Shown: piece by piece, positions 1-64,000 of the stretch
Layout: every line of letters starts with the position of its first letter
Numbering within the stretch: the stretch's first letter is position 1
From: the human T2T-CHM13v2.0 reference genome, Homo sapiens
Assembly: GCA_009914755.4 (NCBI GenBank)
Contig: CP086569.2
Span: 10,880,001 to 10,944,000 of the forward strand
Direction: 5' to 3'
Length of the DNA stretch: 64,000 bases
The notes under the pieces: model-generated
What the model was told of the DNA's origin: nothing
Seen by the model: the letters and a program-made list of their open reading frames with translations, nothing else
Databases searched by the model: none
Position numbers and translations under genes: made by a program

Positions 1-223
1 AGTGCTCCAAATATTCACTTGTAAATTATAAAAACAGAATTTTTCAAAAATGCTCAGTTAAAAGAATGTTTCAACACTGTGAGATGAATGCACACATCAC
101 AGAAAGTTTCTGGGAATGCTTCTGTGTGGTTTTTATGTGAGGATATTTCCTTTTCCACCATAGACTACCAAGGGCTCCAAATATCCACTTGCAGATTCTA
201 CAAAAAGAGAGTTTCGAAATGCT

Positions 224-1760
224 CTATCAAAAGATAGGTTCAAATATGTGATATGAATGCACACATCACAAAGTAGTTTCTCAGAATGCTTCCGTGTAGT
301 TTTTATGTAAAGATATTTCCTTTTCCACCATAGGCCTCAAAGCACTCCAAATATCCACTTGCAGATTCTACAAAAAGAGATTTTCCAAACTAGTCAATCA
401 AAAGAAAGGTTCAACTCTGTCAGTTGAATGCACATATCACAAACAAGTTTCTCGGAATGCGTCTGTGTAGTTTTTATGTGAAGATATTTCCTTCTCCACA
501 ACAGGCCTCAAAGTGCTCCGAATATCCACTTGCAGATTTTACTAAAGAGTGTTTCCAAACTGCTCAATCAAGAGGAAGTTTCAAGTCTGTGAGCTGAACG
601 CACACATCACAAAGTAGTTTCTGAGAATGCTTCTGTGTAGTTTTTATGTGAAGATGTTTCCTTTTCCACCATAGGCTGCAAAGGGCTCCAAATATCCACT
701 TGCAGATTCTACAAAAAGAGAGTTTCAAAAGTGCTCTATCAAAAGATAGGTTCAACTATGTGATATGAATGCACACATCACAAAGTAGTTTCTCAGAATG
801 CTTCTGTGTAGTTTTTATGTAAAGATATTTCCTTTTCCACCATAGGCCTCAAAGCACTCCAAATATCCACTTGCAGATTCTACAAAAAGAGATGTTCAAA
901 ACTATTTAATCAAAAGAAAGGTTCAAATCTGTCAGTTGAAGGTACATATCACAAACAAGTTTATTGGAATGCTTCTGTGTAGTTTTTATGTGAAGATATT
1001 TCCTTTTCCACAACAGGCCTCAAGGTGCTCCAAATATCCACTTGCAGATTTCACTAAAAGTGTGTTTCCAAACTGCTCAATCAAGAGGAAGTTTCAAGTC
1101 TGTGAGGTGAATGCACACATTACAAAGAAGTTACTGAGAATGCTTCTGTGTAGTTTTTATGTGAAGATATTTCCTTTTCCACCGCAGGCCTCAAAGCGCT
1201 GCAAATATCCACTTGCAGATTCTACAAAAAGAGAGTTTCAAAACTGCTGTATCAAAAGATAGGGTCAACTCTGCGAGTTGAATAAACACATCACAAATAA
1301 GTTTCTGGGAACGCTTCTGTATAGTTTTATGTGAATATATTTCCTTTTCCACCATATGCCTCAAAGCACTCCAAATATCCACTTGCACATTATAGAAACA
1401 TAGTCTTTCAAAACTTGTCAATCAAAGAAAGGTTCAACTCCGTGAGATGAGTGCACACATCACAGAGAAGTTTCTCGGAATGTTTCTGTGTAGTTTTTAT
1501 GTGAAGATATTGCCTTTTCCACAATAGGCCTCAAAGCGTTCCAAATATCCAATTGCAGATTCCACAAAAAAAGTTTTTTAAAACTGCTCAATCAAATGAT
1601 AGATTAAACTCTGTGAGATTAGTGCACACATGTCAAAAAAGTTTCTCAGAATGCTTCTGTGTACTTTTTAGGGGAAGATATTTCCTTTTCCACCATCGGT
1701 CACAAAGGACTCCAAATAACCACATGCAGATTCTAGTAACACAGAGTTTCAAAACTGCTC
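224..1760 (-). repeat. Embedded trimeric (~512-bp, 3-monomer) higher-order periodicity within the alpha satellite; about three successively more diverged copies
   Basis: 'ctatcaaaagataggttcaa.tatgtgatatgaatgcacacatcacaaagtagtttctcagaatgcttc.gtgtagtttttatgtaaagatatttcc...' occurs at 224 and again at 736 (offset 512 = 3 x 170.7). The diagnostic variants 'ccaaactagtcaatcaaaagaaaggttcaactctgtcagttgaat' and 'gttcaaaactatttaatcaaaagaaaggttcaaatctgtcagttgaag' recur in the same phase. A third, more diverged copy (~1248, 'caaaacttgtcaatcaaagaaaggttcaactccgtgag') follows. Confidence 0.55.
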
Positions 1761-3769
1761 TATCAAAAGATAAGTTCAACTCTGAGAGTTTAGTGCAACC
1801 ATCGTGAAGAAGTTTCTCAGAATGCTTCTGAGTAGTGTTTATGTGAAGATATTTCCTTTTCCACCATAGGCCTGAAAGCCCTCCAAATATCCACTTGCAG
1901 ATCCTACAAAAAGAAAGTTTCGAAATGCTCTCTCAAACGATAGTTTCGACTCTGTGGTATGAATACACACATCACAAAGAAGTTTCTCAGAATGCTTCTG
2001 TGTAGTTTTTAAATGAAGATATTTCTTTTTCCACCATAGGCCTCAAAGCACTCCAAATATGCACTTCCAGATTCTACAAAAAGAGTGTTTCAGAACTGCT
2101 CAAACAAAAGGAAGGTTCCAGTCTGAGACAAATACACACATCAAAAGGTAATTTCTCAGAATGCTTCTGTGTAGTTTTTATGTGAAGATATTTTCCTTTC
2201 CACCATAGGCCACAAATGGCTCTAAATACCCACTTACATTTTCCACAGAAAGAGAGTTTCAAAACTGCTCTACCAAAGGTAAGTTTAACGCTGTGAGTTA
2301 AGAACATCACAAAGAAGTTTCTCAGAATGCTTCTGTGTAGTTCTTATGTAAAGATATTTCCTTTTACACAATAGGCAGAAAAGTGCTCCAAATATCCACT
2401 TGAAGATTCTACAAAAACCGTGTTTCAAAACTGCCGAATCAAAAGAAAGTTTCAACTCTGTGAGATGAATGCACACATAACAAAGGAGTTTCTCAGAATG
2501 CTTCTGTGTAGCTTTTATATGAAGATATTTAGTTTTCCACAACAGGCCTCAAAGCTCTCTCCATATCCACTTGCAGATTCTACCGAAAGAGTGCTTCCAA
2601 ACTGCTCAATCAAAAGAGACATTCAAATCTGTGAGGTGAATGCAGACATCGTAAAGAAGTTTCTCAGAATGCTTCTGTGTATTTTTTGTGTGAAGTTATT
2701 CGTTTTTGCACCATAGGCCTCCAAGCGTTCTAAATATCCACTTCTAGATTCTACAAAAAGAGAGTTTCAAAACTACTCAAACAAAAGGTTCAATTCTGTG
2801 AGTTGAAAGCAAACATCACAAAGAAGTTTCTCAGAATGCGTCTGTGTAGTTTTTATGTGAAGATATTTCCTTTTCACAATAGAATGCAAAGGGCTCCAAA
2901 TATCCACTTGGAGATTCTACAAAAAGAGTTTCAAAACCGCTCTGTCAAATGATAGGTTGAACTCCCGGAGGTGAATACACACATCACAAAGAGGTTTCTC
3001 AGCATGCTTCTGTGTAGTTTTTATGTAAACATATTTCCGTTTCTATCATAGGCCTCAAAGTGCTCCAAATATTCACTTGTACATTCTACCAAACGAGTAT
3101 TTCAAAACTGCTCAATCAAATGGAAGGTTCAAAACTGTGACATGAATGCCCACATCACAAAGTAGTTTCTCAGAATGCTTCTGTGTAGTTTTTATGTGAA
3201 GATATTTCCTTTTCCACAATAGGTAACAAAGCGCTCTGAAGTTCCAATTGCACACCCTACAAAAAGAATGTTTCAAAACTGCTCAATCAAATGAAAGGTT
3301 ACACTCTGTGAGATGAATGCACACATCACAAAGAAGTTTCTCAGAATGCTTCTGTGTAGTTTTTAGGGGAACACATTTCCTTTTCCACCATTGGCCACAA
3401 AAGGCTCCAAATAATCACACGCAGAATCTACAAAAAGAGAGTTTCAAAACTGCTGTATGAAAAGATAGGTTCAACTCTACGAGTTGAATGCACACATCAC
3501 AAAGAAGTTTCTTAGAATTTTTTTGTGTAGTTTTTATGTGGAGATGTTTCATTTCCCACCATATGCCTCAAAGCATTCCAAATAACCCCTTGCAGATTCT
3601 ATGAAAAGAGTGTTTCAAAAGTTTTCAGTCAAAAGAAAAGTTCAACTCTGTGAGTTGAATGCCCACATCAGAAAGAGGTTTCTCATAATTCTCCCGTATA
3701 GTTTTTATGTGAAGATATTGCCATTTCCACAACAGACCTGCAAGGGCTCAAAAAATCCACTTGCAGATT

Positions 3770-3786
3770 CTACAAAAAGAGAGTTT
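3770..3786. other. Putative upstream target-site duplication of the Alu insertion
   Basis: Flank 'caaaaagagagttta' directly 5' of the Alu. The unoccupied monomer consensus reads 'ctacaaaaagagagtttcaaaactgctc'. Confidence 0.45.
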
Positions 3787-3787
3787 A

Positions 3788-4096
<309 letters not shown>

Positions 4097-4112
4097 AGAG
4101 AGATTTTAAAAA
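4097..4112. other. Putative downstream target-site duplication of the Alu insertion
   Basis: 'gagagagattttaaaaactgctctatc' follows the poly(A). It repeats the 'aaaagagag(a)ttt' of the upstream flank before the monomer resumes at 'aaaactgctctatcaaaag'. Confidence 0.45.
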
Positions 4113-7100
4113 CTGCTCTATCAAAAGATATGTTCAACTCAGTGAGTTGAATGCACACATGACAAGGAAGTTTCTCAGAGTGCTTCTGTGTAGTTTTTAT
4201 GAGTAGATATTTCCTTTTCCACAATGGGCCTCAAGGGGCTCCAAATATCCATTTACAGATTCTACAAAAAGTGTGTTTGAAAACTGCTCAATCAAAATAA
4301 ACCTTCAACTCTGTGAGATGAATGCACACACCACAAAGAAGTTTCTCAGAATGATACTGTGTAGTTTTTATGTGAAGCTAATTCCTTTTCCACCACAGGC
4401 CACAAAGTGCTCCAAATATCCACTTGCAGCCTCTACAAAGAGAGAGTTTCAAAACTGCTATATCAAAAGATAGGTTCAACTCTGAGATGAATGCAGACAT
4501 CACAAAGAAGTTTCTCAGAATGCCTCTGTGTAGTTTTTATGTGAAGATTTTTCCTTTTGACCATAGGACTCAAAGTGCTCCACATATCCACTTGCAGATT
4601 CTACAGAAAGAGTGTTTCCAAATTGCTCCGTCAAAAGAAAGGTTCAACTCTGTGAGATGAATGCAAACAAAACAACTAAGTTTCTGAGAATGCTTCTGTG
4701 TAGTTTTTATGGGAAGATATTTCCCTTTCCACAATAGGCCTCAAAGCACAGCAAATACTTGCAGAATCTACAAAAGTGTGTTTCAAAACTGCTCAATCAA
4801 ATCAAATATCCAACACTGTGAGATGAATGCACTCTTCAAAAGAAGGTTCCCAGAATGGTTCTGTGTAGTTTTTATGTTCAGATATTTCCTTTTCCATTAT
4901 CAGCCAGAAAGGACTCCAAATACCCACTTGCAGATTCTACAAAAAGAGAGTTTCAAAACTGCTCTATCAAAAGATAGGTTCAACTCTGCGAGTTGAATAC
5001 ACACATCGCAAAGTAGTTTCTCAAAATGCTTCTGTGTAGTTTTCATGTGAAGGTATTTCCTTTTCCACCATAGGCCTCAAAGTGCTCCAAATATCCACTT
5101 TCAGATTCTATAAAAAGAGTGTCAAAACTGCTAAATCAAAAGAAAGTTGAACAATATGAGATGAATGCACACAAAACAAATAAGTTTCTGAGAATACTTC
5201 TGTGTAGTTTTTATGTGAAGATATTTCCTTTTCCACAACAGGCCTCAAAGCACTCAAAATATACACTTGCAGATTCTCCAGAAAGAGTGTTTCAAAATTG
5301 CTCAATCAAATGAAATGTTCAACTCTGTTAGATGAAAGCATGCAACACAAAGATGATTCACAGCATGCTTCTGTGTAGTTTTTAGGGGGAAATTTTTCCC
5401 TTTCCACCATCAGCCTCAAAGTGGTCCAAATAACCACGTGCAGATTCTACAAAAGGGAGTTTCAAAACTGCTCTATCAAAAGAGAGGTTCAACTCTGCGA
5501 GTTGAATGCACACATCACAAAGAAGTTTCTTCTAATGCTTCTGTGTAGTTTTTAAGGGAAGATATTTCCTTTTACACCTTTGACCCCAAAGCGCTCCAAA
5601 TATCCACTTGCAGATTCTATGAATAGAGTGTTTCAAAACTGCTCAATCATAAGAAAGTTTCAACTCTGTGATATGAATGGACACATCCAAAAGAAGTTTC
5701 TTATAATGCTCCTGTGTAGTTTTTACGTGAAGATATTTCCTTTTTCACAATAGACTTCCAAGTGCACCAAATATTCACTTGCAGATTCTACTAAAAGAGT
5801 GTTTCCAAACTACTCAATCAAAAGAAATGTTCAACTCCGTGAGATGAATGCACACATCACAAAGAAGTTTCTCCGAATGCTTCTGTGTAGATTTTGTGGA
5901 AAGATATTTCCTTTTCCACAATAGGAATCAAAGCACAGAAAATATCCACTTGAAGACTCTACAAAAAGAATGTTTCAAAACTGCTCAATCAAAAGAGAGT
6001 TTCAACTCTGTGAGATGAGTGCACACATCAGAAAGAAGTTTCTTAGAATGCTTCTGTGTAATTTTTATGTAAAAATATTTCCTTTTCCACCATGTGCCCC
6101 AAAGGTCTCCAAATATCCACTTGAAGATTCTACAAAAAGTGAGTTTAAAAACTCCTCTATCAAAAGATAGGTTGAACTCTGTGAGATGAATGCACACATC
6201 ACAAAGAAGTTTCTCAGAATGCTTCTGTGTAGTTTTTATGTGAAGATATTTCCTTTTCCATCGTAGGCCTGAAAGAGCTCCAAATATGCACATGTAGATT
6301 CTACAAAAAGAGTGTTTCAAAACTGCTCAATCAAAAGAAAGTTCAACTCTGTGAGGTGAATGCACACATCACAAAGAAGTTTCTCAGAATGCTTCTGTGT
6401 TGTTTTCATGTGAAGATATTTCCTTTCCCACCATAGGCCTCTAAGTGCTTCAAATTTCCACTTCCAGGTTCTATAAAAAGAGAGTTTCCAAATGGCTTAA
6501 TCTAAAGAAAGTTTTAACTCTCTGAGATGAATGCACATATCAGAAATGAGTTTCTTGGAATGCTTCTGTCTAGTTTCTAAGTGAAGATATTTCCTTTATC
6601 TCAGTAGGCCACAAAGCCCTCTAAATATCCTCTTGCAGATTCTACAAATAGTGTGTTTCAAAACTGCTCAATCAAAAGAAATGTTCAAGTCTGAGGGATG
6701 AATGTACACATCACAAAGAAGTTTCTCAGAATACTTCTGTCTAGTTTTTATGTGAAGATATTTCCTTTTCCACTATAGGCGGCAAAGCCCTCCAAATATC
6801 CGCTTGCAGATTCTACAAAAAGAGTGTTTCAAAACTACTCAGTCAAAAGAAAGGTTCAACTCCGTGAGTTGAATGCACACATCACAAATAAGTTGTTCAG
6901 AATGCTTCCGTCTAGATTTTACGTGACGATATTTCCTTTACCGGCAAAGGATGCAATTCGTTCCAAACATCCCCTTACAGATTTTACTAAAAGAGTCTTG
7001 CAAAACTGCTGAATCAAAATAAAGGTTCAACGCTGTAAGATGAATGCACACAACACATTGAAGCTTTTCAGAATGCCTCCATCTGGTTTTTATATGAAGA

Positions 7101-8325
7101 TATTTCCTTTTCCACAATAGACCTCAAAGTGCTCTAAATGTACACTTGCAGGTTCTGCAAAAAGGGTGTTTCAGAACTGTTCAATGAAAGGAAGGTTCAA
7201 CTCCGTGAGACCAATGCACAGATTACGAAGGAGTTTGTCAGAATATTTCTGTGTCCTGTTTGTGTGAAGATATTTCCCTTTCCACCATAGGCATCAAAGT
7301 GCTCCAAATGTCCACTTGCAGATTCTACAAAAACTGTGTTTGCAAGATGCTCAATCGAAAGAAATGTTCAATTCTGAGATGAATGCACACATCACAGAGA
7401 AGTTTCTCAGAATGATTCTTTCTAGTTATTATGTGAAGATATTTCGTTATTCACCATATGCCTCAAAGCAATCTTAATGTCCTCTTGTAGATTCTACAAA
7501 AACTGTGTTTCCAAGCTGTTCAATCAAAAGAAATATTCAATTCTGTGAGACGAATGCACACATCACAAAGAAGTTTCTCAGAATGGTTCTGTCTAGTTAT
7601 TATTTGAGGATATTTCGTTATCCACCAAAGGACTCAAAGAGCTCCAAATGTTCACTTGCAGATTCTACAAAAAGAGTGTTTCAAAACTGTTCAATGGAAA
7701 TTAAGGTTCAACTCTGTGAGATGAATGCACACATCACAAAGAAGTTTGTCAGAATGTTTCTCTCTATAGTTTTTATGTGAAGACACTTCCTTTTCCATCA
7801 TAGGCTTCAAGGCGCTCCAAAAGTCCACATGCAGATTGTACAAAGTGTTTCACGGCTGTTTAATCAAATGAAAGTTTCAACCCTGTGAGATGAATACACA
7901 CATCACAAAGAAAATTATCAGAATGCTTCTGTCTAGTTTTGTGAAGATATTTCCTTTTCCAGAATAGGCCTCAATGTACTCCAAGTGTCCAGTTGCAGAT
8001 ATTAAAAAAAATGGTGTTTCAAAACTGCTCAATCAAAACTAAAGTTCAACTCTGTGAGTTCAATGCATATATCACAAAGAAGTTTGTCAGAATGCTTCTG
8101 TCTAGTTTTTATGTGAAGATAGTTTCTTTTCACCTTATGCCTCAAATCGCTCCATATGTCCACTTGCAGATTCTGCAAAAAGAGTTTTTCCAATCTGTTC
8201 AATAAAAAGAAAGGTTCAACTCTGTGAGAAGAATGAACAAATCACACAGAAGTTTCTCAGAATGCTTCTGTCTAGGTTTTATGTGAATATATTTCCCTTT
8301 CCACCATAGGCGTCAAAGTGCTCCA
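4097..8325 (-). repeat. Alpha satellite, divergent monomeric type, part 2 (about 25 monomers) continuing after the Alu up to the junction with the pentameric satellite
   Basis: Same ~171-bp monomer organisation and motif set as 1-3787. The last recognisable alpha motif '...atttccctttccaccataggcgtcaaagtgctcc' ends at ~8325. Confidence 0.97.
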
Positions 8326-8334
8326 GTCCACTAC
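8318..8334. other. Abrupt alpha-satellite / pentameric-satellite junction (breakpoint inside an alpha monomer)
   Basis: '...caaagtgctccag|tccactacactgcattccatttcgtcccattccattcc...'. The expected 'ctccaaatatccacttgcag' of the monomer is replaced from ~8326 by (CATTC/CACTC)n with no transition zone. Confidence 0.8.
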
Positions 8335-8450
8335 ACTGCATTCCATTTCGTCCCATTCCATTCCACTCCAATCCACTCCACTCCAATGCACTCCATTCCA
8401 TTCCATTCCTTTCGATTCCACTCTATTCCAATCCAGGGTATTCCATACAA

Positions 8451-8527
8451 TTTTTTGAAAGGATCTCATTCTGTCTCCCAGGTTGGAGTGCAGTGGCACA
8501 GTGTCAGCTCACATTTCATTTCAACAT
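8451..8527 (-). repeat. Alu-derived spacer segment (antisense Alu 3' end: poly-T remnant + 'GAGACGGAGTCTCGCTCTGTCGCCCAGGCTGGAGTGCAGTGGCGCGATCTCGGCTCAC' homolog); first copy in the array
   Basis: 'ttttttgaaaggatctcattctgtctcccaggttggagtgcagtggcacagtgtcagctcacatttcatttcaacattcc'. Confidence 0.85.
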
Positions 8528-8743
8528 TCCATTCCATTCCGTGGCATTCCATTCCATTCTATTCCATTCCACTCCACACCACTCCACTCCACTCCATTCC
8601 ATTCCATCCCATTCCACTCCACTACATTCCACTCGACTCCACTCCACTCCACTCGACTCCACTCCACTCCACTCGACTCCACTCCAATATACTCAGTTTC
8701 AATTCCATTCCATTCCATTCAACTCCATTGCATAACACTCCTT

Positions 8744-8817
8744 TATTTTGACAGGATCTCACCCTGTCAAAAAGTCTGGACTGCAGTGTCACAATCTCAG
8801 CTCACATTTCATTTCAC
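8744..8817 (-). repeat. Alu-derived spacer segment (antisense Alu 3' end)
   Basis: 'ttattttgacaggatctcaccctgtcaaaaagtctggactgcagtgtcacaatctcagctcacatttcatttcaccattcc'. Confidence 0.85.
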
Positions 8818-8927
8818 CATTCCATTCCATTCGATTCCATTCCTTTCAACTCCATTCCATTCCACTTCACTCCACTCCACTCCATTCTACCCCAATCCCT
8901 TCCATTACACTAACTTCCATTCCATTC

Positions 8928-9006
8928 CTTTCTTCTGACAGGATGTCACTCTGTCATCCAGGCGGGAGTGCACTGGAACAATCTTAGCTGATATTTCACT
9001 TCACCT
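8928..9006 (-). repeat. Alu-derived spacer segment (antisense Alu 3' end), diverged copy
   Basis: 'ttcttctgacaggatgtcactctgtcatccaggcgggagtgcactggaacaatcttagctgatatttcacttcacc'. Confidence 0.8.
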
Positions 9007-9022
9007 TTCCAATGCCTTGCCT

Positions 9023-9075
9023 TCCATTCCATTCCATTCCATTCCATTCCATTCCATTCCATTCCATTCCATTCC
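9023..9075 (-). repeat. Near-perfect (CATTC)n tract, i.e. (GGAAT)n on the minus strand
   Basis: 'ttccattccattccattccattccattccattccattccattccattcc' uninterrupted. Confidence 0.95.
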
Positions 9076-9533
9076 GTAACATTCCACTCCACTGCACCCA
9101 ACTCCAATCCACTCCACTTCAGTCCACTCCACTTCAATCCACTCAAATCCATTCCCTTCAATTCCACTCCATTTCATTCCACTCCATTACCCGCCACTCC
9201 ACTCCAGTCCACTCCACTCCATCCCATTCCATCCCACTCCATTCCACTCCATTCCACTCCACTCCACTCCATTCCATTCCAATCCATCCCACCCATTCCA
9301 CTCCATTCCACTCCACTCCACATCATTCTAGTCCACTCCACTCCACTCCATTTCGTTGAATCTCATTCCATTCCACTCCATTCCACTTCACTCCACTCCA
9401 CACCACTCCACTCTACTCCACTCCATTCCATCCCATTCCATTCCACAGCATTCCACTCCACTCCACTCCAGTAAACTCCACTCGACTCCATTGCATTCTA
9501 TTCCATTTCAATCGATTCCACTCCACTCCATCC

Positions 9534-9612
9534 CTTTCTTTCGACAGGATCTCACTCTGCTCCACATTCTACAATGCAGTGGCACAACCTCAGCTCACAT
9601 TTAATTTCACCA
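9534..9612 (-). repeat. Alu-derived spacer segment (antisense Alu 3' end)
   Basis: 'ctttctttcgacaggatctcactctgctccacattctacaatgcagtggcacaacctcagctcacatttaatttcaccattcc'. Confidence 0.8.
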
Positions 9613-10107
9613 TTCCATTCCATTCCATTCCATTCCATTCCATTCCACTCCACTCAACTCCAATCCATTCCACTCCAGTACATTCCATTAATACCAGTCC
9701 ACTCTACTACACTCCATTCCATCCCATTCCAATTCACTCCATTCCATTCTCCTCCACTCCACTCCAATCCACTCTACTCCACTACACTCTATTTCACTGC
9801 ACTCCATTCTATTCTACTCCATTGCATTCCATTCAATTCCACTCCATTCCACTCCACTGCCCTCCATTCCATCCCATTTCATTCCATTCCATTCCACTAC
9901 ATGCACTCCACTAGGCTCCACTCCATTTCATTGTATTCCATCCCATTCCTTTCCACTCGACTCCACTCCACTCCACTCCACGCCACTCCACTCCACTCCA
10001 TTCCATTCCATTCTATTCCATTCCATCCCATTCCTCTCCATTCCATTCCACTCCACTCAACTCCATTCAATTCCTTTCCATTCCACTCCACTTCATTGTA
10101 TTCCATT

Positions 10108-10186
10108 CCTTTCTTTAAATAGGATCTCACTCTGTTACACAGGCTGGAGGGCAGTGCCACAATCTAGATCACATTTCATTTCACCA
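10108..10186 (-). repeat. Alu-derived spacer segment (antisense Alu 3' end)
   Basis: 'cctttctttaaataggatctcactctgttacacaggctggagggcagtgccacaatctagatcacatttcatttcaccattcc'. Confidence 0.8.
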
Positions 10187-10384
10187 TTCCTTTCTATTCC
10201 ATTATATTCCACTCCATTCCACTCCTCTCTATTCAATCCCATTCCATTCCACTCCAATCCAATCCACTACACTACACTCCGTTCCTTTCCATTACATCAT
10301 ATTCCACTCCACTTCATTCCACGCCAATCGACTCCACTCCATTCCATTCCATTTCATTCCAATACACTCCATTACATTATATCC

Positions 10385-10461
10385 CTTTCTTTTGACAGAA
10401 TCTCACGCTGTCACCCAGGCCGGAATGCAGTGACACAATCTCAGCTCACATTTCATTTCAC
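10385..10461 (-). repeat. Alu-derived spacer segment (antisense Alu 3' end)
   Basis: 'ctttcttttgacagaatctcacgctgtcacccaggccggaatgcagtgacacaatctcagctcacatttcatttcacaattcc'. Confidence 0.85.
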
Positions 10462-10720
10462 AATTCCATTCCATTGCGTTCTGTTCTGTACTGTTCTGCT
10501 GCATTCCACTCCACTCAATTCCACTCAACTAAACTCCAATCCACTCCCCTCAACTCCACTGCCATACACTCCACTTCAATACACTCCATCTCAATCCTTT
10601 CCACTCCATCCACTCCACTGCACTCCACTCCACTACATTCCATTTTATTCCATCCCATTCCATTCCACTCCTTTCAAAACCATTCCACTTCACTCCATTC
10701 CATTCCATTCCAACCCTTTT

Positions 10721-10790
10721 CATTCCATTCCATTCCATTCCATTCCATTCCATTCCATTCCATTCCATTCCATTCCATTCCATTTCATTT
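10721..10790 (-). repeat. Near-perfect (CATTC)n tract
   Basis: About 13 consecutive 'cattc' units. Confidence 0.95.
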
Positions 10791-13700
10791 CATTCAGTTG
10801 GAATCCATTCCATTCCACTCGTTTCCATTCCATTCCTTTCCATTCCATTCCATTCCATCCCATTCCACTCCATTCCATTCCACTCCACTCCACTCCATTC
10901 CCCTCCTATCCACTTCATTACATTCTACTCCACTCCATTACATTCCTTTCTTTAGGCAGGATCTCACTCTCTCACCCAGGCTGGAGTGCAGTGGTGAATC
11001 TCAGCTCACATTTCATTTCTCCGTTCTATTCCATTCCATTCCATTCCATTCCATTCCATTCCATTCCATTCCACTCCACTCCAAACCATTCTATTCCATT
11101 CCATTCCATTCCATTCCATTCCATTCCACTCCACTCCAAACCATTCTATTCCATTCCATTCCATTCCATTCCACTGCATTTGCAGTCCACTGCTCTCCAT
11201 TCGACTCCACTCCACTCCACTCCACATCATTCCATTCCTATGCATCCCATTCTATTCGGCTGCAACCCCCTCAACTCCACTCCACTCTACTACACTCCAG
11301 TCCACTCCACTCTACTCCACTCCACTCCATTACACTCCATTCCATTCCATTCAACTCCATTCCATTCAATTCTTTTCCTTCAACAGAATCTCACTCTGTC
11401 ACCCAGGTTGGAGCTCAGTGGAACAATCTCATCTCACATTTCATTTCACCATTACATTACATTCCATTGCATTCCACTCAACTCCACTCAACTCCACTCC
11501 ATTCCATCCCATTGAGTTCCACTCCATTCCACTCTACTCAACTCCACTCCACTCCATTTTATTCCATTAAATCAAATTCCTTTCCAATCCATTAAACTCC
11601 ACTCCACTCCACTCCACTCCACTCCACTCCATTCCATTCCATTCCATTCCATTCCATTCCATTCCATTCCATTCCATTCCATCCTATTCTATTGAACTCC
11701 ATTCCACTCCACTCCATTCAATTCCATTCCACTTCATTCCATTTGATTTCTTTCTTTCGAAATTATCCCACTCTGAAACCCAGACTGGAGTGCAGTGGCA
11801 CAATCTCAGCACACATTTCATTTCACAATTCCATTAAATTCCATTAAATTCCATTCCATTCCACTACACTCCACTCTAGTCCACTCCTCTCCACTCCATT
11901 CCACTCCATTCCACATCACTCCAATCCAGTCCATTCCACTCCATTCCACTCCATCCCATTCCATTCCACTCCATTCCTCTCCACTCCATTCCACTCCACT
12001 TCACTCCACTCCACTTCATTCCATTCCACTCCATCCCTTTCCATTCCACTCCATTAAACTCCACTCCACAACACTCCTTCTCCCGCCATTCCATTCCATT
12101 GCACTCCATTCCTTTCCATTCCATTCGATTCCATTCCATTACATTCTATTCAGTTCAATTCCTCTCCATTACATTGCGCTCCACTCCACTCCACTACACT
12201 CCATTCCATTCCATTCCTTTCCACTGCATTCCACTCCTTTCCTTTCCAATACTTTCTTTTGACAGGATCTCACTCTGTCTCGCAGGCTGGTGTGCAGGGG
12301 CACATTCACAGCTCACATTAGATTTCACCATTGCATTCCATTCCATTTCACTCCACTCCATTCCATTCCACTACACACCTCTCCACTCCACTCCACTCTA
12401 TGCTACTCCACTCCATTCCAATCCACTCTATTCCATTTCATTCCACTCCACTCCACTCTATTCCATGCCATTCCTTCCCATTCCATTCCATTCCATTCCA
12501 TTCCATTCCATTCCATTCCATTCCATTCCACTCCATTCCATTCCATTCCATTCCGTTCCATTCCGTTTTGTTCCATTCCATTCCATTCCATTCTATTCCA
12601 TTCCATTCCATTCCATTCCATTCCATTCCATTCCATTCCTTTCCGTTGCATTCTGTTCCATTCCATTCCACTCCAATCCATTCCATTCCACTCCAATCCA
12701 TTCCATTCCACTCCAATCCATTCCATTCCTTTCTTTCGACATGGTCTCAATCAGTCACACAAGCTGGAGTGCAGTGGCACAATATCAGCTCAGATTTCGT
12801 TTCACCATTCCATTCCATTCCATTCCATTCCACTCCACTCCACTCCACTCCACCCCAATCCATTCCTCTCCACCCCACTCCACTCCACTCCACTACATTC
12901 CATTCCATACCAGTCCATTCCATTCCATTCCTTTCTTTCGACAGGTTATCACTCTGTCACGAAGGTTGGAGTATAGTGGCAGAATCTCTTTTCACATTTC
13001 ATTTCAGCATTCCGTTCCATTTCATTTGATTCCACTCTGCTCTATCCCATTCCTTTCTTTTGACAGTATCTCACTCTGTCAACCAGGCTGGACTGCAGTC
13101 GCATAATGTCAAGTCACATTACATTTCACCATTGCATTGCATTCCATTCCAATCCATTCCATTCCATTCCATTCCATGCCATTCCATTCCATGCCATTCC
13201 ATTCCATGCCATTCCATTCCATTCCATGCCATGCCATTCCATTCCATTCCATTCCATTCCATTCCATTCCATTCCATTCCATTCCATTCCACTCCATTCC
13301 ATTCTATTCTATTCCTTTATTTTGAAAGGATCTGACTCTGTCACACAGGCTGGAGGGCAGTGGAAGAATCTCAGCTCACATTTCATTTCACTATTCCATT
13401 CCATTCCATTCCACTCCACTCCACTCCACCCCACTCCACTCCATTCCTCTCCACTCCACTCAACTCCACTCCACTCCACTCCACCCCACTCCACTCCATT
13501 CCTCTCCACTCCACTCAACTCCACTCCACTCCACTCAACTGTACTCCATTCTGTCCCAATCAATTCCATTACACTAACTTCCATTCCATTCCTTTCTTTT
13601 CACATGATCTCACTCTGTCACACAGGGTGGAGTGCAGTGGCACAATCTCAGCTCACATTTCATTTCAACATTCCATTCCATTCCTTTCCATTCCATTCCA

Positions 13701-14099
13701 TACTTTTCCATTCCATTCCACTCCACTCCACTTCACTCCACCCAATTCCATTTCATTCCATTCCATTCAAATGCATTCCATTCCATTCCTTTCTTTCGAC
13801 AGTATCTCACTCTCTCACACAGGACTTAGTGTAGTGTCATAATTTCAGCTCACATTTCATTTCACCGTTCTATTCCTTTCCGTTCCATGCCATTCAATTC
13901 CATTCCATTCCACTGCAATCCACTCCTCTCCACTCCTTTCTATCCCATTCAATTCCAGTCCATTCCAATCCACACCACTTCACTCCAATCAATTCCATTC
14001 CATCCCATTCCATTCCACTCCATTCCACTCCACTCCACTCCATTCAATTCCATTTCATTCCATTCCACTACATTCCATTCCATTCTGTCTTTCGACAGG

Positions 14100-14900
14100 A
14101 TCTCACTTTGTCACATAGGTTGGAGTGCAGTGTCAAAATTTCATCTCATATTTCATTTCACCATTCCATTCCATTCCATTCCATTCCATTCCATTCCATT
14201 CCATTCCATTCCATTCCATGCCATGCCATGCCATTCCACCACACTCCGCTCTACTCCACTCCACTCCATGACATTCCATTCCACTCCATTCCATTCCTTT
14301 CTGTCTACAAGATCTAACTCTCTCACAATGGTTGGAGTTCAGTGGCAGAATCTCAGCTCACATTTCATTTCACCAATCCATTTCATTCCACTCCACTCAA
14401 TTCCACTCCACTCCAGTCAATTCCATCCCATTTCATTCCACTCCATTCCACTCCACTTCACTGCACTCCACTCCACTCCATTGTATCCTATTCCATTCCA
14501 TTCCACTCCAGTCCAATCCACTCCACTCTACTTCTTTTGATTCCATCCCATTCCATTCCAATCAATCCATTCCACTCCACTCCACTCAATTCCATTCCAT
14601 CCCATTCTATTCCACTACATTCCACTCCACACCACTACACGCCATTCCACTTCTTTCTATTCCATCCCATTCCATTCAACTCCAATCCACTCCACTCCAG
14701 TCCAATCCTGCCTACTCCATTCCATTCCACTTCATCCCATTCCATTCACGCAAATTCATTTCACTCCATTCCACTACACTCCATTCAATTCCATTCTATT
14801 CTATTCCATTCCACTCCACTCCTTTCCATTCTATTCCTTTTTTCGACAGGATCTCACTCTGTCACCCAGGCTGCAGTGCAGTCACACATTCTGAGCTCAC
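14100..14900 (-). repeat. Block with a paralog ~2.07 kb downstream (16185-16700)
   Basis: 14341~16407 and 14342~16408 (offset 2066). 'ctacaagatctaactct.tcaca..ggttggagt.cagtggcagaatctcagctcacatttcatt.caccaatccatttcatt' recurs at ~14300 and ~16375. Confidence 0.6.
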
Positions 14901-17900
14901 ATTTCATTTCACAATTCCATGGCATTACAGTCCATTTTATTGCATTCCATTCCATTCCATTCTATTCCATTCCATTCCATTCCACACAATTCCTCTCCAC
15001 TCCACTCTGCTGCATTCCATTCCATTCCATTCCATTCCATTCCATTCCATTCCATTCCATTCCATTCCATTCCACTCTATTCCACTCCATCCTAATCCAC
15101 CCAATTCCTTTCCACTCCATTCCACTCCACTCCAATGCAGTCCATTCCATTACATTCCATGCCATCCAATTCCACTCCATTCCACTCCACTCCACTCCCC
15201 TCAATTCTTTTCCATTCAATTCCACTCCATTCCATTCCTTTCTGTCAACAAGATCTCACTATGTCACACTGGCTGGAGTGCAGTGGCACAATCTCAGCTC
15301 ACATTTCATTTCTCCATTTCACTCCACTCCACTCCACTCAATCCAATTATATTCCACTCCATTCCACTCCACTTCTCTGCACTCCACTCCATTTCATTCC
15401 ACTCCATATCATTCCATTCCCCTCAACTGCACTCCACTCCTGTCCTCTTCTCTCCACTCCATTCCATTCCACTCCATTCCATTCCATTCCTTTTCTTCGA
15501 CAGGATCTCGCTCTGTCACTCAGGCTGGAGTGCAGTGGCACAATCTCAGCTCACATTTCATTTCACCATTCCATTTTATTCCATTGCATTCCATACCATT
15601 CCCTTTAATTCCAGTCAATTCCAATCCACTCCATGCCATTCCATTCCATTACTTTCCAGTTAATTCCACTCCATTCAACTCCACTCCACTCCACTATATT
15701 ACATTATATCCCGTCCAATTCCACTCCACTTCACTCCTCTCCACATTATTCCATTCCATTCCATTCCACTCCATTGCACTCCATTCCTTCCTTTTGACAA
15801 CATCTCACTATGTCACGCAGGCTGGGGTGCAGTGGCACAATCTCAGCTCACATTTCACTTCACTATTCCATTCCATTCCATTCCATTCCATTCCATTCCA
15901 TTCCATTCCATTCCATTCCACTCCACTGCACTGCACATCACTCTACTCCACTCCATTCCATTCCATTCCATTCCATTCCATTCCATTCCATTCCATTCCA
16001 TTCCACTCTTTCCCACTCCATTCCACTCCAGTTCACACCAATCCACTCTTCTGCACTCCATTCCATTCTATTCCATCCCATTCCTTTCCACTGAATTCCA
16101 CTCCACTCCACTCCACTCCATTCAATTCCATTTCATTCCATTCCACTCCATTCCATTCCATTCTGTCTTCAACAGGATCTCACTTTGTCACTTAGGCTGG
16201 AGTGCAGTGTCACAATTTCAGCTCACAATTCATTTCACTTTTCCATTCCATTCCATTCCTTTCAATTACATTCCACACCATTCCACCACCCTCCACTCTA
16301 CTCCATTCCATTCCATTGCATTCCATTCCATTTCGTTCCATTCCATTTCATTCCATTCCATTCCTTTTGTCTACAAGATCTAACTCTGTCACACCGGTTG
16401 GAGTGCAGTGGCAGAATCTCAGCTCACATTTCATTACACCAATCCATTTCATTCTACTCTACTCAATTCCACTCCACTCCAGTCAATTCCATCCCATTGC
16501 ATTCCACTCCATTCCACTATATTTCACTGCACTCCACTCCACTCCATTCCACGCCATACCATTCCATTCCCGTCCACTCCACTCCACTCCACTCAACTAC
16601 GCTCCACTCCATTGCATTCCATTCCATTCCACTCTATTGCATTCCATTCCTTTTCTTCGACAGGATCTCACTCTGTCCCTCAGGCTGAAGTACAGTGGCA
16701 CAATCTCAGCTCAAGATTCATTTCACCATTCCATTGCATTCCGTTGCATTCCATTCCATTCCATTTAATTCCGATCTACTACACTCCACTCCACTGCATG
16801 CCATTCCATTCCATTCCATTCCATTCCATTCCATTCCATTCCATTCCATTCCAGTACATTCCACTCCATTCCACTCCACTCCACTCTGCTATATTCCAGT
16901 CCATCCAGTTCCATTCAACTCCATTCCACTCCTCCACTCTAATCTACTCCACTGTACTCCTCTCCCCTCCATTCCATTCCAATGCATTCCATTCCATTCC
17001 ATTCCATTCCATTCCATTCCATTCCATTCCATTCCATTCCTTTCTTTCAACATCTCACTCTATCACACAGGCTGGAGTGCACTGGCAAAATCTCAGCTAA
17101 CTTTTCATTTCACCATTCCATTCCATTCCATTCCATTCCACTCCATAGCAATCCACTGTACTCCACTCCACTCCGTTCGCTTCCATTCCATTCCACTCCA
17201 TTCTACTCCACTCCCTTCCACTTCATTCCAATCCATCCCGTTCCATTCCACTCCATAAAACACCACTCCGCTCCACTTCATTCCATTCCATTCCACCCGA
17301 TTCCATGCCACTCCATTCCACTCCACTCCACTCCACTCCAATACATTCCAATCCATTTCATTCTATTCTACTCCATTCCATTCCATTCCTTTCTTTCGAC
17401 AGGATCTCACTCTGTCACACAGGCTCAACTGCACTTTTCCAATCTCAGCTCACATTTCACTTCACCATTCCATTCCATTCCATTCTATTCCATTCCTCTC
17501 CACTGCATTCCAGTCAAATCTATTTCATTCTATTACATTCCATTCCATTCGACTCCATTCCACTCCACTCCACTCCACACTACTCCAATCCACTCTATTC
17601 CATTCCATCCCTTTCAATTCCACTCCACTCCATTCCACTCCACTCCACTCCATTCCTCTCCTTCCCATTTCATTCCACTCCACTCTACTCCACTCCTCTC
17701 CACTCTATCCTATTCCATCCAGTTCCATTCCACTCCATTCCACTCCACTCCTTTTCATTTCATTCCATCCCATCTCATTCCACTCCATTCAACTCCACTC
17801 CACTAAACTGCACTCCACTCCACTCCATTCAATCCCATTCCATTCCACTCTATTCCATTCCATTCCTTTCTGTCAACAAGATCTCAGTCTCTCATACTGG

Positions 17901-20900
17901 CTGGAGTGCAGTGGCACCATCTCAGCTCACATTTCATTTCTCTATTCTATTCCATTCCACTCCACTCCACTCCACTCCACTCCACTCCACTCCACTCCAT
18001 TCAAGTGCATTCCACTCCATTCCACTACACTTCACTGCACTCCACTGCACTCCATTCCATTCCACTCCATACAATTCCATTACACTCCACTCCACTCCAC
18101 TCCACTCCTGTCAACTACTCTCCACTCCATTCCATTCCACTCCATTCCATTCCCTTCCTTTTCCTAGACTGGATCTGACTCTTTCACTCAGGCTGGAGTA
18201 CAGTGCACACTCTCAGCTCACATTTCATTTCACCATTCCATTGCATTCCATTCCCTTCCATTCCATTTAGTTCAAATCCATTCCACTCCACTCCACTCCA
18301 TGCCATTCCATTCTATTACATTCCAGTCCATTCCACTCCATTCTGCTCCACTCCACTACGCTATATACCATTACATCCTGTCTCATTCCACTCCATTCCA
18401 CTCTTCACTCTACTCCACTCCACTCCACTCCTCTCTACTCTATTCCATTCCATTCCATTCCATTCCACTCCATTCCACTCCATTCCATTCCATTCCTTCC
18501 ATTCGACAACATCTCACTCTGTCATGCAGGCTGGAGTGCAGTAGCGCCATCTCAGCTAACATTTCGTTTCAACATTCCATTCCATTCCATTCAATTCCAT
18601 TCAATTCCACTCAACTCTACTACATTACCCTCCCCTCCACTCTATTCCATTCCATTCCATTCCATCCCATTTCATTCCACTCTATTCCACGCCACTCTAC
18701 TCCACTCCACTCGATTCCACACTAGACTCCACTCCACTCCATTCCTTTCCATTCCATAACATTCCATTCCACTCCACTTTATTCCACTCCACTCCATTAA
18801 ATTCCATTCCTTCTTTCAACAGGATCTCACTCTGCCATACAGGCTGGAGCGCAGTGGCATAATCTCAGCTCACATTTCATTTTACCATTCCGCTGCATTC
18901 CATGCCATTCCACTCCATTCCACTCCACTTTTCTCTACTCCATTCCATTCCATTCCATTCCATTCCATTCCATTCCACTCCATTCCACTCCACTCCACTC
19001 AAGTCCACTTCACTCCATTCCATTCAATTCCAATGTACTCCACGCCACTCGTCTCCTCTCCATTCCATCCGATTCCATTCCATCCCTTCCATGCCACTCC
19101 ACTCCATTCCGTTCCTTACCATTACATCACATTCCACTCCACTCCACTCGACTCCACTCCACTCCATTACATTCCATTCCATTACGGTCCATTATATTAC
19201 ATTCCTTTCTTTTGACAGGATCTCACTCTGTCATCCAGGCTGGAATGCAGTGGCACAATCTCAGCTTACATTTATTTTAACGGTTCCATTCCTTTCCATT
19301 CCATTCCATTCCATCCCATTCCACTCCACTCCACTCAATTCCACTCCACTCCACTCCAGTCCACTAAACTCCACTCCATTCATTTCCATCCTATTACATT
19401 CCACTGCATTTCACACCACTTCACTCTCCTCCACTCCACTCCAATCCACTCTACTCCATTCCATCCCATTCCATTCCATTCCATTAAACTCCATTCCATT
19501 TAATTCCCTACTTTCTACAGAATCTCACTCTGTGAAACAGGCTTGAATGCAATAGCAAAATCGCATCTCACATATCATTTCACTGTACCATTCCTCATCA
19601 TTCCACTCCACTGTACTCCTCACCAATCCACGCCATTCCGCTCCATTCCATTCCACTCCATTCCATTCCGTTCCTTTCTTTCGACAGGATCTCACTCTGT
19701 TACCCAGGCTGGAGTGCAGTGTCACAATCTCAACTCACATTTCATTACACCATCCCAATCCATTCTATTCTGTTCCATTCCATTCCATTCCATTCCATTC
19801 CATTCCATTCTATTCTATTCCACTACTCTCCACTCCATTCCACTGCATTACATTCCACTCCATTCTATTCCATTTCACTCCACTCCACTCCAATCCAATC
19901 CACTCCATTTCACACCATCCCATTCCACTCCACTCTACTCCAATCCAATCCATTCCATTCTACTCCCTTACATTCCATTCCTTTCTCTCGACAGGATCTC
20001 ACTCCCTCACCCAGGCTGGATTGTAGTTGCACAATCTCACCTCACATTTTATTTCACCACTCTATTCCATTCCATTACATTGCATTCCATTTCATTGCAT
20101 TCCATTAATTGTATTCCATTCCATTCCATTTCATTCAATTCCATTCCACTACACTCCATTCAACTCCAATACACTCCACTCCACTCCATTCCATTCCATT
20201 CCATTCCTTTCCAATCCAGTCCACTCCACTGCACTCCACTCGACTCCACTCCTCTCCACTACTCTCCACTCCATTCCAATCCCCTCCATCCCATTGTTTT
20301 CCACTTCATTCCCCTCCACTGCACTGTAATCCACTCCTGTCCACTCCACTTCATTCCACTCCATTCCTTTCCACTCCTTTGAATTCCATTCCTTTATTTC
20401 TACAGGATCTCACTCTCTCACCCAGTTTACAGTGCAGTGGAACAATCTCAGCTCCCGTTTCGTTTCACCTTTCCGTTGTATTCCATTCCATTCCATACCA
20501 TTTCATTCTATTCCATTTCATTCCACTCCACTCCATTCCAATAAACTCCATTCCACTACGTTACACTCCATTCACTTCCATTCCAATCCATTCCACTCTA
20601 TTTCATTCTATTCCTTTCTTTTGACAGGATCTCACTTTGCCACATAGGCTGAAGTGCAGTGGCAAAGTCTCACCTCTCATTTCATTTCACCATTCCATTC
20701 CATTCTATTCTATCCACTCCATTCCACTCCACTCCACTCAATTCCATTCCATTCCACTCCACTCCACTTCACTCCAGTCCACTCCATTCAATTACATTCC
20801 ATTTCATTCCACTTCTATCCATTCCATTCCCTTCTTTCAACAGGATCTCACTCTCTCACCCAGCCTGGAGTGCAGTGGCACAATCTCTGCTCACATTTCA

Positions 20901-20999
20901 TTTCCCCATTCCATTGCATTCCATTCTATTGCATTCCATTGCATTCCATTACACTCTGCTGCATTCCATTCCATTCCACTCCATTCCACTCCACTCTAC

Positions 21000-23900
21000 T
21001 CCACTATTCTATACTCCATCCCATTCCATCCCATTCAATTGCAATCCACTCCACTCCAGTATACTCTACTGCATTCCCTCCTATCCCATTCTACGCCATT
21101 CGATTCAAATCCACACCACTCCACTCCACTCAACTCCACTCCATTCCATTCCATTCCATTCCATTCCATTCCATTCCATTCCATTCCATTCCATTGCATT
21201 CCATTCCATTCCATTGCATTCCATTCCACTCCACTCCACTCCACTCCACTCCACTCCATTCCATTCCATTCCATTCCATTCCATTCCATTCCATTCCATT
21301 CCATTCCATTCCATTCCATTCCATTCAATTCCATTCCATTTCTTTCTGTCTAGAAAATCTCACTCTCATACTGGCTGTAGTGCAGTGTCGCACTTTCAGC
21401 TCACATTTCATTTCAACATTTCTTTCCACTCCTTTCACCTCCACTCCACTCCATTCCATCCCATTGCATTCCACTCCATTCCACTCCACTTCACTGTACT
21501 CCACTCCACTCCATTCCATTCCACTCCCTACCATTCCATTCCCCTCCAATGCACTCCACTCCAGTCAACTCCTCTCCACTCCACTACAATCCATTCCACT
21601 CTATTACATTCCATTCCTTTTTTTCAAAAGTATCTCACTCTGTCCCTCAGGCTGGAGTGCAGTGACACAATTTCAGCTCACATTTCATTTCACCATTCCA
21701 TTGCATTTCCTTTCATTGCCTTCCATTTAATTGCAATCCACTCCACGCCATTCCATTCCATTCCACTCCATTCCATTTCACTCTATTCCACTCCATTCCA
21801 CTAAACTCCACTCCACTTCATTCCATTATATGCCGTCCCATTTCACTCCATTCCACTCTACTCCACTAAACTCCACTGTACTCCTCTCCAATCCATTCCT
21901 TTCCATTCCCTTCCATTCCGTTTTATTACATTCCATCTGTTTCTTTCAACAGCATCTCACACTCAACCAGGCTGGAGTGCAATGACACAATCTCAGCTCA
22001 CATTTCATTTTACCATTCCATTCCATTCCTTTCCATTCCATTCCATTCTACTCTACTGCACTCCACTCCACTCCACTCCAGTCCATTCCATTCCATTTCA
22101 CACCATTCCACTCCACTGCATTCCACTCCATTTAATTCCATTACATTACATTCCACTCCATTCCATTCCTTTCTTTCGACAGGATCTCACTCTGTCACAA
22201 AGGCTGCACTGCAGTGGCCAATATCAGCTCACATTTCGTTTCACCATTCCATTCCATTCCATTCCATTCCATTCCATTCCACTCCACTCCACTCCAATCT
22301 ACTCCATTCCATTCCATCCAATTCCATGCCACTCCACTCCATTCCACTCCCCTCCACTCCACTCCATTCCACTCCATCCCATTCCATTCCAATCCATTCC
22401 ACTCCAGTCAACTCCACTTCACTCCACTCCATTCCATCCCATTCCATTCCATTCCATTCCATTCCATTCCATCCCATTCCATTCCATCCCATCCCATGCC
22501 ATTCCATCCCATTCCATTCCATTCCATTCCATTCCATTCCACTCACTTCCATTCCATTCCACACCTTCCATTTGATTCCTTTCTTTTGAAAGCATCTCTT
22601 CCTCTCACCCAGGCTGGAGTGTAGTGGCACAATCTGAGCTCACATTACATTTCACCATGCTATTCCATTGCATTCCATTGCACTCCATTCCATGGTATTC
22701 CGTTCCATTGCATTCCGTTGCATTCCATTACATTCTATACCATTCCATTGTATTCCATTGCATTTCTTTGCATTCCATTTCCTTCCATTCCTTTCCACTC
22801 CTTTCCATTCCATTCCATTCCATTCAACTCCACTGCATTACACACCTCTCCACTCCACTCCAATCCATTCCATTCCACTTCCTTACATTCCATTCCTTTC
22901 TTTCGACAGAATCTCACTCCCTCACCCATGCTGGAGTGCAGCGGCACAATCTCACCTCACATTTCATTTCACAGTTCTTTTCCATTACATTTCGTTGCAT
23001 TCCATTAATTATATTCCATTCCATTCCATTTCATTCAATTCCACACCACTACATTCCATTCAACTGCAATAAGTTCCACTCCATTCCATTCCATTCCATT
23101 CCATTCCATTCCATTCCATTCCTTTCTATTCCTTTCCACTCTAGTCCACTCTGCTGCACTCCACATCACTCCGCTGCTCTCCAATACTCTCCACTCCATT
23201 CCAATCCTCTCCATCCCATTGTATTCCACTTCATTCCCCTCCACTCCTCTCTACTCCACTTCTGTCCACTTGACTTCACTCCACTCCATTCCATTCCACT
23301 CCATTGAATTCCATTCCTTTCTTTCACCAGGATCTCATTCTCTCACCCTGTTTGCAGTGCAGTGGAACAATCTCAGCTCGCATTTCATTTCACCTTTCCA
23401 TTCTATTCCATTCCATTCCATTCCATTCCATTCCATTCCATTCCATTCCATTCCATTCCACTCTTTCCCATTCCTTTCCTTTCTTTTGACAGGATCTCAC
23501 TCCATCAAACAGGCTGGAGTGTAGTGGTACAATCTCACCTCAATTTTCACTCCACCATTCCATTCCATTCCATTCCTTTCCATTCCATTCTACTCAACTT
23601 CAACCAACTCCACTGCATTGAACTCCATTCCACTCCACTTCACTCCACTCCTCTCCACTCCTCTACATTACATCTCATTCTATCCCACTCCATTCCACTC
23701 CACTCCACTCCAATCTACTCAATTCCATTACATCACATTCCATTCCATTCCATTCAATTCCACTCCACTCCAATCCACTCAACTGCAATCCTCTATATTC
23801 CATTCCATAACCTTCCATTACATTCCCTTCTGTTCCATTACATCACATTCCATTCCATTCCATTCTATTCCATTCCACTCCATTCCATTCCATTCCACTC
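21000..23900 (-). repeat. ~2.9-kb block with a paralog ~6.25 kb downstream (27250-30150); sub-blocks also recur at 29750-30700
   Basis: 21731~27982 (6251), 21982~28243 (6261), 22624~28866 (6242), 23304~29488 (6184). The segment 20640-21800 also matches 29750-30700 (offset ~9.09 kb). Confidence 0.7.
21141..21327 (-). repeat. Long near-perfect (CATTC)n tract with a short (CACTC)n interruption (21227-21254)
   Basis: 'ccattccattccattcc...' about 17 units, then 'ccactccactccactccactccactcc', then about 15 more 'ccatt' units. Confidence 0.95.
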
Positions 23901-24600
23901 CTTTCCATTCCTTTCCTTTCTTTTGACAGGATCTCACTCCGTCAAACAGGCTGGAGTGTAGTGGCACAATATCACCTGAAATTTCACTCCACCATTCCAT
24001 TCCTTTCCATTCCATTCCATTCCATTCCATTCCATTCCATTCCATTCCACTCCTTTCCATTGCTTTCCTTTCTTTTGACAGGATCTCACTCCATCTAACA
24101 GGCTGGAGTGTAGTGGTACAATCTCACCTCAAATTTCACTCCACCATTCCATTCCATTCCATTCCTTTCCATTCCATTCCATTCCATTCCATACCATTGC
24201 ATTCCATTCCACTGCATTCCTTTCCATTCTACTCAACTTCAATCAACTCCACTGCATTGCACTCCATTCCACTCCACTTCACTCCACTCCTCTCCACTCC
24301 TCTACATTACATCTCATTCTATCCCACTCCATTCCACTCCACTCCACTCCAATCTACTCAATTCCATTACATCACATTCCATTCCATTCCATTCAATTCC
24401 ACTCCACTCCAATCCACTCAACTGTAATCCTCTATATTCCATTCCATTCCCTTCCATTCCATTCCCTTCTGTTCCATTACATCTCATTCCATTCCATTCC
24501 ATTCTATTCCATTCCACCACATTCCATTCCATTCCACTTCTTTCCATTCCTTTCCTTTCTTTTGACAGGATCTCACTCCGTCAAAAAGGCTGGAGTGTAG
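23490..24600 (-). repeat. Tandem ~640-bp units carrying a variant ('type 2') Alu-derived spacer 'gacaggatctcactcc.tcaaacaggctggagtgtagtgg.acaatctcacctcaaatttcactccacc'
   Basis: 'tactcaacttcaa.caactccactgcattg.actccattccactccacttcactccactcctctccactcctctacattacatctcattctatcccactcc...' occurs at 23591 and 24230 (offset 639). Type-2 spacers lie at ~23490, 23930, 24080, 24560. Confidence 0.7.
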
Positions 24601-27600
24601 TGGCACAATGTCACCTCAAATTTCACTCCACCTTTCCATTCCATTCCATTCCATTCCATTCCATTCCATTCCATTCCATTCCATGCCACTCCATTCCATT
24701 CCATTCCATCCCAGTCCATTCCACTCCATTCTACACCACTCCACTCCACTCCATTCCATTGCATTCCAACAGAATCTATTCCAGCCCACTCCATTCCATT
24801 CCATTCCCTGCTTTAGATAGGATCTCTCTCTGTGACACAACCTGGAATGCAGTAGCACAATCTCATCTCACATTTCATTTGACCATTCCATTCCACTACA
24901 TTCCACTACACTTCAGTCCACTCCACTCCACACTAATCCACGCCATTCCACTCCATTCAATTCCATTTCAGTCCATTCCACTCCATTCGACACCACTCCA
25001 ATCCACTCAACTCCACTTCATTCAACTTCAGTCCACTCCACTCCAGTCCACTCCACTTCATTACAGTCCATGCCATTCCATTCCACTCCATTCCACTGCA
25101 CTGCCCTTCACTCCACTACACGCCACTCCATTCCATTCCATTCCATCCCAGTTCATTGCACTCCATTCCACACCACACCACTCCACTCCACTTCATTCCA
25201 TTCCAATCCATCCCATTCCATTGCATCCCATTCCATTCCATTCCATCCCAGTGCATTCCCTTCCATTCCATTCCATTTCGTTCCATTCCATTCCTTTCTT
25301 TTGACAGGATCTCACTCTCTCACCTTGGCTGTAGTGAAGAGGCACAAACTCAGCTCACATTACATTTCACCATTGCATTCCATTCCATTTCACTCCTTTC
25401 CATTCCATTCCTTTCTACTCCTTTCCATTCCATTCCTTTCTACTCCATTCCATTCCATTCCACTCCAGTCTACTCCACTCCACTGCACTCCACTCCACTC
25501 CCTTCCACTACATTCCATCTCATTCCACTCCACTATGCTCCACTCCATTCCATGCCATTTCATCCCATTCCATTCCACTCCATTCCACTCCACTCCACTC
25601 CACTCCATTCCATGCCATTCCATTCCACTCCACTTGACTTCACTCCACTCCATTCGATTGCATTCCACTCCACTGCACTCTACTTCACTCCACTCCACTG
25701 CATTCCATACCATTCCATTCCACTCAATTCTACTCCACTCCACTTCATTCCAATCCATCCCATTCCATTATACTCCTTTCCCCACCACTCCACTCCACTC
25801 CACTTCATTCCATTTCATTCTATCCCATTCCATTCCACTTCAATCCACTCCACTGCACTCCATTCCACTCTATTAAATTCCTTTCCTTTCCATTCGACTC
25901 CATTCTATTTCTTTCCTTTCTATCAAAAGGATCTCACTCTGTCACACAGGTTCCACTGCACTGGCCCAGTCTCAGCTCTCATTTCATTTCACCATTCGAT
26001 TCGATTGGATTCCATTCCATTCCATTCCATTCCACTCCACTGCACTCCACTCCACTGCACGCCACTCCACTGCACTCCATTCCATTCCATTTCACTCGAC
26101 TCCATTCCAATCCACTCCACTCCATTACACTCCATTCCATTCCATCCCATTCATCCCATTCAATTTCCCTCTACTCCATTCCACTCCACTCCACTCCAAT
26201 TCACTCCATTCCATTCCATGCCATTCCATTCCACTCCTCTCCATTCCACTCCACTCCACTCTCCTCCTTTCCACTCCATCTCATTCCATTCCACTCCATT
26301 CCACTCCACTCACCTGCACTTCATTCCACTGTACTGCATTCCATTTCATTCCACTCCCTTCCATTTCATTCCACTCCCTTACATTCCATTCCTTTCTTTC
26401 GACAGGATCTCATTCTCTCACACAGGCTGGAGTGTAGTGGCACAATCTCGGCTCACATTTCATTTCGACATTCTATTCCATTGCATTCCATTGCACTCCG
26501 TTCCATTCTATTGCATTCCATTGCATTCCATTCCATTCCATTCCTCTCCACTCCACTCCATTCTACTCCACTCCAGTCCACTCTGCTCCAGTACACTCCA
26601 CTCCATTCCATTCATCTCCATTCCATTACTTTCCTTTCTTTCGACAGGATCTCACTCACCCAAGTTGGTGTGCAGTGGAAAAATCTCAGCTCACATTTCA
26701 TTGCACCACACCATTCCATTCCATCCCATCCCACTCCATTCCTTTAAATTCCATTCCATTACAGTCCACTCCACTCCATTTCACTCCACTCCACACCACT
26801 CCACTCCTTTCCATTCATTCCATTCCACTCCATTCCACTCCACTCCACTTCTTTACCATCCATCCCATTCCATTCCACTGCAATCCACTCCACTCCACTC
26901 CTGTCCACTCCATTCCATTCCATTCCATTCCATCCCATTCCGTTCAAACCAATCAACTCCACTCCACTCCACTCCAGTTCACTCCATACCGTTCCATTCC
27001 ATTCCACTCCTTTCCATTGCATTCCTTTCTTTTGACAGGATCTTATTCTGTCTGCCAGGTTCGAGTGCAGTGGCACAATCTCAGCTCACATTTCATTGCA
27101 CTATAGTATTCCGTGCCATTCCACACCACTCCATTCCTTTAAATTCCATTCCATTCTAGTCCACTCCACTCTACTCCACTTCACTCACTCTACTCCACAC
27201 CACTCTACTCCACTCCATTCCATCCCATTCCAGTCCACACCACTCTACTCCACTCCATTCCATCCCATTCCATTCCACTCCACTCCACTTCTTTCCATTC
27301 CATTCCATTCCACTCCACTCCACCTCACTCCACTCCACTCCTGTCCACTCCACTGCACTCCATTCCATTAAATTGCATTCCATTCCACTCCTTTCCTTTC
27401 CATTCGTTTCTCTTGAGAAGATCTCACTCTGGCACCCAGTCTGAAGTGCAGTGACACAATCTTAACTCACATTTCATTTCACCATTCCATTGCATTCCAT
27501 TCAATTGCATTCCTTTCCATTCTGTTCCATTACATTCCACTCCACTCAACTCCACTCCACTCCACCCTGCTGCTTTCCATTCCATTCCATTCCATTCCTC

Positions 27601-27900
27601 TCCATTCCACTCCACACTACTCCATTCCTCTACACTTCATCACATTCCATCCAATTCCATTCCATTCCATTCCATTCCAGTCAACTGCACTCCATTCCAC
27701 TCCATTCCATCCCATTGCATTCCACTCCATTCCACTCCATTTCACTGCACTCCACTCCACTCCATTCCATTCCACTCCCTACCATTCCATTCCCCTCCAA
27801 TGCACTCCACTCCAGTCAACTCCTCTCCACTCCATTACAATCCATTCCACTCTATTACATTCCATTCCTTTTTTTCAAAAGTATCTCACTCTGTCCCTCA
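24080..27900 (-). repeat. ~3.8-kb block with a distant paralog at 55380-59250 (offset ~31.3 kb)
   Basis: Collinear matches at 24810~56114, 25070~56380, 25156~56456, 27096~58460, 27490~58854, 27884~59221 (offsets 31304-31364). Confidence 0.7.
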
Positions 27901-30900
27901 GGCTGGAGAGAAGTGGCACAATTTCAGCTCACATTTCATTTCACCATTCCATTGCATTTCCTTTCATTGCCTTCCATTTAATTGCAATCCACCCCACGCC
28001 ATTCCATTCCATTCCACTCCACTCCATTTCACTCCATTCCACTCCATTCCACTAAACTCTACTCCACTTCATTGCATTCCATGCCGTCCCATTTCACTCC
28101 ATTCCACTCCTCTCCACTCTGCTCCACTCAACTCCACTGTACTCCTCTCCAATCCATTCCTTTCCATTCCCTTCCATTCCATTTTATTACATTCCATCTA
28201 TTTCTTTCATGAGCATCTCACACTCAACCAGGCTGGAGTGCAATGACACAATCTCCGCTCACATTTCATTTTACCATTCCATTCCATTCCATTCCTTTCC
28301 ATTCCATTCCATTCTACTCTACTGCACTCCACTTCACTCCACTCCAGTCCATTCCACTCCATTTAATTCCATTACATTACATTCCACTCCATTCCATTCC
28401 TTTCTTTCGAGAGGATCTCACTCTGTCACAAAGGCTGCACTGCAGTGACCAATATCAGCTCACATTTCGTTTCACCATTCCACTCCATTCCATTCCATTT
28501 CATTCCACTCCACTCCACTCCAATCTACTCCATTCCATTCCATCCAATTCCATGCCACTCCACTCCATTCCACTCCACTCCATTTCACTCCATCTCATTC
28601 CATTCCAATCCATTCCACTCCAGTCAACTCCACTTCACTCCACTCCATTCCATGCCATTCCATCCCATCCCATTCCATTCCATTCCATTCCATTCCATTC
28701 CATTCCATTCCATTCCATTCCATTCCATTCCATTCCATTCCATTCCATTCCATTCCACTCACTTCCATTCCATTCCACACCTTCCATTTGATTCCTTTCT
28801 TTTGAAAGGATCTCTTTCTCTCACCCAGGCTGGAGTGTAGTGGCACAATCAGATTACATTTCACCATGCTATTTCATTGCATTCCATTGCACTCCATTCC
28901 ATGGTATTCCGTTCCATTGCATTCCGTTGCATTTCATTACATTCCATACCATTCCATTGTATTCCATGGCATTTCGTTCCATCCCATTTCATTCCATTTC
29001 TTTCCACTCCTTTCCATTCCATTCCATTCCATTCAACTCCACTCCATTACACTCCTCTCCACTCCACTCCAATCCGTTCCATTCCACTCCCTTACATTCC
29101 ATTCCTTTCTTTCGACAGAATCTCACTCCCTCACCCATGCTGGAGTGCAGTGGCACAATCTCATCTCACATTTCATTTCACAGTTCTATTCCATTACATT
29201 CCGTTGCATTCCATTAATTGTATTGCATTCCATTCCATTTCATTCAATTCCATTCCACTACATTCCATTCAACTCCAATACATTCCACTCCATTCCATTC
29301 CATTCCTTTCTATTCCTTTTCACTCTAGTCCACTCCGCTGCACTCCACTTGACTCCGCTGCACTCCACTACTCTCCACTCCATTCCAATCCCTTCCATCC
29401 AATTGTATTCCACTTCATTCCCCTCTACTCCACTCTACTCCACTTCTGTCCACTTGACTTCACTCCACTCCATTCCATTACACTCCATTGAATTCCATTC
29501 CTTTCTTTCACCAGGATCTCATTCTCTCACCCTGCTTGCAGTGCAGTGGAACAATCTCAGATCGCATTTCATTTCACCTTTCCATTCTATTCCATTCCAT
29601 TCCACTTCATTCCATTCCATTCCACTCTGCTCCATTCCACTCCACTCCACTGCACTCCGTTCATTTCCATTCCAATCCGTTCCACTCCATTCCATTCCGT
29701 TCCTTTCTTTTGACAGGATCTCACTCTCTCACACAGGCTAAAGTACAGTGGCAAAATTTAAGTTCATATTTCATTTCACCATTCCATTCCATTCCACTCC
29801 ACTCCACTCAATTCCCTTCCATTCCACTCCATTCCACTTCACTCCAGTCCACTCCATTCAATTACGTTCCATTTCATCCCACTCCTATCCATTCCATTCC
29901 TTTCTTTCGACAGGATCTCATTCTGTCACCCAGCCTATAGAGCAGTGGCACAATATCAGCTCACATTTAATTTCATCATTCCATTACATTGCATTCCATT
30001 CAATTCCATACTATTCCATTCCATTCCATTCCAATCTGCTGCATTTCATTCCATTGCATTCCACTTCACTCTACTCCACTACTCTACACTCCATCCCATT
30101 CCATCCCATTCAATTCCACTCCACTCCACTCTATTGCATTCCCTCTCATCCCATTCCAAGCCATTCCACTCAAATCCACACTACTCCACTCCACTCTACT
30201 CCACTCCATTCCATTCCATTCCATTGCATTCCATTCCATTCCATTCCATTACTTTCTGTCGAGAAAATCTCACTCTGTCACACTGGCTGTAGTGCAGTGT
30301 TGCACTTTCAGCTCACATTTCATTTCACCTTTCCTTTCTATTCCATTCCACTCCACTCCATTCTATGCCATTGCATTCCACTGCATTCCACTCCACTTCA
30401 CTGCACTCCACTCTACTCCATTCCATTTCACTCCCTACCATTCCATTCCCCTCCACTCCACTCCACTCCAGTCAACTCCTCTCCACTCCCTTCCATTCCA
30501 TTCCATTCCACTCTATTACATTCCATTCTTTTTCTTCGACAGTATCTCACTCTGTCCCTCAGGTTGGAGTGCAGTGGCACAATCTCAGTCACATTTCATT
30601 TCACCATTCCATTGTATTTCCTTCCATTGCATTCCATTTAATTACAATCCACTCCTCTCCACTCCACGCCATTCCATTCCATTCCAGTACCTTCCACTAA
30701 ATTCAACTCCATTCCACTACACTCCACGCCACTTCATTCCATTCCATGCCGTCCTATTTCACTCCATTCCACTCCTCTCCACTCTACTCCACTCCACTGC
30801 ACTCATCTCCAATGCATTCCGTTCCATTCCCTTCCATTCCATTCCATTCCATTCCACTCCATTCCATTCCATTCCGTTCCATTCCGTTCTGTTCCGTTCC

Positions 30901-32399
30901 ATTCCGTTCCATTCCGTTCCATTCCATTCCATTCCATTCCATTCCATTCCATTCCCTAAAATTCCATTAAATTCCAGTCCACTCCTCTCCATTCCATCTC
31001 ATTCTGTTCCACTCCATTCCACTCCATTCCACTCCTCTTCTTTCCATTCCAACCCATTCGATTCCATTCCAGTCCACTCCACTCCACTCCTGTCCACTCC
31101 ATTGCATTCCATTCACGCCAATCCACTGCACTCCACTTAATTCCATTCCATGCAACTCCTTTCCATTCCATTCCATTATTCAACAGGATGTCTCTCTGTC
31201 ACCTAGCTGGAGTGCAGTGGCACAATCTCAGCTCACGTTTTATTTAATCATTCCATTTTATACATTGCATTCCATTCCATTCCACTCTGCTGCATTCCAT
31301 TCCATTCGATTCCATTCCACTCCATTCCACTCCTATGTACTCCACTCGACTCCACTCCACTCCACCACAATCCGCTCCATTCCATTCCACTCCATAACAT
31401 TCTATTCCAATTCATTCCCCTGCACTCCACTCCCCTCTACTCCGTTTCAGTCCACTCCACTCCACTCTATTCCACTCCACTCCGTTACATTACACTCCAT
31501 AACATTCTAATCCAATACATTCCCCGACACTGCAGTCCCCTGTACTTCGTTCCAGTCCACTCCACTCCACTCTACTCCAGTCCACTCCATTCCATTTCAC
31601 TCCATTCCATTACATTCCTTTTTTTCGACAGGATCTCTCACTGTCACACAGGCTGGAGTACAGTGGCACAATCTCAGCTCACGTTTCATTTAACCATTCC
31701 ATTGCATTCCATTCCATTCCATTCCATTGCATTCCACTTCAGTCTGCTGTATTCCATTTCATTCGATTCCATTCTACTCCATTCCACTCCAATACACTCC
31801 ACTCAACTCCACTCCACTCCACTCTATTCCATTACACTCCATAATATTCTATTCCAATAAATTCCTTTCCACTCCACTAAACTCAACTCCATTCCAGTCC
31901 ACTCCACTCCACTCCACTCCATTCCACTCCATTCCATTCCACTCAATTCCATTCCGCTGCATTCCATTCCATTCCTTTCTTCCGACAAAATCTCACTCTG
32001 TCACCCAGGTTAAAGGCAGTTGAACAATATCAGCTCACATTTCGTTTCACCATAGCGTTCCATTCCATTCCATTCCTTTAAATTCCATTCCATTTCAGTC
32101 CACTCCACTCCACTCCACTTCACCCCACTCCACTCCACTCCGCTTCATTCCTTCCCTTTCATTTCCACTCCAGTCCACAACACTCCAATCCACTCAACTT
32201 CTTTCCATTCCATCCCATTCCATTCCACTCTAATCCACTGCACTCTACTCCACTCCTTTCCACTCCATTCCATTCCACTCCATCCCATTCCATTCACGCC
32301 AATCCACTCCACTCCACTCCTTTCCACTCCACTACATTGCGTTCCTTTCCACTCTTTTTCATTCCATTCCTGTCTTTTGACAGAATCTCACTTTTTCAC

Positions 32400-33970
32400 C
32401 CAGGCTGGAGTGCAGTGGCACAATCTCAGCTCACATTTCATTTTACCATTCCATGGCATTCCATTCCATTTCATTAATTTCCATTCCACTCCACTCCACT
32501 CCACTCTGCTGCATTCCATTCCGTTCCATTCCATTCCATTCCATTCCATTCCATTCCATTCCATTCCGTTCCATTCCATTGCACTCCACTCTACTCCTCT
32601 CCACTCCATCCCATTGCATCCCATCCCATTCCATGTCATTCCACTCTACTCCACTCCATTCCATTCCATCCCACTCCATTTCATTCTGTGCTTTTCTGTC
32701 AACAAGATCTCACTCTGTCACATTGGCTGGAGTGCAGTCACAGAGTCTCAGGTCACATTTCATTCTACATTCCATTCCATTCCACTCCACTCCACTCCAC
32801 ATCACTCCACTGCACTCCACTCCATTCAATCCCATTGCATTCCGCTCCATTCAACTCCACTTCACCGCACTCCACTCCACTTCGTTCCATTCCACTCCAC
32901 CACCTTCCGTTCTACTCCACTACAATCCACTGCAGTGCACTACTCTCCATTCCATTCCATTCCACTCTATTCCATTCCATTCCTTTTCTTCTACAGGATA
33001 TCTCTCTGTCACTCAGGCTGGAGTGCAGTGGCACAATCTCAGCTCACATTTCCTTCACCATTCCATTCCATTCCATTCTGCTTCATTCCATTACATTACG
33101 TTCCATTTAATTCCAATCTATTGCACTGCACTCCTCTCCACACTACTCCATGCCATTCCATTCTATTACATTCCAGTTCAATCCACTCCATTTCACTACA
33201 TTCCACTCCAATTTTTTCCATTACATCCCGTTTCATTCCAGTTCCATTCGATTCCATTCCATTCCACTCCATTCCATTCCATTCCATTCCATTCCATTCC
33301 ATTCATCTCCATTTCATTCATCTCCATTCCACTCCATTCCATTCCATTCCATTCCATTCCATTCCATTCCATTCCATTCCATTCCATTCATCTCCATTCC
33401 ATTCCATTCCATTCCATTCCATTCCATTCCATTCCATTCCATTCCATTCCGTTCCATTCCATTCATCTCTATTCCATTCCATTCATTCCTTTTAACATCA
33501 TCTCACACTGTCACGGAGGCTGGAGTTCAGTGATAGAATCTCAGCTCACATTACATTTCACCATTCCATTCCATTCCATTCCATTCCTTTGTGTTCCATT
33601 CCACTCAACTGCACTGAATCCCACTCCATTCCACTCGCTTCAGTTCCATTCCATTCCATTCCATTTCATTCCATTCCATTCCATTCCACTCCATTCCAGT
33701 CCATTCCATTCCATTCCACTCCATTCCATTCCATTCCATTGCACTCCATCCCATTCCATTCAACTCTTTTCCACATGACTCCACTCCACTCCACTCCATT
33801 CCACAACACTCCAATCCACTCCATTCCATTCCTTTTCATTTGATCCCATTCCATTCCACTCTGTTCCACTCCACTCCACTCCTTTCCATTCCATTCCATT
33901 CCATTCCACTCCATTCCATTCAATTCTTTCCTTCGACAGGATCTCACTCTGTCACACAGGCTGGAGTGCA
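32400..33970 (-). repeat. Block paralogous to 44700-47000 (offset ~12.3-13.0 kb)
   Basis: 32838~45133, 33589~45891/46563. Shared unusual strings include 'ttcctttgtgttccattccactcaactgcactgaatcccactcc'. Confidence 0.65.
33251..33475 (-). repeat. Long (CATTC)n tract with periodic 'cattcatctc' variant units
   Basis: Runs of 'ccattccattcc' punctuated four times by 'attcatctcc'/'attcatctct'. Confidence 0.9.
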
Positions 33971-36870
33971 GTGGCACAATCTCAGCTGACATTTCATTTC
34001 ACCATTCCATTCCTTTCCACTTTATTCCACTCCACTCCACTCAAGTTCACTTCACTCATTTCCATTCCTTTCCACTGCACTCCACTCCACTCCTCTACCC
34101 TGCATTCCATCCCCTTCCATTCCACTCCATTCCACTCCATTACACTCCACTCCACTCCACTCCATTCCATTCCATTCCATTCCATTCCAATACACTCCAG
34201 TGCATCACACACTTTTCATTCGACAATATCTCACTTTGTCTCCCAGGCTGGAATGCAGTGGCACAATCTCAGCTCACCTTACATTTAACCATTCCATTCC
34301 ATTCCATTACATTTCAGTGCATAACATTGTATTCCATTAGGTAACATTCCGTTCAGTTCTGTTCCACGCCACTCCATTCCACTCCACTCCACTCCAGTCC
34401 ACTCCAATCAACTTCATTCCATTCCATTCCATCCCATTTCACTCCATTCCAAACCACTCCACTCCACACCATTCCTTTCCACTCCATTCCTTTCCTTTCC
34501 ACTCCATTCCATTCTTTTCCACTCCATTCCATTCCATTCCATTCCATTCCATTCCATTCCATTCCATTCCATTCCATTCCATTAAACTCCTTTCTATTCC
34601 ATTGCCTACTTTCGACAGAATCTCACTCTTTGACACAGGCTTGATTTCAGTAGCACAATCTTACCTCACATTTCAGTTCACCATACCATTCCACTGCATT
34701 CCACTCCACTTCACTCCAGTCCACTCCACTCCACATCAGTCCACGCCATTCCACTCCATATCATTCCACTCCATTTCATTCCATTCCTTTGTTTCAACTG
34801 GATCTCACTCTGTCACTCGGGCTGGAATGCCGAGCCCCAATCTCAACTCACTTTTCATTAAACTGTTCCATTCCATTCTATTGCTTTCCATTCTATTCCA
34901 GTTCATTCCATTCCTTTACATTTAATTCCATTCCATTTCATTCTATTAAATTCCATTTCACTCCACTCCACTCCGTTGCATTCCATTCCACTCAACTACA
35001 CTCCACACCACTCCATTCCATTCCATCCCCTTCCACTCCACTCCACTCCATTCCTCCCAATCCCATTCCATTCCACTCTCTTCCAGTCCACTCCACTCCA
35101 CTCCACTCCACTACAATCCATTCCATTCCATTACACTCCATTCCTCTCTCTGCCATTCCACTCTGTTCTTTCGACAGGATCTCACTTTATCACCAAGGCT
35201 GGAGTAACGTGGCATAAACTCAGCTCGCATTTCATTTCAACATTCCATTGCATTCCATTACAATGCATTCCACTCCATTCCACTTCATTCCATTCCATTC
35301 CACTCCACTCCACTCCACTCGGCCTCATTGCATTCCATTCCATTTCACTCCATTCCACGCCAATCTACTCCACTCCCCTCCACTCCATTGTATTCCACTG
35401 CACTCCCTTCCATTCCATTCCTTTCTTTCAACAGGATCTCACTCTGTCACTCAGGATGGAGTGCAGTGGCAAAACCTCAGCTCACATTTCGTTTCACCAT
35501 TCCTTTCCGTTCCATTTAATTCCATTCCATTACCCTCCACTCCACTCCAGTCCACTCCACTCTGCTCCATTCCACTCCAGTCCACTCCACTCCAATCTAG
35601 CACAATCCACTCTATTCCACTCAATCCCTTTCCATTCCATGGAATTCCAATCCACTCCACTCCACTCCTCTCCATTGCATTCCATCATATTCTATTCCAC
35701 TCCATTGCAGTCCACTCCACTCCACTCCTCTCCACTCCACTCCATTCCATTCCATTCCTTTCCTTTCCATTCCATTTTGCTCCATTCTCTTACATTCCAT
35801 TCCATTTATTTCCAATCCATTGCACTGCACTGCTCTCCACTCCACTCCATGTCATTCCAGTCCATTCCACTCCATTCCAAAACACTCCAATCCAATTTGT
35901 TCCATTACATCCCGTTTCATTTCACTCCATTCCACTCCTCTCCCCTCTATTCCATTCCACTCCTCTCCACTCTATTCCACTCGATTCCATTCCATTCTTT
36001 TCCATTCCATTCCATTCCATTCCACTCCAATCTACTCCGCTCCATCCCATTTAATTCCACTCCAATCCACTCCAGTCCACTCCATTCCGTGCCATTCCAT
36101 CCAATTCCGTTCTATTTTGTTCCATTCCATTCAATTCCAGTCCATTACTTTGAATTCTTTTCTTTTGAAATGATTTCACTCATTCACACAGGCTGGAGTG
36201 CAGTGGGAATATCTGAGCTCACACTTCATTTTACCATTCCATTGCACTCCATTCCACTTCACTCCACTCCACCCCACTCCACTCCGTTCCATACCATTCC
36301 ATCCCAATCCATTCCATTCCACTCCACTCCATTCCATTCCACTCCATCCCATTTCATTCCACACCACAACACTCCACTACACCCCACTCACTGCCATTCC
36401 ATGCCATTTCACTCCATTCCATTTGATTCCCTTCCACTCCATTGCATTACATTCCTTTATTTCGACAGTATTTCACTCTGTCACACAGGCAGGAATGCAG
36501 TGGTACAATCTCAGCTCACATTTCATTTCACCATTTCATTTCACTCCATACCACTCCACTCCACTACACCACACTCCACTCCACTCCATGAAATCCCAAT
36601 CCATTCCATTCCACTCCATTCCATTCCATTCCTTTGCTTTCTTTCGACAGGATCTCACTCTGTCACGCAGGGTGGAGTGCAGTGGCACAATTTCAGCTCA
36701 CATTTCATTTCAATATTCCATCTCCTTCCATTCCATTCCACTCTACTCCACTCCACTTCAGTCCACTCCACTCCACTCCCCTCTATTTCATTTTGTTCCA
36801 TTCCATTCCACTCCTTTCCTTTCCTTTCTTTTGACAGGATCTCACTCTATCAAACAGGCTGGAGTGTAGA
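33970..36870 (-). repeat. ~2.9-kb block whose paralog lies ~3.3 kb downstream (37150-40160); also paralogous to 47000-50700
   Basis: 33998~37213 (offset ~3.2 kb), 34602~37881 (3279), 35346~38641 (3295), 36869~40159 (3290). Shared distinctive strings include 'cctactttcgacagaatctc.ctct.tgacacaggcttgatttcagtagcacaatct'. Confidence 0.7.
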
Positions 36871-37374
36871 GGCATAATCTCACCTCAAATTTCACTTCAC
36901 CCTTCCATTCCATTCCGTTCCATTCCATTCCATTCCACTCCATCCCATTCCATTCAACTCCTTTCCACACGACTCCCCTCCACTCCACTCCATTCCACAA
37001 CACTCCACTCCACTGCAATCCACTCGATTCCATTCCATTCCATTTCATTTGAATCCATTCCATTCCACTCTATTCCACTCCACTCCTCTCCACTCCATTC
37101 CATTCCATTCGATTCAATTCCACTCCATTACATTCCATTCTTTCTTTTGAAAGGATCTCACTCTGTCACACAGGCTGGAGTGCAGTGGCACAATCTCAGC
37201 TTACCTTTCATTTCACCATTCTATTCCACTTTATTCAACTCCACTCCACTCAAGTCCACTTCACTCATTTCCATTCCATTCCACTGCACTCCAATCCACT
37301 CCTCTACCCTGCATTCCATCCCCTTCCATTCCACTCCTTTCCACTCCATTCCACTCCACTCCACACCATTCCAC

Positions 37375-37500
37375 TCCATTCCATTCCATTCCATTCCACT
37401 CCATTCCATTCCATTCCATTCCATTCCATTCCATTCCATTCCATTCCATTCCATTCCATTCCATTCCATTGCACCCCATTCCATTCCATTCCATTCCATT
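37375..37500 (-). repeat. Near-perfect (CATTC)n tract (~25 units)
   Basis: 'ccattccattccattcc...' with only 'cactc' and 'gcacc' variants. Confidence 0.95.
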
Positions 37501-39999
37501 GCACTCCATTACATCACATACTTTTCTTTCGACAATATCTCACTTTGTCCCCCGGGCAGGAATGCAGTAGCACTATCTCAGCTCACCTTTCACTTAACCA
37601 TTCCATTCCATTACATTACATTTCAGTACATAACATTCTATTCCATTACGTAACATTCCGTTCAGTTCCATTCTACTGAACTCCATTCCACTCCACTCCA
37701 CTCCAGTCCACTCCAATCCACTTCATTCCATTCCATTCCATTCCACTCCATTCCACTCCACTCCACTCCACTCCACTCCATTCTATTCCACTCTATTCTA
37801 TTCCAATCCATTTTTTTCCATTCCACTCCATTCCATTCCACTCCATTCCATTACATTCCATTAAACTCCTTTCTATTCCATTGCCTACTTTCGACAGAAT
37901 CTCGCTCTGTGACACAGGCTTGATTTCAGTAGCACAATCTCATCTCACATTTCATTTCACCATACCATTCCACTGCATTCCACTCCACTCCACTCCACAG
38001 CAGTCCACGCCATTCCACTCCATATCATTCCACTCCATTTCATTCCATTCATTTGTTTCAACAGTACCTCACTCTGTTACCTGGGCTGGAGTGCAGAGGC
38101 CCAACCTCAACTCACATTTCATTAAACTGTCCCATTCCATTCCATTCCATTCCATTCCATTCCATTCCATTCCATTCCATTCCATTCCATTCCATTGCAT
38201 TCCATTCCATTCCATTAAATTCCATTCCATTTCATGCTATTATATTCCATTCTACTCCACTCCACTCCATTCCATTCCACTCAACTCTACTCCACTCCAC
38301 TCCAGTCCACTTCATTCCATTCCATCCCATTCCACTCCCCTCCACTCCATTCCTCCCAAATCCCCTTCCAATCCATTCCAATCCACTCCGCTCCACTCCA
38401 CTCCACTCCACTCCATTCCATTCCATTCCATTACACTCCATTCCTCTCCTTGCCATTCCACTCCGTTCTTTTCACAGGATCTCACTTTGTCACCAAGGCT
38501 GGAGTAACATGGCATAATCTCAGCTCACATTTCATTTCAACATTCTATTGTAGTCCATTACAATGCATTCCATTCCATTCTATTTCATTCCATTCCATTC
38601 CACTCCACTCCACTCTGCTGCATTCCATTCCATTCCATTTCACTCCGTTCCTCGCCAATCTACCCCACTCCTCTCCACTCCATTGTATTCCATTCCACTC
38701 CCTTCCATTGCATTCCTATCTTTCAACAGGATCTCACTCTGTCATCCAGGATGGAGTGCAGTGGCAAAATCTCAGCTCACATTTCCTTTCACCAATCCTT
38801 TCCATTCCATTAAATTCCATTCCTTTCCCCTCCATTCCACTCCAGTCCACTCCACTCCGCTCCATTCCACTCCAGTCCACTCCACTCCAATCTAGCACAA
38901 TCCACTCTATTCCACTCAATCCCTTTCCATTCCACGGAATTACAATCCAGTCCACTCCACTCCACTCCTCTCCATTGCATTCCATCATATTCTATTCCAT
39001 TCCATTGCAGTCCACTCCACTCCACTCCTCTCCACTCCATTCCATTACATTCCATTCCTCTCCATTCCATTCCACTCCAATCCACACCACTCCACACGAC
39101 TCCCTTCCACTCCATTCCATTCCACTCCACTACATTCCATTCGATTCCACTCCATTCCATTCCATTCCACTCCATTCCATTCCATTCCATTCCATTCCAT
39201 TCCATTCCATTCCACTCCTTTGCATTCCATTCCTTTCTTTTGACAGGATCTCACTCTGTCACCCTGGCTCATGTGCTCCATTCCCCTCCATTCCATTCCA
39301 TTCCATTCCATTCCATTCCATTCCATTCCATTCCATTCCTTTGCATTCCATTCCTTTCTTTTGACAGAATCTCACTCTGTCACCCTGGCTCATGTGCAGT
39401 GGCATAATCTCAGCTCACATTACATTTCACCATTGGATTCAATTCCATTTCCTTCCATTCCGTTCCATTCCGCTCCAATCCACTCCACTCCAGTTCATTC
39501 CATTCCACTCCATCCCATTTCATTCCAATCCAATCCCCTCCAGTCCACTCCATTCCATGCCATTCCTTCCAATTCCATTCTACTGTGTCCCATTCCAATC
39601 CATTCTAGTCCATTCCATTCAATTCTTTTCTTTTGAAATGATCTCACTCATTCACACAGGCTGGAGTGCAGTGGGAATATCTGAGCTCACACTTCATTCC
39701 ATTCCATTCCATTTGATTCCATTTACCTCCATTGCATTCCATTCCTTTATTTCCACAGTATCTCACTCTGTCACACAGGCAGGAGTGCAGTGGCACAATC
39801 TCAGCACACATTTCGTTTCACCGTTGCATTTCACTCCATTCCACTCTATTCCACCACACCAGACTCCACTCCACTCCACTCCACTCCATTCCATTAAATC
39901 CCAATCCATTCCATTCCACTCCACTCCATTCCATTCCTTTGTTTTCTTTCGACAGGATCTCACTCTGTCACGCAGGGTGGAGTGCAGTGGCACAATCTC

Positions 40000-42900
40000 A
40001 GCTGACATTTCATTTCAATATTCCATCCCATTCCATACCATTCCACTCTACTCCACTCCACTCCACTCTATTCCATTCCGTTCCATTCCACTCCACTCCT
40101 TTCCATTCCTTTCCTTTCTTTTGACAGGATCTCACTCTATCAAACAGGCTGGAGTGTAGTGGCACAATCTCACCTCAAATTTCACTTCACCCTTCCGTTC
40201 CGTTCCGTTCCATTCCATTCCATTCCATTCCATTCCATTCCATTCCATTCCATTCCATTATACTCCATTCCACTCATCTCCACTCCATTGCTTTCCATTC
40301 CACTCCACTTCACTCCACTCCTTTCCACTCCACTACATTACATCCCATTCTGTCCCACTCCATTCCACTCCACTCCACTCCAATCTACTCAATTCCATTT
40401 CATTACGTCACATTCCATTCCGTTCCATTCCACTCCACTCCAATCCACTCAACTGAACTTTCTATTCCATTCCATTCCATTCTATTCCACTCCACTCAAT
40501 CCAATTCACTCCATTCCATTCCATCCCGTTTCATTCCACTCCACTCCACACCACTCCACTCCACTCCATTCCATGCCATTCCATCCAATTCCATTCTATT
40601 CCGTTCAATTCCAATCCATTCCTGTCCATTCCATTCATTTCGTTTCTTTTTAAATGATCTCCCTCAGTCACACGGGCTGGAGTTCGGTGGGAAAATCTGA
40701 GCTTCATTTCATTTCACCATTCCATTGCACTCCATTCTACTCCATTCCACTCCACCCCACTCCACTCCATTCCATTCCATTCCATCCCAATCCATTACAT
40801 TCCACTCCATTTCATTCCTTTCTTTTCTTTCATAAGGATATCAGTCTTTCACGCAGGGTGAAGTGGAGTGGCACAATCTCAGTTCACATTTTATTTCAAC
40901 TTTCCACTCTGTAGCATTCCATTGCAGTCCGTTTCTTTCCATTCCTTTATTTTACAGTATCTCACTCTGTCACTCCGGGTGGAGTGCAGTCGCATAATCT
41001 CAGCTCACATTACATTTCAGCATTGCATTCCATTCCATTCCACTCTATTCCATTCCATTCGTTTCCATTCAATTCCGCTCTACTCCACTCCACTGCATTT
41101 CATTTCATACCATTCCATTCCACTCCACTTCACTCTAATCCACTCAATTCCATTCCATCCCATGACATTCCTCTCCACTAAACTCCACTCCATTCCATTC
41201 CCCTCCATCCCGTTTCATTCCACACAACTACACTCCACTACACTCCATTTCCTGCCATTCCACCTCATTTCATTCCACTCCAATCCATTCCATTTGATTC
41301 CATTCCACTCCATTGCATTACATTCCTTTTTTTTTCCGACAGTATCTCACTCGGTCACACAGGCTGTTGTGCAGTGGCACAATCTCAGCTCACAATTCAT
41401 TTCACCATTTCATTTCACTCCATACCACTCTACTACACTGCACCACAATCCACTCCACTCCACTCCACTCCTTCCACTCCATTTAATCCAAATCCATTCC
41501 ATTCCACTCCATTCCATTCCATTCCTTTGCTTTCTTTCAATAGGATCTCACTCTGTCACACAGGGTGGAGTGTAGTGGCATAATCTCAGCTCACATTTCA
41601 TTTCAATATTCCATCCCATTCCATTCCATTCCACTCCACTCCCCTCCACTCCAGTCCACTCCACTCCATTGCACTGTATTCCATCCCAGTCCATTCCACT
41701 CCATTCTACACCACTCCACTCCACTCCATTGCATTACATTCCAATCAATTCCATTCCATCCCACTCCATCCCATTCCATTCCATTCCATTCCATTCCATT
41801 CCATTCCACTCCACTCCACTCCACTCCAATCCATTCCATCTCATTGCATTCCACTCCACTCCATTCCATGCCATTCCATCGAATTCCATTCTATTCCGTT
41901 CCATTCCAGTCCATTCCTGTCCATTCCATTCAATTCGTTTCTTTTGAAATGATCTCAGTCACACTGGCTGGAGTGCAGTGGGAAAATCTGAGCTCACATT
42001 TCATTTCACCATTCCACTGTACTCCATTCCACTCCACTCTACTCCATCCCACTCCACTCCATTCCACTCCATTCCATCCCAATCCATTCCATTCCACTCC
42101 ATTCCATTCCTTTCCTTTCGTCAGAATATCACTCTTTCACGCAGGGTGTAGTGCAGTGGCACAATCTCAGTTCACATTTCATTTCAACTTTCTACTCCAT
42201 AGCATTCCATTGCAGTCCCTTTCTTTCCATTCCTTTCTTTTGACAGGATCTCACTCTGTCACTCAGGGTGGAGTGCAGTCGTATAATCTCAGCTCACATT
42301 ACATTTCATCATGGCATTCCATTCCATTCCACTCGTTTTGTCTCCATTTCACTCTACTCCACTCCACTCCACTGCACTCCTTTTCATACCATTCCATTCC
42401 ACTCCACTTCACTCTAATCCACTCAATTCCATTCTATCCCATTCCATTCCGCTCTACTCCACTCCACTCCACTACACTCCATTCCATTCCACTCTATCCC
42501 GTTTCATTCCACACTATTACGCTCCACTACACTCCATTTCCTGCCATTCCACCCCATTTCATTCCTTTCCATTCCTGTCCATTTGATTCCATTCCACTCC
42601 ACTGCATTCCATTCCTTTTTTTCAACAGTATCTCACTCGGTTACACAGGCTGGTGTGCAGTGGCAGAATCTCAGCTCACAAAACATTTCACCATTTCATT
42701 TCCCTCCATACCACTCCACTACACTACACCACACCCCACTCCACTCCACTCCACTCCATTAAATCCAAATCCATTCCATTCCACTCCATTCCACTCCATT
42801 CCTTTGCTTTCTTTCAATAGGATCTAACTCTGTCACGCAGGGTGGAGTGCAGTGGTACAATCTCAGCTCACATTTCATTTCAATATTCCTTCCCATTCCA

Positions 42901-45400
42901 TTCCATTCCATTCCACTCCACTCCACTCCTCTCCACTGCACTCCATTGCATTTTATTCCATCCCAGTCCATTCCACTCTATTCTACACCACTCCACTCCA
43001 TTGCGTTACATTCCAACTGATTCCATTCCATCCCACTCCATCGAATTCCATTCCACTCCATTCCATTCCATTCCATTCCGTTCCATTCCAGTCCACTCCA
43101 CTCCACTCCAAATCACTCCAATCCATTCCATCCCATTTCATTCCACTCCACTCCATTCCATTCAATTCAATCCAATTCCATTTTATTCCATTCCATTCAA
43201 TTTGTTTCTTTTGAAAGGATCTCAGTCAGTCACACTGGCTGGAGTGCAGTGGGAAAATTTGAGCTTACATTTCATTTCACAATTCCATTACACTCCATTC
43301 CACTCCACTCCAACCCACTCCACTCCATTCCACTCCATTCCATCCGAATCCATTCCATTCCACTGCATTCCTTTCCTTTCCTTTCTTTCATCAGGATAGC
43401 ACTCTTTCACGCAGGGTGGAGTGCAGTGGCACAATCTCAGTTCACATTTCATTTCAACTTTCCACTCCACAGCATTCCATTGCAGTCCGTTTCTTTCCAT
43501 TCCTTTCTTTTGACAGGATCTCACTCTGTCACTCTGGGTGGAGTGCAGTCGCATAATCTCAGCTTACATTACATTTCAGGATTGCGTTCCATTGCATTCC
43601 ACTCCATTCCATTCCATTCCATTCCATTCCATTCCATTCCATTCCATTCCATTCCTTTCCACTCTACTCCACTCCACTGCCCTCCATTTCATACCATTCC
43701 ATTCTACTCCACTCCACTCTAATCCACTCAATTCCAATCCATTCCATTCCATTCCACTCCACTCCACTCTATTCCATTCCACTCCATCCCATTTCATTCC
43801 AACCACTCCACTTCACTACACTCCATTCTGGGACATTCCATCCCATTTCATTCCATTCCATTTGATTCCATTCCACTCCATTGCATTCCATTCCTTTTTT
43901 TCGACAGTATCTCACCCTGTCACACAGGCTGGGGTGCAGTGGCACAATCTCAGCTCACATTTCATTTCCCTCAGTACTATTCCATTCCACTTCACCACAC
44001 TCCACTCCACTCCACTCCATTAAATCCCAGTCCATTCCATTCCACTCCATTCCATTCCATTCCTTTGCTTTCTTTCGATAGGATCTCACTCTGTCACACA
44101 GGGTGGAGTGCAGTGGCACAATCTCAGCTCACATTTCATTTCAATATTCCTTCCCATTCCATTCCATTCCACTCCACTCCACTCCTCTCCACTCCACTCC
44201 ACTCCATTGCATTTTATTCCATCCCAGTCCATTCCACTCCATTCTACACCACTCCACTCCACTCCATTGCATCACATTCCAACTGATTCCATTCCATGCC
44301 ACTCCATCGAATTCCATTCCACTCTATTCCATTCCATTCCATTCCATTCCATTCCATTCCTTTCCATTCCATTCCATTCCATTCCTTTCCATTCCATTCC
44401 ATTCCATTCCGCTCCATTCCAGTCCACTCCACCCCACTCCAATTCACTCCAATCCATTCCATCCCATTTCATTCCACTCCACTCTATTCCATTCAATTCA
44501 ATCCAGTTCCATTTTATTCCATTCCATTCAATTTTTTTCTTTTGAAAGGATCTCACTGAGTCACACTGGCTGGAGTGCAGTGGGAAAATTTGAGCTTACA
44601 TTTCATTTCACAATTCCATTACACTCCATTCCACTCCACTCCAACCCACTCCACTCCATTCCACTCCATTCCATCCGAATCTATTCCATTCCACTGCATT
44701 CCATTCCTTTCCTTTCTTTCATCAGGATAGCACTCTTTCACGCTGGGTGGAGTGCAGTGGCACAATCTCAGTTCACATTTCATTTCAACTTTCCACTCCA
44801 CAACATTCCATTGCAGTCCGTTTCTTTCCATTCCTTTCTTTTGACAGGATCTCACTCTGTCACTCTGGGTGGAGTGCAGTCGCATAATCTCAGCTTACAT
44901 TACATTTCTGGACTGCGTTCCACTCCACTCCATTCCATTCCATTCCATTCAATTCCATTCCATTCCATTCCATTCCATTCCTTTCCACTCTACTCCACTT
45001 CAATGCCCTCCATTTCATACCATTCCATTCTACTCCACTCCACTCTAATCCACTCAATTCCAATCAATTCCATTCCATTCCACTCCACTCCACTCTACAT
45101 CACTCCACTCCACTCAACTCCGTTCAATCCCATTGCATTCCGCTCCATTGAACTCCACTTCACCGCACTCCACTCCACTTCGTTCCATTCCACTCCACCA
45201 CCTTCCGTTCTACTCCACTACAATCCACTGCAGTGCACTACTCTCCACTCCATTCTATTCCGCTCTATTCCATTCCATTCCTTTTCTTCTACAGGCTATA
45301 TCTTTGTCACTCAGGCTGGAGTGCAGTGGCACAATCTCAGCTCACATTTCCTTCACCATTCTATTCCATTCCACTGAATTCCATTCCATACCATTCTGCT
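40000..45400 (-). repeat. Tandem block of ~1.27-1.6-kb higher-order units, each made of about five Alu-segment-punctuated subunits (~200-330 bp)
   Basis: Anchor 'gggtggagtg.agtggca.aatctcagct.acatttcatttcaatattcc' recurs at ~40010, 41598, 42876, 44138 (spacings 1588, 1278, 1262). The in-phase sub-anchors 'ggagtgcagtcgcataatctcagct.acattacatttca' (40990/42280/43545/44880), 'agtgcagtggcacaatctcagttcacatttcatttcaactttc.actcca.agcattccattgcagtcc' (40880/42160/43430/44770) and 'ctggctggagtgcagtgggaaaat.tgagct' (40690/41975/43250/44580) recur with the same period. Confidence 0.7.
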
Positions 45401-46591
45401 TCATTCCATTACATTACGTTCCATTTAATTCCAATCTATTGCACTGCACTCCTCTCCACACTACTCCATGCCATTCCATTCTATTACATTGCATTTCAAT
45501 CCACTCCATTGAACTACATTCCACTCCAATTTTTTCCATTACATCCCGTTTCATTTCACTCCATTCCACTCCTCTCCACTCTACTGCATTCCACTCTTCT
45601 CCACTCTATTCCATTGGATTCCATTCCATTCGATTCCATTCCATTCCACTCCTTTCCTTTCCTTTCCATTCCATTCATCTCCATTCCATACCATTCCATT
45701 CCATTCCATTCCATTCCATTCCATTCCATTCATCTCTATTCCATTCCATTCATTCCTTTTAACATCATCTCACACTGTCACGCAGGCTGGAGTTCAGTGA
45801 TAGAAGCTCAGCTCACTTTACATTTCACCATTCCATTCCATTCCATTCCATTCCATTCCATTCCATTCCATTCCATTCCATTCCATTCCTTTGTGTTCCA
45901 TTCCACTCAACTGCACTAAATCCCACTCCACTCCACTCCCTTCAGTTCCATTCCATTCCATTTCATTCCATTCTATTCCATTCTGCTTCATTCCATTACA
46001 CTACGTTCCATTTAATTCCAATCTGTTTCAGTGCACTCCTCTCCACACTACTCCATGCCATTCCATTCTATTACATTCCAGTTCAATCCACTCCATTGCA
46101 CTACATTCCACTCCAATTTTTTCCATTACATCCCGTTTCATTTCACTCCATTCCACTCCTCTCCACTCTATTCCATTCGATTCCATTCCATTCGATTCCA
46201 TTCCATTCCACTCCTTTCCTTTCCATTCCATTCCATTCCATTCCATTCCATTCCATTCCATTCCATTCCATTCCATTCCATTCTATTCCATTCCATTCCA
46301 TTCCATTCCATTCATCTCCATTCCATTCCATTCCATTCCATTCCATTCCATTCCATTCCATTCATCTCCATTCCATTCCATTCCATTCCATTCCATTCCA
46401 TTCATCTCTATTCCATTCCATTCATTCCTTTTAACATCATCTCACACTGTCACGCAGGCTGGAGTTCAGTGATAGAATCTCAGCTCACATTACATTTAAC
46501 CATTCCATTCCATTCCATTCCATTCCATTCCATTCCATTCCATTCCATTCCATTCCATTCCTTTGTGTTCCATTCCACACAACTGCACTGA
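45247..46591 (-). repeat. Two tandem copies of a ~672-bp unit (single-copy paralog at ~32950-33600)
   Basis: '...ttaacatcatctcacactgtcacgcaggctggagttcagtgatagaa.ctcagctcac.ttacatttcaccattcc' and the following ~600 bp recur at offset 672. ORF tails '...FIPFNIISHCHAGWSSVIE.QLTLH.TIPFHS...FVFHSTQLH' end at 45919 and 46591. Confidence 0.75.
46222..46410 (-). repeat. Long (CATTC)n tract with 'cattcatctcc' variant units (paralog of 33251-33475)
   Basis: Same variant pattern as 33251-33475: 'ttccattcc' runs interrupted by 'attcatctcc'. Confidence 0.9.
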
Positions 46592-46999
46592 ATCCCACTC
46601 CACTCCACTCCCTTCAGTTCCATTCCATTCCATTCCATTCCATTCCATTGCATTCCATTCCATTCCATTCCATTCCATTCCATTCCATTCCATTCCATTC
46701 CATTTCATTCCATTCCACTCCATTCCAGTCCATTCCATTACATTCCACTCCATTCCATTCCTTTCCATTCCACTCCATCCCATTCCATTCAAATCTTTTC
46801 CACACGACTCCACTCCACTGCACTCCATTCCACAACACTCCACTCCTCTCCAATCAACTCTATTCCATTCCTTTTCATTTGATCCCATTCCATTCCACTC
46901 TGTTCCACTCCACTCCACTCCTTTCCTTTCCATTCCATTCCATTTCACTCCATTCCATTCAATTCTTTCCTTCGACAGGATCTCACTCTGTCACACAGG

Positions 47000-49900
47000 C
47001 TGGAGTGCAGTGGCACAATCTCAGCTTACATTACATTTCACCATTCCATTCCTTTCCACTTTATTCCACTCCACTCCACTCAAGTTCACTTCACTCATTT
47101 CCATTCCTTTCCACTGCACTCCACTCCACTCCTCTACCCTGCATTCCATCCCCTTCCATTCCACTCCATTCCCCTCCAATCCACTCCACTCCATTCCATT
47201 CCATTCCATTCCATTCCAATACACTCCAGTACATCACACACTTTTCATTCGACAATATCTCACTTTTTCCCCCAGGCTGGAATGCAGTGGCACAATCACA
47301 GCTCACCTTACATTTAACCATTCCATTCCATTCCATTACATTTCAGTGCATAACATTGTATTCCATTAGGTAACATTCCGTTCAGTTCTCTTCCACGCCA
47401 CTCCATTCCACTCCACTCCACTCCAGTCCACTCCAATCAACTTCATTCCATTCCATTCCCTCCCATTTCACTCCATTCCAAACCACTCCACTCCACACCA
47501 TTCCATTCCACTCCATTCCTTTCCTTTCCACTCCATTCCATTCCATTCCATTCCATTCCATTCCATTCCATTCCATTCCATTCCATTCCATTGCACTCCA
47601 TTACATCACATACTTTTCTTTCGACAATATCTCACTTTGTCCCCCTGGCTGGAATTCAGTAGCACAATCTCAGCTCACCTTTCATTTAACCATTCCATTC
47701 CATTACATTACATTTCAGTACATAACATTCTATTCCATTACGTAACATTCCGTTCAGTTCCATTCTACTGAACTCCATTCCACTCCACTCCACTCCAGTC
47801 CACTCCAATCCACTTCATTCCATTCCATTCCATCCCATTCCATTCCACTCCATTCCACTCCACTCCACTCCACTCCACTCCATTCTATTCCACTCTATTC
47901 TATTCCAATCCATTTTTTTCCATTCCACTCCATTCCATTCCACTCCATTCCACTCCATTCCATTAAACTCCTCTCTATTCCATTGCCTACTTTCGACAGA
48001 ATCTCGCTCTGTGACACAGGCTTGATTTCAGTAGCACAATCTCATCTCACATTTCATTTCACCATACCATTCCACTGCATTCCACTCCACTCCACTCCAC
48101 TCCACACCAATCCGCGCCATTCCACTCCATATCATTCCACTCCATTTCATTCCATTCATTTGTTTCAACAGTACCTCACTCTGTTACCTGGGCTGGAGTG
48201 CAGAGGCCCAACCTCAACTCACATTTCATTAAACTGTCCCATTCCATTCCATTCCATTCCATTCCATTCCATTCCATTCCATTCCATTCCATTCCATTCT
48301 ATTAAATTCCATTCCATTTCATGCTATTATATTCCATTCCACTCCACTCCACTCCATTACATTCCATTCCACTCAACTCTACTCCACTCCACTCCAGTCC
48401 ACTTCATTCCATTCCATCCCATTCCACTCCCCTCCACTCCATTCCTCCCAAATCCCCTTCCATTCCATTCCATTCCATTCCATTCCAATCCACTCCGCTC
48501 CACTCCACTCCACTCCACTCCATTCCATTACACTCCATTCCTCTCCTTGCCATTCCACTCCGTTCTTTTCACAGGATCTCACTTTGTCACCAAGGCTGGA
48601 GTAACATGGCATAATCTCAGCTCACATTTCATTTCAACATTCTATTGTAGTCCATTACAATGCATTCCATTCCATTCTATTTCATTCCATTCCATTCCAC
48701 TCCACTCCACTCTGCTGCATTCCATTCCATTCCATTTCACTCCGTTCCTCGCCAATCTACCCCACTCCTCTCCACTCCATTGTATTCCATTCCACTCCCT
48801 TCCATTGCATTCCTATCTTTCAACAGGATCTCACTCTGTCATCCAGGATGGAGTGCAGTGGCAAAATCTCAGCTCACATTTCCTTTCACCAATCCTTTCC
48901 ATTCCATTAAATTCCATTCCTTTCTCCTCCATTCCACTCCAGTCCACTCCACTCCGCTCCATTCCACTCCAGTCCACTCCACTCCAATCTAGCCCAATCC
49001 ACTCTATTCCACTCAATCCCTTTCCATTCCACGGAATTACAATCCAGTCCACTCCACTCCACTCCTCTCCATTGCATTCCATCATATTCCATTCCACTCC
49101 ATTGCAGTCCACTCCACTCCACTCCTCTCCACTCCATTCCATTCCATTCCATTCCTCTCCATTCCATTCCACTCCGATCCACACCACTCCACACGACTCC
49201 CCTCCACTCCATTCCACTCACCTCCACTCCATTCCATTCCACTCCACTACATTCCATTCGATTCCACTCCATTCCATTCCATTCCCCTCCATTCCATTCC
49301 ATTCCATTCCATTCCATTCCATTCCATTCCATTCCATTCCATTCCATTCCATTCCATTCCATTCCTTTGCATTCCATTCCATTCCACTCGTTTGCATTCC
49401 ATTCCTTTCTTTTGACAGGATCTCACTCTGTCACCCTGGCTCATGTACTCCATTCCACTCCATTCCATTCCATTCCATTCCCTTCCTCTCCATTCCATTC
49501 CACTCCAATCCACACCACTCCACACGACTCCCCTCCACTCCATTCCACTCAACTCCACTCCATTCCATTCCATTCCACTCCATTCCATTCCATTCCACTC
49601 CATTCCACTCCATTCCATTCCATTCCACTCCATTCCATTCCATTCCACTCTATTCCATTCCATTACATTCCATTCCACTCCTTTGCATTCCATTCCTTTC
49701 TTTTGACAGGATCTCACTCTGTCACCCTGGCTCACGTGCAGTGGCGTAATCTCAGTTCACGTTACATTTCACCATTGCATTCAATTCCATTTCCTTCCAT
49801 TTCCGTTCCATTCCACTCCAATCCACTCCACTCCAGTTCATTCAATTCCGCTCCATCCCATTTCATTCCACTCCAATCCACTCCAGTCCACTCCATTCCA

Positions 49901-52900
49901 TGCCTTTCCTTCCAATTCCATTCTACTTTATTCCTTTCCAATCCATTCTAGTCCATTCCATTCAATACTTTTCTTTTGAAATGATCTCACTCATTCACAC
50001 AGGCTGGAGTGCAGTGGGAATATCTGAGCTCACACTTCATTCCACCATTCCATTGCACTCCATTCCACTCCACTCCACTCCACCCCACTCCACTCCATTA
50101 AATCCCAATCCATTCCATTCCCCTCCACTCCATTCCATTCCACTCCATCCCATTTCATTCCACACCACTACACTCCACTACACTACACTCTCTGCCATTC
50201 CATCCCATTTGTCTCCATTCCATTCCATTCCATTTGATTCCATTCCACTCCATTGCATTCCATTCCTTTATTTCGACAGTATCTCACTCTGTCACACAGG
50301 CAGGAGTGCAGTGGCACAATCTCAGCTCACATTTCGTTTCACCGTTTCATTTCACTCCATTCCACTCCATTCCACCACACCACACTCCACTCCACTCCAC
50401 TCCACTCCATTCCACTCCACTCCACTCCATTAAATCCCAATCCATTCCATTCCACTCCATTCCATTCCATTCCTTTGTTTTCTTTCGACAGGATCTCACT
50501 CTGTCACGCAGGGTGGAGTGCAGTGGCACAATCTCAGCTGACATTTCATTTCAATATTCCATCTCATTCCATGCCATTCCACTCTACTCCACTCCACTCC
50601 ACTCTAGTCCATTCCGTTCCATTCCACTCCACTCCTTTCCATTCCTTTCCTTTCTTTTGACAGGATCTCACTCTATCAAACAGGCTGGAGTGTAGTGGCA
50701 CAATCTCACCTCAAATTTCACTTCAAACTTCCATTCCTTTCCGTTCCATTCCATTCAATTCCATTCCATTCCATTATACTCCATTCCACTCATCTCCACT
50801 CCATTGCTTTCCATTCCACTCAACTTCACTCCACTCCTTTCCACTCCACTACATTACATCCCATTCTGTCCCACTCCATTCCACTCCACTCCACACCAAT
50901 CTACTCAATTCCATTTCATTACATCACATTCCATTCCATTCCATTCCACTCCACTCCAATCCACTCAACTGAACTTTCTATTCCATTCCATTCCATTCTA
51001 TTCCACTCCACTCAATCCAATTCACTCCATTGCATTCCATCCCATTTCATTCCACTCCACTCCACACCACTCCACTCCACTCCATTCCATGCCATTCCTT
51101 CCAATTCCATTCTATTCCGTTCCATTCCAATCCATTCCTGTGCATTCCATTCAATTCGTTTCTTTTGAAATGATCTCAGTCACACTGGCTGGAGTGCAGT
51201 GGGAAAATCTGAGCTCACGTTTCATTCAACTCCACTCCACTCCACCCCACTCCACTCCATTCCACTCCATTCCATCCCAATCCATTGCATTCCACTCCAT
51301 TCCATTCCTTTCCTTTCGTCAGAATATCACTCTTTCACGCAGGGTGTAGTGCAGTGGCACAATCTCAGTTCACATTTCATTTCAACTTTCTACTCCATAG
51401 CATTCCATTGCAGTCCCTTTTTTTCCACTCCTTTCTTTTGACAGGATCTCACTCTGTCACTCAGGGTGGAGTGCAGTCGTATAATCTCAGCTCACATTAC
51501 ATTTCATCATGGCATTCCATTCCATTCCACTCGTTTTGTCTCCATTTCACTCTACTCCACTCCACTCCACTGCACTCCTTTTCATACCATTCCATTCCAC
51601 TCCACTTCACTCTAATCCACTCAATTCCATTCTATCCCATTCCATTCCGCTCTACTCCACTCCACTCCACTACACTCCATTCCATTCCACTCTATCCCGT
51701 TTCATTCCACACTATTACGGTCCACTACACTCCATTTCCTGCCATTCCACCCCATTTCATTCCTTTCCATTCCTGTCCATTTGATTCCATTCCACTCCAC
51801 TGCATTCCATTCCTTTTTTTCAACAGTATCTCACTCGGTTACACAGGCTGTTGTGCAGTGGCACAATCTCAGCTCATAATTCATTTCACCATTTCATTTC
51901 CCTCCATACCACTCCACTACACTACACCACACCCCACTCCACTCCACTCCACTCCACTCCATTAAAACCAAATCCATTCCATTCCACTCCATTCCACTCC
52001 ATTCTTTGCTTTCTTTCAATAGGATCTAACTCTGTCATGCAGGGTGGAGTGTAGTGGTACAATCTCAGCTCACATTTCATTTCAATATTCCTTCCCATTC
52101 CATTCCATTCCATTCCACTCCACTCCACTCCACTACTCTCCACTCCACTCCACTCCATTGCATTTTATTCCATCCCAGTCCATTCCACTCCATTCTACAC
52201 CACTCCACTCCACTCCATTGCGTTACATTCCAACTGATTCCATTCCATCCCACTCCATCGAATTCCATTCCACTCCATTCCATTCCATTCCATTCCATTC
52301 CAGTCCACTCCACTCCACTCCAATTCACTCCAATCCATTCCATCCCATTTCATTCCACTCCACACCAATCCATTCAATTCAGTCCAATTCTATTTTATTC
52401 CATTCCATTCAATTTGTTTCTTTTGAAAGGATCTCACTCAGTCACACTGGCTGGAGTGCAGTGGGAAAATTTGAGCTTGCATTTCATTTCACAATTCCAT
52501 TACACTCCATTCCACTCCACTCCAACCCACTCCACTCCATTCCACTCCATTCCATCTGAATCCATTCCATTCCACTGCATTCCATTCCTTTCCTTTCTTT
52601 CATCAGGATAGCACTCTTTCACGCAGGGTGGAGTGCAGTGGCACAATCTCAGTTCACATTTCGTTTCAACTTTCCACTCCACAGCATTCCATTGCAGTCC
52701 GTTTCTTTCCATTCCTTTCTTTTGACAGGATCTCACTCTGTCACTCTGTGTGGAGTGCAGTCGCGTAATCTCAGCTTACATTAGATTTCAGGATTGCTTT
52801 CCATTGCATTCCACTCCACTCCATTCCATTCCATTCGATTCCATTCCTTTCCACTCTACTCCACTCCACTGCCCTCCATTTCATACCATTCCATTCTACT

Positions 52901-55500
52901 CCACTCCACTCCAATCCACTCAATTCCAATCCATTCCATTCCATTCCACTCCACTCCACTCTATTCCATTCCACTCCATCCCATTTCATTCCACACCACT
53001 ACACTTCACTACATTCCATTCTGGGACATTCCATCCCATTTCATTCCATTCCATTTGATTCCATTCCTTTTTTTCGACAGTATCTCACCCTGTCACACAG
53101 GCTGTGGTGCAGTGGCACAATCTCAGCTCACAATTCATTTCCCTCAGTACCACTCCATTCCACTACACCACACTCCAATCCACTCCACTCCATTAAATCC
53201 CAGTCCATTCCATTCCACTCCATTCCATTCCTTTGCTTTCTTTCAATAGGATCTCACTCTGTCACGCAGGGTGGAGTGCAGTGGCACAATCTCAGCTCAC
53301 ATTTCATTTCAATATTCCATCCCATTCCAAACCATTCCACTCCACTCCACTCCAATCCACTCCACTCCAATCCACTCCACCCAATTCCATTCCATTCCAT
53401 TCCATTCCATTCCATTCCATTCCATTCCATTCCTTCCCTTTCCATTCCATTCCATTCCACTTCCTTCCACTCCTTTCCTTTCTTTTGACAGGCTCTCACT
53501 CCATCAAACAGGCTGGAGTGTTGTATCACAATCTCACCTCAAATTTCACTCCACCATTCCATTCCATTCCATTCCTTTCCTTTCCATTCCATTCCATGCC
53601 ATTCCACTCCTTTCCATTCCTTTCCTTTCTTTTGATAGGGTCTCACTCCATCAAAGAGGCTGGAGTGTAGTGGCACAATCTCACCTCAAATTTCACTCCA
53701 CCATTCCATTCCATTCCATTCCATTCCATTCTACTCAACTTCAATCAACTCCACTGCATTCCACTCCATTCCACTCCAGTTCACTCCACTCCTTTCCACT
53801 CCTCTACATTACTTCCCATTTTATCCCACTCCATTCCACACCACTCCACTCCACTCCAATCTACTCAATTCCATTGCATTACATCACATTCCATTCCATT
53901 CCATTCAATTCCAATCCACTCCAATCCACTCAACTGCAATCCTCTATATTGCATTCCATTCCCTTCCATTCCATTACATCACATTCCATTCCATTCTATT
54001 CCATTCCACTCCACGCCACTCTACTCCACTCCAATTCACTCCATTCCATTCCATCCCATTTCATTCCACTCCAATCCACTCCACTCCATTACATGTCATT
54101 CCATCCGATTACATTCTCTTCCATTCCATTCCAATCCATTCCAGTCCATTCCATTCCATTCGTTTCTTTTGAAACGATCTTACTCAGTCACACATGGTGG
54201 AGTTCAGTGGGAATATCTGAGCTCACACTACATTTCACCATTCCATTGCACTCCATTCCACTCCATTCCACTCCCCTCCACTCCACCCCACTCAATTCTA
54301 TTCCACTCCATTCAATCCTAATCCATTCCATTCCTCTCCATTCAATTCCTTTCCTTTCTTTCGTCAGGATATCACTCTTTGACGCAGGGTGGAGTGCAGT
54401 GACACAATGTCAGTTCACATTTCCTTTTAACTTTCCACTCCATAGCATTCCAATGCAGTCCATTTCTTTCCATTCCTTTCTTTTCAGAGGATCTCACTCT
54501 GTCACTCAGGGTGGAGTGCAGTCGCATAATCTCAGCTCACATTATATTTCAGGATTGTGTTCCATTCCATTCCACTTTATTCCACTCCATTCGATACCAT
54601 TCCATTCCACTCTATTCCACTCCACCGCACTCCATTTCATACCATTCCATTCCGCTCCACTCCACTCTAATCCACTCAATTTGATTCCATCCCATTCCAT
54701 TCCACTCCACTCCAGTACATTCCATTCCACTCCATCCCATTTCATTCCACCCCACTACACTCCATTCCCTGCCATTCCATCCCATTCCATTCCATTCCAT
54801 TCCATTCCATTCCATTCCATTCCATTCCATTCCACTCCATGCCATTTGATTCCATTCCACTCCATTGCATTCCATTCCATTAAACTCCATGCCATTTGAT
54901 TCCATTCCACTCCATTGCATTCCATTCCTTTTCTTCAACAGCATCTCACTTACACAGGCTGGAGTGCAGTGACACAATCTCAGCTCACATTTCATTTATC
55001 CATTTCATTTCACTCCATACCACTCCACTCAACTACACCACACTCCACTCCACTCCACTCCACTCCTCTCCATTAAATCCCAATCCATGGCATCCTACTC
55101 CATTCCATTCCATTCCTTTGCTTTCTTTCGATAGGATCTCACTTTGTCACACAGGGTGGAGTGCAGTGGCACAATCTCAGCTCACATTTCATTTAAATAT
55201 TCCATCCCATTCCATCCCACTCCACTCCACTCAATTCCATTCCACTCCATTCCATTCTATTCCATTCAATTCCATTCCATTCCATTCTATTCCATTCTCT
55301 TCTATTCCATTCTATTCCAGACTATTCCATTCCATTCGACTCCTTTCCATTCCTTTCCTTTCTTTCGACAGGATCTCTTTCTATCAAACAGGCTGGAGTG
55401 TAGTGGCACTATCTCAGCTCAAATTTCACTTCACCATTCAATTCCATTCCTTTCTGTTCCATTCCATTCCACACCACTCCACTCCACTCCATTGCATTCC
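47000..55500 (-). repeat. Large paralogous block, copy 2 of the ~10-kb duplication (copy 1 = 37150-45400)
   Basis: See copy 1. Copy 2 also carries an extra internal ~430-bp duplication at ~49230-49750. Confidence 0.7.
50540..55200 (-). repeat. Second tandem block of the same ~1.25-1.9-kb five-subunit higher-order units (paralog of 40000-45400)
   Basis: Same anchor recurs at ~50546, 52078, 53306, 55188. Sub-anchors sit at 51470/52760/54520, 51350/52640/54400 and 51195/52455/54200. The translated motif 'MECSGTISAHISFQYS' recurs at 52044, 53271 and also 41565, 42842, 44103. Confidence 0.7.
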
Positions 55501-58500
55501 ATTCCTCTTCACTCCACTCCACTCTTCTCCACTACTCTACATTACATCTCTCTCTATCCCAGTCCATTGTACTCCACCTCACTCCACTCCAATCTACTCA
55601 ATTCCATTGCATTACATCACTTTCCATTCCATTCCACTCCACTCCAATCCACTCAATTCCACTCCTCTATATTACATTCCTTTTCATTCCATTCCAGTAC
55701 ACCGTATTACATTACACTTATTTCTTTGGACAGGATCTCACTCTGTCACACAGGGTAGAGTGCAGGGGCACAATCTCAGCTCACATTACATTTCACCATT
55801 CCATTCTATTTCTTTCCATTCCATTCCAATCCGTTCCATTCCATTCATTTCCGTTACACTTTACTCCACTCCATTCCACTCCACTCCACTACATTACACT
55901 TTACTCCACTCCAGTCCACTCCACTTCATTACACTTCATCCCATTCCATTCCACTCCATTCCACTCTACTGCACTCCACTCCACTCCATTCCATTCCATT
56001 CCATCCCAGTCCATTCCACTCCATTCTACACCACTCCACTCCACTCCATTCCATTGCATTCCAACCGAATCTATTCCAGCCCACTCCATTCCATTCCACT
56101 CCATTCCATTCCATTCCCTGCTTTCGACAGGATCTCTCTGTGTGACACAACCTGGAATGCAGTAGCACTATCTCATCTCACATTTCATTTGACCATTCCA
56201 TTCCACTACATTCCACTACACTTCAGTCCACTCCACTCCACTCTAATCCACGCCATTCCACTCCATTCAATTCCATTTCAGTCCATTCCACTCCATTCGA
56301 CACCACTCTAATCCACTCAACTCCACTTCATTCCAGTACAGTCCACTCCACTCCAGTCCACTCCACTTCATTACAGTCCATGCCATTCCATTCCACTGCA
56401 CTGCCCTTCACTCCACTACACGCCACTCCATTCCATTCCATTCCATCCCAGTTCATTGCACTCCCTTCCACACCACACCACTCCACTCCACTCCACTCCA
56501 CTCCATTCCATTCCAATCCATCCCATTCCATTCCATCCCATCCCATTCCATTCCATTCCATTCCATTCCATTCCATTCCATTCCATTCCATTCCATTCCA
56601 TTCCATTCCATCCCAGTGCATTCCCTTCCATTCCATTCCATTTCGTTCCATTCCATTCCTTTCTTTTGACAGGATCTCACTCTCTCACCTTGGCTGTAGT
56701 GAAGTGGCACAATCTTAGCTCACATTACATTTCATCATTGCATTCCATTCCATTCCTCTCCACTCCATTCTACTCCACTCCACTGCACTCCACTCCACTC
56801 CCTTCCACTACATTCCATCTCATTCCACTCCACTATGCCCCCCTCCATTCCATGGCATTTCATCCCATTCCCTTCCACTCCACTCCACTCCACTCCATTC
56901 CACTCCACTTTACTTCACTCCACTCCATTCCATTCCATTCCACTCCATTCCATTGCATTCCACTCCACTGCACTCTACGTCACTCCACTCCACTCCATTC
57001 CATACCTTTCCATTCCACTCAATTCTACTCCACTCCACTTCATTCCAATCCATCCCATTCCATTATACTCCATTCCCCACCACTCCACTCCACTTCATTC
57101 CATTTCATTCTATCCCATTCCATTCCACTTCAATCCACTCCACTGCACTCCACTCCACTCTATTAATTTCCTTTCCTTTCCATTCTACTCCATTCTATTT
57201 CATTCCTTTCTATCAAAAGGATCTCACTCTGTCACACAGGCTCCACTGCACTGGCCCAGTCTCAGCTTACATTTCATTTCACCATTCGATTCAATTGGAT
57301 TCCATTCCATTCCATTCCATTTCATTCCATTCCATTCCATTTCACTCCACTCCACTGCACTCCACTCCACTGCACGCCACTCCACTGCACGCCACTCCAC
57401 TGCACTCCATTCCATTCCATTCCATTCCATTCCATTCCATTCCATTCCATTTCACTCGACTCCATTCCAATCCACTCCACTCCGTTACACTCCATTCCAT
57501 TCCATCCCATTCATCCCATTCAATTTCCCTCTACTCCATTCCACTCCACTCCACTCCAATTCACTCCATTCCATTGCATGCCATTCCATTCCACTCCTCT
57601 CCATTCCACTCCACTCCACACTCCTCCTTTCCACTCCATCTCATTCCATTCCACTCCATTCCACTCCACTCAACTGCACTTCATTCCACTGTACTGCATT
57701 CCATTTCATTCCACTCCCTTCCATTTTTTTCCACTCCCTTACATTCCATTCCTTTCTTTCGACAGGATCTCATTCTCTCACACAGGCTGGAGTGTAGTGG
57801 CACAATCTCAGCTCACATTTCATTTCGACATTCTATTCCGTTGCATTCCATTGCACTCCGTTCCATTCTATTGCATTCCATTTCATTCCATTCCATTCCA
57901 TTCCTCTCCACTCCACTCCATTCTACTCCACTCCAGTCCACTCTGCTCCAGTACACTCCACTCCATTCCATTCATCTCCATTCCATTACTTTCCTTTCTT
58001 TCGACAGGATCTCACTCTTTCACCCAAGTTGGTGTGCAGTGGAAAAATCTCAGCTCACATTTCATTGCACCATACCATTCCATTCCATCCCATCCCACTC
58101 CATTCCTTTAAATTCCATTCCATTACAGTCCACTCCACTCCATTTCACTCCACTCCACACCACTCCACTCCTTTCCATCCACTCCATTCCACTCCATTCC
58201 ACTCTACTCCACTCCACTTCTTTACCATCCATCCCATTCCATTCCACTGCAATCCACTCCACTCCACTCCTGTCCACTCCATTCCATTCCATTCCATCCC
58301 ATTCCGTTCAAACCAATCAACTCCACTCCACTCCACTCCAGTTCACTCCATACCGTTCCATTCCATTCCACTCCTTTCCATTGCATTCCTTTCTTTCGAC
58401 AGGATCTTATTCTGTCTGCCAGGTTCGAGTGCAGTGGCACAATCTCAGCTCACATTTCATTGCACTATATTATTCCGTGCCATTCCACTCCACTCCATTC

Positions 58501-60890
58501 ATTTAAATTCCATTCCATTCTAGTCCACTCCACTCTACTCCACTTCACTCACTCTACTCCACACCACTCTACTCCACTCCATTCCATCCCATTCCATTCC
58601 ACACAACTCTACTCCACTCCATTCCATCCCATTCCATTCCACTCCACTCCACTTCTTTCCATTCCATTCCATTCCACTCCACTCCACTCCTCTCCACTCC
58701 ACTGCACTCCATTCCATTAAATTGCATTCCATTCCACTCCTTTCCTTTCCAATCCTTTCTCTTGAAAAGATCTCACTCTGTCACCCAGTCTGAAGTGCTG
58801 TGGCACAATCTTAACTCACATTTCATTTCACCATTCCATTGCATTCCATTTAATTGCATTCCTTTCCATTCTGTTCCATTACATTCCACCCCACTCAACT
58901 CCACTCCACTCCACTCCACCCTACTGCTGTCCATTCCATTCCATTCCTCTCCATTCCGCTCCACACTACTCCATTCCTCTCCACTCCATCCCATTCCATC
59001 CAATTCCATTCCATCCCATTCCAGTCAACTGCACTCCATTCCACTCCGTTGCATCCCATTGCATTCCACTCCACTCCACTCCATTTCACTGCACTCCACT
59101 CCACTCCATTTCATTCCACTCGATTTCATTCCATTAGACTCCACTCCACTCCTGTCCACTACTTTCCACTCCATTCCATTCCACTCCATTCTATTTCATT
59201 ACTTTTCTTCGACAGGATCTCACTCTGTCCCTCAGGCTTAAATGTAGTGCCACAATCTCAGCTCAAATTTCATTTCGCCCTGAATTGCATTCCATTCCAT
59301 TAAATTTAATTCCAATCCTCTCCACTTCACTCCACTCCACTCCACTCCATCACAATTCACTCTCATACATTCCATCCAATTCCACTCCATTGCACTCCAT
59401 GCCTTTTCAACTATACTCCGTTTCATCCCTTCTCATCCCACTCCATTTCTCTCCTCTCCACTCTACTCCACGTCACTATTCTCCACTCCATTCCTCTCCA
59501 TTCCATTCCATTCCATTCCATTCCATTCCATTCCATTCCATTCCATTCCATTCCACTCCATTTCATTTCATTGCTTTCAGGCTGAAATGCAGCATTACAA
59601 TCTCAGCTAACATTTTATTTCACCATTACATTTGATTCCATTCCATTCTATTCAATTCCACTCCACTGCACTTCATTAACTCCACTCCATTTCGTACAGT
59701 TCCATTCCATTCCATTCCACTCCATTCCACTTCACTCCCCAACACTCCACTCCATTCCAATCCATCCCATACCATTCCACTCCATTCCGCACCACTCCCC
59801 TCCAGTCCACTGAACTCCATTCCATTCCATTCCATTCCATTCCATTCCACTCCATTCCACACCATTCTATTCCATTCCATTCCTTTCCTTCCACAGTATG
59901 TGTCATTCTATTCCATTCCATTCCTTTCCTTTGACAGTATGTGTCTCTGACACAAAGGCTGATGTGCAGTGGCCAAATCACAGCTCACATTTCATTTCAC
60001 CATTCCATTCCCTTCCATTCCATTGCATTCCATTCCATTTAATTCCATTCTTTTCCACTCCACTCCACTCCATGCCATGACATTCCATTACATTCCAGTC
60101 CAATGCAATCTATTCCACTCCACTCCACAACACTGTATTCCATTACATCCCTTCCCATTCCACTCCATTCCACTTGTCTCCACTCTAATCCACGCCACTC
60201 AACTCCTCTGTACTCTATCCCATTCCATGCCATTCCACTCCATTCCACTCCATTACATTCCCTTCCTTTTTGTAGACAGGATCGGACTCTTTCACTCAGG
60301 CTACAGTGCAGTGCCACACTCTCAGCTCACATTTCATTTCACCATTTCATTGCATTCCATTCCATTCCTTTCCATTTACTTCAAATCCATTACACTCCAC
60401 TCCACTCCACTCCACGCCATTTCATTCCATTACATTCCAGTACATTCTACTCCATTCCACTCCACTCCACGAGGCTATATTCCATTACATCCCATACCGT
60501 TCCACTCCATTCCACTCCTATCCAATCTACTCCATTCCACACCACTTCCTCTCCACGCTATTCCATTCCATTCCATTCCATTCCACTCTGTTCCTCTCCA
60601 TTCCCTTCCCTTCATTTTCGTAGACAGGATCTCACTCTTTCACTCAGGCTAGAATGCAGTGACACACTCTCAGCTCATATTTCGTTTCACCATTCCATTG
60701 AATTCCATTACATCCCATTCCATTTAATTCAAATCCATTCCACTCCACTCCACAGCATTCCATTCCATTACATTCCAGTGCATTCCACTCCATTCTACAT
60801 CCACTCCACTATGCTATATTCCATTTCATCCCGTCCCATTCCACTCCTCTCCACTCTACAGTACTGAACTACACTCCTATCCACTCCACT

Positions 60891-61022
60891 CCATTCCATT
60901 CCACTCCATTCCATTCCATTCCATTCCATTCCATTCCATTCCATTCCATTCCATTCCATTCCATTCCATTCCATTCCACTCCACTCCATTCCATTCCATT
61001 CCACTCCATTCCATTCCATTCC
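60891..61022 (-). repeat. Near-perfect (CATTC)n tract (~26 units)
   Basis: 'ccattccattcc...' with three 'ccactcc' variants. Confidence 0.95.
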
Positions 61023-61849
61023 TTCCTTTCGACAACATCTCACTCTGTCATGCAGACTGGAGTGCAGTGGCACAATCTCAGCTCAGGTTTCATTTCGCCA
61101 TTCCATTCCCTTCCATTCCATTCCATTCCATTCCATTCCACTCAACTGCACTGCACTCCACTACATTCTATTCCATTCCATTCCATTCCATTCCATTCCA
61201 CTGCATCCCATTCCATTCCACTCTATTCCAAACCACTCCACTCCACTCCATTTCATTCCACACCACTCCACTCCACTTCATTGCATTCCATTCCAACCAA
61301 TTCCATTCCACTCCGTTACATTCCACTTCAGTCCACTCGATTCAATTCCATTCCATAGCATTTCTCTCCATTCCTTTCCATTCTTTCTTTCAACAAGATC
61401 TTACTCTGTCACAGGCTGGAGTGCAGTGGCCCAATCTTAGCTCACATTTCATTTCACCATTCCATTCCATTCGATTCCACTCAATTCCACTACACTCTAC
61501 TCAAGTCCACTCCACTCCATTCCATTCCATTCCACTGCCCTCCACTCCACTCCTCTCTTCTCCATTCCATCCAATTCCATTCCCCTCCTTTCCAACACAC
61601 TTCACTCCACTTCTCTCCATTCTGTGCCTTTCCATTCCATCACATTCCACTCCACTCCACTCCACTCCACTCCACTCCACTCCACTCCACTCCACTCCAC
61701 TCCATTCCATTCCATTCAATTCCAATACACACCATTACATTACTTTCATTTCTTTCGACAGGATCTCACTCTATCAACCAGGCTGGAATACAGTGGCACA
61801 ATCTCAGCTCACATTTCATTTAACCATTGCATTCCATTCCATTCCCTTT

Positions 61850-62950
61850 TGTTCCGTTCCATTCCGTTCCAATCAACTGCACTGCACTCCATTCCACTCC
61901 ACTCCAGTCCACTCCGCTCGACTTCACTCTGTTCCATTCCATTCCATTCCACTCCATTCCACACAACTGCACTCCACTCAAATCCTCTTCACTCTGTTCC
62001 ATTTCATCCCATTCCATTCCACTCCATTTGATTCCATTCCATTCCATTCCATTCCTTTCCATTCTGTTCCATTCCATTCCACTCCATTTCATTCCACTCC
62101 ATTCCATTCCATTCCACTCTATTCCATTCCATTCTGTTCCACTGCATTCAACTCCACTCCATTCCACTCCACTCAATTCGCTTCCTCCCCTCTACTCCAA
62201 TCCATTCATATAAACTGCATTCCATGCCATTCCCCTCGATTCCACTCCATTGCAATCCACTTCATTACACTCCCTCCATTCCACTCCACTGCACTCCATT
62301 TTATTCCACTATACTTCATTCCATTCAATTCTACTACAAATCATTCCATTCCTTTATTTCGACTGGATCTCACTTTATCGCTTGGACTGGAATGCAGAGG
62401 GACATTCTTAGTCGACATTTCATTTCCCTATTCCATTCCATTCCATTCCATTCCATTCCATTCTGTTGCATTCCATTCCATTCCACTCCATTCCACACAA
62501 CCCCACTCCACTCAAATCCTCTTCACTCTATTCCATTTTATCCCATTCCATTCCACTCCATTCGATTCCATTCCATTCCGTTTCATTCCTTTCCATTCTG
62601 TTCCATTCCATTCCACTCCATTTCATTCCACTCCATTCCATTCCATTCCATTCCACTCTATTCCATTCCATTCCATTCCACTCTGTTCCACTGCATTCCA
62701 CTCCACTCCATTCCACTCCACTAAATTCGCTTCCTCCCCTCTATTCCAATCCATTCATTTACACTGCATTCCATGCCATTCCCGTCCATTCCACTCCATT
62801 CCAATCCACTTCATTACACTCCTTCCATTCCACTCCACTGCACTCCATTTTATTCCACTATACTCCATTCCATTCAATTCTACTACAAATCATTCCATTC
62901 CTTTATTTCGACTGGATCTCACTTTATCACTTGGACTGGAATGCAGAGGC
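61850..62950 (-). repeat. Two tandem, nearly identical copies of a ~549-bp unit
   Basis: 'ttatttcgactggatctcactttatc.cttggactggaatgcagagg.acattcttag.cgacatttcatttc' occurs at ~62345 and ~62894. Flanking ~500 bp are nearly identical (61941~62490, 62224~62773, offset 549). Confidence 0.75.
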
Positions 62951-64000
62951 ACATTCTTAGCCGACATTTCATTTCACTAGTCCATTCCATTCCATTCCAT
63001 TCCATTCCATTCCATTCCATTCCATTCCGTTGCATTCCATTCCATTCCAATGCATTCCATTCCATTCCCTTCCATCAATTCCGTTCCCTTCCATTCCATT
63101 CCACTGCACTCTGATCATCTCCACTCAACTCCATTCCACTCCACTCCACTCCACTTTGTTCTGTTCAGATCCATTCCATTCCATTTCATTCCATTCCAGG
63201 CCATTCCTCTCCATTCAACTCCACTCCATTGCATTCCATTCCACGCCACTCCACTCCCTTCCCCTCCACTCCATTCCACTCCATTCCATTCCAATTCACT
63301 CCTCTTCATTTTATTCCAATGCACTCGACTCCATTCCACTCCAGTCCACTCCACTCCATTCCATTCCATTCCATTCCGTTCCATACCACTGAACTCCAAT
63401 CCACTCCACTCAAATCCACTCCACTCCACTCCTCTCCACTCCATTGTATTCCGTTCCGTTTCGTTCCATTCTTTTCCATTTCACTCCACTTCATTGCACT
63501 CCATTCCATTCCATTCCACTCCATTTCATTAAATTCCTTTCAAATCGATTCCACTCCATTCCACTGAATTCCATTCCTCTCTATTCCACTTCATTCCATT
63601 CCACTCGATTCCATTCCACTCCATTCCACCCTACACCACTCCATTCCACCTCAGTCCATTCCACTCAAGTGCACTAAACTCCCCTCCACTCCACTCCATT
63701 CCATTCAATTCTATTCCATTCTATTCCACTGCACTATGATCCACTCTAATCTACTCCTCTCCACACTACTCTACACCTTTCCATTCCTTTCCTTTCTGTT
63801 CCGATCCTTTCCATTCCATTCCACTCCATTCTATTACACGCCACTCCATTCCACTTCATTCCATTTCACTCCATTCCACTTCAATCCATTCCAATCCACT
63901 CCACTACCATCCACTCCACTCCACTCCATTCTATTACACTCCATTCATTTCCATTCCACTCAATTCCATTCCATTCCGTTCCACTCCATTCCACTCCACT

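What the first reader, a model, noticed from the sequence alone, without database searches (positions are those of the whole stretch)
40000..45400. Five-subunit ~1.27-kb higher-order repeat in the pentameric satellite
Within this block the Alu-spacer-delimited subunits are not interchangeable. Five distinct subunit types, each with its own spacer variant (for example 'cagtcgcataatctcagct.acattacatttca', 'cagttcacatttcatttcaactttc', 'cagtgggaaaatctgagct'), recur in fixed order with 1262-1290-bp period for about four copies. This is an alpha-satellite-like HOR architecture on a pentameric satellite.
Basis: seen in the sequence. Interest (0 to 1): 0.5.

Follow-up and report, generated by a model that had tools for sequence, protein, structure and literature searches.

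The report
Local 1.3-kb repeat in pentameric satellite
A short stretch of a human-type (CATTC)n pericentromeric satellite really is built from a 1.3-kb unit of five Alu-fragment-delimited subunits repeated about 3.7 times, but this is an ordinary local "nested tandem repeat" of the kind already described for human satellite 3, not a new architecture.

Summary
Five spacer-defined subunit types (A-B-C-D-E) recur in fixed order from about 40285/40659 to 45097. The units are 1291, 1271 and 1331 bp, followed by a partial fourth (A, B and part of C). Whole units are 88.7-89.6% identical at aligned columns, or 80-86% counting gaps. Random spacer-anchored 1.29-kb blocks of the same satellite are 73 +/- 3% identical (maximum 79.5%). 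62% of rare 16-mer intervals in the block fall at 1250-1349 bp.

The "alpha-like HOR" reading is only partly right:
- Subunits range from 121 to 467 bp.
- Unit identity is below 90%.
- There are fewer than four copies.
- The block is one tier of a nested patchwork: 5 bp, then ~350-bp Alu-delimited subunits, then 1.3 kb, then a ~3.3-kb and a ~11-12-kb super-unit.

The same unit recurs at 51171-55736, where V1 is 98% identical to U2. Four-subunit (A'DEF) and six- or seven-subunit (ABCDEF, ABCDEFF) variants also exist.

[quoted passage not shown] The most likely origin is repeated unequal exchange. No function specific to the unit is indicated. Interest is low.

The parts
8326..64000 (+). Composite pentameric (CATTC/CACTC)n satellite carrying at least 157 same-strand Alu-3'-end fragments. 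Median spacing is 336 bp (range 119-988). The C-rich strand is the + strand.
   Evidence: TRF period 5 over 9022-63998. GC skew is -0.64 to -0.80. Spacer scan: 157 on +, 0 on -. Spacing statistics. Alu alignment.
39643..40658 (+). Four-subunit variant unit A'-D-E-F immediately upstream of the 1.3-kb units. It lacks B and C and carries the extra F spacer. Its pentamer tail from ~40285 is already in register with the tail of subunit E.
   Evidence: Spacer types. 40285-43160 aligns to 41616-44426. D, E and F here are 96.2/97.7/93.8% identical to those at 50283/50495/50667.
40659..41949 (+). Unit U1 (A-B-C-D-E; 181+121+385+201+403 = 1291 bp). It is the most diverged unit and has no close partner.
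41950..43220 (+). Unit U2 (A-B-C-D-E; 178+122+382+192+397 = 1271 bp). It is 98.1% identical to V1 at 51171-52432.
43221..44551 (+). Unit U3 (A-B-C-D-E; 177+122+391+174+467 = 1331 bp). Its closest relative is V2. The extra length is mostly a pure CATTC tract in subunit E.
44552..45097 (+). Partial unit U4 (A, B and the first part of C). It is a young copy of the start of U3.
   Evidence: 43020-43771 vs 44351-45097 is 95.7% identical. A3/A4 are 97.7% and B3/B4 98.4% identical.
45067..45097 (+). Right boundary of the 1.3-kb block. Here similarity to U3 ends and similarity to 32769-33434 begins, marking the start of the next ~11-12-kb super-unit.
   Evidence: Overlapping HSP ends.
36175..37156 (+). 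Older A'-D-E-F variant unit, part of the ~3.3-kb internal duplication.
   Evidence: 36413-36955 vs 39703-40245 is 87.1% identical.
49986..51170 (+). A'-D-E-F variant unit of the second super-unit, the counterpart of 39643-40658.
51171..55736 (+). Second block of the same repeat: V1 (ABCDE, 1262 bp), V2 (ABCDEFF, 1746 bp) and V3 (A'BCDEF, 1558 bp).
   Evidence: 41850-44244 vs 51071-53412 is 93.4% identical.
1..8325 (.). Flanking alpha satellite (171/342-bp periods, 75-79% matches, no CENP-B box). This is context only and not part of the repeat.

Best explanation
The flagged block is a local nested tandem repeat (NTR) inside an Alu-fragment-bearing HSat3-type pentameric satellite next to alpha satellite. 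The basic building block of the whole 55-kb array is one ~52-bp antisense Alu 3'-end fragment with its poly(A) remnant, followed by a (CATTC/CACTC)n tract of variable length. After these subunits had diverged, a run of five or six neighbouring subunits (A-B-C-D-E, with or without F) was duplicated in tandem by unequal exchange between misaligned sister chromatids or homologues, or by replication-associated duplication. That produced a 1.3-kb period. A segment of at least 10 kb that already contained two such units was then duplicated, giving U2-U3 and V1-V2. Finally, part of U3 was duplicated again to give U4p. Whole-pentamer slippage changed tract lengths throughout. SHOWN: the fixed subunit order; the identities; the nesting; the variant units; the relative ages of the copies; and the fact that length differences are multiples of 5 bp. 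INFERRED: the mechanism (unequal exchange and slippage); that ABCDEF is the ancestral form; and that the source is human or great-ape DNA. The 1.3-kb unit has no indicated function of its own. Like other HSat3 it is presumably constitutive heterochromatin. If HSF1-driven stress transcription occurs here, the GGAAU-type RNA would be the complement of the C-rich + strand. That last point comes from the literature and was not tested.
For: Periodicity and fixed order. Excess over background: units ~89% vs 73 +/- 2.8% (maximum 79.5%). Subunit types are distinct from each other at 70-80% identity. Different ages: U3/U4p 95.7-98.5%, U2/V1 98.1%, U3/V2 94-99% per subunit, U1 <=93% to anything. The type strings show U2-U3 and V1-V2 share the same variant pair (g..F then J..h), so the tandem structure predates the large duplication. 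Nesting in larger repeats: 37325-39233~47422-49330 at 94.3%, 32769-35774~45067-49171 at 87-95%, and ~3.3-kb offsets at 33.7-40.2 kb. Pentamer-quantised length change: spacer spacing is 2 mod 5 in 97 of 156 cases, and unit lengths of 1291/1271/1331 bp differ by 20 and 60 bp. A truncated spacer at 39240-39277 inside a 121-bp tandem duplication shows an exchange breakpoint within a spacer. Other parts of the array have other local periods (~0.64, ~2.05, ~3.3 kb), and unrelated contigs of the same family have their own (623, 3110, 3699 bp). The literature describes kilobase NTRs in HSat2/3 that vary hyper-locally, TE fragments inside HSat3 units, and HSat3 intermingled with Alu fragments on chrY and the acrocentrics.
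Against: The mechanism is inferred from the pattern alone. No breakpoints can be pinned down in pentamer tracts, and gene conversion between the two blocks could mimic part of the inferred order of events. For example, the 98% U2/V1 identity contrasts with 88-94% in the flanks. I could not align the window to a reference assembly, so species, chromosome, HSat3 subfamily and assembly correctness are all unverified. [quoted passage not shown] That statement concerns a genome-wide tree, so the two observations may not conflict.
Confidence: 0.85

Rival explanations
1. It is a genuine alpha-satellite-type HOR. The Alu-delimited subunits act as monomers, and the five-subunit unit is being actively homogenised across a large array of which the window shows only an edge.
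For: Fixed order of diverged subunit types. The same unit is present in two blocks 10 kb apart, with one pair 98% identical. HOR-like structural variants exist (A'DEF, ABCDEF).
Against: Subunit lengths vary 3.9-fold, from 121 to 467 bp. Unit identity is ~89% and heterogeneous in age. There are only ~3.7 and 3 copies in 55 kb, and the rest of the array has other periodicities or none. None of 120 related contigs carries A-, B- or C-type subunits; best matches are 80-88%. An exact search for the C-type spacer found nothing in two collections.
Confidence: 0.08
2. It is an assembly artefact: falsely duplicated or mis-joined satellite sequence.
For: Satellite arrays are prone to mis-assembly, and I could not inspect reads.
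Against: Copies differ by 2-11%, with many substitutions and pentamer-quantised indels spread along the units. False duplications are normally near-identical. The structure is internally consistent at several scales.
Confidence: 0.04
3. It is chance resemblance in low-complexity pentameric sequence.
For: Any two stretches of this satellite align at ~73%, and ungapped repeat finding is swamped by 10-bp-shifted self-matches.
Against: Unit identity is 5-6 standard deviations above the background and exceeds the maximum of 56 control pairs. Type-specific spacer variants recur in strict order. The k-mer interval peak holds 62% of intervals.
Confidence: 0.01
4. The 1.3-kb unit is a selected functional module, for example a phased protein-binding or transcription unit that uses the Alu fragments.
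For: HSat3 is transcribed under stress and bound by HSF1. Every spacer starts with a pyrimidine tract followed by CAG on the + strand, which resembles the cryptic 3' splice site of antisense Alu (my own knowledge).
Against: The Alu piece is the 3' end and so, to my knowledge, lacks the internal Pol III boxes. The splice-site-like motif lies on the C-rich strand, which is not the reported transcribed sense. The motif is common to all 157 spacers, not specific to this unit. Copy identities look like neutral decay. No data tie any function to the periodicity.
Confidence: 0.03

Closest known systems
Nested tandem repeats (NTRs) of human satellites 2/3 (Altemose et al.; e.g. DYZ1 ~3.6 kb HSat3A6, chr1 HSat2 1.77 kb)
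   Same: A kilobase-scale unit built from diverged (CATTC)n-derived sequence. Internal parts are of unequal size. Periodicity changes over short distances within an array ('hyper-local' expansion). TE fragments are included in the units.
   Different: This instance is tiny, with ~3.7 and 3 copies versus hundreds to thousands. It is only ~89% homogeneous; DYZ1 units are mostly >98% identical. I found no named description of this particular 1.3-kb unit.
Alpha-satellite higher-order repeats
   Same: Ordered set of mutually diverged subunits repeated as a block, with structural variants that lack or gain subunits.
   Different: Alpha monomers are ~171 bp and uniform, whereas these subunits are 121-467 bp. 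Alpha HOR copies are >90-95% identical (quotes >90%) and run for hundreds of kilobases to megabases. There is no link to the kinetochore here.
HSat3 arrays intermingled with Alu fragments on chrY and acrocentric short arms (Rhie et al.)
   Same: Pentameric HSat3 with interspersed Alu-derived fragments, possibly next to alpha satellite. On chrY, DYZ3 alpha is followed by a 372-488-kb HSat3 array.
   Different: Chromosomal origin could not be tested. That paper reports no local homogenisation of HSat3-associated Alu fragments, whereas here spacer variants recur in local tandem order.
HSat1B / DYZ2 (2.5-kb composite unit with an Alu-derived subunit) and beta-satellite/LSau composites
   Same: Satellite units that incorporate a TE fragment as a fixed part of the repeat.
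   Different: The sequence families are unrelated. HSat1B has one Alu piece per 2.5-kb unit and very high homogeneity, whereas here there is one ~52-bp Alu tail per ~350-bp subunit.

Membership tests
Canonical (alpha-satellite-type) higher-order repeat | Unit composed of a discrete number of monomers of similar length | tested here: not met
   Subunit lengths are 121-122 (B), 177-181 (A), 174-201 (D), 382-391 (C) and 397-467 bp (E).
Canonical (alpha-satellite-type) higher-order repeat | Monomer types within a unit are mutually diverged and occur in a fixed order in every copy | tested here: met
   Between-type identity is 70.5-79.8%. The order A-B-C-D-E is kept in U1-U3, U4p and V1.
Canonical (alpha-satellite-type) higher-order repeat | Unit copies highly homogeneous (>90-95%) | tested here: not met
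   U1/U2 89.6%, U1/U3 88.7%, U2/U3 88.8% at aligned columns, and 80-86% with gaps. Mean column identity is 88%. Only the U3/U4p partial pair reaches 95.7%.
Canonical (alpha-satellite-type) higher-order repeat | Long array of many tandem units | tested here: not met
   There are ~3.7 units at 40285-45097 and 3 variant units at 51171-55736. Other parts of the 55-kb array show other periodicities.
Nested tandem repeat (NTR) of HSat2/3 (Altemose et al.) | Kilobase-scale tandem unit within (CATTC)n-derived satellite, not made of equal monomers | tested here: met
   The definition is quoted.
Nested tandem repeat (NTR) of HSat2/3 (Altemose et al.) | Periodicity varies locally along the array | tested here: met
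   Local peaks at ~625 bp (19-28 kb), ~2050 bp (12-19 kb), ~3275 bp (34-41 kb), 1275-1325 bp (37-48 kb) and 1275/1725 bp (50-57 kb). Compare the Fig. S10 legend.
Human satellite 3 (HSat3) | Dominated by ATTCC/CATTC pentamers on one strand | tested here: met
   2967 CATTC and 2000 CACTC on the + strand vs 13 and 86 on the - strand. Exact copies of these pentamers cover 45% of bases. TRF period 5 over 55 kb.
Human satellite 3 (HSat3) | Classical diagnostic 10-mer CAACCCGA(A/G)T interspersed among pentamers | tested here: not met
   0 matches on either strand, and 0 even for AACCCGA. So this is a variant or subfamily lacking the classical motif, not textbook satellite 3.
Human satellite 3 (HSat3) | Assignment to one of the Altemose 2014 subfamilies (A1-A6, B1-B5) by subfamily-specific 24-mers or read sets | not testable with these tools
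   The marker sets and a human reference are not available here.
Human satellite 2 (HSat2) | Enrichment of CATTCGATTC-type variant repeats | tested here: not met
   Only 18 CATTCGATTC in 55.7 kb.
HSat3-Alu composite arrays of chrY / acrocentrics (Rhie et al.) | HSat3 blocks intermingled with Alu (AluY-like) fragments | tested here: met
   157 same-strand fragments. Their consensus matches the reverse complement of the Alu 3' end plus tail at 52 of 64 positions.
HSat3-Alu composite arrays of chrY / acrocentrics (Rhie et al.) | Location on chrY or an acrocentric short arm / pericentromere | not testable with these tools
   No human reference is searchable here. The only hints are adjacency to CENP-B-box-free alpha satellite and the existence of ~84%-identical alpha/pentamer junctions in other contigs.

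The most novel reading that the evidence does not exclude
In this Alu-bearing HSat3 subfamily the Alu fragment may act as a true monomer delimiter. The family would then evolve genuine HORs with structural variants (A'DEF, ABCDE, ABCDEF) by the same dynamics as alpha satellite. That would give a second, independent human system for studying HOR birth. The A, B and C spacer variants would also serve as unique markers for locus-specific mapping of stress-induced HSat3 transcription.
Probability: 0.07. Interest if true: 0.4.

Novelty: new member of a known kind. Interest (0 to 1): 0.15.

Why it matters
It matters little beyond annotation. It is a clean, small example of how kilobase periodicities arise hyper-locally in HSat3 through nested rounds of unequal exchange, with copies of several ages caught side by side. 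The type-specific spacer variants (A, B, C) are locally unique markers inside otherwise unmappable pentameric satellite. They could help read mapping, assembly validation and copy-number genotyping of this pericentromeric segment. It also adds a nuance to the published statement that HSat3-associated Alu fragments show no local homogenisation.

Tried and rejected
- A global ungapped lag scan of 40000-45400 showed only a weak peak at 1331 (0.436), because pentamer-quantised indels shift the register. I replaced it with gapped self-alignment.
- A fuzzy regex with the best-match flag skipped most spacers, so I replaced it with a Hamming scan.
- The built-in ungapped repeat finder returned families of 10-bp-shifted pentamer self-matches and could not resolve the 1.3-kb unit.
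- Exact scans for the C-type spacer found nothing in genome contigs or metagenome contigs.
- The generic junction was absent from genome contigs. In metagenome contigs it gave 120 host-derived contigs, none carrying the unit; best matches were 80-88%.
- The literature search for older satellite III/alphoid boundary papers returned nothing relevant. The published Science version of Altemose et al. is not held, and Altemose 2014 does not mention Alu.
- I considered and rejected HSat2 (motif scarce), classical satellite 3 sensu stricto (10-mer absent), chance similarity (controls), and a role for the Alu fragment as a Pol III promoter (it is the 3' tail, not the A/B-box region; my own knowledge).
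Full report
CONTEXT. The window begins with alpha satellite at 1-8325 (171- and 342-bp periods, 75-79% matches). This flank has no CENP-B box. At ~8325 it switches abruptly to a pentameric satellite that fills the remaining 55.7 kb. TRF reports period 5 over 9022-63998. GC is 0.43-0.47 with a strong negative GC skew. The + strand carries 2967 CATTC and 2000 CACTC, against 13 and 86 on the - strand.

Embedded in the satellite are at least 157 copies of a ~50-bp non-pentameric spacer. All are on the + strand, with none on the - strand. Median spacing is 336 bp, ranging from 119 to 988. Truncated copies also exist, for example at 39240-39277.

The spacer consensus is TTTCTTTCGACAGGATCTCACTCTGTCACACAGGCTGGAGTGCAGTGGCACAATCTCAGCTCAC. 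It matches the reverse complement of the last ~52 bp of an Alu plus its poly(A) remnant at 52 of 64 positions, and every Alu CpG reads CA. Spacer-to-spacer distance is 2 mod 5 in 97 of 156 cases. The array is therefore one ancestral [Alu tail + (CATTC)n] module whose tracts have changed by whole pentamers.

By composition this is an HSat3-type satellite, but it lacks the classical CAACCCGA(A/G)T 10-mer entirely and is not HSat2. The source is presumably human or a close relative. I could not test this, because no primate reference is searchable with these tools.

THE OBSERVATION. Gapped self-alignment of 38-47 kb against the window gives a clear diagonal: 40285-43160 vs 41616-44426, offset 1331, 84.6% over 2910 columns. 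Harmonics appear at offsets 2553 and 3869. Unrelated parts of the satellite align at only 72-76%. Stricter scoring splits the diagonal into pieces of 87.6%, 85.6% and 95.7% identity.

The spacers in the block fall into five types that cycle A-B-C-D-E. A-type spacers start at 40659, 41950, 43221 and 44552. Unsupervised clustering of all 157 spacers with their junctions recovers the same cycle without prior labels.

Units U1, U2 and U3 are 1291, 1271 and 1331 bp. U4 is partial, with A, B and part of C, and ends at ~45097. Unit lengths differ by 20 and 60 bp, which are whole pentamers.

Pairwise unit identity is 88.7-89.6% at aligned columns and 80-86% with gaps. A four-way MAFFT alignment has 88% mean column identity and is collinear throughout. 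Same-type subunits are 76-98% identical, whereas different types within one unit are 70-80%.

As a control, 56 random pairs of spacer-anchored 1290-bp blocks from outside 35-56.5 kb gave 73.0 +/- 2.8% identity, with a maximum of 79.5%. An alignment-free NTRprism-style spectrum places 743 of 1192 (62%) rare-16-mer intervals at 1250-1349 bp, the sharpest local periodicity in the array.

The corrections are: periods of 1261-1331 bp, about 3.7 copies, an end at ~45.1 kb rather than 45.4 kb, and identity just under the predicted 90%.

WHAT SURROUNDS IT. The block is one tier of a nested structure. The spacer-type string around it reads as follows:

d M C H N . O G [I F B A] . H N e O G f [I F B A] [J D E F B][g D E F B][J D E h B][J D E] | d M M C H H N e O G f [I F B A] [g D E F B][J D E h B A A][I D E . 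B A] Q W X ...

In my labels, J, g and I are A; D is B; E is C; F and h are D; B is E; and A is F.

Three points follow:
- The same 1.3-kb unit recurs at 51171-55736 as V1 (ABCDE, 1262 bp), V2 (ABCDEFF, 1746 bp) and V3 (A'BCDEF, 1558 bp).
- A four-subunit variant, A'DEF, precedes both blocks and also occurs at 36175.
- The whole ~11-12-kb word (about 32.8-45.07 kb) is repeated at about 45.07-55.9 kb. Examples are 37325-39233 vs 47422-49330 at 94.3%, 41850-44244 vs 51071-53412 at 93.4%, and 32769-35774 vs 45067-49171 at 87-95%. The first copy also has an internal ~3.3-kb duplication.

Other parts of the array have different local periods of ~0.64, ~2.05 and ~3.3 kb, and there are long-range duplicates such as 24646-27942 vs 55941-59276.

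HISTORY (inferred). Nearest-neighbour analysis per subunit and per unit gives these relationships:
- U2 pairs with V1: 98.1% overall, with subunit C 100% and B 98.5% over 130 bp.
- U3 pairs with V2: A 98.5%, B 99.2%, C 94.6%, D 95.4%, E 93.8%.
- The two A'DEF units pair with each other (D 96.2%, E 97.7%, F 93.8%).
- U4p is a young copy of the start of U3, at 95.7-98.5%.
- U1 and V3 have no close partner.

U2-U3 and V1-V2 share the same pair of variant types. The 1.3-kb tandem arrangement therefore already existed when the segment of at least 10 kb was duplicated, and local duplication continued afterwards. E-F adjacency occurs in five of nine E copies, including the most diverged ones. ABCDEF is therefore probably ancestral, and the flagged five-subunit form is a derivative that lost F.

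This is the signature expected from repeated unequal exchange plus pentamer slippage. Gene conversion between the two blocks may contribute to the 98% U2/V1 identity.

RELATED SEQUENCES. The C-type spacer has no exact match in the bacterial/archaeal genome collection or in the metagenome contigs. The generic Alu-to-pentamer junction is present in at least 120 metagenome contigs, presumably host DNA. None carries the A-, B- or C-type subunits. Best matches to the block are 80-88%, which indicates paralogous members of the same family.

Several of these contigs have kilobase periodicities of their own: 623 bp at 91%, 3110 bp at 85% and 3699 bp at 86%. Five contigs span an alpha-to-pentamer junction equivalent to the one at ~8325, at ~84% identity.

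COMPARISON WITH WHAT IS KNOWN. Altemose et al. state that HSat2/3 are in some cases composed of multi-kilobase units. They call these nested tandem repeats, to distinguish them from HORs made of similar-length monomers. [quoted passage not shown]

Rhie et al. describe HSat3 arrays intermingled with Alu fragments on chrY and the acrocentric chromosomes. Hallast et al. place a 372-488-kb HSat3 array directly next to the DYZ3 alpha satellite on Yq. Classic examples of such units are the 1.77-kb chr1 HSat2 and the 3.6-kb DYZ1.

The flagged block fits this class. It fails three defining features of a canonical alpha-type HOR: equal monomers, >90-95% unit identity and a long array. It shares two others: a fixed order of diverged subunit types and the existence of structural variants.

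FUNCTION. Nothing indicates a function specific to the 1.3-kb unit. As HSat3-type DNA it is presumably constitutive heterochromatin. HSat3 is known to be transcribed under heat stress by HSF1 and RNA polymerase II, unidirectionally, into GGAAU-repeat RNA that scaffolds nuclear stress bodies. Here that RNA would be complementary to the + strand. Whether this locus takes part was not tested.

VERDICT. This is an ordinary, small, moderately diverged local NTR in an Alu-bearing HSat3-type array. It is nicely nested, but it belongs to a kind already described. Interest is low.

Noticed in passing
window 1-8325 and junction ~8325: Alpha satellite with 171/342-bp periodicity at only 75-79% matches and no CENP-B box. 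It abuts the pentameric satellite directly, with no intervening sequence. Metagenome contigs L017, L025, L036, L043 and L044 span an equivalent junction at ~84% identity, so paralogous or orthologous alpha/pentamer junctions exist elsewhere.
   Followed up: partly
window 23496-24700: A run of four F-type spacers forms its own local repeat. 23554-24061 vs 24193-24700 is 95.7% identical (offset 639). TRF also reports a 152-bp tandem at 92% (23846-24224).
   Followed up: partly
window 24646-27942 vs 55941-59276; 21439-23107 vs 27690-29316: Long-range intra-array duplications: 88-93% identity at a 31.3-kb offset (spacer types W X Y Z a b c in the same order) and 93-94% at a 6.2-kb offset. The array is a patchwork of segmental duplications at several scales.
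   Followed up: partly
window 39156-39397: A 121-bp tandem duplication (95%, TRF) whose first copy carries a spacer truncated after ...CTCATGTGC (39240-39277). This places a duplication breakpoint inside the Alu fragment. It also means the count of 157 spacers is a lower bound.
   Followed up: partly
whole satellite 8326-64000: Spacer-to-spacer distance is 2 mod 5 in 97 of 156 intervals, so subunit length changes mostly by whole pentamers. The classical satellite-3 10-mer CAACCCGA(A/G)T is completely absent.
   Followed up: yes
all spacers, e.g. window 40119-40180: Every Alu CpG in the spacer consensus reads CA on the + strand, a one-directional decay fixed before amplification. Each spacer begins with a pyrimidine tract followed by CAG, which resembles the cryptic 3' splice site of antisense Alu, but it lies on the C-rich strand.
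   Followed up: no
loci L022, L037, L111: Unrelated contigs of the same Alu-pentamer family show kilobase-scale self-similarity of their own: 3110 bp at 85%, 623 bp at 91% and 3699 bp at 86%. Local periodicities appear to be general in this family.
   Followed up: partly
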